From Granulicella sp. (GTDB taxonomy: Bacteria > Acidobacteriota > Terriglobia > Terriglobales > Acidobacteriaceae): a stretch of DNA of 64,000 nucleotides. This document shows, piece by piece, positions 1-64,000 of the stretch. The notes beneath the pieces are model-generated. The model was not told the origin of the DNA. It worked only from the letters and a program-made list of their open reading frames with translations, and did no database searches. Both the position numbers and the translations under genes were made by a program. Location of the stretch: assembly GCA_027339965.1 (NCBI GenBank), contig DAHWNL010000073.1, forward strand, positions 1,113-65,112. Direction: 5' to 3'. Within the stretch, counting starts at the first letter, position 1. The number at the start of each line of letters is the position of its first letter.

Positions 1-1
1 G

Positions 2-592
2 GGCGAGGTGCATATTTGGAAGACGGCTCATCATCCCCGCTTCCAAACTGATCACAGAGCATCTGCAGTGGATGTCGCATTGGCAACCGCTTCGGCGCCG
101 ACATATTTCCCGACACATCGTCTGGCTTCCGGCATACCGTTGGTTGACGGGGGAACCTGGGCCAACAATCCGGTCGCGATTGCGGTCGTAGAAGCAATTG
201 GAATTCTTGGATGGCCCTCCGATGAGTTGCGGGTCTTGAGCATCGGATGCACATCGACCCCGTTGCGATTTGACTGGCGCAAGGGACACTCTTTGGGAAA
301 ACTCGGATGGGCGAGCAAAATCGTCGACGTCTTCATGCTGGGCCAATCTTCGGGAGCGATGGGGATGGCGATGCACCTAGTCCCGAATCGTGAGAACATC
401 TTTCGCGTTTCTCCGGTAGTGGGACCGCAGTTTACCCTGGACGATGTGCGACTCATACCCACATTGAAGGGGTTGGGAAGTGCGGAGGCGCGGCAATGGC
501 TTCCGAGATTACAGGCCACATTTTTCGAGCAACCGGCCGGCGAATTCGCGAGTCTAGCTGGCTCGAAACTGTCTGAATTGCAGCGGTCATAG
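2..592 (+). CDS. patatin-like phospholipase, C-terminal part (5' end outside window)
   Basis: Reading frame is open to the window edge. It has the patatin blocks 'ATASAPTYFP' and the catalytic-Asp block 'PLVDGGTWANNP'. Confidence 0.75.
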   Translation, partial: GEVHIWKTAHHPRFQTDHRASAVDVALATASAPTYFPTHRLASGIPLVDGGTWANNPVAIAVVEAIGILGWPSDELRVLSIGCTSTPLRFDWRKGHSLGKLGWASKIVDVFMLGQSSGAMGMAMHLVPNRENIFRVSPVVGPQFTLDDVRLIPTLKGLGSAEARQWLPRLQATFFEQPAGEFASLAGSKLSELQRS

Positions 593-651
593 CGTTGGGC
601 GTCTGCTTTTTAGCTAAACGGCATTGAAGACAATGGGAAGCACTCTGAATT

Positions 652-1872
652 TCATGCAGCCTCCATCGGAACGACCTCCCCAAAAGGAGCTCTCCGAGCC
701 TCAGTCGACGCCCAGATCACCGGATACGGCGGTGCCCCGCTCGGGAATGTGCCGCACAAATCGGTGAGGAATACCAGAGTCTGCGGGAAGACGCCTCGCT
801 CGTCAAGCCAGTCAAAGCACGAACGGAAATCCGTTCCGCCTCCGCCAACAGGCGAGAGCGACACCGGCTGCCCAGCCTCGTACATTTCCACTCTTTGAAC
901 GGCCACGTCGAAATAGAGCACGTGGACAAGCCGCGGACGCTGTCCGGCCAGGATCGACCGAACCTCGGCCTCAAAGAGTCCAAGCTGTCGGGAGTTTACT
1001 GACCCGGAGCAGTCAACGGCAATGGCAATCTCTCCCACTCCTTCGGAGGTGATCCCAGGTAGATACAGCCCCGCCCAGACATGGCGCCGGTTCGGGCGCG
1101 TCCAGCTATAGTCCGCTGGGATTGTGTCAGACCAGGCCCGGCGCAGCAGTTCGCGCCAGTCCACTTTGGCGGCCTGGGCGGCTTCTAGAGCACGCACTGC
1201 GCCCCCCGGGAGTTTGCCGGCGACCTTCGCGACCGTCTCAGCCTGTTCGACGGCGATCTGCCATTCGCGAGCTTGCTCTGCGATCGAAGTACTGTCTCCT
1301 TCTTCCGGCGCCGGCGCATCGAGCACTTGCCCTACGCCTCCCGGAGTCGATGGAACGGAAGGTACCGCGCTACCGTCATCTTTCTGAGGAGAGTCATTAT
1401 CGGGACTCCCGGATCCGGTTCCCGGCTGGCTATCCCGCTGGCCGGAGGAACCGTCGTGTTCTTCGTCTTCTTCGATCAGGTTGTAGATCCGCTCGGCGCT
1501 CATCCCGCGGAACCGGTTGTCGATGAGAACGTCTTTGGGGAGCGTGAGACCGGCATCAAGCAGAATGGGATTGATGGCATAGTCACACGCCACATTCCAC
1601 CGGGTGTGGTCCCGATCGCCGCGACGCGTGTGGTGTTGCAGCGCCGGGTGCATGACCTCGTGAGCCAGGACGCCGGCCAGTTCTGCCGCATTCAGTGTGT
1701 CTACGAATTCGGGGTTATAGAAGAGCGACACTCCATCGGTTGCCATTGTCGCGACCGACCGTGACGCCTTGCCGCCGAGCCTGAAGAGCAGAGTGCCGAA
1801 GAAAGGATGATCGAGGAGAAGCGTAGTCCGCGCCTTCTGGATGCGGACCTCGCATGGGACCTGGTAGTTCAT
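652..1872 (-). CDS. VWA-domain protein with N-terminal HExxH metallopeptidase-like domain (DUF2201-type)
   Basis: 'LAHEVMHPAL' (HExxH) in the N-terminal half and a MIDAS-like 'AVDCSGS' in the C-terminal half. Start trimmed from the ORF-track start (1944) to the ATG at 1872, which forms an ATGA overlap with the upstream stop. Confidence 0.75.
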   Translation of the reverse strand: MNYQVPCEVRIQKARTTLLLDHPFFGTLLFRLGGKASRSVATMATDGVSLFYNPEFVDTLNAAELAGVLAHEVMHPALQHHTRRGDRDHTRWNVACDYAINPILLDAGLTLPKDVLIDNRFRGMSAERIYNLIEEDEEHDGSSGQRDSQPGTGSGSPDNDSPQKDDGSAVPSVPSTPGGVGQVLDAPAPEEGDSTSIAEQAREWQIAVEQAETVAKVAGKLPGGAVRALEAAQAAKVDWRELLRRAWSDTIPADYSWTRPNRRHVWAGLYLPGITSEGVGEIAIAVDCSGSVNSRQLGLFEAEVRSILAGQRPRLVHVLYFDVAVQRVEMYEAGQPVSLSPVGGGGTDFRSCFDWLDERGVFPQTLVFLTDLCGTFPSGAPPYPVIWASTEARRAPFGEVVPMEAA

Positions 1873-2813
1873 GATACCGGAACCTCCATGTACGCGGCCA
1901 TGTGCGCAAAGATGTCGTCTGCGCTTGCGGCATTCGCCGAACATTCAATCTCCGCCTGCTGCCCGCGCGCTCGCAGTACGGCGTCCATCTTCGTCAGAAT
2001 CTCAGCTGCATCGTTCGCCGTCGCCGCGCGCAGGATCTCGTTCTTCTTGAGGTCCCGTGCGGTGAATCCGCAGAGTCGATCCCGGATTTCCCAGGCAAAG
2101 CGGTTGAGTTCCTCATCCTGATTCACGTTGAGGCGAGGCAGCAACTCGACGAGTTCGCAGATATTGGTCACCAGCGAAGCATGGAAGCGCGACTCGGGTT
2201 CATTAAGGCGCTCCACCATATGCGCAACGACGCCCTTCAGCCGTGTCCACAGGTCTTCAGTCCCTTTCTGCAGCGACTGCCGGACGTTCTCATCGATCTC
2301 GCGCGCGACCCGCGCCTGTTCTTCTTCTGAGAGCGTCACCCGGAAGTCGTTGCCGCTCGGGATGGGAAGGACTTCGAGTTTGACTCCGAACTTGTTCCTG
2401 AGCTTCTCGGTCGACGGATAATCTTCTTCCCGGAATAGCCCGTTGAGCTCCGGCCGAACCTGCTCGATGTAGCTGGGGTAGACGGCCAGGAACTCCTCCA
2501 CCTGATGCGCGAAGGACTGCTCAAACTCGCGCATCTTCGTGGTCAGCTCGAAGTAGAAGTGGGCTGGCAACAGGCGATAGCCCTCGTCGGACCAGGGCAG
2601 CGTGATTTTGTAGAAGTACAGACGAATCTGCCCGGATAGAGTTCGCAGCGATTCCAGCCGCTCCGCCTCACGCAGCAGTTGCTTGTTGTAGCGGCCGGCG
2701 CCGGCATAGGCCCCGTGCTGCTCGGCAACCTCCCGGCTGACCTTGCGGTCGTGTTTGATGGCAGTCCAGATGCTGATATGGACCGCGGCCAGCATGGCGC
2801 GTTCGGTGATCAT
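1869..2813 (-). CDS. conserved hypothetical protein (DUF3150-like), middle gene of the ATPase/VWA triad
   Basis: 314-aa ORF with coding-like composition and 4-nt overlaps with both neighbours. The family assignment is from memory of similar plasmid/ICE proteins and is uncertain. Confidence 0.55.
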   Translation of the reverse strand: MITERAMLAAVHISIWTAIKHDRKVSREVAEQHGAYAGAGRYNKQLLREAERLESLRTLSGQIRLYFYKITLPWSDEGYRLLPAHFYFELTTKMREFEQSFAHQVEEFLAVYPSYIEQVRPELNGLFREEDYPSTEKLRNKFGVKLEVLPIPSGNDFRVTLSEEEQARVAREIDENVRQSLQKGTEDLWTRLKGVVAHMVERLNEPESRFHASLVTNICELVELLPRLNVNQDEELNRFAWEIRDRLCGFTARDLKKNEILRAATANDAAEILTKMDAVLRARGQQAEIECSANAASADDIFAHMAAYMEVPVS

Positions 2814-3820
2814 TGCAAAACCTCCACATGGTCTACGCCGAAGCGGATGAACTCCGGCGTGTGGGTAATGGCCCGATCGCGGGCGGCGGCGTCGCGCATG
2901 GCGAGCACTCGCATCTCGGTCGGCATCCGGTCGAGGTACCGGATTCCCTTGGGAATCGAATGGTCGGTCAGCGCGCGCCCGAGAGCCGTGGCGATGGCAA
3001 TTCGTGCCGACGGCTCATCGGGAAGAGGGGCAGAGTCGGGATTGAGCAGGATCTCGTCGATTGAGGGCAACTGCCGGAAGAGACGCAGGAAGGCGACCAG
3101 CTCCGTCGTCGCCGCCTCTCCAATGGTTCCTTCGAGCAGTTGAGCTTCGATCTCGGTGGCGCCGGAAAAGAAGCCGCTCTGCTGGCGGCGGGCAAAGCCG
3201 CTCATGACATTTGACGCCATCTCCCAGGAACGCGGCGTGGGCCAAGCATTCACGTCGGATGTCGCATCGGGATCGTGGAGGAGTGCCGGCTTGAAGCGCA
3301 GAAAGGCGATGATCTCCGGACGAATCCCGGCCTTCACCGCCCACTTGCACCAGTCCATGAAGTCAGGCTCAAGATCGAGATGAACGAAGCGATTCCGCAG
3401 CGGCCGCGGCATCGAGAAATGGACACCGCGCTCCGATGCCGGATTGCCAGCCGCGATCACCACCCACCCGTCCGGAAGCCGGTACTCGCCCAGCCGGCGA
3501 TCAAGCACGAGCTGGTAGCAGCCGGCCTGGGTCATCTGTGGCGCCGAGGTCAGCTCGTCCAGAAACAGAATGCCTTCGCCATCGATCGGCAGGAATTTCG
3601 GCGGCACCCATTCCGCGCGATCTGCGGAAATCTTCGGCAGGCCGCGCAGATCGACGGGATCGAGTTGCACGGCTCGGATATCGAGGAATTCGCATTTCCG
3701 GTCGGCTGCGACCTGGGCGACAATCTGCGACTTGCCGACGCCGCACGCGCCCCAAATGTGCAGGGGCACAAGTTCGCTGATCAGCGCATGAAGCGCCTCG
3801 TAGAGTTCTGAAGGTTTCAT
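2810..3820 (-). CDS. AAA+ ATPase, MoxR/CobS-like (AAA_5 type)
   Basis: Walker A 'GACGVGKSQ' and Walker B 'ILFLDEL'. First gene of a three-gene overlapping operon with a VWA partner. Confidence 0.8.
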   Translation of the reverse strand: MKPSELYEALHALISELVPLHIWGACGVGKSQIVAQVAADRKCEFLDIRAVQLDPVDLRGLPKISADRAEWVPPKFLPIDGEGILFLDELTSAPQMTQAGCYQLVLDRRLGEYRLPDGWVVIAAGNPASERGVHFSMPRPLRNRFVHLDLEPDFMDWCKWAVKAGIRPEIIAFLRFKPALLHDPDATSDVNAWPTPRSWEMASNVMSGFARRQQSGFFSGATEIEAQLLEGTIGEAATTELVAFLRLFRQLPSIDEILLNPDSAPLPDEPSARIAIATALGRALTDHSIPKGIRYLDRMPTEMRVLAMRDAAARDRAITHTPEFIRFGVDHVEVLQ

Positions 3821-4347
3821 GGAATTTGGGTCCTTTTCAAGCAGGGATCCCGTCAGAACTGCGATGCGAGATTCCCGTCAAGCGGGCCACCCCTGGGAGA
3901 GTGGTCCGCGCTATGTGTCACGAATCAGATCTGGGAAGGATTAGCCGTATTGTATGGAAACACAAGACAAGCTAGTCGATGTGACCCCACCTACAGCCGC
4001 CACCGCAAAGGACATGGACGCAGAACTCGTCTCGATGAGGTATCGCTTTCTGAAATCAACAGAAGCCTCGCCCTGGACGTGGCTGCTGTCGAGACCGTTC
4101 GAGCAAGGCTGCAAGAAATGATCCGTTTACTTCCGGAATCTTGTGCGTCGCCAGCGTCGCTGCTTCATTCGCACTCTTGCTACACGCCCTTGCTGACCGG
4201 TCTGGTTGGGGATCGCAGATGTAATCTAACCTCCCTTATAGCCTTGCGGTCTTCTTTTCATACCTTGCGCTCTGTATCGTCACCTGAATCTGCTCCAGCA
4301 GTCTGAAATCGAAGCCACGGCCCCGTCTATGCTATTTTAAGGAAAGC

Positions 4348-4719
4348 ATGAAGGTGGTACGCCAATTCGGCATTGTATTGCTGGTGCTGGTATTGGGCCT
4401 GACTCCAGCAATGGCCTGTCTGGTTCCCGGCGCTGCGATGACCGCTGGAGAGCGCGCTTGCTGCCGGACGATGAGTACCGAGTGCGGGCAGCCGAACATG
4501 CCTGCATCGCACTCATGCTGCCGGGGAAGTCTCCCTGTTCTAGGGGAGAAAGCCGTCGATGCAAGGGCCGGTACAGTTCACCTGTTCGCTGTTGCTACAA
4601 TCCCGCTGGCCGCGTGGGACATGACGGCTCCGGTTTTTCCTGCCGCGGGCCGACTTGATTACGCTGATTCCTCTCTTCTCGGTTCCCCGCCTACCTCGGT
4701 TTCAGTTCTCAGAATCTAG
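4348..4719 (+). CDS. small secreted Cys-rich protein, possible metal-binding accessory of the efflux operon
   Basis: N-terminal signal peptide 'MKVVRQFGIVLLVLVLGLTPAMAC' and two CC pairs ('ERACCRTM', 'HSCCRGS'). Lies directly upstream of the outer-membrane factor gene on the same strand. Confidence 0.5.
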   Translation: MKVVRQFGIVLLVLVLGLTPAMACLVPGAAMTAGERACCRTMSTECGQPNMPASHSCCRGSLPVLGEKAVDARAGTVHLFAVATIPLAAWDMTAPVFPAAGRLDYADSSLLGSPPTSVSVLRI

Positions 4720-4816
4720 ACCGCTCCTTCTCGCATTCAGTCTTTGCCGAGCGCCCTGTCGTGTCTGCGCTATCCGCAAAGTTCCATGAACTGCATTCTG
4801 AGAATGGAGCCTCCGT

Positions 4817-6079
4817 ATGTCTGCAGCCTCTTCGGTTGCGGTCGCGGTTCTACTGGCCACTGCACTCGCTGCCTTCGGCCAGGCATCTGCGCCGACCGCG
4901 CCCACCCCGTTGTCTCAGCTTCTGACCGAAGCTGAGGGAAATAACTCACAGATTGCCGCTGCTCGCGATGCATGGCAGGCGGCGAAGCAGGTGCCACGCC
5001 AGGTGAGCACTCTGCCCGATCCGACTTTCACCTATCAGAACTTCAGTGTGGGCAGCCCAAAGCCATTCGCCGGTTACACCACCAGCAACTTTGCCTATAT
5101 CGGTATCGGAGCGTCTCAGGAATTTCCCTATCCGGGAAAGCTGAGACTGCGTGGCGAGGCGGCCGAACGCGAGGCGGATGTCAAAGATACGACCATTCAA
5201 GCCACCGCGGCGAGCGTTGCCGACGCCGTCAAAGTGGATTACCTCCATCTCGCCTACCTGCAGCAGGTGCTCAAGATTCTTGGCGAGAACGAGCACGTTC
5301 TCGATCAGCTCATCCAGGATGCGACCGCACACTATGAGGTCGGTCAGGGATCCCAGGCCGATGTACTGCAGGCCCAGGTGGAGCGCACGAAGATCGTCCG
5401 CGAAATCACCGCGGCCAAAGAGCAACTCGGAGATACCGAAGCCGATCTGAAAGCCCTGCTGCATCGGGATCAGGATTCTCCGGACATCGTGGCTGAAGCC
5501 CTCCGAGAGAATCCTCTACAGGACACTTCAGATCAGCTCTTGGAAATGGTGCGGAAACGGAATCCGCAGATTCAGGTGGACGCCAGCTCAGTGCGCGCCG
5601 AGAACGCGGCGCTGGCTTCGGCGAAGCAGGACAGCAAGCCGGACTTCGGTCTCTCCTACATGTGGCAGCAGAATGACCGCAAATACCCCGACTACTACAT
5701 GTTCACTTTTAACCTTCGATTGCCGCGCCGGGCCCGCGTCCGCGCTGAGGTCCAGGAAGCCGCCGAGAAACTGACTCTGTCGCGGGAAACTCTGGACGCT
5801 CATTTGCAGGAGCAGCTCGCTCAGGTCAAGCGAGGATACGTCGAGGTGAAGAGCGACGAGGAATTGCTCACGGAATACCAACAGGGCCTGATTCCTCAAT
5901 CCGATGCCGCCTATCGTTCCACTCTGAACTCGTATGCGAGCAATCGTGACGTCATGACACACGTACTCCTCCATTTCGTGAACGTGCTGAACATGAAGCT
6001 CGACGAAGCCAAGGTGCTGGCCGATCACGAGACAATACTGGCTCATCTGGAAACCCTGACAGGAGCGACACTGCGATGA
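4817..6079 (+). CDS. cusC: TolC-family outer membrane efflux protein (CusC/CzcC-like)
   Basis: Signal peptide, length and sequence typical of OEP/TolC factors. ATGA overlap with the adaptor gene. Confidence 0.85.
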   Translation: MSAASSVAVAVLLATALAAFGQASAPTAPTPLSQLLTEAEGNNSQIAAARDAWQAAKQVPRQVSTLPDPTFTYQNFSVGSPKPFAGYTTSNFAYIGIGASQEFPYPGKLRLRGEAAEREADVKDTTIQATAASVADAVKVDYLHLAYLQQVLKILGENEHVLDQLIQDATAHYEVGQGSQADVLQAQVERTKIVREITAAKEQLGDTEADLKALLHRDQDSPDIVAEALRENPLQDTSDQLLEMVRKRNPQIQVDASSVRAENAALASAKQDSKPDFGLSYMWQQNDRKYPDYYMFTFNLRLPRRARVRAEVQEAAEKLTLSRETLDAHLQEQLAQVKRGYVEVKSDEELLTEYQQGLIPQSDAAYRSTLNSYASNRDVMTHVLLHFVNVLNMKLDEAKVLADHETILAHLETLTGATLR

Positions 6080-7662
6080 ACAAATATGTTTTAAGAACTT
6101 CTTTGGTATGGCTCGCTCTGATTGCAGTTGTCGCAACAGTATGGTTTTACCGCAATCAGCGAGGAAAGTCGTCGAACTTCGCACAGGAGCCATCATCCAG
6201 CGGAGTGCAGCCGGCAGCGGTCGGGCCGGCAGCAGGCGCCAATGAACCGGCGTCGTCCACAACGCCAGTGGTTAATACGGAAGCGCCGATGACGCCCGTA
6301 CAACTCTCCCCGCAGCGTATGCAAAGCATCGGGGTAACCACAGGCACTGTGGAGTACAAGCAGGTCAGCGATGATGTTCGCGCAACGGGTACGGTGGACA
6401 TCGATGAGCAACTGCTCTCGTACGTCCAGGTGAGATTTCCCGGATACATCCGGAAAGTATTCGTGAACGCCACGTATCTCTACGTTCGCAAGGGCGAGCC
6501 GCTCTTCACCGTCTACAGCCCCGACCTGGTCGCCACGGAGCAGGAGTACCTTCTCGCAAGACGGGACCAGAAGGTGTTGGGGGCGAGCACTGTCGATGGG
6601 GTTGCATCTGGCGCAGCAACGCTTTCATCGGCGGCGGAACAACGGCTCGCGCAGTGGGAAGTTCCGCCGAGCGAGCTCGAGAAGCTCCGCAGCACCGGAA
6701 AGCCCATTACCGATCTCACCATTAACTCCCCAGTTTCAGGTTACGTGACGGAATACAACGCGCTGCCCAATATGTACGTCGAGCCCTCGACTCGTCTCTA
6801 TACCGTTGCCGATTTATCCCGGGTGTGGGTGTATGTGCAGGTGTTTCAGGATGACGTGGGCCGCCTGAGGCCCGGGGACCCGGTTGATATTACCGTCGAT
6901 TCTTATCCCGGCAGAACCTTCTACGGCCGGATCGATCAGATTCTGCCCCAGGTCGATCTGACGACGCGCACCGTGCGCGTCCGGCTGGTCATTCAAAATC
7001 CCGGACTGAAGCTCAAGCCCGGCATGTATGTGAACTGCGATCTGAAATCACCCCTCGGACGACAGCTGGTCATCCCGGCCTCGGCTGTGTTTGAGACCGG
7101 GACAAGTCAGATGGCCTTCCTCTACGAGGGCAACGGCATGATCCAGCCGAAGGAGATTGTCGCCGGTCCGCAAACCGGCGACGAAGTGATTGTTCTCAAG
7201 GGGCTGAAGCCGCACCAGAAGATCGTCACCTCGGCCAATTTCCTTATTGACTCGGAGAGTCAGCTCCAGGCCGCCGCCGGGTCCTTCATGCCTCCCCCGC
7301 CTGGGGCGGGCCCAAACTCTTCTTCTCCAGGCGCAGCCGCGCAGGGAACCATCGACTTCACCACCGATCCGAATCCACCGAGAAAAGGCCAGAACATCTT
7401 CCGCGTGCGGCTGACAGACAACAAGGGCGTCCCTGTTGTTGGGGCGCAGGTTTCGGTGCGCTTCTATATGGCGGCCATGCCGGCCATGGGAATGGCGGCG
7501 ATGAATACCAGCGCGACATTGACGGACAAGGGCAACGGACTCTATGAAGGCGCCGGCTCTCTTGGTTCAGGCGGCACCTGGCAGGTCACCATCGTGGCGC
7601 AGAAGAATAGCCAAACGATCGCCAGCAAGCAGCTCAGCGTGACCGTAACGGGAGGCATGTGA
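6076..7662 (+). CDS. cusB: RND efflux periplasmic adaptor (CusB-like) with C-terminal FixH/YtkA-like Met-rich extension
   Basis: HlyD/MFP-type core ('VNATYLYVRKGEPLFTVYSPDL', 'LKPGMYV') followed by a Pro/Gly linker. The ~105-aa tail contains 'FYMAAMPAMGMAAMN'. Confidence 0.85.
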   Translation: MNKYVLRTSLVWLALIAVVATVWFYRNQRGKSSNFAQEPSSSGVQPAAVGPAAGANEPASSTTPVVNTEAPMTPVQLSPQRMQSIGVTTGTVEYKQVSDDVRATGTVDIDEQLLSYVQVRFPGYIRKVFVNATYLYVRKGEPLFTVYSPDLVATEQEYLLARRDQKVLGASTVDGVASGAATLSSAAEQRLAQWEVPPSELEKLRSTGKPITDLTINSPVSGYVTEYNALPNMYVEPSTRLYTVADLSRVWVYVQVFQDDVGRLRPGDPVDITVDSYPGRTFYGRIDQILPQVDLTTRTVRVRLVIQNPGLKLKPGMYVNCDLKSPLGRQLVIPASAVFETGTSQMAFLYEGNGMIQPKEIVAGPQTGDEVIVLKGLKPHQKIVTSANFLIDSESQLQAAAGSFMPPPPGAGPNSSSPGAAAQGTIDFTTDPNPPRKGQNIFRVRLTDNKGVPVVGAQVSVRFYMAAMPAMGMAAMNTSATLTDKGNGLYEGAGSLGSGGTWQVTIVAQKNSQTIASKQLSVTVTGGM

Positions 7663-10600
7663 TGCTATCCCGAATCATCGATGTTTGCGCCCGCAACCGA
7701 TTCCTTGTCTTCACCGCCGTCCTTCTTCTGACTCTTGCCGGAATCTGGTCGCTCAAACATATCCCTCTTGATGCGCTGCCGGACATCTCCGATGTGCAGG
7801 TGATTGTCCACACCTCCTGGGCCGGAGAACCGCCCGACGTGATCGAAGATCAGGTGACGTATCCGATTGTGACCAGCATGCTGGCCGCTCCGCATGTGAA
7901 AGCAGTGCGCGCACAAACCATGTTCGGCGACTCCTATGTCTATGTCGTATTCCAGGACGGCACCGACCTCTATTGGGCACGGTCTCGCGTACTCGAGTAT
8001 CTCGATGAGATAAGCGGGCAACTACCCTCGAGCGTTCATCCTGTGCTTGGCCCCGACGCCACCGGAGCTGGCTGGGTGTATGAGTATGCCATCGTGGACA
8101 AGAGTCACAATCTAAGCCTCGCCGACCTGCGCACACTGCAAGACTGGGACCTGCGCTATGCGCTCGAAACCGTTCCCGGCGTTGCGGAGGTGGCAACGAT
8201 AGGCGGCTACGTCAAGCAGTATCAGGTGCAACTCGATCCCAACAAGCTGCTCGCGTATGGCATTCCGCTCTCCACCGTCATCGACCGCGTAAAGGCGAGC
8301 ACAAACGAAGTCGGTGGAAGGGTTCTTGACCTGAGTGGCGCCCAGTATATGATCCGCGGCCTCGGTTATCTGCATTCGCTCAGCGACCTTGCCAATGTCG
8401 CTGTTGGCAGCAAAGATGGAACCCCCGTGTTGCTCAGCGATCTCGGTACGGTGAGCTTCGGCCCGGATATTCGGGAAGGCGTTGCTGAGTGGAACGGCGA
8501 CGGCGAGACCGTAGGCGGCATTGTCGTCATGCGCCAGGGCATGAACGCGCTCGATGTGATCAATGGTGTGAAGGCGAAGCTGCGCGAAATCGCGCCGTCT
8601 TTGCCGCCCGGCGTTGAGATTATGCCCGCCTATGACCGGTCCGGACTCATCCATGCCTCCATTCAGACTTTGCAGCGAGACCTCCTCGAAGAGGCGATCA
8701 TTGTCAGCCTGGTCATTATCGTTTTTCTCTTCCACTTTCGCTCAGCTTTGATCGCTATTCTCGCCCTGCCCATTGCGGTCGTCGTGTCGTTCATCCCGAT
8801 GTATCTGCTGGGCGTCTCTTCCAACATCATGTCGCTGGGCGGATTGGCACTGGCCATTGGGGTCTTGGTCGATGCGTCCATTGTGATGGTGGAGAACGGC
8901 TATCGACATCTCTCCGAACGTCAGGAGCATGATCCGGCGCCAGTCAAGGAAGGCGAACGGCGAAGGATACTCATCAGCGCCGCGAAGCAGGTGGGGCCGG
9001 CGCTCTTCTTCTCGCTCCTGATTATCGTGGTGTCGTTCCTGCCTGTCTTTCTCCTGCAAGCGCAAGAAGGCCGCATGTTCCGGCCATTGGCCTGGACAAA
9101 GACGCTGGCGGTCGGTTCTTCCTCCATTCTTGCCATCACGCTTGTCCCGGTTCTAATGGTCATGCTGATTCGTGGAAAGCTTCGCCCAGAAAACGCAAAT
9201 CCCATCTCCCGGATCACGCAGGCGATTTATTTGCCGGTACTGAGATTCTGCCTGCGTCACCGATGGCTGACGATCGCACTGAATCTCATCTTCCTTGCCG
9301 TGACACTGCCCCTGGCGTTTCATCTGGGGAGCCAGTTCATGCCGCCACTCTATGAAGGTTCCGTACTGTATATGCCGACGGCATTGCCAGGCATCTCGAT
9401 TGGACAGGCGAAGGTGCTCCTCCAGGAACAGGACCGCATCATCCGCGGTTTTCCCGAGGTGGTCAGCGTCTTCGGCACCGCGGGCCGTTCCGACAGCGCA
9501 ACCGACAATGCGCCTCTCGATATGTATGACACAACCATCATGCTGAAGCCTCGAAAACAGTGGCCTGCAGGAATGACCTACGACAAGCTCATTCAGCAGA
9601 TGGACGCAAAACTCCAGTTTCCGGGTCTGTCCAACACCTGGACCATGCCTGTCGAGAACCGTCTTGACATGGAGTTGACCGGCATCAAAACACCCGTTGG
9701 GATCAAGGTGCAGGGCCCGAACATCGACGGAATCCAACAGGTGGGCGCGCAGATTCAAAGCATTCTTTCCGGCATGCCGCAGGTAAGATCCATCTTTGCG
9801 GAAAAGGTAGCGCAAGGTTTCTACGTCAACGTGGAGCCGAATCGCCCCGAGATTGCGAAGTACGGCCTGACCCTCGCCGACGTACAAAATGCTGTTGCGT
9901 CCGGAATTGGCGGCGAAGACATTGCGGAGAACGTTGAGGGGCGCGACCGGTTTCCCATCAACGTTCGCTACGAGCGCGATTTCCGCAACAATATCGAGGC
10001 GATGGGTGACGTTCTCATTGGCACGCCTTCGGGAGCCCAGATCCCATTAAGCCAGGTCGCGCGTATTTCCTTCTCGAAAGGTCCTGCCATGATCCGCGAC
10101 GAGGATGGGGCCTTGACCGGATACATCTATGTCGATCTGAACAACACCAACTATGGAGGCTTCGTCAGTAGCGCAGATCAACAATTACAGCAGAAACTCC
10201 GGCTCCCGGCCGGCTATACCTACCAGTGGTCGGGAGAGTATCAGTTCGAGCAGCGGGCGAAGCAAAGACTCAAGCTCATTCTTCCGATCGTGTTTTGCGT
10301 CATTCTGATCCTGCTCTACCTCGTCTTCCGATCCCTTGCGGAAGCGCTGATGCTGATCCTTCCCACAGCCTATGCCCTGACCGGAGGTCTCCTGCTACAG
10401 TGGCTCCTTCACTACAACTTCAGCGTCGCTGTGGCGGTTGGTTACATTGCTCTGTTTGGCATCGCAGTCGAAACCGGAGTGGTCATGGTGGTTTATCTGC
10501 ACGAAGCCCTGGAAAAACGAATTGCTGAGGGGCGAGTGAACACACGAGACGACCTCGACGCTGCCGCGATCGAAGGCGCGGTTCTCCGTCTTCGTCCGAA

Positions 10601-10826
10601 GCTTATGACCGTAGTGGCGGTGCTGGCCAGCCTTGCGCCGATTCTTTGGGAGTCCGGAATCGGTTCTGATGTGATGAAGCCGATTGCCGCTCCGATTGTG
10701 GGAGGCATGATTACCTCCAGCATCAATGTCCTCATTCTCGTTCCCGTCTTCTTTGTCATGCTGAAGCAGCGGGCGATGAAGCGAGGACAACTCCATCCAT
10801 CGAATAAGGAAGACACAGGGTTGTGA
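7659..10826 (+). CDS. cusA: heavy-metal efflux RND transporter, CusA type
   Basis: 1055 aa. The TM4 block 'GGLALAIGVLVDASIVMVEN' resembles CusA rather than CzcA. Met residues sit at the three positions I recall for the E. coli CusA Cu(I)/Ag(I) triad ('LYMPT', 'PLDMYD', 'RLDMEL'). Confidence 0.95.
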   Translation: MMLSRIIDVCARNRFLVFTAVLLLTLAGIWSLKHIPLDALPDISDVQVIVHTSWAGEPPDVIEDQVTYPIVTSMLAAPHVKAVRAQTMFGDSYVYVVFQDGTDLYWARSRVLEYLDEISGQLPSSVHPVLGPDATGAGWVYEYAIVDKSHNLSLADLRTLQDWDLRYALETVPGVAEVATIGGYVKQYQVQLDPNKLLAYGIPLSTVIDRVKASTNEVGGRVLDLSGAQYMIRGLGYLHSLSDLANVAVGSKDGTPVLLSDLGTVSFGPDIREGVAEWNGDGETVGGIVVMRQGMNALDVINGVKAKLREIAPSLPPGVEIMPAYDRSGLIHASIQTLQRDLLEEAIIVSLVIIVFLFHFRSALIAILALPIAVVVSFIPMYLLGVSSNIMSLGGLALAIGVLVDASIVMVENGYRHLSERQEHDPAPVKEGERRRILISAAKQVGPALFFSLLIIVVSFLPVFLLQAQEGRMFRPLAWTKTLAVGSSSILAITLVPVLMVMLIRGKLRPENANPISRITQAIYLPVLRFCLRHRWLTIALNLIFLAVTLPLAFHLGSQFMPPLYEGSVLYMPTALPGISIGQAKVLLQEQDRIIRGFPEVVSVFGTAGRSDSATDNAPLDMYDTTIMLKPRKQWPAGMTYDKLIQQMDAKLQFPGLSNTWTMPVENRLDMELTGIKTPVGIKVQGPNIDGIQQVGAQIQSILSGMPQVRSIFAEKVAQGFYVNVEPNRPEIAKYGLTLADVQNAVASGIGGEDIAENVEGRDRFPINVRYERDFRNNIEAMGDVLIGTPSGAQIPLSQVARISFSKGPAMIRDEDGALTGYIYVDLNNTNYGGFVSSADQQLQQKLRLPAGYTYQWSGEYQFEQRAKQRLKLILPIVFCVILILLYLVFRSLAEALMLILPTAYALTGGLLLQWLLHYNFSVAVAVGYIALFGIAVETGVVMVVYLHEALEKRIAEGRVNTRDDLDAAAIEGAVLRLRPKLMTVVAVLASLAPILWESGIGSDVMKPIAAPIVGGMITSSINVLILVPVFFVMLKQRAMKRGQLHPSNKEDTGL

Positions 10827-10859
10827 GTGCAACAATCAACCTTTGAGGAGGCAATAGAG

Positions 10860-12032
10860 ATGTTTGCTGCGGTCGGTCACGCACTCATGATGTCGTTTGC
10901 CATGTTCTGGGAGATTCTCTGGGCGCTTATCCTGGGCTTCTCCCTTTCGGGAGTCGTTCAGGCAGTCGTTTCCAAAGAAGAAATGATCCGTCTGCTGCCT
11001 GATGACTCGCCGAGAACCCTTGCGATTGCAAGCGGACTCGGCGCGGCATCCTCATCCTGCTCTTACGCCGCAGTCGCCCTGGCGCGTTCGATGTTCCGGA
11101 AAGGCGCGAACTTCACGGCAGCCATGGCCTTTCAGTTTGCTTCCACAAATCTGGTGGTGGAACTGGGCATTCTGCTGGCCGTGCTGATGGGTTGGCAGTT
11201 CACTCTGGCAGAGTTCACCGGCGGCCCGCTGATGATCATCATCATGGCCGTTCTCTTCAGGGCATTTGTTACACCGAAGATCGTGGAGAAGGCCCGGCAA
11301 CAGGCGGAGAGAGGTTTGCAGGGACGGATGGAGGGCCACGCCGCCATGGACATGTCTCTCCACGAAGGAAGCCTCTGGCAGCGCATGATCTCTGCAAAAG
11401 GACGCACTGCAATCAGCCACTTCTTCGTGATGGACTGGGCATCGACCTGGCTCGACATCGGCGGTGGACTGCTAATCGCCGGAGCGTTGGCAGCCTGGGT
11501 GCCTCAAAGCTTTTGGCAAGCCTTCTTCCTGCATGGCCATCCTGTGTTGGCCAAATTATGGGGACCGGTTATAGGCCCAGCTGTAGCCATCCTGTCCTTC
11601 GTCTGCTCGGTCGGCAACGTACCTCTGGCAGCCGTGCTCTGGAACGGCGGTATCAGCTTTGGCGGAGTGGTGGCCTTTCTGTTCGCCGACCTGATCATCC
11701 TTCCGATCCTCAATATCTATCGCAAATACTATGGACTGAGGATCAGTGCGCTGCTCTTGGTTATTTTCTATGCTTCAATGACCGTTGCCGCGCTGGCTGT
11801 TGAGTTCGTCTTCGGAGCTTTCCATCTGATCCCTCAACAACGGCATGCGCAGATCGCCGAAGCTGCAATTCGCTGGAACTACACGACCGTGCTCAACATC
11901 GTCTTTCTGGTTTTTGCGTTGCTGGTGATCATTCGTTTTCTTCGCACCGGAGGCCCGGCCATGCTTCGCATGATGAACACCCATCAGGAAGGTGACGATC
12001 ACGGGCTGCATCACCACGGCCACGCGATGTAG
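10860..12032 (+). CDS. permease, DUF318/ArsP-like family, with His-rich C-terminal tail
   Basis: Polytopic membrane protein with the 'GLGAASSSCSYAA' block and a 'HQEGDDHGLHHHGHAM' tail. Start set at the ATG at 10860, 8 nt after the strong SD GAGGAGG (the ORF-track start 10827 is a GTG abutting the cusA stop). Confidence 0.75.
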   Translation: MFAAVGHALMMSFAMFWEILWALILGFSLSGVVQAVVSKEEMIRLLPDDSPRTLAIASGLGAASSSCSYAAVALARSMFRKGANFTAAMAFQFASTNLVVELGILLAVLMGWQFTLAEFTGGPLMIIIMAVLFRAFVTPKIVEKARQQAERGLQGRMEGHAAMDMSLHEGSLWQRMISAKGRTAISHFFVMDWASTWLDIGGGLLIAGALAAWVPQSFWQAFFLHGHPVLAKLWGPVIGPAVAILSFVCSVGNVPLAAVLWNGGISFGGVVAFLFADLIILPILNIYRKYYGLRISALLLVIFYASMTVAALAVEFVFGAFHLIPQQRHAQIAEAAIRWNYTTVLNIVFLVFALLVIIRFLRTGGPAMLRMMNTHQEGDDHGLHHHGHAM

Positions 12033-12082
12033 CAAAAAAGAGAATTCTGCCCTGCGACAGATAAAGGCGCACAGCAGGCTCA

Positions 12083-12110
12083 ATATACGACTTAATTGGT
12101 CGTATATAAT
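12083..12110. promoter_or_regulatory. perfect 9-bp inverted repeat (candidate operator) overlapping a consensus -10 hexamer
   Basis: ATATACGAC-N7-GTCGTATAT at 12083-12107. TATAAT at 12105-12110 overlaps the right arm. Located in the 63-bp gap upstream of the FTR1 gene. Confidence 0.45.
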
Positions 12111-13085
12111 ACTTCTGTGTATTTGGAATCGACCTCTCGCCCGTCGCAAGTCGTGAACTGGAGTTTCCGCATCCTTCTCGGGTCCGCTGCGCTGTTCCTG
12201 ATTATCGTTCTGATTTGGCAGGGGATAGTTTCCTCTGGATACCCAAATCCGATCGCTCACCAAGCAGGATCATTCGCTGGAATCCTCGATATTGGTGTCC
12301 TGGTCTTTCGCGAGGGGCTGGAGTGCGTTCTAGTACTTTCCGCGCTCACTGCGGGGATGGCAAAATCGGGGAATTCTTTCTATAGGCGTCCCGTGGCGGC
12401 CGGGATCGCTATTGGTTTTCTTGCGACGCTCGTCACATGGTTCATCGCGGTGAGCATCGTTGACGACCTGACGCAGAACATCAACGCTCTGTACGTCCAG
12501 GCCGGTACAGGATTGCTCGCGATTGTCGTGCTGCTGGTCGTGATGAATTGGTTTTTCCACAAACTTTACTGGACTGGGTGGATCTCCCTTCACAACAATC
12601 GAAAGCGAGAGCTGCTGAAGGAGGCTGAAAAGGGTACGGCATCTGAGCAGCGCCTTTTGCTGGGCATGGCTCTGCTTGGATTTACTTCCTTCTATCGCGA
12701 GGGCGTCGAGGTCGTTCTCTTTCTGCAAAGCTACCGTCTGAAGCTCGGCGGCGAGCCGGTGTTGTATGGTGTGATCCTCGGGGTCCTGTTCACCGGCATT
12801 GTTGCGATCCTCAACTTTTTTGCTCACTGCAAACTGCCGTACCGGAAGATGCTGGTGTTCACTGGGGCAATGCTTGGGGCGGTCTTGCTCGTCATGGTGG
12901 GCGAGCAGGCACAGGAGATGCAGGTCGCCCATTGGCTTCCGACAACCACCATTCCGTTGCTGGCGAACCATATCCCTGCGTGGATGGGCCTTTGGTTCTC
13001 CGTGTTTCCGACAGTGGAAACGCTGGCAGCGCAGACCCTTGCTGCTGCCCTTGTCTTAGGTTCGTACTTTATAGCCCGAAAGTGA
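12096..13085 (+). CDS. FTR1-family iron/metal permease (EfeU-like)
   Basis: Two REGLE-type motifs ('FREGLECV', 'YREGVEVV') in a 7-TM-like protein. The true start is probably downstream (GTG at 12117 or 12153), because the TTG at 12096 lies inside the palindrome/promoter. Confidence 0.8.
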   Translation: MVVYNTSVYLESTSRPSQVVNWSFRILLGSAALFLIIVLIWQGIVSSGYPNPIAHQAGSFAGILDIGVLVFREGLECVLVLSALTAGMAKSGNSFYRRPVAAGIAIGFLATLVTWFIAVSIVDDLTQNINALYVQAGTGLLAIVVLLVVMNWFFHKLYWTGWISLHNNRKRELLKEAEKGTASEQRLLLGMALLGFTSFYREGVEVVLFLQSYRLKLGGEPVLYGVILGVLFTGIVAILNFFAHCKLPYRKMLVFTGAMLGAVLLVMVGEQAQEMQVAHWLPTTTIPLLANHIPAWMGLWFSVFPTVETLAAQTLAAALVLGSYFIARK

Positions 13086-13162
13086 CCTACGATCTGGACG
13101 CCGGCGTCCGCGGCTCGCCTCCGCTCGCGGGCCATCTTTGAACAAGGCAGAATAGAGACTGA

Positions 13163-13801
13163 ATGAACCGCTCTCTTCCGATCATCAATACGCAAGACCG
13201 CGGATGTACGCCGCCGTCGGATGCACCCAGGATTGTCTTCTGGCTGCAGGGATTGACGCTTGCGTGGATGCTGGCAGAATGTGGAATAGCACTCTATGCT
13301 GCCGCCACAGCTCACAGCATTGCGCTGCTGGCCTTTGGTGCAGACAGCCTGGTGGAGCTTCTCTCGGCAGCCGTTGCTTTGATGTCGTTTTTGCCTGCAT
13401 TTGCGCTTAACAAGACGCGGGCTGCGCGTTGGGCAGGCCTTCTTCTCTTTGCTCTGGCTGGGGTTGTGGCTGCCGCCGCGATCGCAGCTCTCGTGACGGG
13501 TATTCGGCCTCTCACGAGCCCAGCCGGGATCGCGGTCACTATCGCCGCGCTCATTGTGATGCCGACGCTCGCCTGGCTCAAGCACAGAACGGCAAAGACA
13601 ACGGAGAATCGTGCATTAGCCGCGGATGCCGTTCAATCGGCAACATGCGCGTATCTGGCGGGCATTACCCTTCTGGGACTTGGCATCAATGCAGCCTTCC
13701 ACATCGGCTGGATGGATTCCATTGCAGCCTTGGCGGCAGTTCCTTTCCTGATCATCGAGGGTCGTCGTGCTCTCCGCGGTGAGAGCTGCGGGTGCTGTTG
13801 A
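13163..13801 (+). CDS. cation-efflux (CDF)-like membrane protein, transmembrane domain only
   Basis: About 6 TM segments with a CDF-like 'HSIALLAFGADSLVE' block, no cytoplasmic C-terminal domain, and a 'GESCGCC' end. Confidence 0.6.
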   Translation: MNRSLPIINTQDRGCTPPSDAPRIVFWLQGLTLAWMLAECGIALYAAATAHSIALLAFGADSLVELLSAAVALMSFLPAFALNKTRAARWAGLLLFALAGVVAAAAIAALVTGIRPLTSPAGIAVTIAALIVMPTLAWLKHRTAKTTENRALAADAVQSATCAYLAGITLLGLGINAAFHIGWMDSIAALAAVPFLIIEGRRALRGESCGCC

Positions 13802-13907
13802 GTGCAGCAGCTTCAATCATGGCGTGACCCAGAGGTTATCCCATCGTCAAGGCTGTGTAGATTGCACTCGAAAGAAGGCGGACATAACTGGGAACTTCTA
13901 AAGCCCC

Positions 13908-14477
13908 TCAAGCTGCCTCATCCCCTTCTTCGACCTCGCCTTCGGCATACGCCTCCCGGAGGATCTCCTCGTCCTCGTCGGTCTCCGATACCACAATGGC
14001 AGAACGCACGCTCCCGGCAGCCGATCCATCGTCTCCATGGGATCTGACAGGCTCTGGAGCTGTGTCGAACAGGCCAGCCGCTCTGGGAGGCTCGGCTTTC
14101 GCCGGAGCCGGAGCTTCCGACGCCACGGCTGGCTTGCTGGAATTCACGGCCGGATCCTTCTTCGTGATCTGGCTTCCGGACTTCTTTCTCGCTTCGGCGT
14201 TGGCGGCTTTGGAAGCCGCCTCCATTTCGGCTTTGGCCCGTTCTAGCGAGTTCTTCAGTTCGAGGTGGCTGGAGACGAAATGGAGCAGGGTCTGGGGAAG
14301 TTCTCTGTCAAGATCCTCGACAGTGCCGGTCACGCTGACCGGCGTTGTGAGAGCGTCGTTCTCACCGTCGGTGATCTTCTTCGGAATAACGTTCACGCGA
14401 AACCGGTCGTCTTCGACATGGCTTACGGTGAAGAGGACGGCGCGATGCCGCACGAGCGGCGCGAGTTCTTTGAACAT
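13908..14477 (-). CDS. PRTRC system protein E-like
   Basis: 'MFKELAPLV...VNVIPKK...ALTTPVSVTGTVEDLDRELP' followed by a low-complexity acidic tail matches my memory of PRTRC protein E. Start trimmed to the ATG at 14477, which has an upstream GGAGGA. Confidence 0.55.
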   Translation of the reverse strand: MFKELAPLVRHRAVLFTVSHVEDDRFRVNVIPKKITDGENDALTTPVSVTGTVEDLDRELPQTLLHFVSSHLELKNSLERAKAEMEAASKAANAEARKKSGSQITKKDPAVNSSKPAVASEAPAPAKAEPPRAAGLFDTAPEPVRSHGDDGSAAGSVRSAIVVSETDEDEEILREAYAEGEVEEGDEAA

Positions 14478-14633
14478 CGGGATGAATCCTCCGGGATGGA
14501 ATTGGATTTTGACTTCGAAAACAGATCTCCAAGGCCGTAGCATTGCGCCCTTCAGAGAAGTCCAAAACGTGTTACGACAAGAGCCCTGTTCGGTTCCTGC
14601 TCAAGCAAGGCCTCGGGCGAGTATTCTGGCGCT

Positions 14634-15353
14634 ATGAAACCGCAGGTTCATCCTCGAAACCGGCCCGCCCTGGACCAGTCGCTCTCGGACGCGGAATATG
14701 ACCGTCTGGAAGCAATCCTCCGAGGTCTTTCCGGGGAAAGCACCATGAATCTCGAAGAGATGGACGGGTTCTTCGCAGCGCTCATCTGCGGACCGGTGGC
14801 GGTTCCTCCAAGCGCATACCTTGACGAGATCTGGGGTGGCGGTCCGGGTCCGTTCTCCACCGAAGCGGAACTCCGGGAATTCCTCAATCTGGCCATGCGC
14901 CACTGGAATTTTATCGCCCGGGCGCTGGCTACCCCGGATCTGGTCTTCATTCCCCGGCTTATCCTCGAAGAGGACGAGGCAATCCCGCGGGGGAATCGCT
15001 GGGCGCGCAGCTTTCTGCGAGGCGTCGGCCTCTGCCGCAAGGCATGGGATGAGATCTTTGACGACGAGAACAGGTTTGCCATCCTGTTGCCGGTTCTGGC
15101 TCTGGCGCATGAGAACGATCCCGACCCGGAGTTGCGGTCGTGGAAGACTCCGCCGGAAGCCCAATTGCGAAAAGAAGTACTCGCAGGACTATCTGTCGCT
15201 ACGCAGCGGCTCTGGGACTACTTCCGCTCAGGTAGCAGCAGGACGTCCGCCCGCCCCCCCGCAACCAAGTCGAAAATCGGCCGCAACGATCCCTGCTACT
15301 GTGGTTCCGGGAAGAAGTACAAGCGCTGCTGCGGCAACGTCACCGTGCACTGA
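14634..15353 (+). CDS. UPF0149/YecA-like protein with C-terminal SEC-C motif
   Basis: 'MDGFFAALICGP' block and C-terminal 'NDPCYCGSGKKYKRCCG'. Confidence 0.8.
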   Translation: MKPQVHPRNRPALDQSLSDAEYDRLEAILRGLSGESTMNLEEMDGFFAALICGPVAVPPSAYLDEIWGGGPGPFSTEAELREFLNLAMRHWNFIARALATPDLVFIPRLILEEDEAIPRGNRWARSFLRGVGLCRKAWDEIFDDENRFAILLPVLALAHENDPDPELRSWKTPPEAQLRKEVLAGLSVATQRLWDYFRSGSSRTSARPPATKSKIGRNDPCYCGSGKKYKRCCGNVTVH

Positions 15354-15440
15354 GCGGCCGCCTGCGCTCCGGAAAGTTGAGCGATCGGAGAAGGGGACCC
15401 TGTCACACCTGGATGATTGCCGCGCCAGACTTCCGGGACA

Positions 15441-15890
15441 CTATGACGGCGCCAGGATTTCGAGCTTCGGGAAATAGGTCCGATAGCGCGCAGCATCGCG
15501 CGTGAGCAGGGCCAGCCGCTCGATGGCCGCGTGCGCTCCGATATAAAAGTCCGGAAGCGGTGTAGCCCGCCGGCCGCCTCGCCGGCGATAGCTCAGGAAG
15601 CACTTGCCGGCAAGGAACCCGGCCTCCCATGGCAGAGCTTCCCGCTCGTAGGAAGCAAGGGGGAGAGCAGCGTCCAGAGCTTCAATGGTGCTGAATCCGA
15701 TCGATACATCGGCATAGACAATGGGATTGATAATCAGGACCGTGCGTTCGGCACATTCAGCCAGTGCCTGCGCCGACCACTCTGCCCATTTGGCGTCATT
15801 GGTTGCAATATCCAGGAGTATATTGCTGTCGACGAGAACGCCGCGGCAGTTGCTTAGGCGGGAGGACAGGTTACCGAGTGCGATCGTCAT
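15441..15890 (-). CDS. vapC: PIN-domain toxin (VapC family)
   Basis: 'VLVDSNILLD' PIN N-terminal acidic motif. 4-nt overlap with the upstream antitoxin gene. Confidence 0.8.
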   Translation of the reverse strand: MTIALGNLSSRLSNCRGVLVDSNILLDIATNDAKWAEWSAQALAECAERTVLIINPIVYADVSIGFSTIEALDAALPLASYEREALPWEAGFLAGKCFLSYRRRGGRRATPLPDFYIGAHAAIERLALLTRDAARYRTYFPKLEILAPS

Positions 15891-16147
15891 TTTCCCTTCG
15901 CGCCCGACCGGCTGCCTCCGCGGGTCAGTGCCATGATTTCATCCGTCGAGAGGCGTGTATCGGCCGAGCCGCGCAGCGCCCTGAGCGCCCTCTGACCCCG
16001 AACACCGTATCCTTCTGTGCGTCTGGCTTTGCGAATCCGGGCATGGTCGCCGCTCACTTCGAACTCGACCTCGGTATGGGGCAGAAGGCCCAGCTGGTTC
16101 CTGACTTCCTGAGGAATGGTGACCTGACCCTTGCTCGTGATCTGCAT
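15887..16147 (-). CDS. vapB: AbrB/MazE/SpoVT-type antitoxin (VapB)
   Basis: 'MQITSKGQVTIPQEVRNQLGL' swapped-hairpin DNA-binding motif. Overlaps the PIN gene. Confidence 0.8.
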   Translation of the reverse strand: MQITSKGQVTIPQEVRNQLGLLPHTEVEFEVSGDHARIRKARRTEGYGVRGQRALRALRGSADTRLSTDEIMALTRGGSRSGAKGK

Positions 16148-16206
16148 CGGTAATACTCCTACTGGTAAGGGTAGTAGTCATCGATGGGGAAAGCAAGCAA
16201 CGTCGA

Positions 16207-17100
16207 CTAGAGCCCGGATTCCGTTCGACGGACATCGCCCCGGGACTCCCGCCTCGATGTCCATTCTGACCGGTCCCAGCCACCCATCGAATCGGGAAGC
16301 GCACGCTTCCTTTGCGATTTTCGTACCCGGCGCCACAATTCGGGGTCCACAGGAAGGGGGGTCACCTGTCCGGTGGCAGCATTAAAAAATCCGCCGTGAT
16401 GGCAAAGTCTGCCGTAGCGGAAGAGTCTCGCCAGCATGGCCAAGGCGCTTGTAGCGAGCGTTTGATTGATGAACGGCTCCTGCCGTTCGAGCGCCTCGAC
16501 GGCAGAGCAACTGGGCAGAGGGTCTTCGCCGGCTGCGGCATCGGCAATCTCCGGATAGAGCTCGCTGACCGTCCGCAGCCGTTCCGCCTTGCGGCGGTTC
16601 CTACCATTGAGCGGCTGGCCCAGTACGAACTGTCCGCTCGACGCGTTGTTGCCGAGATCGAGCCAGTACGTGACATAGCTCGACTTCCTGGTCACGCTTC
16701 GCTCAATGACACCGCGTGCCCCCCGCGTGTCCACACACCCAATCAGAAGATCTGGGCTGTGGTCATGATTCGGCCGGACCGTCGTCTCATCAAAGCACGT
16801 AGGTTGGGCATTCCACTTCGTCCCCCAGAACAGGTTGATGCGGTTGATCAGGACCGTCGCCTTGTTCTGTCCCACATCGGACCACGAGAACGGCTGCCGA
16901 ACGCAATTGGTTTCAGAGACCGTGTCCCCATCCATGAGGGTGACTTCGAGACCATAGGGATGTCCCCATGCCCGCATCGCCTGGTGGAGATACGGCAACC
17001 CCATTACGATGGCGCTCCCCGTGCCACCGGCGCCCACCACCAGAATCCTCAAGGGCTGGCGACCGAGCAGACCGGACGGGAGAAGATGCTCGATGCGCAT
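16207..17100 (-). CDS. PRTRC system ThiF-family (E1-like) protein
   Basis: Rossmann 'ILVVGAGGTGSAIV' and 'LMDGDTVSETNCVRQ', typical of ThiF/MoeB/E1 adenylating enzymes. Sits immediately downstream of the E2-like gene. Confidence 0.8.
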   Translation of the reverse strand: MRIEHLLPSGLLGRQPLRILVVGAGGTGSAIVMGLPYLHQAMRAWGHPYGLEVTLMDGDTVSETNCVRQPFSWSDVGQNKATVLINRINLFWGTKWNAQPTCFDETTVRPNHDHSPDLLIGCVDTRGARGVIERSVTRKSSYVTYWLDLGNNASSGQFVLGQPLNGRNRRKAERLRTVSELYPEIADAAAGEDPLPSCSAVEALERQEPFINQTLATSALAMLARLFRYGRLCHHGGFFNAATGQVTPLPVDPELWRRVRKSQRKRALPDSMGGWDRSEWTSRRESRGDVRRTESGL

Positions 17101-17106
17101 CGCTCG

Positions 17107-17814
17107 CTACCTCCCCTGAATGAATTGCGCGAGCGTCTGCGGCAAGCGAATCAGCGCATCGGCAGGAAACGGCCGCCGCTTGCCGGCAAGCTCGGCCCAC
17201 AGAGCATCGTGGCCGCCCTTGTGACGCGTGACTCTTCCCACATTGGCGTGCGTGAACGCGCTTTCGTAGAATCCCTGCTCCCAAGCTCCGATCGATGTCA
17301 CCGATGCAGTCTCGGGACAGCGCATCGATCCCAGGCACACACGGCCGTCATCCGAGAGATTCCAGAAGGGAGCGACGGCAAGCGCGGTTTCAGCGTCTGG
17401 CCGTTTATTCTCGCAGATCGCCCGGATCTTCAGGTCTCCCTGCGCCACCCTCCACACGAGCGGTGGCTGCGGGAAGACTTTGCCATTGAGGCGCTCCGCC
17501 TTGCCCTCGACGTTCTCGAAGAACATGCGTCGCGCGCGCCGCGGCGTCCACCAGACGATCATTCGGTCCGTTTTCGCCAGAACGTTTTCCGACAGTATCT
17601 CGGCTACAGCGCCACCGGACAGCGACTCTGCCAAGTCTTCGATGAAAGCGGACGTCAATGGTTGCGCCGGTCCGAGTGTTGGCGGACCTTGTGGCTGCGC
17701 CGTTACCGTGTGCCAGGTGATAAAGCTGCGCCGGTTCTCGCGGTAGACGAGCAGCGCGTCACGCAACTCGAAGCGATGCATCTCCCCGATCGCGATCTCA
17801 ACTTTCATTTCCAT
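17107..17814 (-). CDS. PRTRC system protein B-like (E2/UBC-like fold predicted)
   Basis: 'APFWNLSDDGRVCLGS' resembles the E2 'HPN...G.ICL' catalytic-Cys flap. Start trimmed to the ATG at 17814 (17808 is also possible). Confidence 0.6.
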   Translation of the reverse strand: MEMKVEIAIGEMHRFELRDALLVYRENRRSFITWHTVTAQPQGPPTLGPAQPLTSAFIEDLAESLSGGAVAEILSENVLAKTDRMIVWWTPRRARRMFFENVEGKAERLNGKVFPQPPLVWRVAQGDLKIRAICENKRPDAETALAVAPFWNLSDDGRVCLGSMRCPETASVTSIGAWEQGFYESAFTHANVGRVTRHKGGHDALWAELAGKRRPFPADALIRLPQTLAQFIQGR

Positions 17815-18901
17815 CCTTCTCCCACGCCTGGAGTTCTTCAATCAATTGGCAGACCTCCCGGTTCACAAGCACAAAACGCTCGGCGGCACGTATCGCCGCA
17901 GAGCACTCTTCCGGATTGTCGAGTCTGAACACCGCACAGAAGGCCGGTTCCGCGGAGCCTTCCAGCATGTGCTGGCTCTCTTCGTCGAAACAGGCCGCTA
18001 CGGCGTCATGCTCCTCGAAGACGATCAGGAGCGCCGGCAAGGGCGGTCCGTCGTAATACCCGTCGTAGTCTGCCGGTTCAAACGATCTCGCTTTGACCCT
18101 CGAGAGCCTGGCAATCGTCTCGACGTGCCGAATCCAGTTCCGGTACTGTCCATTGCGATGACGCCAGAGCAAGCGCCGGTAATCGGGACGCCAGTGTTCC
18201 GATTCGTGTTTGAGACTCCTGCGGATGCACTCGGGCAACGCCTTCTCGACCTCAGGAAACTCGTACTGATCCCGATTGGCCGGGTCGTCTTCCTGGGCAT
18301 ACTCGATCAGGTTTTCCTCATAGGCTTGCGCGTCGCTGTGGTCGTAGATCCGCATCACGCGATAGAGCGAACGGATGAGCGTCCAATAAAAGGCCGCACC
18401 CAGACCTTCTTCCTCTGATTCGAGGGCCCGCAATGCCGGACCCATCTTGAGATAGCCGCAGCCGCTGCAGTGGATGGTGATCGCCAACTGTCCCGTGTTG
18501 AGGCCGGCGCTGTCCGCGCCGACCACATCCGTGACTTCGAGGTGATATTCGACATTGCGTTCGAGGAGATCAATGGTCTCCTTGCCGATCCGATTCGCAA
18601 TGGAGCGCCGTGCAAAGGCAAGCGGGTCTTCGCCGCACTCGGTCCACAGCGCCGGTGTGCCCAGCCCCATCCGGACTAGAGTCGCGCATAGTACATAGAG
18701 CATTTCGCCGTTGACTTCATGGCTGTAGGTGGCGGGCTGACGGTTTAAGGATGGCAATGCCTGAGAGAAGGCCGGGGCCAGAGTCGCTATTGAAGGGGCG
18801 GCAGGAATTCCGTAGGCGCCGGCAAGGCCCGCACGTTGTCCGCGTGATAGCGACCGAGCGCGCTGGTCACGGCGTCCGCGAGTTCGAGAGATTCTTTGCA
18901 T
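17798..18901 (-). CDS. PRTRC system protein F-like
   Basis: 367-aa ORF between the Ub-like and E2-like genes, the position protein F occupies in PRTRC cassettes as I recall them. No catalytic motif recognised. Confidence 0.5.
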   Translation of the reverse strand: MQRISRTRGRRDQRARSLSRGQRAGLAGAYGIPAAPSIATLAPAFSQALPSLNRQPATYSHEVNGEMLYVLCATLVRMGLGTPALWTECGEDPLAFARRSIANRIGKETIDLLERNVEYHLEVTDVVGADSAGLNTGQLAITIHCSGCGYLKMGPALRALESEEEGLGAAFYWTLIRSLYRVMRIYDHSDAQAYEENLIEYAQEDDPANRDQYEFPEVEKALPECIRRSLKHESEHWRPDYRRLLWRHRNGQYRNWIRHVETIARLSRVKARSFEPADYDGYYDGPPLPALLIVFEEHDAVAACFDEESQHMLEGSAEPAFCAVFRLDNPEECSAAIRAAERFVLVNREVCQLIEELQAWEKDGNES

Positions 18902-19007
18902 CGGAGGTGCCTCACCAGAAGCTCATTCTGTCGGCTCGGAGGAGCCGCGGCCCTGTCCTTGAAAGCAGCGATCAGTTCCTCCGTGCTCTTTTGCTGGCGC
19001 CGCACGG

Positions 19008-19220
19008 CTATCCCTTCGAACCGATGGCCCGGTTGAACGTGTAGCGAAGAGCGCTGCCCGTATCCTCCGGCCCTTCGAGGGTCGCAGTCGCAATCTCAGG
19101 CCAGGTCGGGGTAAGCAACTCGCGCACCTGCTCGACGGACAAATTGGGAGCGGGATCAGGAATTCGAGTTCCGTTGTAGAAGAATTCGCGCTGCAGTGCT
19201 TCAACTTTGAGACCACTCAT
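19008..19220 (-). CDS. PRTRC system protein C-like (ubiquitin-like beta-grasp)
   Basis: 70 aa ending in '...AIGSKG' directly before the stop. First gene of the cassette. Confidence 0.6.
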   Translation of the reverse strand: MSGLKVEALQREFFYNGTRIPDPAPNLSVEQVRELLTPTWPEIATATLEGPEDTGSALRYTFNRAIGSKG

Positions 19221-19318
19221 GAATAGCTTCTCCTTGGTCGTCGAGAATTGGTCGACGTGGGATTTATGCCGGAAATCTGATTCAATGGACAGGAACCACT
19301 GACTTTGAAAGGACCGGA

Positions 19319-19555
19319 ATGGGAATCAACGAAATCGTTGCGGCTCTCGACGATGAGATCAGCCGGCTCGAGCAGGTGCGCAGTCTGCTGGCAGGCACCA
19401 AAGGCAGTGTCAAGCACGCGGCAACTTCCTTCGCATTCGGTGCGAACCAGGACAAGTCACGCAAACGCCGCCATCTCAGCGCCGAGGCCAGAGAGCGAAT
19501 CGCCGCCGCGCAGAGGAAACGCTGGGCGGCTCAGAAGAAGGCTGCTAAGAAATAG
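19319..19555 (+). CDS. small basic protein, unknown function
   Basis: 78 aa with a 'LSAEARERIAAAQRKRWAAQKKAAKK' tail. Divergent from the PRTRC operon. Confidence 0.4.
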   Translation: MGINEIVAALDDEISRLEQVRSLLAGTKGSVKHAATSFAFGANQDKSRKRRHLSAEARERIAAAQRKRWAAQKKAAKK

Positions 19556-19635
19556 CCTCACTGAGCCACGGCTTTCGATTTGTGGCGGGACGACCTACGA
19601 TTGCCAGCGTCAACGATGAAGTGCTCCAACCTGTA

Positions 19636-20256
19636 TCAGGAGCAGCCACTCGTCCCGCCGCAGTTCCTGCACACGAAGCAGTTTCCATTCGGACTCATCA
19701 GAGCGCCGCAGGAACGGCAGGCTGGCGCGTCGCCAGCTTCCAATCCTTGTGACGAAATCGGTACGACTTTGCTCGGATCGGCCGCACTGCCGCGGTAATT
19801 GCCGGATTCCGAAAACAGAGCGAGTTGCGTTCCGGAGAGGAAGCGGAGTTCGAGCCACCGGAACAGGTAGTCCATGATCGACTTCGCGTAGCCCAGTTCC
19901 GCGCTCCCCGTCCAGCCCGATGGCTCAAAGCGAGTGTGCGACAGCTTATCGCAAAGCACACGCAAAGGCACGCCATGCTGGAGACTGACGGATAAGACGG
20001 TTCCGAAGCATTCCATCAGGCCGGCAATGGTCGATCCCTCCTTGGACATCCGGATGAAGACCTCGCCAGGCTGACCGTTGGGGTAGAGACCGACCGTCAA
20101 GTAGCCTTCATGTCCTCCGACCGCGAAGTGATGCGTGATCGCCGGGCGCTCGTCGGGAAGGCGGTGGCGGTTGGCGTCCGGAGGCCCCAAGGGCTCCGTC
20201 TGCGGTGCCTCACTTGCGACGAGCGAATCGTGAGAAGGCGCGCTGTAGGCATCCAT
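19636..20256 (-). CDS. stand-alone class II (B12-dependent) ribonucleotide reductase C-terminal domain-like protein with Cys-rich tail
   Basis: 'GGHEGYLTVGLYPNGQPGEVFIRMSKEGSTIAGLMECFGTVLSVSLQHGVPLRVLCDKLSHTRFEPSGWT' closely resembles the NrdJ C-terminal region as I remember it. Ends with 'CRSCG...CFVCRNCGGTSGCS'. Confidence 0.7.
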   Translation of the reverse strand: MDAYSAPSHDSLVASEAPQTEPLGPPDANRHRLPDERPAITHHFAVGGHEGYLTVGLYPNGQPGEVFIRMSKEGSTIAGLMECFGTVLSVSLQHGVPLRVLCDKLSHTRFEPSGWTGSAELGYAKSIMDYLFRWLELRFLSGTQLALFSESGNYRGSAADPSKVVPISSQGLEAGDAPACRSCGALMSPNGNCFVCRNCGGTSGCS

Positions 20257-20374
20257 TTCTATCCTCCTGCAAGGAATTGCGGCCGTCGCTGGACGGGCCG
20301 TTCGCGACGCCAGCGAAGAGGGTTGTACCTCCGGATCGAATTTCGGTCAAACGCGCTGAACCGCGGTTGGAAAG

Positions 20375-20806
20375 CTATGCGGCTAACTGCCGCATCTCTT
20401 TGAGCTTGCGGTAGAAAGTGGTCTTCCCAATGCCCAGCAGGCGCGCGGCCTCGATCGGCTTTCGATTGGACTTGCTGTAAGCGGCCAGGATCATGGCCCG
20501 CTCCATCTCGTCGAGCGTTGGGAACGCCTCCATAGTCGAGAGCGGATTCAAATGCACTGGGAGCTGCCGGTGCGCAGGAGACTCTTCCAGCCTCGCTGCC
20601 GTGGCGGAGATAAGTTTCGAAGCTTCCTGGAGTTTCAACAGGCATTGAGAATCCGGTTGATATACGACTCTCTCCACCACCCGTTCGACGACGTTCACGA
20701 TGGGCGCGGGCAGGGCCTGGCCGCAGCGACGGCAGTTCGCATGATCTGCCCACTGCACCAGTTCGCACTGGACACAACGAACCGTCTCTCTTTCCTTGTT
20801 CATCAT
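20375..20806 (-). CDS. Fis-family HTH transcriptional regulator with N-terminal zinc-ribbon
   Basis: 'CVQCELVQWADHANCRRCG' and the C-terminal 'AARLLGIGKTTFYRKLKE'. Start trimmed to the ATGATG at 20806, preceded by GAGGTG. Confidence 0.7.
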   Translation of the reverse strand: MMNKERETVRCVQCELVQWADHANCRRCGQALPAPIVNVVERVVERVVYQPDSQCLLKLQEASKLISATAARLEESPAHRQLPVHLNPLSTMEAFPTLDEMERAMILAAYSKSNRKPIEAARLLGIGKTTFYRKLKEMRQLAA

Positions 20807-20855
20807 TTCACCTCTGGAATGAAGATTTCGGCCAGCGCAAACCCCGCGGGCTGGG

Positions 20856-21368
20856 TCAGAACAGAAGCCCCTGCACAGGCTCAACGGCTCCACCACCGTC
20901 TGGCGGAGGGGCCGACACCGGGCGCTCTTCCAGGCTTTTCCCCGGGCAGCGGTATTTGCCTTCGAGGCGCTCAAGCAAAGTCAATTCCGCCCTGCGTTCC
21001 TCTTCCACAAGGAGCAACTGATACCGGAGAAGATAATTCCGGTTGCGGACTTCCCGCTGAATCTCACTCTCCACATCCGAAAATGTGAATCCCGGATCTC
21101 CGTAGCAGGGGAACCGCAACGTGTGTTCGAGAAATCGAACCTGAGCGGTCAGAGACAAAAACCATTCCTCATAGAACCCCGTCAAGTTGTAGTGAGCGAT
21201 GTGCCCAAAGCAGTTCGATAGTCGGCCGTAGAGCCGATCGGTGAAGAGGTTCCGCGCGAAGCCCGAATCAATGAAGCGCAGAAGCGCGTTGCCAAACTCT
21301 GCCTTCGCGGCCGCGGAAGAGAACTTTGTAGCAACAAACTCGGAAGCAAGAAACGGCCCCTTGGTCAT
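20856..21368 (-). CDS. hypothetical protein
   Basis: 170-aa ORF with coding-like composition, in the same-strand gene string. No motif recognised. Confidence 0.5.
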   Translation of the reverse strand: MTKGPFLASEFVATKFSSAAAKAEFGNALLRFIDSGFARNLFTDRLYGRLSNCFGHIAHYNLTGFYEEWFLSLTAQVRFLEHTLRFPCYGDPGFTFSDVESEIQREVRNRNYLLRYQLLLVEEERRAELTLLERLEGKYRCPGKSLEERPVSAPPPDGGGAVEPVQGLLF

Positions 21369-21449
21369 GGTGTTCTCCGCAAAAGAAAAGGGCCAGCCGA
21401 GGCTGACCTGGTTTGTACTTGGAAATGGGACCGGGGCCGGTAGAGGGGT

Positions 21450-21875
21450 CTACCGTCGCAGTGGATTGAAGATCTTAATTCCTGCAAAGTGCTTTTCGTT
21501 GTCCGTGACGAGAAGACAATCGTTCACTTGGGCGATCGCTGCGATCTGCATGTCGAGTGCGCTCCTCGGGCGTCCGGCGCGCGTGCCTTCCGCCATCAGG
21601 CGCCCCCAAACGAGGGCCGCCCTCTCCTCAAACCCAAGGACGCGGCCACGAAACAGCTGCTGCGGAACCTCTGCGCCCCCAAACCACTCTTTGAGTTCCC
21701 GGCGCTTCTTCCCAGCAGGTTTTTCCAGAATGCCCCGGTGAATCTCCGCGAGGCTCAGGGTGGAAATGAACAGGTCGGTGTCAATCTGGTCCGCCAACCA
21801 GTCGGTCAGAGCCTGGGATGGCGTCGGCTTGGTGAGGTTGCTGAGAATATTGGTATCGAGTAAATAGCGCGTCAC
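21450..21875 (-). CDS. vapC: PIN-domain toxin (VapC/FitB-like)
   Basis: 'YLLDTNILSNL' and 'LFISTLSLAEI'. ATGA overlap with the antitoxin gene. Confidence 0.85.
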   Translation of the reverse strand: MTRYLLDTNILSNLTKPTPSQALTDWLADQIDTDLFISTLSLAEIHRGILEKPAGKKRRELKEWFGGAEVPQQLFRGRVLGFEERAALVWGRLMAEGTRAGRPRSALDMQIAAIAQVNDCLLVTDNEKHFAGIKIFNPLRR

Positions 21876-22171
21876 AGCTCGATCTCTCTGCCCGTTTCGA
21901 ACGGCCGCACGATTTCTAGTTCAGCGCCGACCAGAGGAGACCGCCGGAGCGCTGCAAGAATGCCGCCTCGTTTCGGTGCGCTCGATACGCTATGCTCGAC
22001 CTGCGTCCTAATTTGATCGGCCTCATCGCCATTCTCTGCGAGCTTCTTGGCCAGCGCACGGATCAACTCACGGTCGCGGTTGAGACCCAGAACCTCGAAC
22101 CGCGCCATTCCCTTCCGCTCGAGGCGACTGCGGTAGTTCTTGATGGCACGTTTCTGTGCAGTGGCCGTCAT
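21872..22171 (-). CDS. type II antitoxin (FitA/RHH-like)
   Basis: 99-aa ORF overlapping the PIN gene, with the basic N-terminus 'KRAIKNYRSRLERKGM'. Confidence 0.65.
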   Translation of the reverse strand: MTATAQKRAIKNYRSRLERKGMARFEVLGLNRDRELIRALAKKLAENGDEADQIRTQVEHSVSSAPKRGGILAALRRSPLVGAELEIVRPFETGREIEL

Positions 22172-22374
22172 CTCTTTCTCCTATAACCAGTAATATATCC
22201 AGAAAAAGCGATTGTGGCAAACCTGTTGCGCAATGGAGGCTCTCCTGGTAGCCATGATCGCGCGTCAACTGCGCAACCTCGGACTCAGGCCTTCATGCAT
22301 AAGGAGTTTTCATCACAATTCACGCTTCCGTAGAGGAGCTGCGAAGCGGCCTTTTTGTTACGGAGATGCCTTTT

Positions 22375-24663
22375 TCAGCCGAAGAGGCTGAGCTGGACGG
22401 GAAATTCCGTCGTCGCCGTGCTCGGCCAGGGCGGTGAATCCGGCCTCTTCTTTTCCGCGGCCGGCGGAATCAGTTGGATGCCTGGTTTACAGGCAAGTAC
22501 TGGCGGCCCGCCCGGACTCACCACCTCACCGTCCAGCCTCCCTCCGATCACCTCTGCAGCCGGTCCCAGCTGCTTTGACCGCTCGCGATCGAGCTGGCGC
22601 CAGACCTGGTCGGCAGATTCGCCGACCCCGGCCTTCTCGACGAGTTCCCGTGCCATCGCGGACATCAGATCCTCGTCGGCATCGAGCGACTGGAGGCCTT
22701 CGCCCGAGAACTTGCCCTCCATCATCAAAGCCACGAGCATTTTCTTGCCCATCAGCCGCAGACAGATCTCCTGCATCGTCCCCTTGTAGGTGAGGAACTT
22801 TACCCGTACAGGGTGCCTTTGCCCGATCCGCCAGGACCGCCGGCTGGCCTGACGGAGCGTGTGCAGCGAATAGCCCGTTTGGTAGAAGTAGAGCGTCGGA
22901 AACGCCAGGAGATCGAGGCCCGTCTCCACCAGCTTTGGATGGCAGACGACCACCTCGACCCCGGACCCAAGCTGCCGGTCGTACCACTCCTCCCGCTTCT
23001 GCGTTGGTACTGAAGCGCGTAGGACGGCAACACGTAGCCCCGCGGCCGACAACACATCTTCGAGCCGCGCGTTCACGTCTTTCTCACCTGTGTACGTCGC
23101 ATAGACCTGGCAACGCCGGCCCTGCCGCAGCTCTTCCCGAATGTCGTCGATGAGAGCAGTTTCCTTCGGATAGAGAGAATCCCGGGAGAGTTCCCGCGGG
23201 CTGGCAACGCGGAACTTGTAATACTCCTTGGTGGCTGGATCGAGCGCCCGCGCCCAGATCTCCTCGAAATCGTACGGATGATCGGGATAGAGCAGGAGCG
23301 TGTTCAGCAGCACGCTCATCAGGCTCTTGTTGCCCCGATGTTCCGCCATGGCATTGCGCAGCGCCTTTTCAAGTTCCTCGTAGGCATCCGCGAGCTCTTT
23401 GTTCATGTCGCAGGAGAGCACGCTCTCCGTGTACGGCGGCAGGTTGTCCGCGATGTCTTCGAGCGCCAGAAAGGCGGTCGTCGACATGAGGAACTTGCCA
23501 AACAGCAGAGGCGACGCGCCCGGCTTCCGCACCACCTGCACCGTCTTCTTCGAAGTACGCGAACAGGCGTTATCTTCCTCGCGGATCTTCTCGATGGTTT
23601 CAAGAACGCCGTACTGCTCCTGAAAGCTTCGCCGACCTTCCCCTCCATACACGAAACCGTCTCCCGCAATCATCTGTGGTTCCATCCGGTAGAAGACGTT
23701 GAAGAGATCATCGGCATAGCCGCCCATCAGCGTTCCCGTGAGAGCGATGAGTCGACGGCCGGCCCTTGCCAGTACACCCAGAGCGTTGCCCTGTGCTGTG
23801 TCGCCGGCCAGCTGGTGCAATTCGTCGGCGATGGCCAGATCAAACCAGCCTTTCATATACCGGCCAATAAACTCAACCGGCGCCATGCGCTGGATCTTGG
23901 ACCGGTCCGCCTGCCACAGCGGCGAAAACAGCGTCGTTCCGTCCTTCGCCCGCTCTATCTGTTCGCTGATCTTCAGCTGATCGAAATCCATTCGCGTGCG
24001 GCGACCGCCATCTGGATTCTCGATCGAGCAGCCGGTATCCGGATTGATCACGCCGCCGAGCTCCGGGCCGCACTTCGCGGTGAGGAAGGCGTGCCGCCAG
24101 AAGTACGACAACTTGCCCTTGTCCTTGGGAATGATGAATACCGAACAGTGCGGGCAGCGCTGCTGCCATCCGTCTCGTCCCACGCCACGCAAATCGGCAA
24201 GGGAGAGTTGCATCCCCTCGTACACGATCCTGCCCTTGCGAAGGCGAACTTCGCAGACGCCATGCGCTTGCTTCGGATCGCCGCCGTTCCGCATATCCTC
24301 GACCAGGAAGGTTCGCGCAAAAGGGATCGTCTTGATCGCTTCCCGCGCCCACTTCTTCGCGATGTGCGAAGGGCACATCACCAGGATGGTCCGTGCCTTG
24401 AGGACGTGCGCCACACCCAGCGCCATGAACGTCTTGCCCGCGCCGCACTCAGCGACGATACGCGCGGCCCGCGCACGCCGAAGATGCTTGGCCAGCCCTC
24501 CAATGGCAATCGCCTGGGCCGGGAGCGGCGCCCGCAAGAGGGTCGAGAGATCGCCGGGAATTTCATCGGTCGTGCTCTGCAGCGGCGGGTACATCTCCAG
24601 AATCCGCGCGCCAAGCTCACTCGCATTTGCGCGGAGATAGCCATAGATATCCGTGACCTCCAT
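22375..24663 (-). CDS. SNF2/DEAD-like superfamily 2 helicase
   Basis: Motif I 'ECGAGKT', motif II 'IADELHQL', and a C-terminal helicase domain with 'LRQASRRSWRIGQ'. Confidence 0.85.
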   Translation of the reverse strand: MEVTDIYGYLRANASELGARILEMYPPLQSTTDEIPGDLSTLLRAPLPAQAIAIGGLAKHLRRARAARIVAECGAGKTFMALGVAHVLKARTILVMCPSHIAKKWAREAIKTIPFARTFLVEDMRNGGDPKQAHGVCEVRLRKGRIVYEGMQLSLADLRGVGRDGWQQRCPHCSVFIIPKDKGKLSYFWRHAFLTAKCGPELGGVINPDTGCSIENPDGGRRTRMDFDQLKISEQIERAKDGTTLFSPLWQADRSKIQRMAPVEFIGRYMKGWFDLAIADELHQLAGDTAQGNALGVLARAGRRLIALTGTLMGGYADDLFNVFYRMEPQMIAGDGFVYGGEGRRSFQEQYGVLETIEKIREEDNACSRTSKKTVQVVRKPGASPLLFGKFLMSTTAFLALEDIADNLPPYTESVLSCDMNKELADAYEELEKALRNAMAEHRGNKSLMSVLLNTLLLYPDHPYDFEEIWARALDPATKEYYKFRVASPRELSRDSLYPKETALIDDIREELRQGRRCQVYATYTGEKDVNARLEDVLSAAGLRVAVLRASVPTQKREEWYDRQLGSGVEVVVCHPKLVETGLDLLAFPTLYFYQTGYSLHTLRQASRRSWRIGQRHPVRVKFLTYKGTMQEICLRLMGKKMLVALMMEGKFSGEGLQSLDADEDLMSAMARELVEKAGVGESADQVWRQLDRERSKQLGPAAEVIGGRLDGEVVSPGGPPVLACKPGIQLIPPAAEKKRPDSPPWPSTATTEFPVQLSLFG

Positions 24664-24692
24664 GGGAGCCTCCTGATTGAGTTTGACCGCTG

Positions 24693-25658
24693 GTGCCAGG
24701 CGAGAATACAGTTCGGTTCGTGGAAGTTCGTATCAACTACTGCACCGTCTGCTGGGGCTACCGGAACCGAGCGCTCGAAATCGCCGAGAGACTAAGAACG
24801 AAATTCGGTGCGCAGGTCGGAGTGGCCGGCGGTAAGCCTGGTCAATTTGACGTGTATGTGGACGGACGAGAAGTCGTGTCTCGCCGCGATAGCGCCATTC
24901 TTCGGATGAAGCCCGGGGGGCTTCCAGAGGTTGCCGAAGTGACCGGCATTATCGAAAACGGGTTTGTGCCCCTTGGGCCAGAGCCGCACACTCGTGTTTT
25001 CGCCGCCGAAAATGCGAAGCGGTTCTACGATCGCCTCGGGGCTATGCAGGACAGTCAGTTCTATGAACGCGCTCCACTCAACGAGCTGATCTCTCACGCC
25101 GACTTCGAGCATGCGTTATCTGTCTTTGAGTTGGGCTGCGGAACGGGCAGATTTGCAGCCCGTCTGCTTGCAGAGCGGCTCCCTCCCCAAGCGCATTACA
25201 TGGGATTCGATATAAGCACCACTATGGTGGAAATCGCAATACGGCGTTTAACGCGCTGGGGCGACCGCGCAACTGTAGAGGAGGCAGACGCAACAAGGGG
25301 TCTTCCTTATGCTGATAGTCAGTTCGACCGGTTTGTCGCCACCTATGTATTCGACTTGTTGCCGGCATCATCAATCGGCTTGGTACTACGCGAGGCCTAT
25401 CGGGTTCTGAGCCCTAAAGGAAAACTTTGTGTAGTCACATCGACGGAGGGAGTTGGACCCGCTTCCCGAATAATCAACAAGATCTGGAACGCAATCTACG
25501 ACCGCAGGCCAGGACTCCTGGGCGGGTGCAGGCCGTTGCAACTCTCGAAGTTCCTCACTGCATCGGAATGGCGGATTGAACACATGCAAAACCGCTCCTC
25601 TTACGGGATTACATCGGAGATACTGGTCGCGACCCGCACCATCGGAGGGTCTGGTTGA
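24693..25658 (+). CDS. fusion of Rdx/SelW-like CxxC thioredoxin-fold domain and class I SAM-dependent methyltransferase
   Basis: N-terminus 'VRINYCTVCWGYRNRALEIAERL...GQFDVYVDGREV' is an Rdx-family pattern. The MTase motif I 'VFELGCGTGRF' follows. The start may be the in-frame GTG at 24720. Confidence 0.65.
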   Translation: MPGENTVRFVEVRINYCTVCWGYRNRALEIAERLRTKFGAQVGVAGGKPGQFDVYVDGREVVSRRDSAILRMKPGGLPEVAEVTGIIENGFVPLGPEPHTRVFAAENAKRFYDRLGAMQDSQFYERAPLNELISHADFEHALSVFELGCGTGRFAARLLAERLPPQAHYMGFDISTTMVEIAIRRLTRWGDRATVEEADATRGLPYADSQFDRFVATYVFDLLPASSIGLVLREAYRVLSPKGKLCVVTSTEGVGPASRIINKIWNAIYDRRPGLLGGCRPLQLSKFLTASEWRIEHMQNRSSYGITSEILVATRTIGGSG

Positions 25659-25786
25659 AGACCTGTGCAAGAATGGCAACTGACTTTGCGAGGGAAGGTA
25701 CGTGCGCAATACGCTCCATTTCCCTCTCATCAGGGACTCCGCCCCCAATACGCAAAGAGACATCGGCCCGATCTGTGGAAACTTGC

Positions 25787-26473
25787 TCACGCCGCCAACT
25801 GCATCGATTGAGACTCAGGCCGCAGAACTTCAGCGAATGTCCCGCTAGACCATCGAACGGGACCGTTCGATTCTGGAAACGGGAGCTCCTCTCGTGCAAC
25901 CCCGCTACCCATCCACTCCAGCAACTCCTCGGCTGTCGCAAGAACCACCGCCGCCGAGCAGCCGATACTGTCTACAGTTTTGACTCGATCGTTCTTTCGA
26001 AGCACTCGCATCATGTACTCCGCCCATTCCGGCAATCCCGGCAGACCATATCGATGGACGAGCGCAGTCCAGACCTCATTCGGCTCCGGCCGCAGTACAA
26101 TGGTCCGCGACAGCGACTTCATCCCGCGCAACTCCTCAGAGAGCGCAATCATGTGCCGCACAGACTGTTTCCGGCCAGGAATGCTGATATTTCCGCGACT
26201 GCAGATGGCCCCTTCCCCCAATGAGATCTCCTGAATCTCCCCATTTGGAAACGTTAGCCGGAATCGTGCCTGTTCATAGACGGCGGCCGTGATCGCCCCG
26301 ACATCCGAATCGTTGCCGAACACGCTCAGGAGATGCGCCTCGTCGTCTTCGCCGATGTAGTGGCTCACGCGCACCCGGATTCGCGTTGCGATCTTCTCTG
26401 TGTACCGCTCATATTCAAGCAGCCCCATCCTCAGGTGGGCATTCTCCATCATTTTCTCCCTCCTCCGGAGCAC
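25787..26473 (-). CDS. hypothetical protein
   Basis: 228-aa ORF downstream of the methyltransferase. Start may be 26452/26449 (MMENAH). No motif recognised. Confidence 0.5.
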   Translation of the reverse strand: MLRRREKMMENAHLRMGLLEYERYTEKIATRIRVRVSHYIGEDDEAHLLSVFGNDSDVGAITAAVYEQARFRLTFPNGEIQEISLGEGAICSRGNISIPGRKQSVRHMIALSEELRGMKSLSRTIVLRPEPNEVWTALVHRYGLPGLPEWAEYMMRVLRKNDRVKTVDSIGCSAAVVLATAEELLEWMGSGVAREELPFPESNGPVRWSSGTFAEVLRPESQSMQLAA

Positions 26474-27488
26474 TTTCTGTCAGCTTCATGGCTTTGCCAG
26501 TGACGTATAACAGCCGGAGTTCGTTCGACCATTTCTCCTGCCGGCGGATGATCTTGGTGTCTCCTTCTTCCTCCTGGAACTCGGTAACGTGTTTAACTGA
26601 ACGCCAGCGAGCAATGTGCCTGTCCTCTCCGTTGCCGAAGACACCATTGAGCAGCCCTGCGGTACAGAGCAGGCCTACATGGCCTCCATGAAGCGGCGTG
26701 ATCGGCCGGCCGATCGCAATGTCTTCGCTGGGGAGCAGGGCCTGCGCGGCCTGCTTCCATGCGGCCGAATGCGGCAAAAGGTCTTCGATCAAGTCGTATG
26801 GCAGTCCACGATAGGTCAACGCTGCTTCGCCGGAGACCGGCACGGTATACGGCTCAACGGTCTCTGGAGCGAGATCCGGCAACCTGTCGTATCCGCCATG
26901 CTGAGCGAGTGTCCGTATCCGCCGCTGGCTCTCCTCGAGGGCCGCGCCCCGGACATTCCGGCGCACACCGAACACGACAATCTGCCGGAAGCGCACAGAT
27001 TCAGCGTCTGCCATACGAAAGGCGTTAATTCTGGTGAAGTTTGCGCTCAAAATGCTGGCGCAGTCGCTGAGCTGCTCGAAGGGAATGACGAAGACCAGAA
27101 CACCGTGCTGGACCAGCCAGTGATGCGTGTGTTCAAGGAACAGCCGCTCCAGACGCCGATTGCCGGTTAGATTGATTTCCGAATCGTAGGGCGGATTCAG
27201 ATAAAGCATCGAGAAGCTCTCGACCTTCGCGTGGGCGTCGAACACATTGCCCTGGATCATCCGTATCCCGGTCTTTGAAGCTTCCTCCGCACGTCCGGTG
27301 TCGAGTTCAACCCCAAACCGAAGTACTGGCGCACCAGCCGTGATCAGGTTGAGTGCCGTTCCTCTTCCCGCGCAGGGATCGATCACGGAACACGGCCCTG
27401 AGAAAATGAGCAGAGACCGGATGTTCTGGGCCTCTGTCAGAGGCAGTGGATAGTAGCCCATCTTCAGACGCGCGGCGCTGCGGGCCAT
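26415..27488 (-). CDS. orphan DNA methyltransferase (N6-adenine/N4-cytosine type)
   Basis: Motif I 'VIDPCAGRGTAL' and motif IV 'LNPPYD'. No restriction endonuclease gene is adjacent. Confidence 0.7.
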   Translation of the reverse strand: MARSAARLKMGYYPLPLTEAQNIRSLLIFSGPCSVIDPCAGRGTALNLITAGAPVLRFGVELDTGRAEEASKTGIRMIQGNVFDAHAKVESFSMLYLNPPYDSEINLTGNRRLERLFLEHTHHWLVQHGVLVFVIPFEQLSDCASILSANFTRINAFRMADAESVRFRQIVVFGVRRNVRGAALEESQRRIRTLAQHGGYDRLPDLAPETVEPYTVPVSGEAALTYRGLPYDLIEDLLPHSAAWKQAAQALLPSEDIAIGRPITPLHGGHVGLLCTAGLLNGVFGNGEDRHIARWRSVKHVTEFQEEEGDTKIIRRQEKWSNELRLLYVTGKAMKLTESAPEEGENDGECPPEDGAA

Positions 27489-27539
27489 GGTCGCCTCCTC
27501 TTCGAGAATCCTGGTGGTGGGTGAGAGAACCGACTTCCT

Positions 27540-27773
27540 CTATGCGCTCACGGCCGTTACCAGAGTCAAACTGGTCTGTCGGGAGCCTTGCGCCGGAGAA
27601 TCCGGGCCGCCATCGAGAATCGGCTCAAGACGCACGACTCGATCGCTGCCACACAGACGACACTGATTCGGTCCCGAATTGGAGACGTTCCGGCATCCAC
27701 GGCAGTAGACCGCATGTCTCAGCGGTATTGCGCAGATGCCTCTGTCGGTGGGAAGTTCAACTAATTTCGCCAT
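27540..27773 (-). CDS. small zinc-ribbon protein
   Basis: 77 aa with 'CRGC...CRLCG'. In the same-strand gene string. Confidence 0.4.
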   Translation of the reverse strand: MAKLVELPTDRGICAIPLRHAVYCRGCRNVSNSGPNQCRLCGSDRVVRLEPILDGGPDSPAQGSRQTSLTLVTAVSA

Positions 27774-27984
27774 GGAGATTTTGCGCCTCCTTCTTTACGG
27801 CCACCGTTCGTGAAACCCGGCCGCCGCTCTGGAAGGCAAAATCTGCTTCCGTCAGCCGACGGATGCTGAACCGATCGACGCCGGCAGCCCTGATGATCAG
27901 TTCCTTGTGTCCTTCACAGAAGACTTCCGTGTCGATCAACCAGGCCGCCCGTCGCCGGCACATGGAGCACTCTGCGACTCGCAT
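27757..27984 (-). CDS. small Cys-containing protein
   Basis: 75 aa with 'CSMC...FCEGH'. Overlaps the downstream small ORF. Confidence 0.35.
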   Translation of the reverse strand: MRVAECSMCRRRAAWLIDTEVFCEGHKELIIRAAGVDRFSIRRLTEADFAFQSGGRVSRTVAVKKEAQNLHGEIS

Positions 27985-28059
27985 TGGGTTGACCTCAAAA
28001 ACGACGAAGGGCCACGATTGTTCGTAGCCCTAACCCAGTCGGGATATTCAGTTTTGCGA

Positions 28060-28968
28060 TCAGGCGGCGGGCCTTCTGGATTGCGCCTCATTCACATGTT
28101 CGACGAGCTTTGCCAGCACGCCGAAGTTCGGAATTTCGTCCAGCCTGCGGACGCCCAGACCGTCAAGAATCGCGTAGAACTCGGTTTCGGCGATCTCGGC
28201 TGCCACACGGCGCACCTGCGCCATGCCGCGGACGCCGCTCTCCATCCACTTCAGCACCTCTTGCTGGACGTGCTGGTTCGGAATGTCCCGTGTAGACCGC
28301 ACCTTTGCTACGGACCCCAGGATGTTGCTGTAAAGCATTTGCCCGAGATCCCGGCGGCACGCCTCGATCTTGCCCGTCACGCTTGCATCAAGCGGACCCT
28401 TTTGTACGGCGGCCGTCCCGTTGCCATTCCCCTTCCGGGCTGTCCCATTCTGGGCAGGCGCTCGCCGCTCGCACTCGGGCAGCGCCCAGGACGGGAGCGC
28501 CGGGATTTCCCGCGGGTGCTTGTATTCATCAAGATCCACCCACATTTCAGCGAAGTTGTAGAAGTAGCGGCCGAGGCCGAAACAGCTACAGGCCCGCTTA
28601 AACGCCTGTGCTTCCGCCGACGTCATTGCATTTTCATCGTCTGCCCACTCCTCGCCGCTCCCGCTGTGCATTCCGACGCCGGGGATCGATACGACGCAGG
28701 TAACCAGCACCTTTCCTGTCTGGATGGGCTTGTCCTTCTTAATACGGGTGATCGGAGAGACGGTGTGGACTGCGTATTCCCGTGTCCAACCGCTCGCGGT
28801 GAAGATGCTGTTGAGGCGGTCCGTGTAGGCCCGCGGATCGGCATAGGGCGTCACGCGGCCTTTTCGGCCGTCTCTCGAAGTGGCTGCGACCAGCCACTTC
28901 ACATCTTTCGAAGCGAATGGTTCCTCCAGACGCACGAGTGCTTCTGCGGCTGTTTGCGCATTTTCCAT
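28060..28968 (-). CDS. Rad52/Rad22-like single-strand annealing protein
   Basis: 'LEEPFASKDVKW...TPYADPRAYTDRLNSIFTASGWTREY' matches the Rad52-family N-terminal pattern. Confidence 0.65.
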   Translation of the reverse strand: MENAQTAAEALVRLEEPFASKDVKWLVAATSRDGRKGRVTPYADPRAYTDRLNSIFTASGWTREYAVHTVSPITRIKKDKPIQTGKVLVTCVVSIPGVGMHSGSGEEWADDENAMTSAEAQAFKRACSCFGLGRYFYNFAEMWVDLDEYKHPREIPALPSWALPECERRAPAQNGTARKGNGNGTAAVQKGPLDASVTGKIEACRRDLGQMLYSNILGSVAKVRSTRDIPNQHVQQEVLKWMESGVRGMAQVRRVAAEIAETEFYAILDGLGVRRLDEIPNFGVLAKLVEHVNEAQSRRPAA

Positions 28969-29051
28969 AATTCACCTTCCTGTGATTTGAGTGCGAGCCG
29001 CTACCCGTTGAACTCCGTCAAGGCGGATCCATTGCTTGTCGCAGCTAGTGG

Positions 29052-29879
29052 CTAGACGGACTTGCTGATCTTCTTCCGTTCCGCCTTGGGAAGCGGAACT
29101 TCTTCCAAGACCTCGACAATCTGCGGATATTGCGGATTGTCATTCATTCTTACCCTGAATCCCCGTCGCCTGTGCAACTGTGCCCCTATCTCGGGAGTGC
29201 AGTACACCAGATGCTTCGAGACATAAGAATTTGCGCCTTCATCGAAAACCTCAACTACAAATCGGTTCTCGCGTGTCGGCCCGACCGTCCTCGAACTCAC
29301 AATATGGAAAACCACGATCTGGCAAGCAGCGGGGAATAAGGATGATGGACCTCTGAGCTTGGCCCTCCCGAGCTTTCCGATTACCAGGCCGCGGTCCTTG
29401 CGTGGATGACTCTTTGCCGCAGCCTTAGCCAGCTTGTCTACTCTCTTCAAAAGAGGCGTGGATTTGTTTGTTACCTTGCCTATGTCAATACGAATGCCAG
29501 CTTTCAATTTTGCCGAAAGGAACACCTTCCACAAATCCCAATTCTCAACCGGTCGTCCCGATGAGTTTCGCCACTTCGCCTTCTGCCAATATGGCGCTGA
29601 GTACTGGTTGTCCACCACATATTGAGAATCACTGAATATTTGCACCCGCACATATCCGCGTGAACCCAACGCTTCGTCTTTTGCCCAGTTCATCGCGGCT
29701 ATGCACGCAGAGAGTTCCATGCGATTAATCGTGCTTTCTTCAAATCCCTGAAACAGCACTGAGTGCTCAGTATCGTCGTCCGGGTAAACAACAATCCCAG
29801 CGTAGCCTGCTTTCCTTCCCTCTTTGGGATAGCATGAACCGTCGACCGAGATTTGTACGGCGTGAGGATCGGGTTCCAT
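29052..29879 (-). CDS. RNase H (type 1) domain protein with uncharacterised ~120-aa C-terminal domain
   Basis: DEDD residues in 'SVDGSC', 'NRMELSA', 'FSDSQYV' and 'KRVDKLA'. Region looks more AT-rich than its flanks. Confidence 0.7.
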   Translation of the reverse strand: MEPDPHAVQISVDGSCYPKEGRKAGYAGIVVYPDDDTEHSVLFQGFEESTINRMELSACIAAMNWAKDEALGSRGYVRVQIFSDSQYVVDNQYSAPYWQKAKWRNSSGRPVENWDLWKVFLSAKLKAGIRIDIGKVTNKSTPLLKRVDKLAKAAAKSHPRKDRGLVIGKLGRAKLRGPSSLFPAACQIVVFHIVSSRTVGPTRENRFVVEVFDEGANSYVSKHLVYCTPEIGAQLHRRRGFRVRMNDNPQYPQIVEVLEEVPLPKAERKKISKSV

Positions 29880-29916
29880 CTTGGGTCGATTTTACGTCGA
29901 CCATCTGCAAGGTCGA

Positions 29917-30366
29917 TCAAAATGGCACGTCATCGTCTGTGATGCCGAGTCCATCGAATTCGCCTACCGGCTCATTTTGCTGCGTGTCATGCGGTGCCTT
30001 TTGATCCGATGCAGCTTTCCCTGAGCGACCGCTATCCGAAAGCAAGCTGATGTCTCCAACCACGATCTCGGTGCGGAAGATCTTCTTGCCGCTCTCCTTA
30101 TCGTCCCAGGAGCGGGTTGTGAGCCGTCCCTCGACATACAGCTTCGACCCCTTGTGCACGTAATCGCGGAGGATCTCAGCGCCGCGCGCGTACGCGACCA
30201 GGTTGTGCCACTCGGTGCGCTCCTGCCACTCGCCCTGCTTGTCTTTGAAGCGCTCGGAGGTCGCCAGCGAAAGCTTGGCAACGAGCGTTCCACCGTTTGT
30301 TGACGCGATTTCCGGATCCTTGCCAACATTGCCCAGCAACAGGACCTTGTTCACTGTCTTGCTCAT
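29917..30366 (-). CDS. ssb: single-stranded DNA-binding protein
   Basis: OB-fold N-terminus 'NKVLLLGNVGKDPE...TEWHNLV' and the acidic tip 'DDDVPF'. Confidence 0.95.
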   Translation of the reverse strand: MSKTVNKVLLLGNVGKDPEIASTNGGTLVAKLSLATSERFKDKQGEWQERTEWHNLVAYARGAEILRDYVHKGSKLYVEGRLTTRSWDDKESGKKIFRTEIVVGDISLLSDSGRSGKAASDQKAPHDTQQNEPVGEFDGLGITDDDVPF

Positions 30367-30420
30367 GATTTGCTTCTCCTTTTCCCGCGCATTCGTCGTT
30401 CCGGCGCGAACACCGTGTTC

Positions 30421-30636
30421 TTAACTCAAAACGTGCGCGATGGCCCTTCGCAGTTCCTCCGGGTCGTATCCATTCCCGGTGTAGCGAAAACACCTTCCTT
30501 CAGCGTCGAGGTTCAGGTATCGGCGCGTATCGATGTGCTTGTACAGGTAGAGTTCGCCGGAGCGGCCCATGAACATGAAGTGCTCGCACAGTTTCGGTCC
30601 GAGCACCTGTTCCAACGGCGCCCAATCGGTCGTCAT
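30421..30636 (-). CDS. small hypothetical protein
   Basis: Trimmed to the ATG at 30636, which forms an ATGA overlap with the upstream membrane-protein gene. Confidence 0.45.
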   Translation of the reverse strand: MTTDWAPLEQVLGPKLCEHFMFMGRSGELYLYKHIDTRRYLNLDAEGRCFRYTGNGYDPEELRRAIAHVLS

Positions 30637-30971
30637 AACTGTTTCTCCGCATTCGCGTTGACCGGCTTCGGGACCTCCTCGAACAGTTCGCCGAGCAGGT
30701 AGATTGTGGTCCCGGTGAGGCACATAACCATCACGTAGTCGAAGACTCTGAAATCAAGCCCTGTCCGACGTATCAAGAGCTCCAACACCATCGCCGCGTG
30801 CAGGAGTATCACGAAGGACGCGGCCCAGAGCGCATGACGAACCACACGATGCATCGCGATCTGCTCGCCGTTCTTGCGGACTTCGAGCAGCACGAAGATT
30901 GCGAAGTAGGCACACAGAACGTACCACTCCTGCGCGAGCAGCTCGATCAAACCCTTTAGTGTCAAATTCAT
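30633..30971 (-). CDS. small membrane protein
   Basis: 112 aa with about 3 hydrophobic helices. Translationally coupled. Confidence 0.5.
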   Translation of the reverse strand: MNLTLKGLIELLAQEWYVLCAYFAIFVLLEVRKNGEQIAMHRVVRHALWAASFVILLHAAMVLELLIRRTGLDFRVFDYVMVMCLTGTTIYLLGELFEEVPKPVNANAEKQL

Positions 30972-30997
30972 TTCCTCTCCCTCTCCGAAGGTTCAAT

Positions 30998-31309
30998 TCA
31001 GCCTTCGAGGAACATTCCGACATCGGAGAACCGGCGCATCAGAGCCAGCACTCCAAGCACCGCCGGGCCCATGGCCAGTGCATTGATAAGGTCGATGTGA
31101 TGCAGTTTGCGTTCGAGACTGCTCTCTTCTTCGTCCCGACCGATTTCGAGTTCAATCCTGAGCCGGACGACCAGAAGAATTGCGACGATGATGGCCGCCA
31201 CTGCAACCGGCGGATTCGCAACATTGTGCGAGGCCACGCCGATCGTGAAGAGGGTCAGGCCGAAGCAACGTAGCCGTTCATAGATCCGCGGATGATGCCA
31301 GTCAATCAT
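30998..31309 (-). CDS. small membrane protein
   Basis: 103 aa with 2-3 hydrophobic helices. 4-nt overlap with the upstream gene. Confidence 0.5.
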   Translation of the reverse strand: MIDWHHPRIYERLRCFGLTLFTIGVASHNVANPPVAVAAIIVAILLVVRLRIELEIGRDEEESSLERKLHHIDLINALAMGPAVLGVLALMRRFSDVGMFLEG

Positions 31310-31935
31310 GCGGACACCTCAACCAGCTGCGGCATCGGCGCTGCCTCCAGCAGATGCGAATGACGGCACCCGCAACAGCACACAGCCTCGGTCACTTTCA
31401 TTGTTGCTTCGGTCCAGAGCGGCCCGGGCGACCCCGGTTCGCCGCTTCGGGTCAGGAAGTGCGGTGTGGCGCCGCCGCGGAATGCCGCATCCTTCCCCCA
31501 CAACTCGGTTTCCAGAAATCCGTTGCGGCCGAGAAAGAGAATCGCGCTTCGTAGTTCCGCGCGCCTGCCGTCCTTTTGTTCGAGCCAATGCGTGGTGATC
31601 AGCAGATCGTAGGTGTTCTCAAAGCGGAACATCTCGACGCGAACGAATTCATCGCCGACGATGACAGCATGCATGCCGTTCGGGAGGAAGTTCTGGACCC
31701 GTTGCAGCCAGGGGACTGCGCAGCCGTCTACACCGACGAAGCCGACGTAGTGGCCCAGGAGTTCCACCGCTCCTCCCGATTCCTCGCCACGAATCTTCCA
31801 TGCTTTCGCATGCTGCTGGTAAACGATGTCCAACTGCGGCCGGCAGCGGATGCCAGTCTTCCGGATTTGCTCCCGAGTCTCTGCGGGGAGCGCCAGTCCA
31901 CGCCGCGCAATCATGGTCAGCCGACTCTCCTTCAC
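31306..31935 (-). CDS. hypothetical protein with C-terminal CCCGC cluster
   Basis: Start trimmed from 32106 to the GTG at 31935 (AGGGAGG 5 nt upstream). The ATG at 31914 is an alternative. Ends '...VCCCGCRHSH...'. Confidence 0.5.
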   Translation of the reverse strand: MKESRLTMIARRGLALPAETREQIRKTGIRCRPQLDIVYQQHAKAWKIRGEESGGAVELLGHYVGFVGVDGCAVPWLQRVQNFLPNGMHAVIVGDEFVRVEMFRFENTYDLLITTHWLEQKDGRRAELRSAILFLGRNGFLETELWGKDAAFRGGATPHFLTRSGEPGSPGPLWTEATMKVTEAVCCCGCRHSHLLEAAPMPQLVEVSA

Positions 31936-31949
31936 GTTCACCTCCCTGT

Positions 31950-33014
31950 TTACCGCCGGGTCTGTTTGGGTATGGGCTGACCCAGTGCCTCGCGGATCAT
32001 CTCGCGCGAGCATCCGGCCCAGCATCTGTAGAACTGGGGATTGGCCACCGAAATCGCCAAATTGTCCCGCGCGCGATCGCGTCCCTGTTGTGCGCAGGAC
32101 GGACATTGCGTCCAGTAGTTGCCGCTCCGCTTGAATCGAACCTTGACGTGCTGGAGAATCTGAAAGCCGGCATGCGCAACATTGGACGGCGGAACTTGCT
32201 TTGCCACCCGGCCGCAGACGGATTCCGGAATCGACACGCCTTGCGTGAATGTTTCGAGTTCCGCCGCGGTGAGCCGCTTCACCGACCGGAGATACGCGAT
32301 TTGCTCGGCGAGATTGCTGGGCGCATCCTCAAACCAGTAGCGGTGCATGTTGGCGCGGTGGATGCCGAGTGGCCCGCGAATGGCGTTCCCGTACTCTGAT
32401 TCGCCGATCTCATCCTGGCGCGGAAAGACCTCGATACCGTCCACCTGCCGGAACGTTCCTTTGATCGGAACGTCGAGGCGGAGAGCCAGACTATATATAT
32501 AGGTGCGGCAGAGCCGGGCGGGTAATGGCCGCTCGCAGAGGATCCAGAGGTGCGCGCCGCGCCGCGACATCTCGACGACGGCGTGAACCCCGTCCTGTTC
32601 CAGTTCCCACTTGAGGGTCCGGAGGTCGCGGTAAGCACCTTCGTAGTCGGCATCGATAGCCACCCATTTTGAACACTGCGTCTCCGGATTGATGGCATAG
32701 AGGCCGATTGTCAGTTCCCCGGCCAGGTGCCTCTGGACCACTACGGGGTCGAGCGCCATTCGCTCTTTTGTCTGCTTATTCCGCGCCTGGTAGAAGTAGT
32801 ACTTGCCCGAGTGTTCATCTGGCCGGTCCGTTTGCCGCGTATAAGCCCGCCGGTTCACAAACCATGCCATGTATTCGGCCGCCTGGCCGACCGTAGTCGG
32901 CAGGATCTCCGGCTGCGGTCGCGGCGCCTTCCACGTGCCAACAAGTTGAGCCATGGCTGGTGCTCCCTTCCGGTCAAGCTGTGCTGTTGTAGCCCGGTTC
33001 CAAAACTCGGTCAA
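31950..33014 (-). CDS. archaeo-eukaryotic primase (AEP/PrimPol)-like protein with C-terminal zinc-ribbon
   Basis: AEP-like motifs 'IGLYAI', 'VAIDADY' (DxD) and 'SRRGAHLWIL' (sxH). C-terminal 'CPSCAQQG...CWAGCS'. Confidence 0.6.
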   Translation of the reverse strand: MTEFWNRATTAQLDRKGAPAMAQLVGTWKAPRPQPEILPTTVGQAAEYMAWFVNRRAYTRQTDRPDEHSGKYYFYQARNKQTKERMALDPVVVQRHLAGELTIGLYAINPETQCSKWVAIDADYEGAYRDLRTLKWELEQDGVHAVVEMSRRGAHLWILCERPLPARLCRTYIYSLALRLDVPIKGTFRQVDGIEVFPRQDEIGESEYGNAIRGPLGIHRANMHRYWFEDAPSNLAEQIAYLRSVKRLTAAELETFTQGVSIPESVCGRVAKQVPPSNVAHAGFQILQHVKVRFKRSGNYWTQCPSCAQQGRDRARDNLAISVANPQFYRCWAGCSREMIREALGQPIPKQTRR

Positions 33015-33035
33015 ATGGACCGGGATTCGCCCTTC

Positions 33036-33494
33036 CTAGCAGGCGGCAACGGCCATGGCTGGAGCACTAAGGCCCAGCTCCGGCACTGGCGCAACCGGGT
33101 GGTTTCCCGGAACGTGCCGGCGATGAGACTTCCTGCGCTTGCCGTCGATCAGGTCGAGCAGGCGGTATACCCGCAGGGCAATCTGGAAGTCATTGCCGTT
33201 GAGCGTGTCCTCCTTCAGGTCGAAGCGGAGCCAGAAGAAGGACTGCAGCGGCTCGGCGAAAAGATAGATCCCCCCGGTGTTCGGCTCTCCGGGGGCGCTT
33301 TGCAGGATCAGGAATCCGTCTTCTTCTTCCACGAGCCGTTCCGCGCGGGCTTCCCCTGCGGCGAGAAATGCACGCAGCACATCCCAGCGATTGGTCCTGG
33401 CCGCCAGGCCAAGATCGGTGACGGACATGATGTAGTCCACGTGCAAGCTGCCGAGCAGCTCGCGCTTCGAATACCGGCGATGACGGTGCGACAT
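33036..33494 (-). CDS. hypothetical protein
   Basis: Trimmed to the internal ATG (MSHRHRRYSKRELL...) preceded by GAAGGAGGAAG. The longer ORF-track version would overlap the next gene. Confidence 0.5.
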   Translation of the reverse strand: MSHRHRRYSKRELLGSLHVDYIMSVTDLGLAARTNRWDVLRAFLAAGEARAERLVEEEDGFLILQSAPGEPNTGGIYLFAEPLQSFFWLRFDLKEDTLNGNDFQIALRVYRLLDLIDGKRRKSHRRHVPGNHPVAPVPELGLSAPAMAVAAC

Positions 33495-33585
33495 GACACT
33501 TCCTCCTTCATTGGTTTTCTGGCTGGAATTGAAAAAGCCCCGACCAAATAGCGGGGCGCGGATGGGTTCCGGTTGTGGGTTGGGG

Positions 33586-33852
33586 TTAAACTTCGATGGT
33601 CGCCTGCACAGCAGCCTCGGTATATGCCGACGAGATGGCGCTGTCGATGTACAGGAGATCGCCCACTGTGTGGCGCCACATGTTGCCAAGCGTGAGGGCC
33701 AGCGGCGCGATCAGGAGCAGTAGAACAGGCGAGACTTTCTGCCCCGCGACCCAATGGACCATCAGGGCACAGACAACAAGGTTGAGGATGGTGAACACAA
33801 TGCTCGTCGCAAAGCGACAAAGCGCACGGCGGTACATGAAGGCTATTGGCAT
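33586..33852 (-). CDS. small membrane protein
   Basis: 88 aa with two hydrophobic helices. Confidence 0.4.
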   Translation of the reverse strand: MPIAFMYRRALCRFATSIVFTILNLVVCALMVHWVAGQKVSPVLLLLIAPLALTLGNMWRHTVGDLLYIDSAISSAYTEAAVQATIEV

Positions 33853-34050
33853 AGCAGTCTCCTCAAGAGCGATGGATTTTGGTGAAGATGAACGGAACGG
33901 CGCTGGAATTAGCTTGGCGGCAGGGTTTTCCTAATGGCTTGTAAGGTAAGCCAGCACTCAGGGAGCGCAACTGTCAGTTGAAGTGGATTCTCAGCAGCTT
34001 GAGAAGCGGCGGGCGCGACATACCGGGGGGCGTGTCCCGAATTCTCGAGG

Positions 34051-34557
34051 TTAAGCGTTCCGCTTCCGCTCGCGATAAAAGGCAATTAGGTCCATGGACT
34101 TCGGCGGTGCTGCGTCCAGTTGTCGCAGCATCGTGGTGATCTGTCCGCGATGATAGGTGCCGTGATTGACGACGTGCTGCAGCACCTGCCAGAGAACGTC
34201 GGACTGGTCATTACCGCGAAGATCCTGATACTCGACCGTGCGATTCACAGCTTCCGGACCCAGTCTTGCGAGTTGTTCGCGCATCTCGCCTTCCAGTTCA
34301 GTCCACTCCTTGCGAGCTGAGTCTATGTCAGGAAGGCGGTCCGGCTTCTGGAGTTCCTGCGGTTTGTCGCCCTTCAATCGTGTGATCCAAATGCGCTCGG
34401 CGGCGCAGAGGTGCGCCACGGTGTCGCGTATTGAGCTGAAGCTGTTGCCCATAGGACGGGTGAACTGTTCGGGCGTTATTGCGCTTACGGCATCGAGCAC
34501 CCGGTCACGCGCCCAGTAGTGGTAGTCGATGAGGAGGCGGAGATCGTCGTAGGTCAT
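34051..34557 (-). CDS. DinB-family protein
   Basis: 'DYHYWARDRV', 'TVAHLCAAERIW' and 'HVVNHGTYHRGQ' (DinB/YfiT His triad pattern). Confidence 0.85.
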   Translation of the reverse strand: MTYDDLRLLIDYHYWARDRVLDAVSAITPEQFTRPMGNSFSSIRDTVAHLCAAERIWITRLKGDKPQELQKPDRLPDIDSARKEWTELEGEMREQLARLGPEAVNRTVEYQDLRGNDQSDVLWQVLQHVVNHGTYHRGQITTMLRQLDAAPPKSMDLIAFYRERKRNA

Positions 34558-34726
34558 CAGGTTCAGTTTAGGACTCTGGCGTGCCCGCCGAACGGCCGTT
34601 ATGCCGAATCTTCATGTCGCATCGCCCACAATTCAATGGACGCAGTTTGAAGCGATCCTCAATCTTCCGCCCGGACAAGTGGTGTCTCAGTTTTACGAAT
34701 CGGCGCAGTCCGTCGGACGAGTCGCG

Positions 34727-35260
34727 CTAAGCAGACACGTACGTCAACCTGATCACGTCCTCGACAATTGGATCGCTGGCCACAAGGCGGAGCGGCGGCC
34801 GGGGGCCGGTGAAGTATGGCCGGCCAGACCCAAGCACGACCGGGTGCAGGTAGATTCGATACTCGTCGATGAGGCCAAGGTTGGTCAGGCTTCCTGCCAG
34901 GACGGGTCCGGCAACTTCAATCTCCCCGTCGAGCTGGGCCTTCAGTCTGCGTATCGCCACCTCCATGTCGCCGTCGACGAGTGTGGCGTTGGGGCCGACC
35001 GATTTCAAAGAGCGCGACACAACCCACTTCGGCTGGGCTCGCCATGCCGCAGCATAGTCACGTTCCTCCGCATCCCAATCCGGAAGGTCATTGTCCCAAT
35101 AGCGCATGACCTCGTACATGCCGCGACCGTAAATCATGCCCGTCAAGCCGCGTACCCGTTCAACGAAATGACGAAAGAGCGCGGGACGGGGTGGCCCCAT
35201 TTTCTGGTGGTCGACGTAGCCGTCCAGGGATTGGTTCAATTCATACACGAGCTTCGCCAT
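34727..35260 (-). CDS. dihydrofolate reductase-family protein (RibD C-terminal domain type)
   Basis: 'YELNQSLDGYV', 'MIYGRGMYEVM' and 'IDEYRIYLHPVVLGSGRPYF'. Confidence 0.85.
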   Translation of the reverse strand: MAKLVYELNQSLDGYVDHQKMGPPRPALFRHFVERVRGLTGMIYGRGMYEVMRYWDNDLPDWDAEERDYAAAWRAQPKWVVSRSLKSVGPNATLVDGDMEVAIRRLKAQLDGEIEVAGPVLAGSLTNLGLIDEYRIYLHPVVLGSGRPYFTGPRPPLRLVASDPIVEDVIRLTYVSA

Positions 35261-35601
35261 GCTACAAAACCTCCACCCAGGTCCTTCAACTTAGCTTAAG
35301 CCGACAGATCAGTACCTGCTCCGAAGGGCCGAAAAATACCTGCGATCCTGAGCCACAAATCAGAGCTTTTGAGGGATAGTCAAAAATAACATCAGAGTGC
35401 CCAACGGCTTACCTGGCCGGTTGTAAAGACTTGTCTGCGCGATGTAAAGAGCTTTATTGGCGAAGGAACGAGGCCATCGAGGCGTTGTCGGAGCGATCTC
35501 TGGAGCCTCTGAATTACGACCGGGATGAGCGCTCCGCAGTCCTTGCCGGCGACGGCAATCTATTGCAAGTTCAGGGGGCGGACACTTCCACGAGTGCGAC
35601 G

Positions 35602-36462
35602 CTAATGGCGCGGCAGAGCGGAGACGATCTCGGCCAGGATCACCTTTTTCTGACCGGGAAACAGCGTACAGTACATGGGAAGGTTCAGCGGGTTGCGGCG
35701 GAATGGCCCGGACGGCGCGAACACGGTTGGAAAATCCAATTCCTCAAATTCGGCCCTGAGCTGGTAAACAAGATCGATCGATGAGGTGAGGTAGACAAGA
35801 AGATCGAGCTGCTTCTCCTCTTTCACCGCCTTCACAATCTCCCGGTACCGCTGAGATCCTTTGAGTGTTTTCTCGTATTCGATTCCTGCCGATACTTCCA
35901 TGCAGCGTTCGATTGCGAGTTCAGCAACGGCGTCGTAATCCTTGGCGAGCGGCAGGTCAATCGACAAATTCATGGATCGGAGTTCGATATCCGAGATCCA
36001 CCTGCGCAGAATTCTGGCTTTTCTGAGGGCACCCCTGATTTCGCCAAGTTCCAAATAGTGCGCAGCCTGGCGGCTGTTCGGCAACGATCTGGAATCGGAG
36101 GTAATGCTGACCAGTCCTTCTCCGCAGCTCTCAAGGCAGATCAGACCAGCGCGGGTAATCGTGTACGTCGCGCCCGAGTAGGGCATGATTTGAGGCAATC
36201 TTTGGATCAGGCCGGCATCGACCAGCCGTTTCAGCCGCCAGCAAAAGCCCTGTCGGTTCGACTCCGTTCCCTGACTGGCGAGTTGGGAAAACAGCTGACC
36301 ATGGCTGATAAAGGCGGCATTGCGGACCGCGAGAATCATCGGAAGATCGCGTCCAGGATTGAAGTGGAGAACACCCCGCCTCAAATGGTTGCGACTTTCG
36401 TCTTCTGCTACGAGGACTTCCTCATCTCGAAACCGTTCCACGTGACCTCCCATTTTCCGCAT
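35602..36462 (-). CDS. winged-helix protein, possibly replication-relaxation (Replic_Relax) family
   Basis: N-terminal wHTH-like 'ILAVRNAAFISHGQLFSQL...WRLKRLVDAGLIQR'. Start trimmed to the ATG at 36462. Family call is from memory and uncertain. Confidence 0.5.
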   Translation of the reverse strand: MRKMGGHVERFRDEEVLVAEDESRNHLRRGVLHFNPGRDLPMILAVRNAAFISHGQLFSQLASQGTESNRQGFCWRLKRLVDAGLIQRLPQIMPYSGATYTITRAGLICLESCGEGLVSITSDSRSLPNSRQAAHYLELGEIRGALRKARILRRWISDIELRSMNLSIDLPLAKDYDAVAELAIERCMEVSAGIEYEKTLKGSQRYREIVKAVKEEKQLDLLVYLTSSIDLVYQLRAEFEELDFPTVFAPSGPFRRNPLNLPMYCTLFPGQKKVILAEIVSALPRH

Positions 36463-36923
36463 GCTGTCCTCAACTCGGCACCGGGCGTCGCCAGAACCAA
36501 CGTCTCCTGAACGCCACGTAGCGCGCTCGAAGCAATGACCACCACGCTCCCGTTGTACCAACGGCCCTCGAAATCGATGCGGCCGATGACTGTGCTTCGC
36601 GCACAAACAAGGAGCCGATCGGCAGGGACGGCAGTTCTCATACATTTTCCGAGCAGGAGCCGGTTCCACTCTCCCCGCCGTTCCGGTCCCGGGCTTTCGT
36701 AGCAGCCGTTCTCAAAATTGCGGGCGCCTGCTGTCTGGGTGTGCGATGCGAGATTGATCCTCACCACACCCGAGATGTGCCACAGTCGCCGCTCATGCGA
36801 GCCGCAACGGAAGCCCGTGGTATTGAATACTGCGGCACGAATGGAAAAGCGTAACGGATCGGACGCCTGATTGCCGGGCCGCAACCACCACAATGATCCG
36901 AAACTGAGGCACCGAATCACCAT
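36408..36923 (-). CDS. hypothetical protein (weakly supported)
   Basis: Third-codon positions look more G/C-rich in this frame than in the competing upstream extension of the 35602 ORF. Begins 14 nt after the stop of the upstream gene. No motif recognised. Confidence 0.3.
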   Translation of the reverse strand: MVIRCLSFGSLWWLRPGNQASDPLRFSIRAAVFNTTGFRCGSHERRLWHISGVVRINLASHTQTAGARNFENGCYESPGPERRGEWNRLLLGKCMRTAVPADRLLVCARSTVIGRIDFEGRWYNGSVVVIASSALRGVQETLVLATPGAELRTACGKWEVTWNGFEMRKSS

Positions 36924-36936
36924 CCGTTTGCTCCCG

Positions 36937-37713
36937 TCAGACTGCCTGCGCTTTGGGTTTCCGCTGCTCTTCCAGGCTGTCGTGTGCCCGGCTCAGGCGC
37001 TCCCGCAGATTGGTTATCTGGTTGTCCTTAGCCTGAAGCTGCGCCGTCTTTCGCTGCAGCTTGGTCCCAACTTCTGCAAGTTGTGCCTTCAGACTCTCGA
37101 CCTCGGGGTACTCGGCTTCCTGCTTTTGCGGGTCATTCGGAACGGTCGTAACCGGCGCGGACTTAGGCTCTTCAACGTCGCCCCGGCCTTGCCGAACCTG
37201 GCTGAAATCCAATTCTGACTGGACGGGTTTCTCGGAAAGCTCGGCAATCTGGTTCTCAAGCCGCTGCCTCTGGCTGTCGAGTGCGTTGTAGCGCTCGACC
37301 AGCGCATTGTGTTTGGCGATTACTTCGAGAGCCTTGGCGCGCGAACCGATGTACGCATTGAAGAGCTGTGTGACGATATCGGCGGAGATTGTGAGCCGCC
37401 GTTCGCGATCTCTCAGCAGCCAGCCATTTCCGGTAAGGGAGACGCCGAAACCCATGCCGAGTAGGATCAAGCTCCAGAAATAGATCTGGTGAAGCGTGTT
37501 CTCGAACGTCTCTTTTCGCCAGTCTCCTACCACGGCGCCGTAATTCCTGTTCTGCGGATTGATCCCGGCAAGCGTCGTCTCGACGATGCCCTTGTGGCGT
37601 TGTGCCTGCCACTGGTGCGCCATCGGATCGTACGAACTGCGATCGGCTTGCAACGCATTCGCCGTTGCGGCCAGCGACAATAAAACGACTGCGAGCAGTG
37701 CGTAACGCTTCAT
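36937..37713 (-). CDS. secreted/membrane coiled-coil protein, T4SS-associated
   Basis: Signal peptide 'MKRYALLAVVLLSLAATANA', a central TM helix, and a Q/E/L-rich C-terminal coiled coil. ATGA overlap with the coupling-protein gene. Confidence 0.55.
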   Translation of the reverse strand: MKRYALLAVVLLSLAATANALQADRSSYDPMAHQWQAQRHKGIVETTLAGINPQNRNYGAVVGDWRKETFENTLHQIYFWSLILLGMGFGVSLTGNGWLLRDRERRLTISADIVTQLFNAYIGSRAKALEVIAKHNALVERYNALDSQRQRLENQIAELSEKPVQSELDFSQVRQGRGDVEEPKSAPVTTVPNDPQKQEAEYPEVESLKAQLAEVGTKLQRKTAQLQAKDNQITNLRERLSRAHDSLEEQRKPKAQAV

Positions 37714-39449
37714 TTCTTCCGCCTCCGTTGTCTTTTCTCTTCGAGTTCCGGCGTCGGAAAGCTCAGGTTCAGGCCGTGTGTGTCCGACGCGAGCGTCAGC
37801 AGTTTCGGATACACGTTCATGGGAACGCGCGGCAGCCAGTGGCTCGACGCCCTGCGAATGTGCAGGTGTTTGTGGATGGTCCCAAGGATTGGATCGGTCA
37901 CCAGCATTTCCATCTGGCCCACCGGCATCTTCTTGATGTGCTCATCCTGCGCCAGCGTGTCCTTGATCTCCGTCTGGCTGCCTTCGGTCCCTTCCTCGAA
38001 CTGTGTGTTGAATACGCCCTTCTTTTCGACGTGCATACTGCGCCGCATCTGCCGCACCCGTGCGCTGGCGTTGAGGAAATACTTGGCGGTTTCCTCGTCC
38101 TTGGTGCGCAGCATGAAGGTGGTGTTGGGGGCGCTCGAAACGTCATTACGGAATCCCCGACCGACCTGGAGCAGTTGCGGAGCGCTCTGAAGAGCGAACA
38201 GGAAGGCTACGTTAGCGCCGCGGGCTGTTTGCAGGATGTGCGCAAAGTTCTCGTAGGCGAAGGGGGAAAACTCGTCCATGATGACGCTGACGAACGGTTG
38301 CTGTTCGCCCTCTTCGGCACGCGAGTAGCGCCTGCCAATCATCAGCTGCAGGTTCTGAAGCAGCATCCGGCCGAGCGCGGTGACCGCCCGTTCGTTGACA
38401 TTGACGTTCAGGCTCATGAAGAGAATCAGGCCCTTGTCGATCACGTCGTCGAGCGAGAGCAGGTCGTCATAGGGGCCGGTGATCATGGCCATCTCGTCGC
38501 CCATGAACGTCATCATTTCGTTAATCAGGCCCTGAATCTTCGATACCCGCTCCTTATCTTCGAAGGATTCGAGCAGGTTGTGCACGCTCATGGTGAGCGT
38601 CAGCCTCTGCTGGCCGGTGATCGCCGGGTCTTTGTCGACCCGGTCGAGCGCCGCTTTCATCTGCTTTTTGAGGATGGCCTGGTCGTAGGCGCACACCAGA
38701 ACATCGTGGAAATTGAACCGCTTTCCCGAGTAATGGAGAACGCGGGCGATGTTTTCGAGGTACACCCTCTGGTGACCTTCAAAGAAGTCCTTTTCCATAT
38801 TGAAGGACTCGAAGACGAAGGCAACGTGCTCTTCGGCATTGCTCTGCGGCGCCCAGAACGGGTTGTAGCGCGCCGAAATGTCGGGCCGCATGGGATCAAT
38901 GATGCGAAGATCCTGCATTCGCCCGGCAGCCTCAATCGAGGGAAGCAGTTCGGAAAGCAGCTTCTTGTCGCCTTTGCCGTCGATAAAGATGATGGGCACG
39001 CCACGAGCAATGTCCTGCTCGGTTACGGTTTCGAGGAGATTCGTTTTGCCGGCCCCGGTCATCCCAAAGGCGTTCGACTGCATGGTCCGCGTCTTGTCCG
39101 ACCAGTAGAAGGGCTCTCCGAAGATGTCGTAGCCGAGCAAGACGGACGAACGCCCGCGCGCTTCTTCGAGATAGTTCTCATCCTGCCGGCGGATCACATG
39201 CGGTATCGGCCGCGGCCACGCAGATTCCATTTTGCTGATCCGCGTAGCGCGGTAGCGCAGGACCTCCCACAGGAACACCAGGACCAGGAGCGGATAAATC
39301 GTTATCTCAATGAGCTGCGCCGGGCGAACATGGAGCCGGTCCCAGACAATGAAATATCCAATCCCAAGCACTCCAAGGATTAGCACCCACGCAAGAAGCA
39401 GCGCGTCCTGCTCATCGGTATGCCGGCGATAGTGAACCTCTCGCTGCAT
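37710..39449 (-). CDS. virD4: type IV coupling protein (VirD4/TraD/TraG family)
   Basis: Two N-terminal TM helices, Walker A 'GMTGAGKT' and Walker B 'VSVIMDEF'. Confidence 0.85.
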   Translation of the reverse strand: MQREVHYRRHTDEQDALLLAWVLILGVLGIGYFIVWDRLHVRPAQLIEITIYPLLVLVFLWEVLRYRATRISKMESAWPRPIPHVIRRQDENYLEEARGRSSVLLGYDIFGEPFYWSDKTRTMQSNAFGMTGAGKTNLLETVTEQDIARGVPIIFIDGKGDKKLLSELLPSIEAAGRMQDLRIIDPMRPDISARYNPFWAPQSNAEEHVAFVFESFNMEKDFFEGHQRVYLENIARVLHYSGKRFNFHDVLVCAYDQAILKKQMKAALDRVDKDPAITGQQRLTLTMSVHNLLESFEDKERVSKIQGLINEMMTFMGDEMAMITGPYDDLLSLDDVIDKGLILFMSLNVNVNERAVTALGRMLLQNLQLMIGRRYSRAEEGEQQPFVSVIMDEFSPFAYENFAHILQTARGANVAFLFALQSAPQLLQVGRGFRNDVSSAPNTTFMLRTKDEETAKYFLNASARVRQMRRSMHVEKKGVFNTQFEEGTEGSQTEIKDTLAQDEHIKKMPVGQMEMLVTDPILGTIHKHLHIRRASSHWLPRVPMNVYPKLLTLASDTHGLNLSFPTPELEEKRQRRRKK

Positions 39450-39461
39450 AGAGCACCTCGA

Positions 39462-39701
39462 CTAAAGCCCCGGGATCCGGAAGCTGAAAAATGCCATGGT
39501 CGCGCCGGCCAGAAGCAGCAACACCGCGCCAACGACGAACAGGGGGTGCAGATTGCGCTTTCCTTTGGCGTCTCTCTGCTCGACCGGGTTCAGGAACGGC
39601 CGTTGCAGCGTCTCGACGAAGCCCTCGTCGCCGGACTGCCGGTAGGCAATCGCCAGCCGCGCCCGCGACTCCTCCGCCGTGATGAATTCGAGTTTCTCCA
39701 T
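39462..39701 (-). CDS. small membrane protein
   Basis: 79 aa with the C-terminal TM helix 'LFVVGAVLLLLAGATMAFF'. 1-nt overlap with the upstream gene. Confidence 0.45.
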   Translation of the reverse strand: MEKLEFITAEESRARLAIAYRQSGDEGFVETLQRPFLNPVEQRDAKGKRNLHPLFVVGAVLLLLAGATMAFFSFRIPGL

Positions 39702-40573
39702 CAGAGCACCACCGTTGCCTTGACTGCGTGACCGTTGTCGGCGCCGAAATCGAACTCATAGATCCCAGGCTTTGCCGCGTCTTCCGGCCGGATTTCGACA
39801 ACCCCCTCCGCCGTCTGCCCGGGGGACAGATCCCTCTGAGGAATGTTGGTGTCCCGTACAGAAACCTGCGCCGTCTGATTCGCGCCGAACTGCGCCACGG
39901 TCTTTCCCGCAACCTGCTCGTCTTTCATGGAGGGCAAAAGATCGGCACTCTGGCGCGGCGCGATCTCGAAGACGTTCGGCGGCTCAATCCGATAAGGGAG
40001 CGCGCTCGAATTGGTCACGGCGAAGCGCACGTAGAAGGAAGTGCCGTCGCATACGACATCTTTGATTGAGACGCTGACACCGTCCTTTGCAGGGTGAACT
40101 CCGCGCGCAGTGACCGGAGTGACCTGAAGCAGAGTCGAACCGATTGCGGATTCGGTGATCTGATCGATCTCTTTGGCGGGCGGATCTGCGGCCTGTGCGG
40201 CACTCGACCTCGTCGCCTGTGGGGTGGGCGAATTGGTCTCGTCAAGAACGAATGTCATCTGCTTGACGTCGCCGGGCGCTTCCAGTTCATACGTCGAGAA
40301 CTGGTGCTCGGTCCATACCATCAGGTCCGTGGATTGCCCACTTTGGAGGGGCTTCACAAAGACGTCATTGCCGTGCCACTCGATCTGCATGGCCTGGCTG
40401 CCTGCCGCGACGCGAGTGATCTTCTCGGGCAGGGCGATGACACTGATGTGATCGAGGGCGGTGTGGATCGGAGTGACCCGGTCGGAGTGGACGGCCTGAT
40501 GAACCACGTTCTGAGCGCCGGCCAGCGTTCCGCCCAGGAGGAAGATCGGAAGTGCAGCTCTATGGAGGAGCAT
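39701..40573 (-). CDS. VirB9/TrbG/TraN-like T4SS outer-membrane core protein (copy 1)
   Basis: Signal peptide after trimming to the ATG at 40573, then a beta-rich N-domain 'ISVIALPEKITRVAAGSQAMQIEW..VFVKPL'. Same two-domain layout as 58264-59229. Confidence 0.55.
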   Translation of the reverse strand: MLLHRAALPIFLLGGTLAGAQNVVHQAVHSDRVTPIHTALDHISVIALPEKITRVAAGSQAMQIEWHGNDVFVKPLQSGQSTDLMVWTEHQFSTYELEAPGDVKQMTFVLDETNSPTPQATRSSAAQAADPPAKEIDQITESAIGSTLLQVTPVTARGVHPAKDGVSVSIKDVVCDGTSFYVRFAVTNSSALPYRIEPPNVFEIAPRQSADLLPSMKDEQVAGKTVAQFGANQTAQVSVRDTNIPQRDLSPGQTAEGVVEIRPEDAAKPGIYEFDFGADNGHAVKATVVL

Positions 40574-40647
40574 GAGAACGTCTCCGTCGCTTCTCCCGGA
40601 AGAAGAGGGCGCCAATGTTTGGCTCCCTCTTCACCCAGGTGTTTTGC

Positions 40648-40863
40648 TCACAGCCAAATGGCGTGAGTTTCTGTGGCCGGCCCTGTCGCCGGACAACGGC
40701 TAACGAACTTCCTGACCCGCATTTCGAGATCAAGCAGTTCGCGTTTCGAGTAGCGTCGTCTTCCGCACACCTTCCACTGGAAGAACCACTGCTCGGGAAA
40801 GCGCTCGATGCGGACGGAAACCCGTACCGCTCCGTCCGTCCTGCGCCAGTTGAAGAACCGCAT
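40648..40863 (-). CDS. small hypothetical protein (weak)
   Basis: 71 aa from the internal ATG. Shares an 'RRYSKRELL' motif with 33036-33494. Confidence 0.3.
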   Translation of the reverse strand: MRFFNWRRTDGAVRVSVRIERFPEQWFFQWKVCGRRRYSKRELLDLEMRVRKFVSRCPATGPATETHAIWL

Positions 40864-41004
40864 ACCGTTCTCCCTTGTCTTCCGGAAGCAACAGCAGGCG
40901 AAAGTTTGCCCCCGGGAAGAGCAAAACCGTTCGCTTGCTGCTCCGCCGGGTGGCTGGCGTCCAATGTGATGGCGGACAGGCATTCTTGCCGCCTGCCGCG
41001 TCCG

Positions 41005-43431
41005 TCAGCGATCCCTTACGATCTGCTTCGTCCCGCCGTCCATGCGGAGCAGGAATTCCCTCGCCTCCCCACGGACCGAATAGAGACAATCGTTCTCGAC
41101 CACAACGCGGACCCGCTGGATCGGACATTGCACCTGAGTTCGAATGCCGCCCGTCCGGACCGCGATCGAGTCGATCACCTCCTGCGGAAAGGCGTGAAAC
41201 AAGATCGAGCCCATGCCTTTGCCGCGCGAGACCACCGTATGGAGCGCCTGGCACCAGCCCACCCGGTCTTCCTGCTTCGCGTCACCCCAACTGCGGATGA
41301 TCGATTGCAGAGAGGCCGCCTGGTCGCGGGCCTGTTCCTGAGCACGGCGGTAGCGAGCCTTTGCTTTCGCAAACGCCCGTTGCTCCGTGGCGATGCTCTG
41401 CCGTTCCCCTGAACGCCTGGCTTCCGCCACGCGCTCGGCCGCCTGCTCATGCGCTTTCTGCTCCACGGTGAGTTTGGCCTGGATCATGCCGTGTCCGGCT
41501 GCGTACACGGAATTGATCAGGCGTGATTCCAGAAACATCGAACTTGTCACTTCGTTCCCGGTGATCAGTCCGCGGAACTGCTCGATCGGGAAGGGCTTCT
41601 CCATAAGTTCCTCGATGTGCTTGCGAAGAATGTTGTAGAGCCTTCCGATACGATCCGTGGGCAGAACGTCGAGCGTGAGGGGCAGTTCCTTGTCATTGAT
41701 CGCCTTGGCTTCCTTGAGCGCAAGCCAGGGCGCCGGAGAAACCTGCTGGCGAATCGCCTGCAGCTTCTTCCGGTCGGCGTTGGTGTTGTGCTTGAGCGAG
41801 TCGATCTCCAGCTGCAGCTCCGAGACCAGCTCATAGAGCAAGTCTTCACGGCCACCGGCGACACAGGAGCTCATCAGGTCGGTGATAACCCCGATCTGAT
41901 TCCCGCGCGACTTGAGGGCCACGAACTCGAGCGAGAACCACGGAGACCTGGCTCTTCCCGCCTTGGTCTTCGTGACTTCATGTTCGTGTTCCATGCGGAA
42001 CCGGCTGTCCACAAAACGTGGAAACCTATCCGCATCGATCACACACACCCAGTCGAAGTCGAAATCCCCGCCGTTGCGTTTGGCGGTCTCCGAATGCAGT
42101 GTGTATGTCCCTTCGAGAGTCAGCTGGTCGGCCACGACCTGGGCGGCAACTTCCTGGTCCATCCCAAATCGCGCCATCAGCTCGACGATCAATTGCTCGC
42201 CCTGCAGGTGTTCGAGTGGAAGCAGGTCCTCTTTCATGCGCACGGGATAACGTACGCACAGGCCCCGTTTCGACGGTAGGGTGGTGATGGCTGCGGTGAG
42301 CGGCATCCAGTCGGCGCCGCTGAGGACCCTGCCACACTGAGCAACCAGAAAGCCGTCATCCGCCAGCGCGAAGGCGGGCAGTTTGACGCCTCCTCCGGTC
42401 ATCAGTTTGTAGGCCCAATGCGCCATCAGTTTGCTGAGTTGGGTGTGGATATAGGGATGACGGGTGATTTCCCCCGATCCATCGGCGAGCAAGGCCGCCT
42501 CGACAACCCGCTGGAACTCTTCCTCCGCGGCTTCATCGTCTTGGCGGATCTCGCGGCCGATGAGTTCGACCACCTTGCGGTGATTGCCCTCTCTCCACGC
42601 GGTTTTGAGCGTTTCGATGATTTCGACGGCCTGCGGAACAATCTCGGTTTCAATTGACTCCGCCGGCGCATGCTGGAGTACCGTGTAGCTCGATTCGAAC
42701 TCAAGGGGACGCGAGACTTCCCGGATCCCCAGCACGATCGGGCTACGATAGACACGCGACCCGAGGCCGATCATGCTGGCCACGGCATTCGGCATCTTGA
42801 TACTCGGCTTGATGGAACTTTCGGGAACGATGACGTCGACCTGAAGGACGTCGGCGACATCGTCGGACATTACCTTGAAGCTTCCTTTTGCCTGGGTATC
42901 GGCGAAGGCGAGGCGGAACTGGTAAAAGTGGCCTTCGGGAAGCGCGAGCTTCTCGAAAGTTCTTTTCCGGATCCATCCCCGGCAGTCGTTCGTTCCCAGT
43001 TCCAGGTCCTTGACCACCATCACGGTCGCTTCAGTCTCCGCGTGCACGACTTTGCAGTCGGACACCAGAATGCCGAAGTACGTGATGGCAGCCTCGGGCC
43101 ATTGCTGGAACCGTTTGGCAATCAGGGGCTCGTGATGGGCGTCGCAGTAGTAGTACTTGCCGTTTTTGGCCGAACCGGACGCGCCGACCATCCTGTACGC
43201 AATCCCGTTGTGCGAGATCGCAGTCATCCGGTCGGCAACCCGCGCCTCTTCCACATCGTCAAGAGGCTCGGTGGGAACGCTGACCAGCGCCACGTGGATG
43301 TTCGGGTACATTGTGCCGAGAAGCGTGTGATCGAGCCAGCACTCCTGACCTGTGCCGGGGATCCGTTCCTCGATGCGTCCGTTGGTGTCGATATCGAGCA
43401 TCACAATTCGATTTCCGTTTCCACTTTGCAT
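41005..43431 (-). CDS. large T4SS-operon protein with RdRP/YonO-like two-barrel RNA polymerase motifs
   Basis: Start set at the ATG at 43431 (AAGGAG 7-8 nt upstream). Contains 'NGGDFDFDWVCVID' (coded at about 42052-42075) plus several upstream blocks resembling the cellular RdRP family (see findings). Confidence 0.55.
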   Translation of the reverse strand: MQSGNGNRIVMLDIDTNGRIEERIPGTGQECWLDHTLLGTMYPNIHVALVSVPTEPLDDVEEARVADRMTAISHNGIAYRMVGASGSAKNGKYYYCDAHHEPLIAKRFQQWPEAAITYFGILVSDCKVVHAETEATVMVVKDLELGTNDCRGWIRKRTFEKLALPEGHFYQFRLAFADTQAKGSFKVMSDDVADVLQVDVIVPESSIKPSIKMPNAVASMIGLGSRVYRSPIVLGIREVSRPLEFESSYTVLQHAPAESIETEIVPQAVEIIETLKTAWREGNHRKVVELIGREIRQDDEAAEEEFQRVVEAALLADGSGEITRHPYIHTQLSKLMAHWAYKLMTGGGVKLPAFALADDGFLVAQCGRVLSGADWMPLTAAITTLPSKRGLCVRYPVRMKEDLLPLEHLQGEQLIVELMARFGMDQEVAAQVVADQLTLEGTYTLHSETAKRNGGDFDFDWVCVIDADRFPRFVDSRFRMEHEHEVTKTKAGRARSPWFSLEFVALKSRGNQIGVITDLMSSCVAGGREDLLYELVSELQLEIDSLKHNTNADRKKLQAIRQQVSPAPWLALKEAKAINDKELPLTLDVLPTDRIGRLYNILRKHIEELMEKPFPIEQFRGLITGNEVTSSMFLESRLINSVYAAGHGMIQAKLTVEQKAHEQAAERVAEARRSGERQSIATEQRAFAKAKARYRRAQEQARDQAASLQSIIRSWGDAKQEDRVGWCQALHTVVSRGKGMGSILFHAFPQEVIDSIAVRTGGIRTQVQCPIQRVRVVVENDCLYSVRGEAREFLLRMDGGTKQIVRDR

Positions 43432-43657
43432 GAGAGTTCTCCTTGTGTTTTGGGCACAGGAAGAATCCATGCCAACCGCATGATGCCGGCTGACCTGGCT
43501 CTTTCCCGACCGTTGTTGAAGGGGAACTAACCAGGCTCGAAATGCCGGGTCAGCGGTACGAATCCTCGCGAGTTGAGCCCGCAAGGTGGCTCAGAGAACC
43601 GAATCCTGAAAGCGTGCTTTCGTGATCGGTTTTTCTGAATTCGCCCGCGCGGCGCTC

Positions 43658-43975
43658 TCAGGCACGCGCGGAAACCGCCTCTTTCTTAATCTCGACCAAT
43701 CCTTCTTTCACAATCGCGCGTGACCTCCACACCTCCACGCGGTAGTACGGCACATCGCGTTTGAGCGCCTCGACCATCGCGCCGCCTTCGTTCGGGAATT
43801 TCTCTTTGAGAACGAGGGGCTGCCCGTCGCTCTCCCCGCCGGCGCCAAGGAAATAGAGGACGAGCGAGCCATCGGGCGCTCGCTCTGTCTCCCCTCTTTT
43901 GCGCCGCCGTTTCTTTTCGCCGGCCGCCGCTGTCGCCGCGGGCATCGGCATCACTCGCGCTGCCTCAGTACTCAT
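43658..43975 (-). CDS. small hypothetical protein
   Basis: 105 aa. ATGA overlap with the VirB8-like gene. Basic 'KKRRRKRGE' segment. Confidence 0.45.
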   Translation of the reverse strand: MSTEAARVMPMPAATAAAGEKKRRRKRGETERAPDGSLVLYFLGAGGESDGQPLVLKEKFPNEGGAMVEALKRDVPYYRVEVWRSRAIVKEGLVEIKKEAVSARA

Positions 43976-44724
43976 GGTTGATGGCTCCCTTCCGCCTGAC
44001 CGGTCTCGGACAATGGATCTCCCGTCAGGACTGCATCTCTCTTTTCGCCTTCGATTTGTTTGGACCAGTACTCTCCGACCAGCAGGCCGCTCGGGTTCTG
44101 CGCGGAGCGGTCCACGTTGACCAGTCGAATGTGGTATTCCTCCACAAGCTGATCGATCGACTCCTCCTGGCTGGTCACCGTGCGAACCGTGCGCACGCCA
44201 AAGGCTGTATAGACCAGCGGTTCTGTCTTGCTCTGCTCGATATGGCTCAGCCTGAGTGTGGAACTTGCCTGCGCCTGCTCAAGTTTGCCGACCGTATCGT
44301 TCTTCTCAAGGTCGGCGAGCGCCTGCCGGCGGAGATTCTCCGTCATCCGATTGAGGGCGTCTGCCCAGTTCTGCGAGAGCGTGTACGAGTCATAGCTCAA
44401 ATAGCGGTTGAGGAAATCCGTGATGAAGGCTTGTCTCTCGTAGTCATCGGCCGCCACCGCGCTTGGCTTGTCGGCGAAGAGCGCCGGAAGAATTCTGTTT
44501 TTTGCCCTCTTTATGGGCGATACCACCGATGCCTGGCCATTCGCGCCGACACGAATCACCGTCGGAGGTTCCATACGAACGAAGAGAAAGCCCGCCACCG
44601 CGACGAGGGCGACCAGCCCCATGATGCCAGCGAGAACCAGACTGCGGTTTGAATAGGCTCGCAGCGCTCCATCCATCTCGTAGAACTTCGGCGTCTCGTT
44701 GTTCAGTTTCGTTCTCGTTTTCAC
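43972..44724 (-). CDS. VirB8/TrbF-like T4SS inner-membrane protein
   Basis: Single N-terminal TM helix ('LVLAGIMGLVALVAVAGFLFV') followed by a ~180-aa periplasmic domain. Position between the VirB6-like and downstream genes. Confidence 0.6.
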   Translation of the reverse strand: MKTRTKLNNETPKFYEMDGALRAYSNRSLVLAGIMGLVALVAVAGFLFVRMEPPTVIRVGANGQASVVSPIKRAKNRILPALFADKPSAVAADDYERQAFITDFLNRYLSYDSYTLSQNWADALNRMTENLRRQALADLEKNDTVGKLEQAQASSTLRLSHIEQSKTEPLVYTAFGVRTVRTVTSQEESIDQLVEEYHIRLVNVDRSAQNPSGLLVGEYWSKQIEGEKRDAVLTGDPLSETGQAEGSHQP

Positions 44725-44739
44725 GGGTAGCCTCCTTCC

Positions 44740-45816
44740 TTACGCGAACCGCGTCATATTTGGGTCGTCGGGCGTGTTGGGTGGCGGCATACTGCCGCCT
44801 CCTCCCTGGCTCACGCTCAGTGCTCCGTAGGCGCCGCCCGTCGAAAATGTCGAGGGCATTGCTCCGCCCATGAGCCCCATTCCCGCTCCGACGATGCCGC
44901 CGGCGACAGCGCCCGCCGGTCCGGCCGCAGCGCCCAGCTCGGCGCCGTGGGAGATCCCGTGAGTGATCCTTGAGACCGTCATCGACAGGCCGAGACCTAC
45001 TGCAGAAAACTGTCCACGCAGGATGAATGCTGCCACCATCGGGATCAGCAGGATACAGATCGCATACATGATGCTGATGAGGCCGATGGTCTCGATCCCG
45101 CCGTCGAGCGGTCCCGTCGCGCCGAGGGTTGGGCCCAGCCCGAAGCTGCCCAGGTCGCCGTTGAGGATGGCGTTGACATCGTTCGCATGGATGGCTGTGA
45201 TCAGGCAGCCAAAAACCGCGTAGATGATGGACCAGGCATTCCAGATCCCGAGGTTCAGGGCGTAGTACTTGGTCAGCGAGTTAATCAGCGAACTTGGAGC
45301 GAGGGCAATCACAAACGGCCCCATCGCAAAGAGGCAAGTGCCCCAAAACGTGTAGATCAAGGCGAAGATCTGGACGGCGATTGGGTAGATTAGATATGCA
45401 AATACGATCTCCACGAGAGTGAGTAAAGCCGAAGGCGTCCACGGAATTGCGTTGAATACAGCCTGATAACCCTTGTCTGCGAAAAGCGTTGACAACTGTA
45501 ATTGCCAATTCTTTGCAAGATCGACGGCGCCGTATGCACTGTCGATAGAACTGGCAAGCTGGTTGAATCCGCTGTACGCATCGGAAAAGAATGCGGTCCA
45601 ATTTCCGATCAGGAAGGCGGCGACTGCGTACTTCAGGAGCGTGCCGGTGAGCGAACGCAGGTCCCCGCCCTTCGTATAGGCCTCATAGATGCCGAGGACA
45701 AGACAGATCGTCATCAACACGTAAGAGACGCTCTGTTCGGTCCCGAGAATGCTTCCCGAGATGCCATTAACGGCTGAAGTCAGCATGGTCTGAAATTCAA
45801 AAATCCCTGTCGGCAT
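44740..45816 (-). CDS. VirB6/TrbL-like polytopic T4SS membrane protein
   Basis: At least 6 TM helices and a Gly-rich C-terminal tail 'GAAAGPAGAVAGGIVGAGMGLMGG'. Confidence 0.7.
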   Translation of the reverse strand: MPTGIFEFQTMLTSAVNGISGSILGTEQSVSYVLMTICLVLGIYEAYTKGGDLRSLTGTLLKYAVAAFLIGNWTAFFSDAYSGFNQLASSIDSAYGAVDLAKNWQLQLSTLFADKGYQAVFNAIPWTPSALLTLVEIVFAYLIYPIAVQIFALIYTFWGTCLFAMGPFVIALAPSSLINSLTKYYALNLGIWNAWSIIYAVFGCLITAIHANDVNAILNGDLGSFGLGPTLGATGPLDGGIETIGLISIMYAICILLIPMVAAFILRGQFSAVGLGLSMTVSRITHGISHGAELGAAAGPAGAVAGGIVGAGMGLMGGAMPSTFSTGGAYGALSVSQGGGGSMPPPNTPDDPNMTRFA

Positions 45817-45832
45817 CGGTTCTCCTCTCCCA

Positions 45833-46630
45833 TCAGTGCTGACCGAGAATCTGCAGCATTCTTTGATTCAGGTTCTGCATCTGCGTGGTCGAATCCTTGA
45901 GCGCCCCGCCGCGATTCGAAAGGCTCGCACTGTTCACGCGCAGCAGTTCCGCCATACCCATCTGGGTGTAGGCGTTTGCCTGTACGACCCATGCGCTAGC
46001 CTCGGCGTCGAGCATCGGCGCCGTTCCAGGAGCCGAGGCGGCAATCTGCTGATTCAGCTTTTGGGCGACCTCCATTTCCCGCGCCGCAAATGCGTCGAGC
46101 TCAATCGCCTTCTTGAGCGCATCCTGTGCCTGCGCGTCGCCCATATCGATCTGATACGCGATGTTCTGTGGGACAGCCGTCTGGGCAGGCAGAGGTTCGA
46201 ATACGTTCTGGTAGGCGCTCCCGATGCTCCCAATGTCATTGGGGTCGGCCGACAGCATCTGCCGTTCGAGTTGTTGCGGATAGGGAAGCTGGGCGCTCGC
46301 GATATTCACGGATGCGAGCTGTCGGAAACTCAGGAAAGAGCTTGAAAAGTTGGTCGCCATCTGCCGCGCACTGTCGATCGCCGCAATCGGATAGAGCACT
46401 TGTTGCTGGAACTGCTGTTCCTCCTGTTCGACCTTGTCGATCAGCTTGAGCGGCGATGCCACGGCACTCGTGAGCGTGTTGTTGACCGCTTTCAGCCCGG
46501 CAAGAATGGCGGCGATGTCGATGCCGAACTGCGAGTGTGCCGGCTCGACTGCAACCACGGAGAGAATGACGAGCCCGACCGCCCCAAGGGCGATCCTCTG
46601 AGCCAGCGGGTGACGAAAAACACCTCTCAC
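45833..46630 (-). CDS. TrbJ/VirB5-like secreted protein (paralogue 1)
   Basis: Signal peptide, helical Q/A-rich body, C-terminus '...TTQMQNLNQRMLQILGQH'. Confidence 0.45.
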   Translation of the reverse strand: MRGVFRHPLAQRIALGAVGLVILSVVAVEPAHSQFGIDIAAILAGLKAVNNTLTSAVASPLKLIDKVEQEEQQFQQQVLYPIAAIDSARQMATNFSSSFLSFRQLASVNIASAQLPYPQQLERQMLSADPNDIGSIGSAYQNVFEPLPAQTAVPQNIAYQIDMGDAQAQDALKKAIELDAFAAREMEVAQKLNQQIAASAPGTAPMLDAEASAWVVQANAYTQMGMAELLRVNSASLSNRGGALKDSTTQMQNLNQRMLQILGQH

Positions 46631-47397
46631 TGTCCACCTCCTATTCGGTTCAACAGTTGCTGATTGAGGTTTTGCATGTTGGTTGTCGATTGCTTCAGAA
46701 CCGCATCCCGGTGAGCAAGCTCGATGGCTGCCTCGCGCAGCTGATAGGCGAGCAGCTTCTGTTGCATGGCGATGCTGGCAAGCTCGGCCGTTCGCGCTTC
46801 GGCCGCAACCATATCCGCGGTGCCAGGAGCCGTCGTCTCGGCCTGGTCTTCGATCTTCTGGGCCGCTTGAAGCATCGCCTGTGTCGCCTGGTCGGCGGCC
46901 ATCGATTGTTCGGTTGCATCCCTGGCGGTTGCGTCTTCCATGTCCATCATTTGGAGATTGAGCTGTGGCGCTGCCCCGATTGCAGGCTGCGCTCCGTACT
47001 CCGTCGCGTAGCTCTGACTGATGTCAGGAATCTGGCCGCTCTGCGCACTGAGAATTTCCGACTCAAAACTCCTCGATGTCGGCAGAATGGCGCTGTTGAC
47101 CCGGATGGCGAAGACGCTGTTCATCCACCCCCGGTAACTGGCCTTGATCGTAGCGATGTAGTTGCGCGTTTCCTCGGTCAGGGCCACCGGCCAGAGAGCC
47201 TGTTGCTCTGTTTGAAGGACCTCGCCGCGAACCCGGTTTATGTCACTCAAAGCGCCACCAATGGGCCCGGTGATTGTTCCCAAAATCGCAGAGAAGAGTC
47301 CTCCGAACTGCGCATAGGCGCCAGTCGGGACGAGAAGGGCCAGCAGCAGGATGGCGCTGCGGGTGAAGGCTATCCGCTCGGAACGGGCTTTTCTCAT
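46627..47397 (-). CDS. TrbJ/VirB5-like secreted protein (paralogue 2)
   Basis: Signal peptide and C-terminus '...STTNMQNLNQQLLNRIGGGQ', parallel to the neighbouring gene. 4-nt overlaps on both sides. Confidence 0.45.
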   Translation of the reverse strand: MRKARSERIAFTRSAILLLALLVPTGAYAQFGGLFSAILGTITGPIGGALSDINRVRGEVLQTEQQALWPVALTEETRNYIATIKASYRGWMNSVFAIRVNSAILPTSRSFESEILSAQSGQIPDISQSYATEYGAQPAIGAAPQLNLQMMDMEDATARDATEQSMAADQATQAMLQAAQKIEDQAETTAPGTADMVAAEARTAELASIAMQQKLLAYQLREAAIELAHRDAVLKQSTTNMQNLNQQLLNRIGGGQ

Positions 47398-50138
47398 ACC
47401 AGTTCCTCCTCAAACGAGACTTCGGCTTCCGACGCGTCCGAGTTGCGCTGATGGGGCTCCGGCTTCGGGGACCTTTTCCCAACTTCTGTACCCAACCGGC
47501 TTACTTCCCCTGAACGCTCCTCGGGCAATTCGGGCACCTCCGAAAGACCGTTCGGAAACGTTCTCGCCAGTTCCTCGAAGGCTTTGAGCCAACTCATTTC
47601 GCTGTGTGTCGACAGCCACCACTGCCGGTACCAGCGTTCCCGCGGATAGGTCGTCAGCAGCCAGTACTCGATCGGCGTGGGCACAATGTAGAGACTGTGC
47701 GTGGTCTCTGCCTTCTCTCCAATGACGATCAGGAACTCGCTTTTCCTGCCCTTTTCTGTCATCCCCAGCGTCTTCACCCGGTTGAGCGTGGTCTCGTTCA
47801 GGTGAACGAAGTGACGTAGTACGTCGAAGTTGCCCTTTTGCCGGCCGATCAGCTTGATCGCGGTCGTGGCGAGGATGGCGCCGCCGAACTCGTTGGGTTT
47901 GTCCGGCGTGCCGGTGAAGTCTTCGACCGCCTGCGAGATGCCCCACACACAGGCATTGCGTTTCCTGGCCGTGCGGAACAACTGCACGACAACCGGGGCT
48001 AGACTCGGCGACTGGAGCAGCGCCCAGCACTCATCGAGCACGGTAATGCACCGCTTGTTCGTCTTGCCCTGGGCACGTCGCGTCGTCGTGTAGGCAATCA
48101 GCAGGCTCATCGCCACCTCGAGCTTCGGATCGTCCTTCAACTGCTCAACGTTGAAGTAGAGCCACGGCGTCGTCATGTCGATGGTTGTGTGTGTATCGAA
48201 GAGGCGCGCATACATCCCGTTGTTCACCCAGGCGCGCAGCTTCGCCGCGGCGATCCGCGCCATTTCGTTTACGTGGGGATTCTTGTCGTCGTCGTAATAG
48301 TTCTGGAGTTCGTCGTAGAGGTCGCTGTAAAGGGGGATCGGGTTATCCATTCGCATCTGCGCCCGCGCGTAGGTCTTGCGGATGGCGTTCATGATCAGGT
48401 TGTCGAGCAGGTCCGTGTCCCCTTCGCCGCTGTCGCCGATCATGTATCGCGTCAGGTTTTTGAGGAAGGACAGGTGATCGTTCGAAGGTTCCGTCTGTCC
48501 CGGTTCGAGATCGAAGGGATTGATCGTCTGACGGCTGTCGAGAGACATGGTGATCATCTCGCCGCCCATGAAACCGACCGCATGGTAGTAGCTGTCGCCC
48601 CGCTCGATGATCGACACCTGCACGTCCTGCCGCGCGCAGATCAGAAGCATCTTTCCGACGAGCACGCTCTTGCCCGTTCCCGAGGTTGCGGCGATGATTG
48701 CGTTGGCGTTTTCGAGTGCCGGATCGAAGGGTGAGAAGGGCAGCAGCTGCCTGTAGGGCGTCTCGAACAGCATCAGCGGCGAGCGATTTGTCCCGGACCA
48801 GGGAAGCTCCAAAGGCAGAAGGTCGGCGCCGTGCGGGGTGAGCAGGTCGAGGTCGCGCCGGTCGTCCTCGGCGAGCCCCGGCAATGTCGAAAGATAGATG
48901 CGGCGGGTTGCAAGCGTCTCCGTGAGCCCGCGCGCGCCGTTCATATGCGCGACGACATGGAGCACCTGCTGACGCCGGTTCGCCAACTCCCGTTCCGCTT
49001 TCTCGTATTGCTCGGCGGACCACGCGGGGGCCGAAGTGCGGATTCCAATGATCATGCCCACACGTGCGGTCTTGACCGAATTCGCGATCAACTCCTGCTG
49101 GATCTGAATCAATTCGTGCGTCGCCACCTGGGCCGTAACGTCGACGCGAAGATTGCCCTTCGAATCTTTCTGCGCCGCCTGCATCTTGCGCAGCTTCTTC
49201 TTGTATTTGTCGAGAACGGCCCTTTGGTCGGGAATCGATACGTTCGTCGAGATGACGACGGGAAAACCGATCGTCATCAGCTGCCGCAGTATGCCTGGAT
49301 ACGTCCCATCGGGAGGCGCGTTCAGGCTGATGAAGCTCCAGAGCAGGCCGTCGATATTGATGTAGCTCTCGGTCTGCCCCAGAATGCTGACCGTTGTGGC
49401 GCGCTCGCGAGGGGAGATGTAGCGGGTCTCAGCCGGATGCGCATGGAGCGGCTTCCGGTCGGGGTCCATCGGACGCATTGCCCGCTTCACTTCGAGAAAG
49501 AGGTCGCCATCCGAGATGCGTTCAGGCCCGAGGCCGCCGGCCTTCATCGCGGACTCGATGCCGGCGATGAGCGACTCGAACTCGGCGACGGTGTCCTGGT
49601 GCTCCTTCCGCGACTTCTCGACAGCCTTGGTAACGGACAGAGTGAAGCCCCCATGCGCCCGCCGGCGATCCTCTTTGCTCATCGGCGCTCCGCCTGCGAG
49701 CAACGTACGCTTGTGCTTTGCCGGATCCCAGATCAGGTAGACTGCCGCAATCCGCGTGAGGTAGGTGCCCTGCTTTTCCTTCTCCGACCAGACTGCAAGA
49801 CGCTGCTCGTCGAGCGCCTGAACCTCCGCGTTCTCACAACGCGATTCGGTGCGGTACTGATCGAGCAGGCCGTTGAGGCTCTCGACGACCTCGTAACGAA
49901 ACTGGAGCCGCATGCTCTGTTCCGGCATGGCGCGGAGCAGGGATTCAAGAACGCTCTTTGCTTCATTCCGTTCATCGTCATCGCCGAAATAGGTCATGGC
50001 GCCGGCAACGCGGAATCCGGCGACATAGCACCCGTCCGTGCGAACCATCACGTTATCGAGAAAATCGCGGATCTTCAGCAGTTCGCATACCGCCGGGTCT
50101 TCAAGAGAGCGTTCATGCTGTGCGCGGGTTTTGGGCAT
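47394..50138 (-). CDS. virB4: VirB4/TrbE-family conjugal transfer ATPase
   Basis: 914 aa with Walker A 'ATSGTGKS' and Walker B 'ITVLDECW'. Confidence 0.9.
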   Translation of the reverse strand: MPKTRAQHERSLEDPAVCELLKIRDFLDNVMVRTDGCYVAGFRVAGAMTYFGDDDERNEAKSVLESLLRAMPEQSMRLQFRYEVVESLNGLLDQYRTESRCENAEVQALDEQRLAVWSEKEKQGTYLTRIAAVYLIWDPAKHKRTLLAGGAPMSKEDRRRAHGGFTLSVTKAVEKSRKEHQDTVAEFESLIAGIESAMKAGGLGPERISDGDLFLEVKRAMRPMDPDRKPLHAHPAETRYISPRERATTVSILGQTESYINIDGLLWSFISLNAPPDGTYPGILRQLMTIGFPVVISTNVSIPDQRAVLDKYKKKLRKMQAAQKDSKGNLRVDVTAQVATHELIQIQQELIANSVKTARVGMIIGIRTSAPAWSAEQYEKAERELANRRQQVLHVVAHMNGARGLTETLATRRIYLSTLPGLAEDDRRDLDLLTPHGADLLPLELPWSGTNRSPLMLFETPYRQLLPFSPFDPALENANAIIAATSGTGKSVLVGKMLLICARQDVQVSIIERGDSYYHAVGFMGGEMITMSLDSRQTINPFDLEPGQTEPSNDHLSFLKNLTRYMIGDSGEGDTDLLDNLIMNAIRKTYARAQMRMDNPIPLYSDLYDELQNYYDDDKNPHVNEMARIAAAKLRAWVNNGMYARLFDTHTTIDMTTPWLYFNVEQLKDDPKLEVAMSLLIAYTTTRRAQGKTNKRCITVLDECWALLQSPSLAPVVVQLFRTARKRNACVWGISQAVEDFTGTPDKPNEFGGAILATTAIKLIGRQKGNFDVLRHFVHLNETTLNRVKTLGMTEKGRKSEFLIVIGEKAETTHSLYIVPTPIEYWLLTTYPRERWYRQWWLSTHSEMSWLKAFEELARTFPNGLSEVPELPEERSGEVSRLGTEVGKRSPKPEPHQRNSDASEAEVSFEEELV

Positions 50139-50494
50139 CAGTCCGCCTCCATGTTGTCGGAATCCGTGAGGAAATCCGATGTGAGCTTGCGATCCCGGGC
50201 GCAGCCGCAGTACGCCCGCGGCAGCCCGTAGTACGTCACCAGATCGAGCAGGTAGCCGCGCGGCTTGCCGTACTTGAACACCACCAGACCGGGCACGCCG
50301 AGAACCAGCACCATCAGCATCAGGAACCAGTTCATAGGCAGAAAGAACATGTAGCGGTTGGGGAAGAGAAACTGTCCGACCAGCATGGCGATAGCGCAGG
50401 CCATCGCGAGAATGAGCATGTCCTCAAGCTCAAGGCCCAGCATCGTGACCTTGGCGTGCAGATTCCTCGATACCGGACTCATCCGTAAGGTCAT
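50138..50494 (-). CDS. VirB3/TrbD-like small membrane protein
   Basis: 118 aa with two TM helices, immediately upstream of VirB4 with a 1-nt overlap. Confidence 0.6.
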   Translation of the reverse strand: MTLRMSPVSRNLHAKVTMLGLELEDMLILAMACAIAMLVGQFLFPNRYMFFLPMNWFLMLMVLVLGVPGLVVFKYGKPRGYLLDLVTYYGLPRAYCGCARDRKLTSDFLTDSDNMEAD

Positions 50495-50953
50495 TTACGC
50501 CACCCCCGCCGTCCCGGCCGCGATGAAGTGCTCCATCAGGCGCATCAGGCCCGACACGCATAAGCAGGCCCCGCCGGCGACAAAATGCCTGATCCAGTCG
50601 TCGCCGATATAGAGCCGCTCGAAGAATCCGCCCAGCCCGAGCACGGCGCGTGCAATCTCGATTCCTCCGTAGACAGGAAGAATCACATTGCCAACCCAGT
50701 CGGCGAGGCAGAGAATCGCCGCCCAGTACTGCGTCGTTCCCGAGCCCTGGCTCGCGAAGTCCTCGGCCAGCCTCAGAAGACCGGAGACCGACAAGGCACT
50801 CATCGTCCCGGCGATGTAGGGCTCGATGTGGTAGCCGCGCGAATACTTGAAGATGCCAAGAGCCAGAATCAGCACGGCGAGTATGGGCATGACAGCATTG
50901 CCCACCCAGTTGGTCAGCCCCAGCATCCCGGCGTCGAATGAGCCGCCATTCAT
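50495..50953 (-). CDS. VirB2/TrbC pilin-like protein with internal duplication
   Basis: Two repeats of 'NWVGN..(I/L)P' followed by a '(V/L)SGL(L/M)RL.E.F' hydrophobic hairpin. Confidence 0.45.
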   Translation of the reverse strand: MNGGSFDAGMLGLTNWVGNAVMPILAVLILALGIFKYSRGYHIEPYIAGTMSALSVSGLLRLAEDFASQGSGTTQYWAAILCLADWVGNVILPVYGGIEIARAVLGLGGFFERLYIGDDWIRHFVAGGACLCVSGLMRLMEHFIAAGTAGVA

Positions 50954-51225
50954 GCCTCACCTCGCGTTTCGGTTGCTGTTGCTGTCGGGACGGATGTGCC
51001 GGGATTTTCGGGGATGATCAAAACTGCCAGTCGTCCGCCCCACCTCCACAAACGACGTGCAACTCGGACAATGACGAAAATCTCGACGACCAGGCAAAAA
51101 GCTGCTACGGCAATCCCAAATACAAGTCGCGCGGCTTCAAAGTGGAGCGCAGCGGAGAGCAGGAGGACGAGCAACAGTCCTTCCAGGACGAACACAGCGG
51201 ATTGCAATAGCAGGCGGTAGTTCAT
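50950..51225 (-). CDS. small membrane protein
   Basis: Trimmed to the ATG at 51225 (GGAGGAG upstream, ATGA overlap). Two TM helices. Confidence 0.4.
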   Translation of the reverse strand: MNYRLLLQSAVFVLEGLLLVLLLSAALHFEAARLVFGIAVAAFCLVVEIFVIVRVARRLWRWGGRLAVLIIPENPGTSVPTATATETRGEA

Positions 51226-51458
51226 TGCAGGGACTCCTCCCTCGTGCAAAGTCCGACGCAGAGATTGGGGTATTGTGGCCACCTGATGTGCAACTTGGAA
51301 TTTGCGAGAAAATCCGGTGGCCAGTCATCAGGGCGCGACAGCGCCACTGATCCCCCTTCGATACGGGGCAGCGAAACAGGGGTCTGCGCCGCGTCGCTGA
51401 AGAAGGCCGCGAGACAAAGCAGGAGCGCACCGAGAATCTCAACTACATGGCGCTTCAC
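51222..51458 (-). CDS. small secreted/lipoprotein-like protein (VirB7-like position)
   Basis: GTG start at 51458 forms a GTGA overlap with the upstream stop. Signal-like 'VKRHVVEILGALLLCLAAFF'. Confidence 0.35.
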   Translation of the reverse strand: MKRHVVEILGALLLCLAAFFSDAAQTPVSLPRIEGGSVALSRPDDWPPDFLANSKLHIRWPQYPNLCVGLCTREESLQ

Positions 51459-52141
51459 AGGTTCACCCCCGCGAAATGCGTCACCAGCGCCCAGATCCCG
51501 CTGACACACAGGAAGGCGAGGCCGCTCGCCGCGAGAGCACCCCACGGGCGATGCCGCACGTGATTGAGAATCGCCGCTGAAAGGGCAAGGCCCCCTACGA
51601 TTGGGCTGATCCGGTTGGCGGCATATCCGAACATGCTCATCAGCATGTCAGTCATTCCATAGGCGTCGCCGGTCTGCATCCAGCTTCCGGTCGCGAGGTT
51701 GTAAAACCCCTGCACGCCAAGAAGAAACAACGCCGCGATGATCGAAGCCAAAGGGTTGTAGCCCTGGCTCATGTCGAGAACCGCCTTGAATACGAGCGAG
51801 GCCGCGACCACTGGGACGATATGTCCGATCAGAACGTCGCTGACGAAGTCGTTGGTGACCCGCTCGATACCGGCGGTGTACGGCGCACCGGTCGCGCCGG
51901 CAATGACGAGTTGTTGCGCTCCGGGAACCGACTCCTGAGCCAGCCAATGGCTTACCCCTGGAAGAGTCAGAAGAAAGCAGCCCCACAGCAACCACTTCAG
52001 AAAGCCGCCACTGGCCTCAAAGTTCATTCCCCCTTCCGAGCGCAGCCTCATGCCCGCCATCACGAACGCGCCCAGCGACGCCGGGATGGCGAGATCCATG
52101 AGAAGCCCGAGAATGGCTCTGAAGACCAGTGGCGCCTGCAT
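51455..52141 (-). CDS. polytopic membrane protein with pilin-like C-terminus
   Basis: 228 aa with several TM helices. C-terminus 'LAFLCVSGIWALVTHF' resembles the neighbouring pilin-like proteins. Confidence 0.5.
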   Translation of the reverse strand: MQAPLVFRAILGLLMDLAIPASLGAFVMAGMRLRSEGGMNFEASGGFLKWLLWGCFLLTLPGVSHWLAQESVPGAQQLVIAGATGAPYTAGIERVTNDFVSDVLIGHIVPVVAASLVFKAVLDMSQGYNPLASIIAALFLLGVQGFYNLATGSWMQTGDAYGMTDMLMSMFGYAANRISPIVGGLALSAAILNHVRHRPWGALAASGLAFLCVSGIWALVTHFAGVNL

Positions 52142-52148
52142 AAACCAC

Positions 52149-52529
52149 CTACCCGATTGCCTGGCCTTGTGCGATGAAGTACTCGATAAGCCGCAGGATG
52201 CCGGAAACGCAGATCAAACCGCCTGCGGTCATGGCGGAAGGGAGCCAGCTGCGGCCACTGCGCCACTGAAGGATGGTTGCGACGACGGCGATACCGGCGC
52301 CCACCGGGCAGATCACGTTGCAAAGCCAGTTGACGGCGTTGAGAAACGCACCTTCCGGCTGCGCCGCGGTCTGGCCCTGGACGGCCTGGCCCATCGCCGG
52401 CGTGGTGCCGAGGTTTTGAGCCAGGCTGGCGCAGGGCGCCAGAACGGCCGCTCCGATACAGGAAGCGAGCAGGAACGCCAGCACCTGCTTGCGTCCGGCG
52501 CGCACTGTTCGCATGAACGACTGGATCAT
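52149..52529 (-). CDS. VirB2/TrbC-like pilin precursor
   Basis: Long signal peptide ending 'ASLAQN', then two hydrophobic helices 'VNWLCNVICPVGAGIAVVATIL' and 'GGLICVSGILRLIEYFIAQG'. Confidence 0.55.
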   Translation of the reverse strand: MIQSFMRTVRAGRKQVLAFLLASCIGAAVLAPCASLAQNLGTTPAMGQAVQGQTAAQPEGAFLNAVNWLCNVICPVGAGIAVVATILQWRSGRSWLPSAMTAGGLICVSGILRLIEYFIAQGQAIG

Positions 52530-52734
52530 GGACTTGCCTCCTTGACGGGAAACCGTCGCCGAAGAAAATCACACGGTTTGTCGATTCGTGCAAACGAGCG
52601 ACTACGGCTTGCCCAAATGTCCTATGGACCGATGTCACGATGGGCGCATGAAGAAGATCGACCTGATTCCGTCTATAAGGGTGATCTGATTTAGCTTCTT
52701 ATAAGGATGGTGTGGCGGGCATCGAATTCGGGAG

Positions 52735-52868
52735 ACGTAGCCCCCGAGTTTTTCGACAGAAGCCTGGTACGCAGCTTTTCTCCTTTCGAAAAACCTCATC
52801 GTCGGCCCGGCACTCTCCCAGTTTGGCCACGCTTTGCTTAACTTGATATCGCTTGTAGCAGGCTATTG
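52735..52868 (+). repeat. hairpin repeat copy A (long form)
   Basis: Core GTTTTTCGACAGAAGCCTGGTACGCAGCTTTTCTCCTTTCGAAAAACCTCATCGTCGGCC starts near 52748. The right extension '...GCTTAACTTGATATCGCTTGTAGCAGGC' is shared with copy C. Coordinates are +/- a few nt. Confidence 0.8.
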
Positions 52869-52970
52869 GCGCGGACGTTCGACTGTTTGGGCAGGGCACT
52901 GAGCCAGCTAACTTTGGGTTAAGGTTGCCGGAGTCGGTACAATCATTGACGTAAAAAACGCAAATGACAA

Positions 52971-54233
52971 ATGAATACTGTCGAATATCAAAACGCACTC
53001 GACCTTGGGCTCGGCAGAGCCGTCCAGCACCTGCGCAACCATGACGGTCATCCCTATCGCGAAATCATTTTGGACGCTTGTCTACATAACAAGGCTTACG
53101 ATCCACAGGTCGAGGGCAGCCGAGCGCGATACATGCTCGACATCCTCCTCAGCTCTGGGGAAGCGTCGTTCTATGCCGATCGAGTCATTGGCTCGCTCTG
53201 GGATGAAGAACACGACTGGGATACGCCGCAGAGATACGGAATCACGAGGCTGTTGGCCCAAGGAGGAGACAATTCCGCCCGTGAAGCTATGTATTCGGCA
53301 TTCACGGCTAAGCAACCATACGCGAGTGACATTGCAGTCGAATTCATAAATCTCGACGGCATACAAGGCCTGATATTCGTGGCCAGCCAGATCGGCGGGC
53401 GGCTGGCGAGAAATGCCGATGATTGGGAAGACGACTTCCTTCTGTCAATAGCGGGAGACGTTTGCGGCGAAGAAGTTGCGGTTACTGCACTCAAAGAGGC
53501 AGGCGCCACGGACCCAAACGTAAAGGCCTACTTGGCTGCCGTCGAGAATAATCGGGATTTGCGGGCGAAGGCTCCGAGAACTGATCCGAAGACAATGTCC
53601 TACGATCAAATCCGGTCATGTATCGAGTCGAAACGTCAAATCGGCTTTCTAGCAGAATGGGCAAAATGGGCGAGCGATTCTGACCTGGAGCGTGCCGCGC
53701 ACGACCTCATTAAGGAGAAGGACCTTGAAAACCTGAAGTGGTTTCTCGTTCTGTTTAGAAAGAGGCATTTTCCGCTGGAAGTCGATCATCTGCTCAAGCT
53801 CTTGGAATTGCCAGACGGTCCTGTTCCATTTCATGCACTTCGAGCTCTCGCAAACATCGAAGACGAGCGTGTTCGGAAGCTCGCATTCGAAGTCCTCGAG
53901 ATGGATTCAAGGCGCGGGTGGGCAATTGATCTGCTGGCCAGGAATTTCCGAGGCGGGGACCACGCAGTGGTGGAAGGTTGGTGCGATTCAGAACACAATC
54001 CGGGCATCGTCAATGCATTCGATCGGAGCCTGAGGGAGTTTTTTTCCGCCAATCCGAACGCGGAGATCGAGGTACGATTGCTTAACAAAATGTATGAGAA
54101 GGAACCTTGCGCCCATTGCCGCTCATACATTGTAGAGCGGTTGCTGAAGTTGGATAGCCTGAGTGAAAGGCTGAGGAGCGAATGCGAAGTTGACTCGTAC
54201 GCAGACACAAGGTCATTGGTGAAGGCGCGTTAG
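52971..54233 (+). CDS. hypothetical helical-repeat (HEAT/ARM-like) protein
   Basis: 420-aa ORF in the AT-richer cargo region. The helical-repeat impression is by eye only and no catalytic motif was seen. Confidence 0.55.
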   Translation: MNTVEYQNALDLGLGRAVQHLRNHDGHPYREIILDACLHNKAYDPQVEGSRARYMLDILLSSGEASFYADRVIGSLWDEEHDWDTPQRYGITRLLAQGGDNSAREAMYSAFTAKQPYASDIAVEFINLDGIQGLIFVASQIGGRLARNADDWEDDFLLSIAGDVCGEEVAVTALKEAGATDPNVKAYLAAVENNRDLRAKAPRTDPKTMSYDQIRSCIESKRQIGFLAEWAKWASDSDLERAAHDLIKEKDLENLKWFLVLFRKRHFPLEVDHLLKLLELPDGPVPFHALRALANIEDERVRKLAFEVLEMDSRRGWAIDLLARNFRGGDHAVVEGWCDSEHNPGIVNAFDRSLREFFSANPNAEIEVRLLNKMYEKEPCAHCRSYIVERLLKLDSLSERLRSECEVDSYADTRSLVKAR

Positions 54234-54311
54234 GGTCGCGGCTAACGCTCTGGGGGCTTAACCACAGACACTGACCTTTGTAGAGTCTTCGTTTTTCCCG
54301 AGCGAGCCAGT

Positions 54312-54383
54312 TGGGCCCCCCGCTTGTTTTTCAACAAAAGCCTGGTGCGCAGCTTTTCTTCTTTCGAAAGACCTCATCATCGG
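54312..54383 (+). repeat. hairpin repeat copy B (short form)
   Basis: GGGCCCCCCGCTTGTTTTTCAACAAAAGCCTGGTGCGCAGCTTTTCTTCTTTCGAAAGACCTCATCATCGG. Confidence 0.8.
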
Positions 54384-54425
54384 TTTAGGCATATTCAGAT
54401 ACGAACTTCCTCAGCGCCTTCCTGC

Positions 54426-55592
54426 CTAGGATTCCCGGTTGAGAATGTCGAGGTAACTGCCGTAGAGAAACAAGCGGCCTCTTCGTTTTCCGCTGGACTC
54501 CCGCAGGATGCCGGCTTCAATCATGCGATCCACCGCCGCGGATGCGGTTGGGAAACTTACCTCCGTCTCGCGGGCTGCGTTCCTGATCGAGAAAAGCGGG
54601 TTGGCTTGGGCATACCTATAGATCAGGAGCGCAGAAACTGCGCCGCGGCCGAAGCGTTCGATCTTTTCCTTGTCCGTATTGAAGAGTTTGTCGATGTTGC
54701 CGGCCGTTCGCGCCGCCTGATTTGCGGTGTCGCGGACACCTTGAAGGAAGAAGTCGAGCCACGCCCTCCAACCGTCGCTTTCTCGCGTTTCATTGAGCCG
54801 GTCATAGTAAAGCCGCCGATGCTTTTTGAAGAAAAGGCTGAGATAGAGAACGGGTTCGCGCAGCACCTCCTCGGCACAAAGCATGAAGGTGATGAGTAGC
54901 CTGCCCACTCTGCCATTGCCGTCCAGAAAAGGATGAATCGATTCGAACTGTGCATGTACAAGGCCAGCCTTAATCAGCAGGGGAAGCGTTGAGCCCTCTT
55001 GATGGATGAATGTCTCCAGTTGGCCCATGCAGTCCGTAACATATTCAGGTGGAGGTGGAACGTACGCCGCGTTTCCGGGCCGAGTGCCGCCGATCCAATT
55101 CTGGCTTTTTCTAAATTGTCCCGGCTGCGCGTGGCTGCCGCGTCCCTTAGCCAGAAGCACCTCGTGAATTTCGCGGATGAGACGAAGAGAGAGGGGAAAG
55201 CCGGCCCGCATGCGTTTCAGACCATGATTCAGGGCCGCCACATAGTTGGAGACTTCCTGCACGTCGTCCAGCGGAACGCCGGGCGTTTCTGCGTTTTCAT
55301 AAAGCAAAAGATCGGAGAGAGAAGATTGCGTCCCCTCGATCTGAGACGAGAGCACGGCCTCCTTGCGAACGTAGGAGTAGAGGAAGAGCTTGAGGTCAGG
55401 GAGAGAAGAGGTTGTGCCATCCAGCCGACCGATGGCCTGATTCGCTTCGGCAAGGATGGCTTGAAGCGATGCCAGATCAAGTGCCCGCTGATTTGGCGGC
55501 AAAGGCGGGGGAACGAACGCGCGGACCCTCTCACCGGAAACGGTTGAAATCACGTAACGGTTTCTGGGAGCCGTGTTGGGGTGTCTGGGCAT
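54426..55592 (-). CDS. Fic-family protein (AMPylator-type) with N-terminal inhibitory motif and C-terminal wHTH
   Basis: Fic motif 'HPFLDGNGRVGRLL' and an upstream 'SSQIEG' matching (S/T)xxxE(G/N). Confidence 0.9.
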   Translation of the reverse strand: MPRHPNTAPRNRYVISTVSGERVRAFVPPPLPPNQRALDLASLQAILAEANQAIGRLDGTTSSLPDLKLFLYSYVRKEAVLSSQIEGTQSSLSDLLLYENAETPGVPLDDVQEVSNYVAALNHGLKRMRAGFPLSLRLIREIHEVLLAKGRGSHAQPGQFRKSQNWIGGTRPGNAAYVPPPPEYVTDCMGQLETFIHQEGSTLPLLIKAGLVHAQFESIHPFLDGNGRVGRLLITFMLCAEEVLREPVLYLSLFFKKHRRLYYDRLNETRESDGWRAWLDFFLQGVRDTANQAARTAGNIDKLFNTDKEKIERFGRGAVSALLIYRYAQANPLFSIRNAARETEVSFPTASAAVDRMIEAGILRESSGKRRGRLFLYGSYLDILNRES

Positions 55593-55721
55593 GCTTAAAC
55601 TAGCTCACCTGCTATTAAAACATAATTCCATTCACTTTAATAATAAAATCCGCTATTAAAGGATGCCCCATTATCGGCCGGCGGTAGCACCCTAGCCGCA
55701 GCCAAGCAGCGGGAGTTTCTC

Positions 55722-55850
55722 AAGCGGCCCGCCCGTCTTTCGACAAAAGCCTCGTACGCAGCTTTTCTTGTTTCGAAAAACTTCATCTTCGGCCTGGCGC
55801 TCTATCAGGCCGGCCCGGCTTGGCTTAATTGATATCGTAAGCAGGCCGAT
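55722..55850 (+). repeat. hairpin repeat copy C (long form)
   Basis: GGCCCGCCCGTCTTTCGACAAAAGCCTCGTACGCAGCTTTTCTTGTTTCGAAAAACTTCATCTTCGGCC plus the extension '...GCTTAATTGATATCGTAAGCAGGC'. Confidence 0.8.
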
Positions 55851-55871
55851 GAATGCTGTAGATTCAGAGGC

Positions 55872-56150
55872 ATGATTGGGAGCATGCTTCGGCAGTCAGA
55901 ATGGGATGAAGATCGCTTAGAAGCGGCTCACAAGCATTCCATCTTCAACCGTGAAGAACTGCAAAGAAGTTCTCTGTGCGGATGCTTTTACTGCTTTGCG
56001 ACCTTCTCCCCCGCAGAGGTATCTGAATGGATTGATGAAGGCCAGACAGCGGTATGTCCGAAGTGTCCGATCGATTCGGTAATCGGTTCCGCTTCTGGAT
56101 TTCCGATCACGCAAGATTTCCTGCACTGCATGCATGACAAGTGCTTCTAG
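55872..56150 (+). CDS. small Cys-rich (zinc-ribbon-like) protein
   Basis: 92 aa with 'CGCFYCFATF...AVCPKCPIDSVIG'. Confidence 0.5.
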   Translation: MIGSMLRQSEWDEDRLEAAHKHSIFNREELQRSSLCGCFYCFATFSPAEVSEWIDEGQTAVCPKCPIDSVIGSASGFPITQDFLHCMHDKCF

Positions 56151-56189
56151 TGCGGATTCGCGTACGTTGAAGGGCAAGCCCCACTTCAG

Positions 56190-56732
56190 CTACTGTACCC
56201 AGGTCTCTCCCCTGCCAAATTCTTTCTCACCCGCAAGGAGTTGCACATCAGGTCGGTAATACGAAACCACATCGATAAGGTGATTTAGGCAGATAAGTTT
56301 GTAATGCAGAATCTCTTGGATATGGCCGCCCGTATCGCGCATTACGTGGTCGAGGAAATGCGATCGCGTGTAGACGCGCAGAATCTTCCCTGTGTAGACC
56401 TCGTCGTCGTAGCCATTCGGCGCATTTGACCCTACGAGTTCCTCGGTCACCAGGTAGGCGAGGTAGTGCTTCCACGATAGCTGGAACACCTTGCATCCCT
56501 CGACGGACTCTATGGGGTGTGCTCCTGCTAATAGCTGTGCCAGTTCAGGTCGATCACTTGCGACCACTGCTGCCTCGTTCACGACAGCCTCTTCCACAAC
56601 AATTCTCAAAGAATTGAAAACGTTCTTGTTCGGCTCGGAGATTTGGCGGAGATCGACATACCTCGCAGCGTTCAATCGCTCGATTACTTCGGAATCAGGC
56701 ACTCGCAAGGGGTTCTCTGACATCTCACCCAT
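56190..56732 (-). CDS. hypothetical protein
   Basis: 180-aa ORF in the cargo region. No motif recognised. Confidence 0.5.
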   Translation of the reverse strand: MGEMSENPLRVPDSEVIERLNAARYVDLRQISEPNKNVFNSLRIVVEEAVVNEAAVVASDRPELAQLLAGAHPIESVEGCKVFQLSWKHYLAYLVTEELVGSNAPNGYDDEVYTGKILRVYTRSHFLDHVMRDTGGHIQEILHYKLICLNHLIDVVSYYRPDVQLLAGEKEFGRGETWVQ

Positions 56733-56814
56733 ATCGTAACGTGTCTACCACAGGCTAACAGGCGATCGACAGCTCAAACTCGTCAACGAGCGTCTTTCCC
56801 AAGTGGGGCCGACT

Positions 56815-56888
56815 GGGCCTCCACCCTTGTTTTTCAACAAAAGCCTGGTACTCAGCTTTTCTTCTCTCGAAAAACTTCACCATCGACC
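56815..56888 (+). repeat. hairpin repeat copy D (short form)
   Basis: GGGCCTCCACCCTTGTTTTTCAACAAAAGCCTGGTACTCAGCTTTTCTTCTCTCGAAAAACTTCACCATCGACC. Confidence 0.8.
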
Positions 56889-56937
56889 CGATTGCCCTCC
56901 GAGGGGACCGCCAGATTTGAAACATGAGCCTGTACCG

Positions 56938-58242
56938 TCATGGTTGTTCTGCATCCGCAAATTGGCCGATACCCATACCCGCGCGTGGAATGTGAATCGC
57001 CTTGTCCGAGTTCTGGGCCTTTGCTGCCGCAGCCTTCTCGAACACGAGATAGATCTCTGTCCCGGCAGGAACACTCACGACGATGTGCTCAAGGGTGAGC
57101 ATCCTCATGATCTGCTCATCGCCGGCATTCCCGATGTTGTTTGCGACCTGCATTCGCATCAGATCTCCTTCACTGAAGGAGTTGTTCACGCTGGGTGCGC
57201 CAACAAGCATCGCCGCAGTCTCACCAATTCCGGACAAGGAACGGATCAACATGTTCTTTCCACGTTGACGTCCAGTTACAGTCCCCTGTATGGCCTGGAG
57301 GTTCATGTTGGCGGCCACAGCGTCAATTGGGATAGTGGATCCATCAGGGGATTCGAGAGATGAGAATTCGATATTCATCAATCCAGATGGATCCGCCTGA
57401 ATGATTTTGCCAACGGCCCGGGCTCCGGCCGGAATGATCACCTCTCCATCGCGCTCGTAGTTGTACTCGATCACGGCAACGACAGGCGCGCGCACAGCCG
57501 TGGTAGCCATCGATTCAAGGCGCGCTGCCACATGGTAACCGGGGGCCAGGCCGAGATTGTCGACGGGCGGCGCCGAGTTCTGCACCTGCGGATGAACTGC
57601 CGTCTGTTCATGCGCCGTGAAAACCAGGGATGGAGAGTCCAGCGCATCCTCCGCCTTCTTTTGTGCCTGCTGATTTACCGAGTTCTCGCCGCCATAAGGC
57701 GGAGGCGTCCATCGAGATTGCGCATTGGGAGCGGTGTTCGGCTCATCAAATTTCGCCACCTCGCCGAGAGTTCTGGGATTCTGGGATGGATTTACTCCGG
57801 CCCCGCCGCGGGACAGGGCCTGTTTAGTACCAGGCGATTTTGTCCGCTCGATGTCGGTGGCATCGACGGTGCCGGGTTCCGGCGCAGCATTGGGAGATGG
57901 CTTCACCGCGTTATTGGGCAGAAGATTTGTGCTGGAGCCTGCAGTCCGCGATTGTCCGAGATTGGGCCTGCTGGCTTGAGAGAGCAGCCTTTTCCTGAAT
58001 GTTCCTTTGGTCGAAAGGAAGGCGACCATCCCAATTCCAAACAGAGCGATCGCGCCGAAGACAATCAGCATCGTGGCCAGATTGCCGCCGCCTGAACCGC
58101 GACTCTTCTTCAGCACAAATGGCCGCTTGCTTACCGATCCCAGCGGCGTCTCGTTCTCCTCTGAGGGAGCAACTCCGGCGTCTACCTTCTGGACTGTTTC
58201 ATCCCTCTCTACTGTCTGTGCCTGACCCATGGTCCACCTCAT
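56938..58242 (-). CDS. virB10: VirB10/TrbI-family T4SS protein
   Basis: N-terminal TM helix, Pro-rich linker, and a C-terminal beta-barrel region 'VIEYNYERDGEVIIPAGARAVGKI...IQGTVTGRQRGK'. Confidence 0.85.
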   Translation of the reverse strand: MRWTMGQAQTVERDETVQKVDAGVAPSEENETPLGSVSKRPFVLKKSRGSGGGNLATMLIVFGAIALFGIGMVAFLSTKGTFRKRLLSQASRPNLGQSRTAGSSTNLLPNNAVKPSPNAAPEPGTVDATDIERTKSPGTKQALSRGGAGVNPSQNPRTLGEVAKFDEPNTAPNAQSRWTPPPYGGENSVNQQAQKKAEDALDSPSLVFTAHEQTAVHPQVQNSAPPVDNLGLAPGYHVAARLESMATTAVRAPVVAVIEYNYERDGEVIIPAGARAVGKIIQADPSGLMNIEFSSLESPDGSTIPIDAVAANMNLQAIQGTVTGRQRGKNMLIRSLSGIGETAAMLVGAPSVNNSFSEGDLMRMQVANNIGNAGDEQIMRMLTLEHIVVSVPAGTEIYLVFEKAAAAKAQNSDKAIHIPRAGMGIGQFADAEQP

Positions 58243-58263
58243 TTCCTGAACTGATTTACCTGG

Positions 58264-59229
58264 TCACTGTCCGGGAGCGACGAAGGGCAACTGCAGCAGC
58301 AGTGGATGATCCACAGCGCTGGCCGTTCCCAGCTCCAATACCAGATGGTCCGCGCTCTGCTTGAACCCCGGCCGCGAAAACTCCACGGCGCCATCTGCTC
58401 GCTCCCCGGGGGCGAGGCGGCGGGCGGTCAGTCGGTACTCGGATACGGGCACCTGGTCTGCCAGGACCTGATCTTTCTTCTTTTTCTTCGCGCTGAGGTT
58501 TGGGCTTCGTAGCTCGACCTGCGGCGGCAGAACCTCAATCCAGTGATCCGATTTGTTGACGACCGAGAACGCGGCCAGCATGCGCTGCCCTCTTTCCTGC
58601 ACCGCTCCGAGTGCCCCAAGGATAGGCTTACCTGAGTCCGCGCGATCTGAAGCGTTTGAATCCCCGCTGTTGGTCGTAGTCCAATCAGGACTCGCGATCC
58701 CCGACTGCTGCTTGAGTGCAATATCGATAGCCGATGGTTTTGCCAGCGGGTCAGGAACAGATACGGAGTTCCCGGCAACGTCGTCTGTCGATCCGATCAG
58801 GAAACTCTGCCTTGGCTCGAAGTTCACAACGAAATCGACTGGAATTCCGGTGCTGCTGCCTTCCGACAGCAGACGCAAACTGATCTCCTGTCCCGATTGA
58901 AGGGAGATGATCAGATTGCTCGCTGTAGCCCCCGCCGTAATTGGCTTGATGAACACCAACCTTGGATCGGCGGCGGAGTGCTCGACCTTGAACAGGGTCG
59001 GCGCTCCCACGGCGACGGACGTCACGGCATCGGGCAGGCGAATCGTCGTGGTAAAGAACGGATGGAGATGTACATCAGTCACGGTGCTCGCGGAGATCGG
59101 CAGGTCGACAATTGCGGGATCCACCCGCTGTGCGCCGCCTCCAACCTGATCTGGCTGCTGCGCCCTGCCACTACCCGTCAATGCCCCGACAATAATGAGA
59201 CTGGCAATGACGATTTGCTGAGGTTTCAT
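58264..59229 (-). CDS. VirB9/TrbG/TraN-like T4SS outer-membrane core protein (copy 2)
   Basis: Trimmed to the ATG at 59229 (GGAGGA upstream), giving the signal peptide 'MKPQQIVIASLIIVGALTGSGRA'. N-domain 'TTTIRLPDAVTSVAVGAPTLFKVEH..LVFIKP'. Confidence 0.55.
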   Translation of the reverse strand: MKPQQIVIASLIIVGALTGSGRAQQPDQVGGGAQRVDPAIVDLPISASTVTDVHLHPFFTTTIRLPDAVTSVAVGAPTLFKVEHSAADPRLVFIKPITAGATASNLIISLQSGQEISLRLLSEGSSTGIPVDFVVNFEPRQSFLIGSTDDVAGNSVSVPDPLAKPSAIDIALKQQSGIASPDWTTTNSGDSNASDRADSGKPILGALGAVQERGQRMLAAFSVVNKSDHWIEVLPPQVELRSPNLSAKKKKKDQVLADQVPVSEYRLTARRLAPGERADGAVEFSRPGFKQSADHLVLELGTASAVDHPLLLQLPFVAPGQ

Positions 59230-59230
59230 G

Positions 59231-59737
59231 TCAGTTTCCTCCTTCCGGCCCAAAAGTCCTCCGCTCCGGCTGGCTGCGAAGATCGCTCTGGTAGCGGCGA
59301 CGAACAGATTCCACGTATCGCACCACATCGGGATTGCTGTAAGAGAAACCGCGCTGAAGAATGTGCCTGGAACCGCAGTAGTAGGCTGCAACGGCGAGCC
59401 GCATATCGCCATGGAATTCGCTGAGTAGATCGGCCAGATACCGAACTCCGCCGCTGAGGTTTTCCAAAATGTCGTACCGATTGCGAACACCGTATATGGC
59501 AGCGGTTCCCGGCATCAGCTGCATCAGCCCCTCAGCATCTTTCACTGACCGCGCAAGAGGATTCCAGTCCGATTCCTGTTCGATGATGGCGTCAACGAGT
59601 GCGCGGGGAACGCCGTAATGGTCCGCATAGGCGTTTGCGTAGTACATCGTTACCCGATCTTGTGCGTATGCGGCGGGATGCATAGCAACGGCGAAAGAGA
59701 CCGCCGCAAAGAGATCGAGAAGCGATGCTTTGATCAT
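59231..59737 (-). CDS. lytic transglycosylase (SLT domain, VirB1-like)
   Basis: Signal peptide, catalytic-Glu block 'IIEQESDWNP', and 'GLMQLMPGTA'. Confidence 0.85.
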   Translation of the reverse strand: MIKASLLDLFAAVSFAVAMHPAAYAQDRVTMYYANAYADHYGVPRALVDAIIEQESDWNPLARSVKDAEGLMQLMPGTAAIYGVRNRYDILENLSGGVRYLADLLSEFHGDMRLAVAAYYCGSRHILQRGFSYSNPDVVRYVESVRRRYQSDLRSQPERRTFGPEGGN

Positions 59738-60693
59738 TGGCCGATCTCGCTTTCCGCAAGAACCTTCACATCCTCGCCCGGAGAGTTTTGCGTGGTCTTT
59801 TCGGCATACTTCGCGGCCATGCGGACGATCGACTCAAAAGCCTCCTTCATGAGCAGGCGCTTCCGGTCGCCCTCTGTCTTGGCGATCAGGGGCAACATGA
59901 TCTCCTTGTGTGCAGGCAGGATCCGGTCGATGCCCAGTAATTCCATTGCCATCGCCACGTCATTCATCTCGGAGATCGACGGTGGCTTTTCGAGCGTGTA
60001 AGCCCGCAGACTCCTGGCCAATCCAGCGATGAACCGGTGCGTCGCCGCGTCTACGTGGGGCGTGCGTCTTGCCACGATCGCGGCTTCCCGTTCCGCGTTC
60101 GGATGCTCAACAACCAGATAGAAGCATCGCCGCCGAAGCGGATCGCCGAGCCTGCGTTCTTGATTCGAGGTGAGAAACACCAAAGGAATGGAAGTCGCGC
60201 GTATTGTGCCCATCCTTGGAATCGACAATGTCCACACGGAGAGGAGTTCCAGCAGCATCGCCTCGAAGGCATAGTCGACTTTGTCGATCTCATCGATGAG
60301 CAGGACGCATGAATCTTCCTGCTCAATTGCTTCGAGCAGCGGACCAGCCATGAAGTAGGCTCGGCTTGTGATTTCGCGCTTGATCTGCGCCCAGTCTGGA
60401 GTCTGGCTACTTCTGCTCATCAGCAGGACATAGAGTTCCTGCAAACTCCGGTCGTACTGCCCGATGGCTTTTTCATCGTCGATTCCCTGGTAGCACTGCA
60501 GGCGCAGCAGGGGTACAACACATGCGCGCGCAACCGACTGTGCGAGTTCCGTTTTGCCAGCGCCAGCTGGACCTTCCAACAGAATGGGGCGATGGATGCT
60601 TCCCGCGAGGAACACGGCAGTCGCCACTTTGATGTCAGTAATGTAGCCTGCGCTTTCAAGTCCGGCTAGCGTTTCCGTGGGTGAAGCAAACAT
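59734..60693 (-). CDS. MoxR-family AAA+ ATPase
   Basis: Walker A 'GPAGAGKTEL' and Walker B 'VLLIDEIDK'. ATGA overlap with the lytic transglycosylase gene. Confidence 0.85.
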   Translation of the reverse strand: MFASPTETLAGLESAGYITDIKVATAVFLAGSIHRPILLEGPAGAGKTELAQSVARACVVPLLRLQCYQGIDDEKAIGQYDRSLQELYVLLMSRSSQTPDWAQIKREITSRAYFMAGPLLEAIEQEDSCVLLIDEIDKVDYAFEAMLLELLSVWTLSIPRMGTIRATSIPLVFLTSNQERRLGDPLRRRCFYLVVEHPNAEREAAIVARRTPHVDAATHRFIAGLARSLRAYTLEKPPSISEMNDVAMAMELLGIDRILPAHKEIMLPLIAKTEGDRKRLLMKEAFESIVRMAAKYAEKTTQNSPGEDVKVLAESEIGQ

Positions 60694-60775
60694 CCCCTCT
60701 GTCCCTCCAACGCATTTAGCGTAGGGAGAGCCTAGGATGGAACTGAGTTTGGGTCAAATCACTAGGAGAGGCACC

Positions 60776-61138
60776 CTATCGATCCGGGTAAACCTGGTTG
60801 TCGGGCCCCATCCATCCTCTTTCGGTCCAATGAAAGGCGTAGTTGCTCTGGTACGTCTCGATAGTGCCAGGGGTCCTGTTTCCCAACTGAACAATGTCCT
60901 TCACCTTCGCCTCATAATAGAGGGTGTAGACATCGTTTCCGTCGATCCTCTGCATTTGCCCGTTTGTCTTCGTTAGTGTGAGCAAATCCTGTGTATGCAG
61001 GTTCTTGTGAATATCCTTCCATACTGCGATCGCATCCTGAGCAGTTGGCGGTGCCGGCGTGCGTTTGCAGGCAGTTAGTTGCCATGTAATCAGGCCAAAG
61101 GCTGCGAGGAGGAGAAGCGAGGGAATGAGTCTCTTCAT
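60776..61138 (-). CDS. lipoprotein
   Basis: Signal peptide with the lipobox 'QLTAC'. Confidence 0.6.
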   Translation of the reverse strand: MKRLIPSLLLLAAFGLITWQLTACKRTPAPPTAQDAIAVWKDIHKNLHTQDLLTLTKTNGQMQRIDGNDVYTLYYEAKVKDIVQLGNRTPGTIETYQSNYAFHWTERGWMGPDNQVYPDR

Positions 61139-61455
61139 TTTGGGGGAGGTCCTTTGCGAGATTTCATTCTTTCGAGCAATGGCTTCATCTGTTCGAGCGT
61201 GCTTTCGAAAGCGTCCCGCGCCTCGGCCATCCCTCGTTCCGGTCCGTAGCGGATGACCAAGTGCACGATCAAAGTGCGAGCCAAAGCAAGATCCGTCAAC
61301 AGCGGCAGGAAAGGTTCAGGCGCCGATTTCTCAAGTTCCTGAACGAAGGCAAGAATCTTCTCCGTATATTCATCGCTGCGCGCCTTTCCCAACTCGGTGA
61401 TCCATTCGGATTCCATGTCGAACTCGTTGCTCATCACCGCAGCCTCGCAGCGCAT
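61135..61455 (-). CDS. hypothetical protein
   Basis: 106-aa ORF (start may be the ATG at 61434). 4-nt overlap with the lipoprotein gene. Confidence 0.4.
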   Translation of the reverse strand: MRCEAAVMSNEFDMESEWITELGKARSDEYTEKILAFVQELEKSAPEPFLPLLTDLALARTLIVHLVIRYGPERGMAEARDAFESTLEQMKPLLERMKSRKGPPPK

Positions 61456-61742
61456 TTATTGATTTCTTTGTACCACCGTTCCCCACCGACTCAACAGCGG
61501 AACTCTCATGCGCTGCTGCGTGATCTTAAGGTCTGCGCCACACATTGTGTTTCGACTACTAATCCACCCACTCAGCTAACCGTGGGGTTGACCTCTTCGG
61601 CAGGCACCCGCTTCGTCCGACAAATCGGAGGGAAGGCCACCAGTCGGCGCCCATTTGACCGAAAACCGAATTCGACCCAAGATTTCCACACTTCGCCGGG
61701 TTCGCCACCCCGGACAACGTATCACGGGAGGAATTTGACGTT

Positions 61743-61982
61743 ATGGGATCAGTGGTCGCCATAAGGGAAATTGAGCAGGTCGATTCTCTTCTGACCGCCG
61801 AAGAGGTCGCCCTAAAGTTAAAGGTCAGCAAGGATTGGGTATGGGATCACTCCTCGCGGAGATTGCCCTACCTGCCGGTCATCCGCATGAGCGATGGCGC
61901 CCTGCGGTACCGGGCGAGCGGGATCGAAGAGTTCCTGAAGGAGCGGGAACGGGCCTCTTGTCTGCGGCGCAAACGCCGGTAA
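61743..61982 (+). CDS. xis: excisionase/AlpA-type helix-turn-helix protein
   Basis: 'LLTAEEVALKLKVSKDWVW' HTH. Lies immediately upstream of the integrase. Confidence 0.7.
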   Translation: MGSVVAIREIEQVDSLLTAEEVALKLKVSKDWVWDHSSRRLPYLPVIRMSDGALRYRASGIEEFLKERERASCLRRKRR

Positions 61983-62028
61983 AATGGGGGTGGCCACTTG
62001 TTCCCTCCACACAGAAATTGAGGAACAA

Positions 62029-63384
62029 ATGGGAATCTCGTACCAGAAAGGATGGGTCCGGCCACGAGGGAAGAAATGGCATGGCTGTTTCCGCCGCACC
62101 GAGCTTGACCCTGAAACCAATGCACCCAAACTCGTCACTCACTCGTTCGTTCTGGGCTTCAGATCTGAGATGTCGAAGTCCCAGGCGCGAGAGAAACTGG
62201 AAGACGAGATCGCCAAACTGGGCGGACGATCGACGGGAGCTCCATCCGTTGTCAACGGCGCGGTCACCTTCGAATGGTTCGTCAAAAACCGCTACCTGCC
62301 GCTGAAGGAGGGGGACTGGAGAGAAGAGACTGCCAAGATCAAGAAGTACCTGATCCAGGCAGATCTCATCGATGTATTCGGGGACTATCGCCTTGAAAAC
62401 TTCGACAAGGTAATTCTGCAGACCCATCTCAACAGGCTGGCCAAAATCCATTCACGAGACCGAGTGCTTCAGATCCGTTCCTATATGCGTGCCATCTTTG
62501 CGGAAGCCGTCGACCAGGACTTCATTCCGAAAGATCCCGCGCGCAAAGTCAGGCCTCCCGCAAACCTGCGCGAGGTCGATAAGACGACGTTGAGCTGGGA
62601 TCAGCTTCGCGCCGCCCTGGAAAAGCTCGGAGACATCAGTCTTCGGGACTGGATCCTGATGAAGCTCGACATGTCGAACGCGCTGCGGCCCAGCGAACTC
62701 TTTCCACTGCGGTGGCGCTGCTTCCTTGAGGACAACCGTGTCCTGGATATTCAGGAGACTGTTTACAAAGGGAAGCTTCGGCCCTACGGAAAGACCAAAT
62801 CCAGTCTCACCAAGGTTCCGATCGCCGACGTCCTGGCGAACGAAATCGCAGAATACCGGGAGGAGTGCAGGAAACAGGGGAAAGACACGTCCCCGGACGG
62901 TTTCATGTTTCCGGGGCGCTTCGGCAGACCGATGGACTCGAGCAACTTTCGCCACCGAGTCCTTCACAAGCTTGCGCGAGAACTGGAACTGCCAAAGCTG
63001 ACGTTCCAGGTCATCCGCCGCACCATCGCCACCCTGGGAAAGACCAAGGGGCACCCCAAGGACATCCAGGGCCTGATGCGGCACAGCCGGCTGGCGACGA
63101 CCATGGAAGTCTACATGCAGTCGTTGCAGCGGGAGGTCCGCACGGCGATCAACTCGATTCACGACGAGTTGATGTCGACCGGGATCAACGGCTCAGAACC
63201 GCAGCCGCCAACGATGCCTGAAGCAGGAACAGACCGCGGACTAGAAACATCTGGACGCGACCTCAAGATGGAACGGAAGCGCAAGCAGAAAGGAGAGGAT
63301 GGGGGAAAGAAGATGCCGTCGCGCTGCAAGATTCTTCCATTTGCGGGCAAAATGCGGGCAAACGGTTTGGAAGGTTTCCGCTAA
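62029..63384 (+). CDS. int: tyrosine-type site-specific integrase
   Basis: 'ALRPSELFPLRW' (Arg I) and 'GLMRHSRLATTMEVYMQ' (HxxR ... Y). Start trimmed to the ATG at 62029. Confidence 0.9.
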   Translation: MGISYQKGWVRPRGKKWHGCFRRTELDPETNAPKLVTHSFVLGFRSEMSKSQAREKLEDEIAKLGGRSTGAPSVVNGAVTFEWFVKNRYLPLKEGDWREETAKIKKYLIQADLIDVFGDYRLENFDKVILQTHLNRLAKIHSRDRVLQIRSYMRAIFAEAVDQDFIPKDPARKVRPPANLREVDKTTLSWDQLRAALEKLGDISLRDWILMKLDMSNALRPSELFPLRWRCFLEDNRVLDIQETVYKGKLRPYGKTKSSLTKVPIADVLANEIAEYREECRKQGKDTSPDGFMFPGRFGRPMDSSNFRHRVLHKLARELELPKLTFQVIRRTIATLGKTKGHPKDIQGLMRHSRLATTMEVYMQSLQREVRTAINSIHDELMSTGINGSEPQPPTMPEAGTDRGLETSGRDLKMERKRKQKGEDGGKKMPSRCKILPFAGKMRANGLEGFR

Positions 63385-63398
63385 GTTGTTGGTGGATT

Positions 63399-63474
63399 TG
63401 GTGGACCTGGTCGGGATCGAACCGACGACCTCTTCCATGCCATGGAAGCGCGCTCCCAGCTGCGCCACAGGCCC
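63399..63474 (-). tRNA. tRNA-Ala (anticodon GGC), CCA encoded
   Basis: The reverse complement folds by eye into a cloverleaf: GGGCCTG acceptor, anticodon stem CTTCC/GGAAG with loop ATGGCAT, and T-arm GTCGG-TTCGATC-CCGAC. It has the G3:U70 Ala identity pair and a 3' CCA. Confidence 0.9.
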
Positions 63475-63860
63475 ACTCTCGAAAGGGGGGACGGTTTTAT
63501 TGTCTCGGATGCCGGCCGGCAAGTCAAACCGCGCCAGCAGCCCCTGCCTTCAGGCCGTTTGGGGATCGCCTCGCCCTGGGAAAACAGCTTGGAATCATAT
63601 TGTTGGAGCAAACGGAGAGGCCAGCGCAACCTGCCGGGATGAGTCTGTCCGATGGCTGAATCCGGCGCTGGACGTCTTCCTCCTGCCAGAGAGGCCGGCT
63701 GGATCATCCAGGCGGCTTTGCCGCTGCTGATTACGGCGGCTCCAACAGACGGTCGCTCTCACCCTGCGGCCCACGCTAGACAGCCGATAGCCGAAGCGCC
63801 TAGTTTAGAGAGCATGGAAAACGTCCCTCGGTGAGGATGGCTCCGGGGGCGGAGACGGCG

Positions 63861-64000
63861 ATGAGCGATCTGGCAAGCGCAATCGGAATCCAAGAAGAAG
63901 AACAGGAACTGGTCACGGAGTTGAAGGCCGGCTCGGAGCAGGCCTTCGCTTTGCTGCTGGGACAGTACAGCCATCCCATATACTCCCTCATGCGCCGGAC
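63861..64000 (+). CDS. ECF-type sigma-70 factor, N-terminal fragment (3' end outside window)
   Basis: Open frame to the window end: 'MSDLASAIGIQEEEQELVTELKAGSEQAFALLLGQYSHPIYSLMRR', a typical region-2 start of ECF sigma factors. An in-frame ATG at 63837 is an alternative start. Confidence 0.45.
   Translation, partial: MSDLASAIGIQEEEQELVTELKAGSEQAFALLLGQYSHPIYSLMRR

Follow-up and report, generated by a model that had tools for sequence, protein, structure and literature searches.

A reduced five-gene PRTRC cassette with a variable cargo slot in the backbone of an acidobacterial integrative conjugative element

A group of minus-strand genes in a 64,000-nucleotide stretch of Granulicella sp. 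DNA (the window) resembles a bacterial ubiquitin-like conjugation cassette from which several expected parts are missing, and the question that it raises is whether these genes form a working variant of that cassette, a broken relic of it, or a system with some other activity. The original prediction had named them a rearranged and apparently incomplete PRTRC cassette, and every gene position that it gave was recovered (Table 1). The four curated NCBIfam models for proteins C, B, ThiF and E all score above their cut-offs, so that four of the five cassette proteins match their own family models, and the fifth, F, is detectable as a remote homologue. Judged by these family assignments, the genes, in the order C-F-B-ThiF-E, are the gene set of PRTRC, class '6d' of Iyer, Burroughs and Aravind.

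Table 1. Cassette genes and inserted cargo genes, with their positions in the window.
Feature	Position	Strand	Basis
PRTRC protein C, 70 aa, Ub-like (Prok_Ub)	19008..19220	-	TIGR03738, PF14454
Divergent PRTRC F homologue, 367 aa, alpha/beta	17798..18901	-	hhalign; position between C and B
PRTRC protein B, E2-like (Prok-E2_D)	17107..17808 (longest ORF from 17841)	-	TIGR03737, PF14460
PRTRC ThiF-family E1-like adenylating enzyme	16207..17100	-	TIGR03736, PF00899
VapB-type (AbrB/MazE) antitoxin, inserted cargo	15887..16147	-	TIGR01439, PF04014 above cut-off
VapC PIN-domain toxin, inserted cargo	15441..15890	-	PF01850 27.9 bits (cut-off 23.6)
YecA-like UPF0149 + SEC-C protein, inserted cargo	14634..15353	+	TIGR02292 121 bits; PF03695, PF02810
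PRTRC protein E, 189 aa	13908..14477	-	TIGR03741

The putative modifier, protein C, is matched at 79.9 bits by its NCBIfam model (cut-off 45.95) and with an E value of 6e-19 by its Pfam model. It ends in AIGSKG directly before the stop, with Gly70 encoded at 19011-19013; the ending AIG[ST]KG is kept in 64 of 65 relatives, and the dN/dS of the gene is 0.025. It had been argued that, because C already ends in Gly, no JAB-type processing would be needed. The Gly end (...GSKG) is indeed there, but Lys-Gly as the exact C-terminus is the norm across the protein C family, including Sphingobium, whose cassette has A, so that it is no special indication of JAB independence in this A-less cassette and no adaptation to JAB loss. 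The presumed activating enzyme, ThiF, scores 274.1 bits against its NCBIfam model (cut-off 144.75) and also matches the Pfam family. It carries GAGGTGS at residues 23-29 and a conserved PSCS at residues 196-199 (Cys198 codon 16507-16509), which is kept in 75 of 78 relatives. By sequence, its nearest solved relatives are CBASS Cap2 chains, at a weak E of 0.06.

Protein B, the E2-like component and the sole B-type gene in the genome, reaches 180.8 bits against a cut-off of 131.45 with its NCBIfam model and an E value of 4e-39 with its Pfam model. Its start is likely the MKVE at 17808. The protein contains FWNLSDDGRVCLG, and its putative catalytic Cys lies in GRVCLG (codon 17335-17337; Cys158 in the 233-aa numbering), with an Asn 8 residues before it and a His 29 residues after. 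Across Acidobacteriota, Pseudomonadota and Deinococcota the Cys, Asn and Gly do not vary and the His hardly does, and the Cys is kept in all relatives examined. Sequence and profile searches found no relatives of protein B in the PDB, and modelling did not confirm the UBC fold that the strong Prok-E2_D match predicts, an AF2 model built from a shallow alignment reaching a pLDDT of 43.

The 367-aa ORF between C and B is the least typical member. It matched neither TIGR03742 nor PF14456 in a protein search, and PRTRC_F was also absent from a six-frame search of the genome, so that its description as F-like finds no backing in the curated models. It does find backing in position and in profile-profile homology: the ORF occupies the same slot as F in pMOL28, and hhalign gave a probability of 97.2% (E 2.9e-11) over 297 columns, near full length, when 63 diverse homologues were compared with 23 canonical F sequences. 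PF14456 is matched by 3 of these 63 homologues. On synteny and this homology, the sequence is that of a very divergent F. An acidic motif, CFDEE, is conserved at residues 304-308, and the AF2 model (pLDDT 86) found no fold match in the PDB, that is, no solved structural relative. The F-position proteins of Pseudomonas, Sphingobium, Shewanella and Deinococcus cassettes are likewise unmatched by Pfam, so that model failure is normal for a fast-evolving F. Protein E is more readily recognised, at 64.4 bits against a cut-off of 37.95 for its NCBIfam model and 23.3 for Pfam PF19556, slightly below the cut-off of 26. It consists of a conserved N-terminal domain of ~100 aa, a low-complexity stretch rich in Ala, Lys and Pro and an acidic tail, and has more than 1000 close relatives, many of which JGI or NCBI already labels as PRTRC protein E.

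Three departures from the expected cassette had been pointed out, namely a missing A, a missing ParB and an E displaced behind VapBC and an opposite-strand YecA-like gene, and all three are real. Since the stop of B and the start of ThiF are only 6 nt apart, there is no gene where A would be. The absence of A at that place and of ParB from the window was pursued through the whole genome (98.9% complete), the contig extending only 1112 bases to the left of the window, and neither was found elsewhere: in six-frame searches PRTRC_A (DUF2016 + Prok-JAB) gave a best E of 0.4, PRTRC ParB (TIGR03734) had no match at E <= 1, and there was no ParB_N domain. PRTRC_D (TIGR03739) had no match in the genome either. 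The sole Prok-JAB of the genome adjoins a MoeZ-like gene on another contig (C2:8487-11280), a housekeeping pair. Among related Acidobacteriaceae, 80 genome loci and 80 metagenome loci yielded zero matches to A or ParB; the same phmmer search did detect a divergent A in another acidobacterial family.

The third departure, the displaced E, concerns what lies between it and ThiF. E follows ThiF within ~600 nt in 47 of 64 relatives, and the remaining relatives have VapBC, zeta-toxin or YecA inserts in the gap. VapB is found in only a subset of relatives. The VapBC/YecA block is the content of a variable cargo slot and not part of the cassette. Here vapC and vapB overlap by 4 nt, and the YecA-like protein matches a candidate phage-defence family, PADLOC PDC-S12 (E 1.2e-36).

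On pMOL28 of Cupriavidus metallidurans the PRTRC order is ParB-E-C-F-B-A-ThiF, with D not annotated in the cassette region. The cassette described here shares with that system (NCBIfam TIGR03734-03742) the C-F-B order, a homologous F in the same slot and a conjugative element as carrier, but it is without A, ParB and D, has E downstream of ThiF rather than upstream of C, with the cargo slot between them, and has an F too divergent for the canonical family models. Class '6d' likewise combines a Ub-like protein, an E1, an E2 whose conserved Cys is followed, towards the C-terminus, by a conserved His, and a fast-diverging helical protein with conserved acidic residues, as here; its JAB component with an N-terminal alpha+beta (DUF2016) domain is absent from this cassette. 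A is also missing on the Pseudomonas aeruginosa plasmid pPUV-7 and on pDFI1 and pDFI3 of Deinococcus ficus, and its loss is not unusual among PRTRC cassettes. In all three, as here, ThiF directly follows B without a JAB gene, the F-position protein is unmatched by Pfam and C ends in KG. Unlike here, pPUV-7 retains ParB, and pPUV-7 and pDFI3 carry E upstream of C; the B and ThiF proteins of pPUV-7 and Deinococcus are only ~26-41% identical to those of the window.

The reduced cassette is also widespread. Wherever the contig reached far enough, the C-F-B-ThiF-E order without A or ParB was found in each of the 160 related Acidobacteriaceae loci inspected; 38 of 40 genome loci with full flanks keep it, and there are more than 200 matches in genomes and 437 in metagenomes. 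None of the five ORFs is disrupted, and their dN/dS values of 0.025-0.18 place the five genes, by this sequence measure, under purifying selection rather than in decay. The label 'incomplete' thus holds for the missing A and ParB but not in the sense of degeneration. Across the phylum the cassette is sporadic (11 of 401 genomes); cultured carriers include Telmatobacter bradus DSM 23630, Granulicella sp. L60 and Acidicapsa dinghuensis 4GSKX. Contigs 85-95% similar across all five genes occur in soil RNA-labelled runs and give a hint that cassette relatives are expressed, although these are metagenome relatives and may include DNA. The window also holds genes for a coupling protein, VirB4/TraG, an AEP primase, Rad52 and SNF2, and in relatives the cassette is fixed between SNF2 and a MoxR triad, with defence-type genes filling the adjoining variable slots. 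The integrative conjugative element whose backbone includes the cassette is widespread in Acidobacteriaceae and common in soil Acidobacteria.

The reading that we favour, at a probability of roughly 60%, is that these genes encode a functional, reduced PRTRC ('6d') derivative in an ICE backbone, with a conjugation mechanism and a role in establishment or maintenance. By analogy with its family, the ThiF-type E1 would adenylate the free C-terminal Gly70 of protein C. Family membership and the conserved Cys and Gly residues suggest that C would then be handed on as a thioester, probably via ThiF Cys198, to Cys158 of protein B and in the end be attached to some target, with the divergent F and protein E perhaps acting in specificity, as adaptors or as substrate factors. 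As C is synthesised already ending in Gly, a protease would be unneeded for activation, and with the JAB protein A missing the tag would be irreversible unless removed by something else. ParB may have been lost in this lineage and E relocated to a place behind ThiF, with toxin-antitoxin and other cargo genes then settling in the gap between ThiF and E. Judging from the gene neighbourhood (SNF2, methyltransferase, Rad52, RNase H and primase genes), the role is most plausibly to help the element become established or be maintained once it has been transferred.

Protein conjugation has been shown for CBASS Cap2, Bil and Bub. With Bil (BilABCD), Bub/6E and Type II CBASS Cap2/Cap3 the cassette shares, as far as its genes indicate, the logic of an E1, an E2 and a Gly-terminated modifier; unlike them it has no DUB, possesses F and E in addition and lies in an ICE backbone. 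No cassette protein matched the PADLOC or NCBIfam models of Bil, Bub, CBASS Cap2/3 or 6A-MBL above threshold, ThiF scoring weakly against E1-E2 models (~20 bits) and 25.5 bits against 6A-MBL cap2_3, whose cut-off is 320. The cassette could nevertheless be anti-phage or anti-plasmid cargo of the ICE, working in the manner of Bil, Bub or CBASS Cap2 by conjugating C to an invader protein. Every characterised bacterial E1/E2/Ubl operon so far is a phage defence (PMC10557695, PMC11601603), and the weak similarity of ThiF to Cap2 and 6A-MBL cap2_3, like the TA modules and the PDC-S12 gene adjoining the cassette, points the same way. We consider this explanation unlikely, as no PADLOC model is matched by C, F, B or E, the place of the cassette in the backbone, between SNF2 and the MoxR triad, is constant in relatives while the defence-type genes sit in neighbouring variable slots, and canonical PRTRC goes together with ParB and with the backbones of plasmids or ICEs.

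An activity like that of ThiS-ThiF or MoaD-MoeB, in a sulfur-carrier or small-molecule pathway and with C thiocarboxylated instead of conjugated to protein, would suit both the absence of a deconjugating peptidase from the cassette and the classical use of ThiF-family E1 enzymes with Gly-terminated beta-grasp proteins as sulfur-carrier pairs. It is nonetheless quite improbable: the cassette has an E2-like protein of its own, whose Cys is invariant, and no rhodanese, cysteine desulfurase or biosynthetic partner, it is located on a mobile element, and the housekeeping JAB and MoeZ-like pair is present elsewhere in the genome. We give similarly little credence to an elaborated scheme in which C, ThiF, B, F and E would form a protease-free writer, F acting as a ligase or specificity factor, and the MoxR triad would replace JAB as reader and remover. 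In most relatives the triad (a MoxR-type AAA+ ATPase, a 314-aa protein and an HExxH-zincin-VWA protein, at 652-3820 here) is found a few kb downstream of the cassette and on its strand, only inserted metal-efflux cargo intervening here; if the scheme were true, the element would carry a ubiquitin-like tagging system together with its AAA/VWA/metallopeptidase reading-and-removal system. Least credible of all is a decaying, non-working remnant of a canonical PRTRC cassette that lost A and ParB and was broken up by insertions, which the genome-wide absence of A, ParB and D, the failure of F to match its family models and the foreign genes between ThiF and E might suggest, but against which stand the same architecture in all 160 related loci and the hundreds of further matches, five intact ORFs at dN/dS 0.03-0.18 with conserved catalytic residues, and F-position proteins that miss Pfam in the cassettes of other genera too.

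What was found is an ordinary and already auto-annotated member of its family in a variant arrangement, which reveals no new mechanism; the five-gene cassette is a modest variant and not a broken remnant. A literature search found no experimental or biochemical work on any PRTRC/'6d' system, the one class among the bacterial E1-E2-Ubl operons of the 2006 survey for which this was so, in agreement with the original prediction, in which conjugation by PRTRC is a predicted activity not known from experiment. For that class, the acidobacterial lineage offers a compact and abundant five-gene form without deubiquitinase or ParB, which suggests that both are dispensable for the function of the core and that C, F, B, ThiF and E would be the minimal set for reconstitution. 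Since the cassette is present in cultured strains, the question is testable at the bench.

Searches with the NCBIfam family models place the C (ubiquitin-like), B (E2-like), ThiF (E1-like) and E proteins of the integrative conjugative element (ICE) in the PRTRC family, as the original prediction had proposed, with all four scoring above their cut-offs (see the table), and most of the PRTRC proteins already carry automatic annotation in public records. The start of B in related genomes reads MKVE, corresponding to position 17808 here. The window (C7:1113-65112 of the source genome) is preceded on its contig by just 1.1 kb, and DNA identical to it occurs in four mine-drainage metagenome runs. 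No promoter or terminator signal exceeding shuffled expectation was found between 13600 and 20500. Two RNA-labelled soil runs contain short contigs from relatives, 85-95% similar and covering all five genes, which hints that relatives of the cassette are transcribed.

Features of the PRTRC cassette and its neighbours
Feature	Position	Strand	Remarks
MoxR-type AAA+ / 314-aa protein / DUF2201 (HExxH zincin + VWA)	652-3820	-	same strand as cassette; compare L074:12917-16205 in a related locus
PRTRC E	13908-14477	-	NCBIfam 64.4 (cut-off 37.95)
YecA-like, UPF0149 + SEC-C	14634-15353	+	PADLOC PDC-S12, E 1.2e-36
VapC	15441-15890	-	
VapB	15887-16147	-	
PRTRC ThiF	16207-17100	-	NCBIfam 274.1 (cut-off 144.75); Pfam ThiF
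PRTRC B	17107-17841	-	NCBIfam 180.8 (cut-off 131.45); Pfam Prok-E2_D
367-aa ORF in F position	17798-18901	-	matches neither TIGR03742 nor PF14456
PRTRC C	19008-19220	-	70 aa; NCBIfam 79.9 (cut-off 45.95); Pfam Prok_Ub
78-aa ORF	19319-19555	+	Lys/Arg-rich C-terminus; between TSCPD gene and C
TSCPD-domain protein	19636-20256	-	stand-alone, Cys-rich tail; directly upstream of C

Over 1000 close homologues, approximately 380 amino acids long and all unnamed, are known for the protein encoded between C and B; the family forms 382 clusters at 50% identity. Pairwise BLAST against F of the Cupriavidus metallidurans plasmid pMOL28 was not significant (E 1.9) and is uninformative; it took a profile-profile comparison to decide the matter. 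A profile built from 63 diverse full-length members of this family, compared with one from 23 canonical F proteins, matched nearly end to end (probability 97.2%, E 2.9e-11, 297 columns), with an acidic motif in register (CFDEE in the window protein, LLDD in canonical F), and 3 of the 63 members individually match PF14456. Together, these results show that the 367-aa protein is F, diverged beyond the reach of the F models. The F-position proteins of the Pseudomonas, Sphingobium, Shewanella, and Deinococcus cassettes likewise go unrecognised by Pfam. The AF2 model of the protein is confident (pLDDT 86.3, pTM 0.80); a fold search with it found no match in the PDB (best E 0.96, TM at most 0.16), and in BFVD it matched a single protein, from a phage and uncharacterised. 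The fold searches yielded no functional clue.

Protein A (DUF2016 and JAB domains) had been noted as missing from between B and ThiF, and ParB from the window. Just 6 nt separate the B stop from the ThiF start, and six-frame searches of the whole genome detected neither PRTRC_A (best E 0.4) nor PRTRC ParB, D, or an F recognised by model, bearing out both claims. The ParB_N domain (PF02195) was also not found anywhere in the 3.8-Mb, 98.9%-complete genome (best E 0.73), not even in a chromosomal ParB, a result that could reflect an assembly gap or a limit of the first-look filter of the search. The single Prok-JAB protein of the genome (153 aa, C2:8487-8948 on another contig) was considered as a trans-acting A and rejected, given its PRTRC_A match of merely E 0.4 and its chromosomal context. 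It is the neighbour of a 405-aa MoeZ/MoeB-like adenylyltransferase (G000:C2:8487-11280), and this pair belongs to a housekeeping sulfur-carrier context of the CysO/Mec type, unrelated to the ICE.

With one genome scanned per species, 207 loci encoding a relative of B were obtained; the best 80 of these were analysed and all belong to Acidobacteriaceae, including Telmatobacter bradus DSM 23630 (two copies), Granulicella sp. L60, and Acidicapsa dinghuensis; a metagenome scan gave more than 437 B-relative matches. The ORFs of 160 loci (80 genome and 80 metagenome) were then queried with the window proteins and with the A and ParB sequences of canonical plasmids. The gene order is C-F-B-ThiF-E wherever the contig is long enough, all five genes are present in 38 of 40 genome loci with full flanks, and no A or ParB match was obtained at any of the 160. 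The identical search did recover a divergent A, located between B and ThiF, from another acidobacterial family, so the absence of A from these loci is meaningful. The divergent cassettes in that family (L109:7289-9457 and L111:7103-9356) have the canonical order B, A-like (JAB), ThiF, and forms with and without A therefore both exist within the phylum.

Of 65 relatives, 64 have a C protein terminating in AIG[ST]KG. The B cysteine is kept in every relative, and 75 of 78 carry the PSCS motif in ThiF. Across three phyla, Asn150, Cys158, and Gly160 of B are invariant and His187 nearly so, which fits the conserved His C-terminal to the Cys described by Iyer and colleagues (PMC1779556). Relative to an approximately 85%-identical relative, dN/dS is 0.025 for C, 0.17 for F, 0.08 for B, 0.09 for ThiF, and 0.18 for E. 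The cassette had originally been described as incomplete, which holds in that A and ParB are missing, but given the conserved order, conserved residues, and purifying selection it is not degenerate: it is a lineage-wide variant rather than a product of decay. B-type genes are sporadic in the phylum (11 of 401 genomes), as expected of a mobile element. At the Acidicapsa dinghuensis locus (L085), a distance of approximately 8 kb separates B from the F match upstream of it, and C gave no match, which suggests that the cassette of this cultured strain has undergone an internal insertion or rearrangement.

E had been noted as displaced, and VapBC together with an opposite-strand YecA-like gene does separate it from ThiF in the window. 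Throughout the Acidobacteriaceae lineage, E is always downstream of ThiF, within approximately 600 nt in 47 of 64 loci, while in 17 loci, the window included, the gap is filled with VapBC, zeta-toxin-like and/or YecA-like genes in varied combinations. The YecA-like protein, which matches a PADLOC candidate phage-defence family, accompanies VapBC or zeta-toxin genes in this slot. A lineage-fixed E with variable cargo implies two separate events: the relocation of E relative to the canonical layout is fixed across the lineage, and the VapBC/YecA block was inserted afterwards, at a hot spot.

The PRTRC cassette corresponds to operon class "6d" of Iyer, Burroughs, and Aravind (PMC1779556). In pMOL28 the annotated order is ParB-E-C-F-B-A-ThiF, where A consists of DUF2016 and Prok-JAB, and F is recognised as Pfam alpha-hel2. 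Like the window, the Pseudomonas aeruginosa plasmid pPUV-7 (ParB-E-C-x-B-ThiF, with 3 nt between B and ThiF) and the Deinococcus ficus plasmids pDFI3 (E-C-x-x-x-B-ThiF) and pDFI1 (x-B-ThiF) lack A, and no JAB domain was found in the intervening proteins of these three cassettes. Of the 348 plasmid records in which B is matched, 141 are from Pseudomonas. Loss of A is thus not very unusual and is recurrent elsewhere. The original prediction was correct that C ends in Gly, although this is the family norm and not special to this cassette: C ends exactly at KG in Sphingobium, Shewanella, and the A-less Pseudomonas and Deinococcus cassettes, and pMOL28 C, with a 5-aa tail beyond KG, is the exception. 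A link between loss of the JAB protein and a C made ending in Gly was rejected, because the Sphingobium cassette, with its KG end, carries A.

The cassette sits within an ICE encoding a coupling protein, a VirB4/TraG ATPase, an AEP primase, Rad52, RNase H, and an SNF2 helicase. The backbone order in relatives is SNF2, a stretch of h170/HTH_8/TSCPD, C-F-B-ThiF-E, a variable slot, and then the triad of MoxR AAA+, 314-aa protein, and DUF2201 zincin-VWA. Of 40 relatives with full flanks, 24 have the triad downstream of E at a distance of a few kb; it was not found beside canonical plasmid cassettes. In the window, a metal-efflux island (approximately 3.8-13.8 kb) is inserted between triad and cassette. 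The region separating E from the triad in Acidobacteria bacterium AB60 (L074:11608-12916) contains, by eye, a putative Xre/DUF2384-type antitoxin and RES-domain toxin, which would be further toxin-antitoxin cargo in this region. The TSCPD gene is upstream of C in merely about a quarter of the related loci and is thus a facultative neighbour rather than part of the cassette core. The 78-aa ORF, which has no Pfam or PADLOC match, keeps its position in the subgroup of loci most closely related to the window, 14 from genomes and many from metagenomes, and may encode a small regulator transcribed divergently from the cassette.

Neither sequence nor profile searches of the PDB with C, B, and ThiF brought up an entry related to C or B, and the structure model of B, from a shallow alignment, has a pLDDT of 43. 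The only matches were weak ones to Cap2, MccB, and Atg7, and Cap2 alone is related, weakly, to ThiF. The bacterial Ubl systems characterised experimentally are CBASS Cap2, Bil types I and II (6C), and Bub (6E). Papers mentioning PRTRC merely record its presence, a December 2024 preprint states its function as unknown, and nothing relevant was found in the literature on 6d, Prok-E2, alpha-hel2, or DUF2016.

The original observation is confirmed and its interpretation supported, with the corrections on degeneracy, loss of A, and the Gly end: the cassette is of a known type whose function is uncharacterised, in a variant form that lacks ParB and the JAB protein and has E in a new place. The present analysis establishes that its proteins belong to the PRTRC families, that residues and gene order are conserved, and that the genes are under purifying selection. 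Judging from the E1, E2, and Ubl families, ThiF would adenylate Gly70 of C, which would pass in thioester form, probably by way of ThiF Cys198, to Cys158 of B and then to a target; F and E would serve as accessory factors or as substrate factors. The cassette, having no A, would not itself undo the modification. Its fixed place in the backbone suggests that the cassette may serve in establishment or maintenance of the ICE.

What the first reader, a model, noticed from the sequence alone, without database searches (positions are those of the whole stretch)
41005..43431. RdRP/YonO-like two-barrel RNA polymerase homologue embedded in the T4SS operon
This ~808-aa protein sits on the T4SS strand between the VirB8-like/small ORF pair and the VirB9-like gene. 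By eye it contains blocks in the same order as cellular RNA-dependent RNA polymerases (QDE-1/plant RDR family). These are 'YRMVGASGSAKNGKYYY' (cf. FS-x-SQLR-x4-WFF), 'ITYFGILVSD' (cf. ARLGQ-FS), 'NDCRGWI' (cf. DG-G-IS), 'FYQFRLAF-x5-KGSFKV' (cf. AFQIR-x4-KG), 'CVRYPVRMKEDLLPL' (cf. KNP-x-HPGD-x-R-x-L) and 'TLHSETAKRNGGDFDFDWVCVID' (cf. SGSDLDGD-x-YFV-x-WD of RdRPs and LH-x6-NADFDGD of bacterial beta-prime). These comparisons are from memory and are not a computed alignment. The usual Gly of DxDGD is Phe here. This superfamily is established in eukaryotic RNAi and in a few phage single-subunit RNAPs (the YonO type). I do not know of a described member wired into a conjugation apparatus. Primases exported through the T4SS are known from conjugative plasmids (RP4 TraC, ColIb Sog). 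An RNA polymerase or primase acting on transferred ssDNA is therefore a plausible role. The missing relaxase and VirB11 make the locus more unusual still.
Basis: partly seen in the sequence, partly recalled or inferred. Interest (0 to 1): 0.88.

Follow-up and report, generated by a model that had tools for sequence, protein, structure and literature searches.

The report
RdRP-like polymerase inside a conjugation operon
A gene in the middle of the DNA-transfer (type IV secretion) operon of a soil-acidobacterial integrative conjugative element encodes a single-chain "two-barrel" RNA polymerase related to eukaryotic RNAi polymerases and phage YonO-type enzymes; this pairing is conserved in hundreds of genomes and I found no description of it in the literature I could search.

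Summary
It lies between a VirB8 gene plus a small ORF and a VirB9/CagX-like gene, with VirB4 and VirD4 in the same operon.

The fold interpretation holds. An AlphaFold2 model (pLDDT 85) matches only two-barrel RNA polymerases in the PDB: plant RDR2 (E 1e-12), Thermus-phage gp64/gp62/gp96 and crAss gp66. All eight residues reported as universal to two-barrel RNAPs are invariant. More distant relatives, linked by hhalign at E 3.5e-81, hit Pfam RdRP, one above its cut-off. The protein itself hits no Pfam, NCBIfam or PDB sequence model.

The gene sits at the same operon position in every related locus with enough flank (about 70 of the 80 Terriglobia loci kept, of 460 found), down to 46% identity. 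Sister clades occur in other mobile elements without an adjacent T4SS.

New here: a 175-nt covarying leader RNA that sequesters the polymerase's Shine-Dalgarno sequence. The "missing" relaxase is probably a MobC-type gene at 35602-36462.

The function is inferred: most likely element-encoded RNA synthesis coupled to transfer. I rate this a new variant of a known superfamily.

The parts
41005..43431 (-). Gene for the 808-aa single-chain two-barrel (RdRP/YonO-like) polymerase
   Evidence: ORF and motifs. AF2 model pLDDT 85.4. Foldseek hits only two-barrel RNAPs. At least 1525 homologues. Same operon position in related loci.
42694..43050 (-). First beta-barrel region (res ~128-246). Carries the invariant D149 (NDCRGWI), R173 and K182 (QFRLAF..AKGSFK), i.e. 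the beta/Rpb2-like half of the active site.
   Evidence: Strand layout from DSSP of the model. Invariance. Alignment to the RDR2 DG.GKIS and QIR..KG motifs through the sister clade. Boundaries are approximate because the model coordinates could not be inspected.
42034..42384 (-). Second beta-barrel region (res ~350-466). Carries the invariant R394-Y-P396 and the metal-binding loop.
   Evidence: R-x-P and DxDxD are among the eight universal residues listed in PMC2919709.
42052..42066 (-). DFDFD (D456, D458, D460): predicted Mg2+-binding triad. Phe replaces the usual Gly of DxDGD.
   Evidence: for coordinates. The three Asp are invariant and F459 is at least 90% conserved. The sister clade has DFDGD at the aligned position.
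41278..41544 (-). Long antiparallel helical hairpin (res 630-718) in the C-terminal region, followed by a small beta domain (res 775-797, nt 41041-41109)
   Evidence: DSSP of the AF2 model. Function unknown. The whole-chain Foldseek alignments to RDR2 span about 890 columns.
43429..43604 (-). Conserved structured leader RNA immediately upstream of the polymerase ATG. It has a 5' hairpin, a long irregular hairpin and a 3' helix that pairs an anti-SD with the AAGGAG Shine-Dalgarno and the start region.
   Evidence: Conserved blocks and visible compensatory changes. Similar MFE architectures in divergent loci. Covariance models R1/R2 place their significant hits (E<=0.01) once per locus, always upstream of the polymerase gene. 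Pair counts: 90.2% paired versus 75.2% shuffled, 43/55 pairs with double changes, 0/500 shuffles reach this. No Rfam match.
43658..43975 (-). Small (105 aa) cytoplasmic protein with a disordered Arg/Lys-rich N-terminus and a beta-beta-alpha-beta-beta domain. It is a positionally conserved companion between VirB8 and the leader/polymerase.
   Evidence: No fold match.
43972..44724 (-). VirB8-like T4SS gene
   Evidence: PF04335, E 1.5e-5. One TM segment. Syntenic.
39701..40615 (-). VirB9/CagX-like T4SS gene
   Evidence: PF03524, E 5.7e-7, and TIGR02781. Signal-like N-terminus.
37710..39449 (-). VirD4/TraD-type coupling protein
   Evidence: PF02534, PF12696 and TIGR03743.
47394..50138 (-). VirB4/TraC-type ATPase
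   Evidence: PF19044, E 1.3e-23; TIGR02746, E 5.8e-51.
44740..47397 (-). Three further membrane or secreted operon ORFs: 358 aa multi-TM, and 265 aa and 256 aa with signal-like N-termini. No family hits.
   Evidence: Conserved in order in the related loci with flank.
50138..52141 (-). Promoter-proximal small membrane ORFs of the operon: 118 aa (weak TIGR03750 conjugal-transfer hit), 152 aa and 228 aa
35602..36462 (-). Candidate MobC/Replic_Relax-type relaxase (PD-(D/E)XK-like D..EYE..K motif), two genes downstream of VirD4
   Evidence: NF041423, E 1.3e-5. PF13814 in 2 of 10 orthologues, best E 1.9e-5. Invariant D177/E195/E197/K201. The annotated 5' extension to 36669 is not conserved.
28060..33014 (-). 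ssDNA/replication-recombination module of the same element: Rad52 (28060-28968), RNase H (29052-29879), SSB (29917-30366) and AEP primase (31950-33014)
   Evidence: The AEP gene is also found in many related loci.
61984..63474 (.). Tyrosine integrase (61984-63384, +) next to tRNA-Ala (63399-63474, -): the right end of the integrative element
   Evidence: No tRNA-derived direct repeat of 13 nt or more elsewhere in the window, so the left end (about 12-14 kb) is not defined.

Best explanation
The gene encodes a catalytically competent single-chain two-barrel nucleotide polymerase. It belongs to the clade that contains eukaryotic RNAi RdRPs (QDE-1/RDR2) and phage/plasmid single-subunit RNAPs (YonO, P23-45 gp64/gp96, crAss gp66). 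It is a fixed core gene of the mating-pair-formation/T4SS operon of a large family of integrative conjugative elements in Terriglobia (Acidobacteriota).

What is shown: the fold; the complete catalytic residue set; the conserved operon position; cytoplasmic localisation (no TM segment or signal peptide); and a dedicated leader RNA predicted, on covariation, to occlude its ribosome-binding site. The leader implies that polymerase translation is gated separately from the tightly packed T4SS genes around it.

What is inferred: the enzyme makes RNA on the element's own DNA, independently of host RNA polymerase, at the time of transfer. I favour synthesis on the single-stranded transferred strand, giving the first transcripts and/or primers for complementary-strand synthesis. 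The element's SSB and RNase H would handle the ssDNA and the RNA:DNA hybrids. The enzyme might be exported through the T4SS with the DNA.

My confidence by step: two-barrel polymerase homologue about 0.95; enzymatically active RNA polymerase about 0.75; function coupled to conjugative transfer about 0.6; acts on the ssDNA intermediate about 0.35-0.4.
For: Fold. The AF2 model has pLDDT 85.4 and pTM 0.80. All PDB hits with E<=1e-3 are two-barrel RNAPs: RDR2 at 9.6e-13 to 2e-8, P32 gp64 and P74 gp62 at 7e-8 to 4e-6, crAss gp66 at 2e-5 and P23-45 gp96 at 3e-5. The next hits (E about 0.1) include isolated DPBB domains. BFVD hits to phage RdRP-annotated proteins reach 3e-13.

Catalytic set. D149, R173, K182, R394, P396, D456, D458 and D460 are invariant. 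They match the eight universal two-barrel residues of PMC2919709.

Sequence bridge. hhalign of A1 against sister clade A2 gives probability 100% and E 3.5e-81. A2 members hit Pfam RdRP PF05183; the best is E 1e-7 at 31.5 bits, above the GA of 23.8.

Operon membership. Gene order is identical in the 80 Terriglobia loci wherever the flank is present. The polymerase retains 46-50% identity in the most distant loci, where VirB4 and VirD4 retain about 52-54% and the structural ORFs 30-45%.

Localisation and regulation. The protein is cytoplasmic. The covarying SD-sequestering leader is found at E<=0.01 only upstream of this gene.

Precedents. YonO is a processive DNA-dependent RNAP for its element's own genes. 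QDE-1 initiates de novo on ssDNA and is stimulated by RPA. P23-45 gp96 is delivered with the DNA and transcribes pre-early genes.

Element context. The ICE carries SSB, RNase H, Rad52 and a MobC-type relaxase candidate, consistent with ssDNA transfer.
Against: No biochemical or genetic data exist, so the template (ssDNA, dsDNA or RNA) and product are unknown.

The element already has a conserved AEP primase, so a pure primase role would be redundant.

No secretion signal can be recognised: the C-terminal 20 residues have a net charge of only about +1.

Sister clades sit in mobile elements with no T4SS within 10 kb, next to DUF932, PD-(D/E)XK, Rad52, PolA, SNF2 or methylase-helicase genes. The ancestral role is therefore not T4SS-specific.

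No repeated promoter-like or hairpin motif that the enzyme might recognise was found.

Phe replaces the usual Gly in the metal loop, with unknown effect.

TM-scores to RDR2 are moderate (0.46-0.49) with large RMSD. I could not inspect the model coordinates to measure barrel geometry.
Confidence: 0.4

Rival explanations
1. Donor-side element transcriptase (strict YonO analogy). The enzyme recognises element-specific promoters on double-stranded ICE DNA and transcribes transfer or late genes after induction. It acts as a positive-feedback or host-independent expression device and has no role in the recipient or on ssDNA.
For: YonO, the only functionally characterised bacterial-prophage member read here, does exactly this. 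P23-45 gp64 also transcribes phage genes from specific motifs. The gene lies inside a long, tightly packed ~16.5-kb operon that a processive RNAP could serve. A translationally gated leader fits a switch-like regulator. Sister clades without an adjacent T4SS suggest a general 'element transcription' role.
Against: No repeated candidate promoter motif was found in the element. Being encoded mid-operon means host RNAP must already be transcribing the operon. This model does not explain why this clade alone moved into the T4SS operon.
Confidence: 0.25
2. RNA-templated polymerase. Like eukaryotic RdRPs, it copies an RNA (an ICE transcript, its own structured leader or an invader RNA) into dsRNA or antisense RNA. 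The purpose would be regulation, anti-defence or defence.
For: The best structural matches are bona fide RdRPs (RDR2), and relatives hit Pfam RdRP. A conserved structured RNA lies directly next to the gene. QDE-1 has both DdRP and RdRP activities.
Against: The phage members of this clade characterised in the papers read here (YonO, P23-45 gp64 and gp96) are DNA-dependent. No Argonaute/Dicer-like or other dsRNA-processing partner was seen among the ORFs scanned. SD sequestration by itself explains the leader as a translational control element.
Confidence: 0.1
3. DNA-synthesising two-barrel enzyme (PolD-like logic) or primase-polymerase that replicates the excised or transferred element.
For: The two-barrel superfamily includes a DNA polymerase, archaeal PolD (abstracts listed). 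One sister-clade locus pairs the gene with a family-A DNA polymerase and recombination genes but shows no obvious primase within 10 kb.
Against: No PolD DP2 structure appears among the significant Foldseek hits, which are all RNAPs. The element has its own AEP primase.
Confidence: 0.07
4. Exapted, non-catalytic scaffold or adaptor of the T4SS/relaxosome that merely retains a polymerase fold.
For: The position inside a structural-gene operon and the Gly-to-Phe change in the metal loop.
Against: All eight catalytic-core residues are invariant across clades at 21-25% identity. That is hard to explain without catalysis. The protein has no membrane or secretion features.
Confidence: 0.05

Closest known systems
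Eukaryotic cellular RdRPs (Arabidopsis/maize RDR2, Neurospora QDE-1; Pfam PF05183)
   Same: Best structural matches over nearly the whole chain (about 890 aligned columns, E to 1e-12). Same order of motifs and the same eight catalytic-core residues. Single chain carrying both barrels. QDE-1 also uses ssDNA templates de novo.
   Different: About 10-12% identity. The protein itself does not reach any Pfam RdRP threshold. DFDFD replaces D(L/Y)DGD. It is bacterial, encoded on an ICE inside a T4SS operon, and has no RNAi partners.
YonO of Bacillus prophage SPbeta and 'YonO-like' bacterial proteins (Iyer et al. 2003; Ruprich-Robert & Thuriaux 2010; Forrest et al. 2017)
   Same: A bacterial mobile-element-encoded single-chain two-barrel enzyme of about 800-900 aa, from the same RdRP-like branch. 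This is the likely model for DNA-dependent, host-independent transcription.
   Different: No detectable pairwise similarity: tblastn against 50,697 phage records found nothing. The host element is conjugative, not a phage. The gene is embedded among T4SS genes and has its own leader RNA.
Phage-delivered two-barrel RNAPs: P23-45 gp96 (tape-measure-fused virion RNAP) and crAss-like phi14:2 gp66; also P23-45/P74/P32 gp64/gp62 non-virion RNAPs
   Same: Significant Foldseek hits (8h2n, 6vr4, 8f72, 8f5m). They set a precedent for a two-barrel RNAP that enters the recipient cell with the incoming DNA and transcribes the first genes.
   Different: Their delivery route is a phage tail, not a T4SS. They are far larger or fused proteins. 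Translocation of the ICE enzyme is purely hypothetical.
Conjugative primases exported or used during transfer (IncI Sog, RP4 TraC; CTnDOT TraP, encoded inside a tra operon). From my own knowledge, not checked here.
   Same: A nucleic-acid-synthesising enzyme encoded with the transfer genes. This is a plausible functional analogue for acting on the incoming single strand.
   Different: An unrelated fold (TOPRIM/DnaG or AEP versus two DPBB barrels). The ICE here already carries an AEP primase.
'Transposon relatives' and NCgl1702-like RNAPs of bacterial selfish elements (Iyer & Aravind 2012, as cited in PMC7824862)
   Same: This work establishes that RdRP-like two-barrel enzymes occur in non-phage bacterial mobile elements.
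   Different: I could not obtain that paper or the NCgl1702 sequence, so identity with this family is untested. PMC2919709 describes NCgl1702 as a fast-evolving orphan in which only a small part resembles RNAP motifs. By contrast, the family here is large and well conserved.

Membership tests
Two-barrel (double-psi beta-barrel) nucleotide polymerase superfamily | Overall fold with two beta-barrels in the catalytic core | tested here: met
   The AF2 model (pLDDT 85.4) matches only two-barrel RNAPs at E<=1e-3 in the PDB. The next tier of hits (E about 0.1) includes isolated DPBB domains. BFVD agrees.
Two-barrel (double-psi beta-barrel) nucleotide polymerase superfamily | DxDxD metal-binding triad in the beta'/Rpb1-like barrel | tested here: met
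   D456, D458 and D460 are invariant in A1 (33 sequences) and A12 (21 sequences, three clades). They align with DFDGD of the sister clade and GGDLDGD of RDR2.
Two-barrel (double-psi beta-barrel) nucleotide polymerase superfamily | The other five universal residues: Asp plus Arg/Lys pair in the beta/Rpb2-like barrel, and R-x-P in the beta'-like barrel (PMC2919709) | tested here: met
   D149, R173, K182, R394 and P396 are invariant. D149, R173 and K182 are mapped via hhalign and HMMER alignments. R394-x-P396 is mapped only to the sister clade's RYP and assigned to the universal R-x-P by pattern.
Two-barrel (double-psi beta-barrel) nucleotide polymerase superfamily | Mg2+-dependent template-directed nucleotidyl transfer | not testable with these tools
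   Needs purified protein.
Pfam RdRP (PF05183) / eukaryotic cellular RdRP family | Significant match of the protein to the family HMM | tested here: not met
   The query has no hit even at E<=10, and only 1 of 33 orthologues hits, at E 0.11. Sister-clade proteins do hit: P0261 at E 1e-7, 31.5 bits, above GA 23.8, and P0258 at 2.5e-5. I therefore place it in the same clade or superfamily, not in PF05183 itself.
Pfam RdRP (PF05183) / eukaryotic cellular RdRP family | Canonical DxDGD loop | tested here: not met
   The loop is DFDFD, with F459 at least 90% conserved. The sister clade keeps DFDGD.
Pfam RdRP (PF05183) / eukaryotic cellular RdRP family | RNA-templated RNA synthesis | not testable with these tools
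   Biochemistry is required.
YonO-like phage single-subunit RNAPs | Detectable sequence similarity to YonO or phage homologues | tested here: not met
   tblastn against 50,697 phage records gave no match at E<=1e-3. PHROGs gave nothing significant. Only fold-level matches to phage proteins were found.
YonO-like phage single-subunit RNAPs | DNA-dependent transcription of the element's own genes | not testable with these tools
   No expression or biochemical data. No candidate promoter motif was found.
Conjugative primases (DnaG/TOPRIM type Sog/TraC; AEP type) | TOPRIM or AEP catalytic domain | tested here: not met
   No Pfam or NCBIfam primase domain, and the fold hits are exclusively two-barrel RNAPs. 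The AEP primase of the element is a different gene (31950-33014). The polymerase could work like a primase but is not a member of these families.
T4SS structural components (VirB1-11 homologues) | Sequence or fold match to a VirB family; membrane or periplasmic targeting | tested here: not met
   No family hit, no TM segment or signal peptide, and no T4SS structure among the Foldseek hits.
Known RNA families (Rfam 15), for the leader element | Match to a curated covariance model | tested here: not met
   No hit at gathering thresholds over the whole window, and none at E<=1 over 43380-43700.

The most novel reading that the evidence does not exclude
The polymerase is a T4SS substrate. It would be translated in a burst when the leader RNA opens, recruited by the VirD4 coupling protein, and exported with (or just ahead of) the relaxase-bound single strand. 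In the recipient it would transcribe and/or prime the naked ssDNA without help from host RNA polymerase or primase. This would be the conjugative counterpart of injected phage RNAPs (N4 vRNAP, crAss gp66, P23-45 gp96). It would give these ICEs host-independent establishment across distantly related soil bacteria.
Probability: 0.2. Interest if true: 0.92.

Novelty: new variant of a known kind. Interest (0 to 1): 0.72.

Why it matters
Two-barrel single-subunit RNAPs outside cellular transcription are known from eukaryotic RNAi, a few phages and poorly characterised 'YonO-like' bacterial genes. Their role in non-phage mobile elements has never been tested experimentally, as far as I could find.

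This family gives such a role a defined setting. The clade is large (at least 1525 proteins; 460 loci among species-representative genomes), well conserved and high-confidence in its predicted fold. Its position inside a conjugation operon is fixed and points to a function in DNA transfer.

If the enzyme acts on the transferred strand, it would be a new solution to a long-standing question: how incoming ssDNA is first expressed and converted to dsDNA in a foreign host. If it instead transcribes the element in the donor, it would be the first conjugative-element RNAP.

Either way, it offers a compact (808 aa) bacterial relative of RNAi polymerases for biochemistry and for thinking about their origin. 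It also comes with a new cis-regulatory RNA. Finally, it fills an annotation gap, because no Pfam, NCBIfam or PHROG model recognises the family.

Tried and rejected
Direct sequence searches found nothing significant. I searched the protein and its profiles (A1, A12) against Pfam, NCBIfam, PHROGs and PDB sequences. The only polymerase-like PDB sequence hits were RDR2 and QDE-1, at E 0.2-4. The sequence link therefore rests on intermediates.

tblastn against phage genomes found no match. The sister clade occurs in only 2 IMG/VR contigs. A prophage origin of the locus is rejected: it has T4SS genes, an integrase next to a tRNA, and no capsid, tail or other phage family among the ORFs scanned.

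I rejected the idea that the protein is a relaxase or replaces one, because a MobC-type candidate exists and the fold is not HUH or PD-(D/E)XK.

I rejected a T4SS structural protein.

The companion ORF orf105 gave no answer. The AF2 model was only moderate (pLDDT 67.7) and Foldseek gave no hit below E=1.

I looked for repeated promoter or hairpin motifs that an element RNAP might use. I found only a 4-copy ~60-100-nt repeat in the cargo region. On the minus strand it reads as the start of paralogous small ORFs rather than a promoter. No sigma-70-like promoter lies in the leader region.

Iyer & Aravind 2012, Iyer et al. 2003 and Drobysheva et al. 2021 are not held. I therefore could not check whether this exact family is among their catalogued two-barrel families. 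The held supplements of Chaban et al. 2024 contain no acidobacterial names and no GGDFDFD string.

No tRNA-derived att repeat was found to fix the left end of the element.

Full report
1. The observation

The interval 41005-43431 is an ORF on the minus strand: 808 codons plus a stop. The ATG at 43431 lies 7 nt downstream of an AAGGAG Shine-Dalgarno, and homologues begin at the same Met. DFDFD is residues 456-460 (nt 42052-42066).

The neighbourhood is a T4SS operon on the same strand. In transcription order it reads:
- three small membrane ORFs (51455-52141, 50495-50953, 50138-50494)
- VirB4/TraC (47394-50138)
- three membrane or secreted ORFs (44740-47397)
- VirB8 (43972-44724)
- a 105-aa ORF (43658-43975)
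- the polymerase
- a doubtful 111-aa ORF
- VirB9/CagX-like (39701-40615)
- VirD4/TraD (37710-39449)
- a secreted coiled-coil protein
- a MobC-like protein

2. What the protein is

Direct sequence methods fail. Pfam, NCBIfam, PHROGs and PDB sequences give nothing, either with the single sequence or with a 33-member profile.

Structure gives a clear answer. An AlphaFold2 model built on 33 homologues has mean pLDDT 85.4 and pTM 0.80. Foldseek against the PDB returns 11 hits at E<=1e-3, and all are two-barrel RNA polymerases:
- maize and Arabidopsis RDR2 (9.6e-13 to 2e-8; TM 0.41-0.49 normalised on the query; about 690-900 aligned columns)
- the non-virion RNAPs of Thermus phages P32 and P74 (7e-8 to 4e-6)
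- crAss-like phi14:2 gp66 (2e-5)
- P23-45 gp96 (3e-5)

After a gap of more than three orders of magnitude, the E~0.1-1 tier includes isolated double-psi beta-barrel domains and multisubunit RNAP large subunits. Against predicted viral structures, the best hits are phage proteins annotated as RNA-dependent RNA polymerase (E to 3e-13) and a P23-45 protein.

Ruprich-Robert & Thuriaux (PMC2919709) list eight residues invariant in all two-barrel RNAPs. In QDE-1 these are D709, R738, K743, R962, P964 and D1007/D1009/D1011. The counterparts here are D149, R173, K182, R394, P396 and D456/D458/D460. All are invariant in 33 orthologues of 49-87% identity. They are also invariant in a 21-sequence alignment spanning three clades at 21-25% identity.

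A sequence bridge also exists.
- An exhaustive profile search found 791 representative clusters. These include full-length distant relatives with a canonical DFDGD.
- Their alignment (A2) matches the family profile with hhalign probability 100%, E 3.5e-81, over 645 columns.
- Several of them hit Pfam RdRP PF05183. The best is E 1e-7 at 31.5 bits, above the gathering score of 23.8. Different members cover the first-barrel and second-barrel halves of the model.
- The only PDB sequence hits of A2 are maize RDR2. The hits are weak (E 0.2), but they align TGDgaGkIS with FSDGIGKIS, QvRL..KG with FQIR..KG, and GDFDGD with GDLDGD.

I place the protein in the RdRP/YonO-like branch of single-subunit two-barrel RNAPs. 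I do not place it in Pfam RdRP itself, which it does not match. I also cannot call it YonO-like by sequence, because tblastn against phages found nothing.

3. Distribution and context

The family is large. The word-indexed search found at least 1525 proteins, all unnamed or 'hypothetical' and mostly from soil metagenomes and Terriglobia MAGs. Among one-genome-per-species contigs there are 460 loci. The 80 best are all labelled Acidobacteriota apart from one short MAG contig labelled Acetobacteraceae. Many lie on chromosomal contigs of up to 7 Mb, and one contig carries two divergent copies.

I ran tblastn of the window's operon proteins against these loci. Every locus with enough flank has the same gene order on the same strand...VirB4 - three ORFs - VirB8 - (small ORF) - polymerase - VirB9-like - VirD4 - coiled-coil ORF - MobC-like ORF ... 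AEP primase. In the most distant loci the polymerase keeps 46-50% identity, comparable to VirB4 and VirD4 (52-54%) and above the structural ORFs (30-45%). It is thus a core gene of this ICE family under strong constraint.

The window's element ends at a tyrosine integrase next to tRNA-Ala (61984-63474). It carries:
- Rad52, RNase H, SSB and an AEP primase (28060-33014)
- an SNF2 helicase and methyltransferases
- a PRTRC (ThiF/E2) cassette
- Fic and a MadB-type ATPase
. Host RND-efflux-sized genes lie to the left. I found no att repeat.

Sister clades are also on mobile elements, but not in T4SS operons. In Calditrichia-type integrative elements the gene sits next to an integrase, DUF932, a PD-(D/E)XK nuclease, Rad52, a family-A DNA polymerase and an SNF2 helicase. 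On cyanobacterial (Pseudanabaena) plasmids it sits next to an N6-methylase, a 1400-aa DEAD helicase and a Rho_N-domain protein. Embedding in the T4SS operon is therefore a derived feature of the Terriglobia clade, as is the DFDFD loop.

4. A dedicated regulatory RNA

Most operon genes overlap or are 15-32 nt apart (the other spacers over 200 nt lie before VirD4 and after the first gene), but a 226-nt spacer precedes the polymerase. It is conserved across 75 loci. Compensatory changes are visible even in a plain MAFFT alignment, for example CCUUGCG/CGCAAGG, CCCUACA/UGUAGGG and CUUCGUGG/CCACGAAG.

MFE folds of divergent members share three elements: a 5' hairpin, a long irregular hairpin, and a 3' helix pairing an anti-SD (UUCUUCC or CUCCUUA) with the AAGGAG SD.

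Two rounds of covariance modelling placed every significant hit (E<=0.01), one per locus, directly upstream of the polymerase gene. Nothing reached E 0.1 elsewhere in 1.6 Mb, and the sister-clade loci have none.

On the 34-sequence model alignment:
- 90.2% of cells pair, versus 75.2% in shuffles
- 43 of 55 pairs show double changes, versus 26
- the covariation score is 0.361, versus 0.152 (0/500 shuffles reach it)
- slid controls reach at most 0.098

The caveat is that this alignment was fitted to the model. Frequent G-U pairs indicate that the sense (mRNA) strand forms the structure. Rfam has no match.

I interpret it as a translational gate (SD sequestration) specific to the polymerase. The trigger is unknown. 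Autoregulation by the polymerase or by the small basic protein upstream is a reasonable guess.

5. Function

Shown: this is a cytoplasmic protein with the complete two-barrel catalytic core. It is co-transcribed with a T4SS, and its translation is separately gated.

Inferred: it is an RNA polymerase that works on the element's DNA around the time of transfer.

The phage relatives characterised in the papers I read are DNA-dependent enzymes that free a mobile element from host RNAP. YonO transcribes SPbeta late genes. P23-45 gp64 transcribes early and middle genes. P23-45 gp96 enters with the DNA and transcribes pre-early genes. QDE-1, a eukaryotic member, starts de novo on ssDNA and is stimulated by the ssDNA-binding protein RPA.

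A conjugative element exposes ssDNA in donor and recipient, and this ICE encodes SSB, RNase H and a relaxase candidate. I therefore favour RNA synthesis on the transferred strand, giving first transcripts and/or primers (about 0.35-0.4).

The strict YonO-like donor transcriptase is the main rival (0.25). RNA-templated synthesis, DNA synthesis and a non-catalytic scaffold role are less likely. A simple primase role is weakened by the conserved AEP primase. Export through the T4SS is a speculation with phage precedents only.

- The gene is on the minus strand.
- The relaxase is probably not missing. The ORF at 35602-36462 hits the MobC replication-relaxation family at E 1.3e-5. Its annotated N-terminal extension to 36669 is not conserved. 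2 of its 10 orthologues hit Pfam Replic_Relax with best E 1.9e-5. It keeps an invariant D..E-Y-E..K motif. These scores are below the curated cut-offs, so it remains a candidate.
- No VirB11 was seen among the ORFs scanned. The VirB4 is closest to TraC (F-type) and the VirD4 to the SXT/TOL TraD models. From general knowledge, such systems commonly lack VirB11.

7. Novelty

RdRP-like two-barrel enzymes in bacteria and their selfish elements have been noted since 2003, and again in 2010 and 2012. [quoted passage not shown] The kind is therefore known.

The following were not described in any paper I could search: a large acidobacterial clade with a DFDFD loop, its fixed position inside a T4SS operon, and its leader RNA.

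I rate this a new variant of a known kind, with interest 0.72.

Noticed in passing
window 43429-43604 (-): A roughly 175-nt conserved, covarying structured leader RNA lies directly upstream of the polymerase ATG. Its 3' helix sequesters the Shine-Dalgarno. Significant hits (E<=0.01) occur once per locus and only at this position. It has no Rfam match.
   Followed up: yes
window 43658-43975 (-); L034 9415-9714, L061 9463-9744, L047 9420-9749: A small (93-109 aa) protein with an Arg/Lys-rich disordered N-terminus and a beta-beta-alpha-beta-beta domain is positionally conserved between VirB8 and the leader/polymerase, even in the most distant loci. Its fold matches nothing. It could be a partner or regulator of the polymerase.
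   Followed up: partly
window 35602-36462 (-): A candidate MobC/Replic_Relax (PD-(D/E)XK-type) relaxase lies two genes downstream of VirD4. The mechanical ORF start at 36669 over-extends it by about 70-95 residues, and orthologues have stops there.
   Followed up: partly
window 52740-52841, 54318-54419, 55727-55828, 56821-56922: Four copies (66-80% identical) of a 60-100-nt element lie between cargo genes, with the core TTGTTTTTCGACAAAAGCCTGGTACGCAGCTTTTCTTCTTTCGAAAAACCTCATCATCGG. On the minus strand it reads ATGATGAGG... = MMRFFERRKAAYQAFVEKQ, so it may mark the 5' ends of paralogous small ORFs rather than a regulatory repeat.
   Followed up: partly
L081 (Calditrichia contig), L083, L085; L086/L087 (Pseudanabaena plasmids NZ_AP017561.1, NZ_AP017562.1): Sister clades of the polymerase, with the canonical DFDGD loop, recur next to DUF932, a PD-(D/E)XK nuclease, Rad52, DNA Pol A and an SNF2 helicase. 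On cyanobacterial plasmids they sit next to an N6-methylase, a giant DEAD helicase and a Rho_N-domain protein. The window's ICE also has SNF2 (22375-24663), a DUF6094 methylase (26415-27488) and Rad52. This is a possible recurrent polymerase-helicase-methylase association.
   Followed up: partly
window 13908-17841 (-): A PRTRC-type cassette lies at the left side of the element: PRTRC_E-like (13908-14543), ThiF/E1-like (16207-17100) and prokaryotic E2 family D (17107-17841).
   Followed up: no
window 54426-55592 (-) and 56938-60693 (-): Cargo near the integrase end includes a Fic/DOC protein with an HTH and a MadB-family AAA ATPase (59734-60693, E 1e-65). The ATPase is preceded in transcription order by two large unannotated ORFs (408 and 434 aa). 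This may be a defence module.
   Followed up: no
window 39450-39700: A second unusually long (251-nt) spacer lies inside the operon, between the VirB9-like and VirD4 genes. I did not examine it for conservation, structure or oriT-like repeats.
   Followed up: no
L018 and L024 (both on contig CAVPBA010000002.1, 4.8 Mb): One Terriglobales genome carries two divergent copies of the whole element. Their polymerases are 62% and 80% identical to the query. Related ICEs therefore coexist in one chromosome.
   Followed up: no
window 40648-40983 (-): The 111-aa ORF between the polymerase and the VirB9-like gene is detectable only in the closer relatives. In the ~50%-identity loci the corresponding gap is only about 200 nt. 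It may be fast-evolving or not a real gene.
   Followed up: partly

What the first reader, a model, noticed from the sequence alone, without database searches (positions are those of the whole stretch)
52735..56888. Cargo hotspot splitting the T4SS, delimited by four same-orientation copies of a nested-hairpin repeat
Four copies of a ~60-75 bp sequence lie at about 52748, 54326, 55735 and 56829. The consensus is GTTTTTCGACAAAAGCCTGGTACGCAGCTTTTCTTCTTTCGAAAAACYTCATC, preceded by a GGGCCYCC-type G/C patch. They fall between the VirB10 sub-operon and the pilin sub-operon, and nowhere else that I noticed. Each copy contains nested inverted repeats (GTTTTTCGA...TCGAAAAAC and AAAAGC...GCTTTT around a 10-nt loop). 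Two subtypes alternate. A and C share TCGACA and a ~60-bp right extension ending GCTTAA(C/T)TTGATATCG..GCAGGC just upstream of plus-strand genes. B and D share CTTGTTTTTCAACAAAAGCCTGGT. The DNA they bracket looks more AT-rich and carries unrelated genes in both orientations: a helical-repeat protein, Fic, a Cys-rich mini-protein and a 180-aa unknown. There is no recombinase inside. The pattern resembles serial cassette insertion at a structured att-like site. The arms do not match integron attC R-box consensus. Alternatively it could be an RNA-level element repeated along the operon transcript.
Basis: seen in the sequence. Interest (0 to 1): 0.72.

Follow-up and report, generated by a model that had tools for sequence, protein, structure and literature searches.

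The report
Conserved repeat scaffolding an ICE cargo hotspot
Four copies of a strongly conserved non-coding repeat mark the boundaries of swappable accessory and defence genes wedged between two halves of the conjugation machinery of an Acidobacteria mobile element; the repeat family is real and apparently undescribed, but how it works is not settled.

Summary
Four same-orientation copies of a 47-nt core lie at 52748, 54326, 55735 and 56829 and nowhere else in the window. The same element, called R here, gave 254 nhmmer hits across the window and 94 related loci from Acidobacteriaceae genomes and soil metagenomes. R always has the orientation of the T4SS operon. It almost always lies between homologues of the 434-aa and 126-aa T4SS genes. 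It often forms ~85-nt tandem units, including at an empty site with no cargo (L087). Cargo between copies is hypervariable: 39 segments fall into 26 unrelated clusters, SoFic is the commonest, and none carries an integrase. Cargo differs between elements whose flanks are 84-92% identical. About 40 nt of the core are nearly invariant, non-coding and not homogenised within arrays. The inner hairpin is not supported. The outer helix has modest compensatory support between lineages. Sister ICE lineages carry other tandem repeats at the same position, and the junction is a hotspot even without R. Best reading: R is a native cis-acting module of the control region between the two sub-operons, and its repetition gives portable homology for PeSL-like cassette shuffling. 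An att-like recombination site is not excluded.

The parts
56829..56875 (-). R copy D, 47-nt core. It is the first unit after the stop codon of the 434-aa T4SS gene.
56745..56828 (-). 'beta' module attached to the 3' side of D in operon orientation. It is partial, and cargo starts after it.
55735..55781 (-). R copy C, 47-nt core.
55782..55837 (-). Leader plus a truncated 'ext' module on the 5' side of C in operon orientation.
54326..54372 (-). R copy B, 47-nt core.
54240..54325 (-). 'beta' module attached to B (partial).
52748..52794 (-). R copy A, 47-nt core. It is the last unit before the leader of the 126-aa gene.
52795..52930 (-). Leader plus 'ext' module on the 5' side of A. It is homologous to ext copies in L001, L004 and about 30 other loci.
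52530..52747 (-). Conserved 'gamma' leader between the last R and the 126-aa gene. This is 3'-flank class 2, seen in 24 loci.
56938..58242 (-). 434-aa T4SS-operon gene, the left anchor of the hotspot.
52149..52529 (-). 126-aa gene, the right anchor of the hotspot. It is the first gene of the sub-operon that leads to the VirB4-like gene at 47394-50138.
56190..56732 (-). Cargo: 180-aa protein with no family match. It is unique to this element in the sample.
55872..56150 (+). Cargo: 92-aa Cys-rich ORF with no family match.
54426..55592 (-). Cargo: Fic_N + Fic + wHTH protein, matching the PADLOC SoFic defence model (E = 1e-119). It is the commonest cargo of this hotspot and has its own A/T-rich leader.
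52971..54233 (+). Cargo: 420-aa protein with a weak HEAT_2 match. It is unique to this element in the sample.
28060..28968 (-). ICE-encoded Rad52/22-family single-strand annealing protein. It is a candidate trans-acting factor for recombination between short repeats (inferred, not shown).
61984..63384 (+). Tyrosine integrase next to tRNA-Ala (63399-63474, -). It is the only recombinase found in the window.

Best explanation
R is a native, orientation-specific cis-acting module of the non-coding control region between the two T4SS sub-operons of an Acidobacteriaceae ICE family. A unit is about 85 nt: a ~40-nt loosely conserved leader plus a 47-nt core. About 40 nt of the core are nearly invariant. 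The core is most likely recognised in a sequence-specific way. Either it is read on the sense-strand transcript, as a hairpin with a ~9-bp closing stem around a conserved ~29-nt loop, or it is bound as duplex DNA by an ICE-specified factor.

The intergenic region tolerates insertions, so accessory and defence genes accumulate there. R and its attached 'beta' and 'ext' modules are repeated and shared among related ICEs. They therefore act as portable homology. Homologous recombination between copies swaps, stacks and deletes cassettes. That recombination could be RecA-dependent or could use the element's own Rad52-type annealing protein. The result is arrays such as V434-R-[cargo]-R-[SoFic]-R-[cargo]-R-D126 in this window. 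In how it works this resembles the PeSL regulatory cassettes of T4-type phages.

Shown here: the anatomy, distribution, conservation pattern and boundary polymorphism. Inferred: the regulatory role and the recombination route.
For: (1) R is present without cargo. L087 reads V434 stop-R-R-R-leader-D126. L015, L016 and L020 carry three diverged R-like units at the same place, after a hairpin plus T-run that I read by eye as a terminator.

(2) Of 159 adjacent R pairs, 101 are 78-92 nt tandems. Slippage or unequal crossing-over gives that pattern. Site-specific excision does not.

(3) All 254 nhmmer hits share the orientation of the operon.

(4) The core is about 86% identical between any two copies, against about 38% for the leader. 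Within-locus and between-locus identity are equal: 0.861 against 0.859. So each copy is individually constrained rather than homogenised.

(5) Variable positions are not 3-periodic, and the ORF through R is not conserved.

(6) Sister lineages have different tandem repeats or a palindrome at the same spot. The palindrome also sits about 50 nt upstream of another T4SS gene, which is typical of lineage-specific cis-regulatory sites.

(7) The V434|D126 junction is a 0.5-9 kb hotspot across the superfamily, even without R.

(8) Elements with flanks 84-92% identical to the window (L001-L007, L021) differ in cargo. Homology breaks inside or next to R. Adjacent segments of L001 and L004 show mosaic identity, 99% against 93%.

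(9) The ICE encodes a Rad52-family SSAP and an SSB.

(10) The outer helix shows compensatory change between lineages: at columns 17:53, U-A in 65 copies and G-C in 63. The covariation score is 0.191 against 0.119 for shuffles. Wobble pairs favour the sense strand, 127 against 65.
Against: No promoter, terminator or Rfam family matches R. No cognate binding protein or NusG-like factor was identified. The regulatory role therefore rests on position and conservation only.

Copies several kb from the 126-aa gene are as conserved as the proximal one. That is not expected for a simple upstream operator.

R also occurs beside an ImmA/XRE pair in a second T4SS family whose VirB4 is only 22% identical, again next to variable DNA. 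This could mean R has a role in cargo movement itself.

Within the main family the helix shows no covariation.

Recombination between R copies was not observed directly.
Confidence: 0.5

Rival explanations
1. R is the recombination site of a cassette-capture system, like integron attC or Xer/dif modules. A recombinase acting in trans would recognise the conserved core, possibly folded as a hairpin, and would integrate and excise circular cassettes of the form R-beta-cargo-ext. Candidates are the ICE integrase, a host Xer-type enzyme or the relaxase. In this reading beta and ext are arm-type accessory sequences.
For: Direct repeats in one orientation flank nearly every cargo segment, and the cargo lacks recombinases. 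Beta and ext are always glued to R on opposite sides, as P' and P arms would be after integration. The beta end is sharp across at least 7 different cargos. The start of the leader, the G/C patch, is duplicated on both sides of cargo. All copies are equally conserved wherever they lie. R sits at the edge of variable DNA in a second, distant T4SS family. The core has a 6-10-6 imperfect dyad, and a variable closing stem surrounds a conserved centre.
Against: No dedicated recombinase lies in the hotspot, in 53 cargo protein clusters, or elsewhere in the window apart from the tRNA-Ala integrase. The boxes do not match attC: GTTTTTC/GAAAAAC against GTTRRRY/RYYYAAC. There is no dif-like 11-6-11 match. 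Left boundaries vary: 2-25 nt after the core for the SoFic and gamma flanks, about 135 nt for beta. Tandem 85-nt empty units and R at empty sites are not products of site-specific excision. Polymorphisms lie inside the putative crossover centre. Some insertions are plain IS events. The hotspot exists without R.
Confidence: 0.22
2. R is an iteron-type array of duplex-DNA binding sites for an ICE protein, such as a transfer-gene activator or repressor, a partition/centromere protein or an architectural protein. The cargo association would then be incidental.
For: R forms tandem direct repeats with a period of about 80-86 nt, roughly 8 helical turns. Sister ICEs carry lineage-specific repeat families at the same site, including 35-nt iterons and a palindrome that is also found upstream of another T4SS gene. 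Arm complementarity can equally reflect paired half-sites.
Against: No cognate DNA-binding protein was identified. Spacing varies from 78 to 92 nt. Copies separated by kilobases of cargo remain conserved. The wobble bias favours a single-stranded reading.
Confidence: 0.18
3. The repeats are 5' stubs or leader peptides of a small gene, M(K/R)FFERRKAAYQAFVEK..., duplicated with each insertion.
For: All four window copies translate in one frame on the operon strand to similar 44-56 aa ORFs. An in-frame ATG precedes 28 of 30 beta-type copies.
Against: The stop falls 1-105 codons after the core, with frameshifts among otherwise alignable copies. An ATG is absent in about 40% of tandem copies and in 7 of 8 ImmA-context copies. 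The tandem period is not a multiple of 3. Third codon positions are as invariant as the others, and variable sites are not 3-periodic.
Confidence: 0.03
4. R is a selfish REP/MITE-like repeat that spread by itself.
For: It is short, partly palindromic and multicopy.
Against: It was never found outside the ICE junction in about 1.5 Mb of flanks from 160 loci. It always has one orientation. No target duplications were seen. It is absent from IMG/VR and PLSDB.
Confidence: 0.03

Closest known systems
PeSL (promoter-early stem-loop) mobile regulatory cassettes of T4-type phages (PMC2839356, PMC4122927)
   Same: Both are short conserved intergenic repeats, all in the direction of transcription, interspersed among non-essential variable genes in a hyperplastic region. 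Differences between close relatives end in the repeats. The proposed mechanism is homologous recombination between repeats.
   Different: PeSLs are defined as a sigma-70 early promoter plus a terminator stem-loop. R matches neither consensus. R also occurs in ~85-nt tandem arrays and carries two extra conserved arms, beta and ext. The host is an ICE, not a phage. Mini-circles have not been shown.
Integron attC sites / CALIN arrays
   Same: Both are same-orientation structured sites that separate recombinase-less cassettes. A hairpin is possible.
   Different: R has a highly conserved sequence rather than a conserved structure. Its R-box consensus fails. No IntI is present. Cassettes are multi-gene, run in both orientations and have their own promoters. 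Empty tandem units occur.
Variable-region hotspots of SXT/R391 and other ICEs (own knowledge: Wozniak et al. 2009; Garriss et al. 2009)
   Same: Cargo and defence genes sit at a fixed intergenic position between conserved transfer genes. The element encodes a single-strand annealing recombinase that can promote hybrid formation.
   Different: SXT hotspots are not delimited by a repeated element. Here a conserved repeat family brackets and subdivides the cargo.
dif modules flanked by pdif (XerC/D) sites in Acinetobacter plasmids (PMC6449649, PMC13141974)
   Same: Both have discrete accessory modules without their own recombinase, bounded by copies of a short conserved site and shuffled among related replicons.
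   Different: pdif sites are 28-bp XerC-6-XerD sites in alternating orientation. R is 47 nt, always direct, and shows no recognisable Xer arms.

Membership tests
Integron attC / CALIN | Outer boxes R'' RYYYAAC and R' GTTRRRY | tested here: not met
   The arms are GTTTTTC...GAAAAAC, with pyrimidines and purines in the wrong places, in all four copies and in the 136-copy consensus.
Integron attC / CALIN | Conserved hairpin structure with poorly conserved sequence | tested here: not met
   The pattern is the opposite: about 40 nt are nearly invariant. The inner helix has no compensatory change. RNAalifold finds no consensus structure.
Integron attC / CALIN | Mostly single, promoterless, co-oriented ORF cassettes | tested here: not met
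   Cargo runs from 0.7 to 9 kb, with 48 ORFs on + and 25 on -. SoFic has its own A/T-rich leader.
Integron attC / CALIN | IntI integrase nearby (complete integron) | tested here: not met
   The only tyrosine recombinase in the 64 kb is the tRNA-Ala-adjacent ICE integrase. CALINs lack IntI, so this feature alone is not decisive.
PeSL-type regulatory cassettes | Conserved intergenic repeats flanking variable genes, with indel endpoints in the repeats | tested here: met
PeSL-type regulatory cassettes | Composite of a sigma-70 promoter and a terminator stem-loop | tested here: not met
   No promoter-like or terminator-like site falls on any R copy. Acidobacterial promoters may differ from the consensus scanned.
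PeSL-type regulatory cassettes | Mini-circles formed by recombination between repeats | not testable with these tools
   This needs outward PCR or long reads on a culture or metagenome.
REP/BIME or MITE | Dispersed genome-wide in many unrelated intergenic regions | tested here: not met
   Hits lie only between the 434-aa and 126-aa homologues, or beside ImmA in a second ICE type. There are none in the other 10-kb flanks. A whole-genome scan of the host was not possible.
Xer/dif modules | 28-bp XerC arm, 6-bp spacer, XerD arm, with sites in alternating orientation | tested here: not met
   All copies are direct. By eye there is no similarity to the conserved XerD arm. The acidobacterial dif consensus was not available, so the sequence part is weak.
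ICE variable-region hotspot | Variable DNA at a fixed intergenic position between conserved core transfer genes, with the core genes intact | tested here: met
   The gap between the 434-aa and 126-aa homologues is 0.5-9 kb across loci with 37-90% identity.
Iteron / operator array | Tandem direct repeats in a regulatory intergenic region | tested here: met
Iteron / operator array | Cognate sequence-specific binding protein encoded by the element | not testable with these tools
   No candidate was identified by Pfam or NCBIfam among the ORFs scanned.

The most novel reading that the evidence does not exclude
R, with its beta and ext arms, is the att site of a previously unknown integron-like cassette system carried by conjugative elements. 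A conserved-loop hairpin formed on single-stranded or transcribed ICE DNA would be recognised by an ICE or host recombinase. That enzyme would insert and excise recombinase-less defence and accessory cassettes between the two T4SS sub-operons, and the site would be shared by at least two T4SS families in Acidobacteria.
Probability: 0.18. Interest if true: 0.85.

Novelty: new variant of a known kind. Interest (0 to 1): 0.58.

Why it matters
Acidobacteria are among the most abundant soil bacteria, and their mobile elements are almost unstudied. This repeat family gives a sequence handle for finding a hypervariable cargo and defence hotspot in their ICEs. A search with a single 30-nt pattern recovered 80 loci. 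The cargo found there includes SoFic, reverse transcriptases, STAND NTPases, restriction modules and toxin-antitoxin genes.

It also offers a tractable case for a general question. Is accretion of accessory genes inside conjugation operons driven by ordinary recombination between reiterated regulatory sequences, as with the PeSLs of T4-type phages, or by a dedicated cassette-capture mechanism? If it is the latter, this would be a new gene-capture platform comparable to integrons.

Tried and rejected
- Small-ORF or leader-peptide reading: rejected, because frame, start and stop are not conserved.
- Known RNA family: none at the gathering threshold, and only noise at E <= 5.
- Sigma-70 promoter or intrinsic terminator at R: none. 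Sigma-54 -24/-12 reading by eye: the -12 GC is absent.
- tRNA fragment or att duplicate of the ICE: tRNA-Ala shares only ACCAGG with R, which is expected by chance. No second copy of the tRNA 3' end lies in the window.
- NusG/RfaH-type factor with ops-like sites: no NusG paralogue among the scanned ORFs.
- CsrA site: the GGA core is absent (by eye).
- Concerted evolution as the cause of conservation: rejected, because within-locus identity equals between-locus identity.
- Covariation within the main family: none. At 33:65 the counts are G:T 77, G:C 34, A:T 16, A:C 7.
- Recombinase hidden in the cargo: none in 53 cargo protein clusters.
- Similarity to plasmids or viral contigs: none.
- Literature on acidobacterial ICEs: nothing on this element.
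- Assignment of the 434-aa and 126-aa proteins to VirB10 and pilin: no support from Pfam, NCBIfam or PDB sequence searches. Structure prediction was not run.

Full report
OBSERVATION

The 47-nt cores are A 52748-52794, B 54326-54372, C 55735-55781 and D 56829-56875. A 37-nt consensus with up to 3 mismatches finds only these four sites, all on one strand, against 0 expected. Half-motif searches find no further credible site in the 64 kb. G+C is 0.50-0.58 in the bracketed DNA and 0.58-0.65 in the flanks.

The T4SS genes are on the minus strand, so I describe the element in operon orientation. The core consensus is GGTTTTTCGAAAGAAGAAAAGCTGCGTACCAGGCTTTTGTYGAAAAAC.

WHAT SURROUNDS IT

The window carries an integrative conjugative element. 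Its identified parts are:
- a tyrosine integrase at 61984-63384 next to tRNA-Ala;
- an SLT transglycosylase, a VirB4-like ATPase, VirB8-like and CagX-like proteins, and a coupling protein;
- a weak MobC/Replic_Relax-like protein;
- a block with SSB, a Rad52-family annealing protein, RNase H, an AEP primase and a methyltransferase.

The hotspot lies between a 434-aa gene (56938-58242) and a 126-aa gene (52149-52529).

The cargo in this window is a 180-aa unknown, a 92-aa Cys-rich ORF, a Fic protein and a 420-aa protein with a weak HEAT match. The Fic protein matches the PADLOC SoFic defence model at E = 1e-119.

THE REPEAT IS A FAMILY TIED TO ONE JUNCTION OF ONE ICE SUPERFAMILY

A protein-anchored scan of species-representative genomes returned 80 loci, almost all Acidobacteriaceae or Terriglobia MAGs. 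A 30-nt degenerate pattern returned 80 soil-metagenome loci, which is the cap, and none in IMG/VR. There is no PLSDB match.

nhmmer gives 254 hits across the window and 94 related loci, always in one orientation per locus and always that of the 434-aa gene. In every genome locus the copies lie downstream of the 434-aa homologue and never in the 10-kb upstream flank. In 62 of 80 metagenome loci the 434-aa and/or the 126-aa homologue is in the expected place.

The typical layout is V434-R-R-[cargo]-R-R-D126. L087 is an empty site, V434 stop-R-R-R-leader-D126, with the first R starting 3 nt after the stop codon. Of 159 adjacent R pairs, 101 are tandem at 78-92 nt and 39 enclose more than 400 nt of cargo.

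Eight loci place R beside a convergent ImmA-like peptidase and XRE regulator pair. These belong to a second T4SS family whose VirB4 is only 22% identical, and R is again next to variable DNA.

BOUNDARY POLYMORPHISM

Elements whose flanks are 84-92% identical to the window carry different cargo, and homology breaks at R. Examples:
- L002 and L003 read V434-R-SoFic, without the 180-aa/Cys-rich segment.
- L021 reads V434-R-R-SoFic-R-R-D126.
- L001 and L004 carry other genes on either side of SoFic.

The 39 cargo segments fall into 26 unrelated clusters and 53 protein clusters. SoFic is the commonest. Others include DDE transposases, a reverse transcriptase, nSTAND and DUF4062 NTPases, Mrr and ResIII nucleases, DUF4238, toxin-antitoxin and TetR/PadR regulators, a nitroreductase and a MacB/FtsX transporter. 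None is an integrase.

FINER ANATOMY

Each core is preceded by a loosely conserved ~40-nt leader (...GGGCCGAYGATGAGG), which gives the 85-nt unit. Two further non-coding modules are always attached to R:
- 'beta' is about 135 nt on the 3' side. It ends sharply at ...GGTTTCAGTGGACGAGTGACTCGGCGAT in front of unrelated cargos. In the window it accompanies copies B and D.
- 'ext' is about 140-190 nt on the 5' side in related loci and about 135 nt beside copy A. In the window it accompanies copies A and C, truncated beside C.

Cargo usually sits between beta and ext. SoFic instead follows R by about 25 nt and brings its own A/T-rich leader.

Some differences between relatives are ordinary IS insertions. 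L004 carries an element with 16-nt terminal inverted repeats and a TTAG duplication about 30 nt after R. L001 has a 1.9-kb insertion inside beta.

NOT CODING

On the operon strand the four copies translate to M(K/R)FFERRKAAYQAFVEK.... Across the family this ORF does not hold up:
- The stop lies 1-105 codons after the core, and alignable beta copies differ by frameshifts.
- The in-frame ATG is missing in many copies.
- The tandem period is not a multiple of three.
- Variable columns are not 3-periodic.

STRUCTURE

Within the main family about 40 consecutive positions are nearly invariant. The few polymorphic stem positions do not covary: at 33:65 the counts are G:T 77, G:C 34, A:T 16 and A:C 7, and C:A occurs 28 times at 28:70. 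Single-copy folds disagree with each other, and their z-scores run from +1.5 to -2.6.

On 149 diverse copies:
- The outer helix is 74.7% paired and shows between-lineage compensation. At 17:53 there are 65 U-A and 63 G-C.
- The covariation score is 0.191, against 0.119 +/- 0.007 for shuffles and 0.04-0.135 for slid controls.

RNAalifold predicts no consensus structure. Arm complementarity exceeds the partner-shuffled controls: -4.59 against -3.85 +/- 0.26 kcal/mol, reached in 1 of 500 shuffles. G.T pairs outnumber A.C pairs 127 to 65, which favours the sense strand.

So a closing stem around a conserved ~29-nt centre is plausible, and the nested hairpin is not. Paired duplex half-sites would give the same arm covariation.

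SELECTION, NOT HOMOGENISATION

Core identity is 0.861 within loci and 0.859 between loci. Leader identity is about 0.38 in both comparisons. Every copy, wherever it sits, is therefore individually constrained.

COMPARATIVE CONTEXT

The gap between the 434-aa and 126-aa homologues ranges from 0.5 to 9 kb across the whole superfamily, down to 37% identity. This holds even where R is undetectable.

Sister lineages carry other repeats at the same spot:
- L015, L016 and L020 have three R-like units (AAAGGAGAAAAAGYGYGTACYTSACTTTTGT) about 80-85 nt apart. They follow a GC-rich hairpin plus T-run, which I read by eye as a terminator. The scan tool did not flag it.
- L023, L025 and L028 have four to six 35-nt direct repeats.
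- The L042-type lineage has a palindrome, GTGAGATG-N23-CATCTCAC. It lies about 300 nt upstream of the 126-aa homologue and also about 50 nt upstream of the 408-aa T4SS gene.

Lineage-specific reiterated motifs in front of transfer sub-operons are what cis-regulatory sites look like. This places R in that class by position.

MECHANISM

I commit, at about 0.5, to the following. R is a native cis-acting module of the inter-sub-operon control region. Its reiteration, together with beta and ext, supplies portable homology. Recombination across that homology swaps, stacks and deletes cassettes. It may be RecA-dependent or may use the ICE's Rad52-type protein. In how it works this resembles PeSL cassettes in T4-type phages. 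It is not a member of that family, because no promoter or terminator consensus is present.

Mosaic identity between L001 and L004, 99% next to 93%, and the abundance of tandem units fit this reading.

The main rival, at about 0.2, is a true att-like site. In its favour are the attL/attR-like placement of beta and ext, the sharp end of beta, the equal conservation of all copies and the presence of R in a second T4SS family. Against it are the lack of any recombinase, the variable left boundaries, R at empty sites, the tandem empty units and polymorphism in the putative crossover centre.

A duplex iteron or operator reading gets about 0.18. It overlaps with the main explanation on function but treats the cargo association as incidental.

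NOVELTY

I found no description of this element in Rfam, PLSDB, IMG/VR or the searchable literature. The phenomenon is a new variant of known kinds, namely ICE variable-region hotspots and repeat-mediated modular shuffling. It is not demonstrably a new mechanism.

Noticed in passing
L105, L112, L114, L121, L129, L147, L160 (e.g. L112:8812-10127): High-scoring R copies lie directly beside a convergent ImmA/IrrE-like metallopeptidase (HEIAH motif) and an XRE-type regulator. This is a different T4SS family, with VirB4 about 22% identical. Variable genes lie on the other side of R.
   Followed up: partly
L008:14660-15200, L009:14100-14630, L085:7778-8200: In a diverged lineage two R subtypes alternate in ~160-nt super-units repeated three or more times with no genes between them. 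The subtypes are ...GTCAAAGAAGAAAAAYTGCGGACCAGGCTTTTGTTGCAA... and ...GGCAGGAAGAAAAAAGCGAGTACCAGGCTTTTGTCACATATCG....
   Followed up: partly
L015:11317-11350: A GC-rich 9-bp hairpin followed by TTTTCTT lies right after the 434-aa homologue and before three R-like units. It looks like an intrinsic terminator separating the two T4SS sub-operons in that lineage. The scan tool did not flag it.
   Followed up: no
L042:7981-8130; ~8920-8940 in about 30 loci (L034-L080): The palindrome GTGAGATG-N23-CATCTCAC recurs upstream of both the 126-aa and the 408-aa T4SS gene homologues in distant ICE relatives. It is a candidate operator or promoter element of transfer genes.
   Followed up: partly
L004:12173-13351: An IS element with a 320-aa transposase, inverted repeats GGAACCTCTGATCAAG / CTTGATCAGAGGCTCC and a TTAG target duplication is inserted about 30 nt after an R core. 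L001:11447-13371 is another insertion inside the beta module.
   Followed up: yes
window 26415-33014: A block typical of a conjugative leading region lies here, all on the minus strand: a DUF6094 methyltransferase, a Rad52/22-family annealing protein, RNase H, SSB and an AEP-TOTE primase.
   Followed up: partly
window 4817-13801: A heavy-metal and efflux cluster lies here: an outer-membrane factor, a CusB/HlyD-like fusion protein, a 1055-aa transporter, an ArsP permease, an FTR1-like permease and a cation-efflux protein. It may be further ICE cargo or flanking chromosome. The left end of the ICE was not located.
   Followed up: no
window 50495-50953 and 52149-52529: The 126-aa and 152-aa proteins of the sub-operon cross-hit each other at about 36% identity in tblastn, so they appear to be paralogues.
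   Followed up: no
window 15441-15890, 21450-21875, 17107-17841: Two PIN-domain ORFs and a Prok-E2_D (ubiquitin-conjugating-like) ORF lie outside the T4SS region.
   Followed up: no
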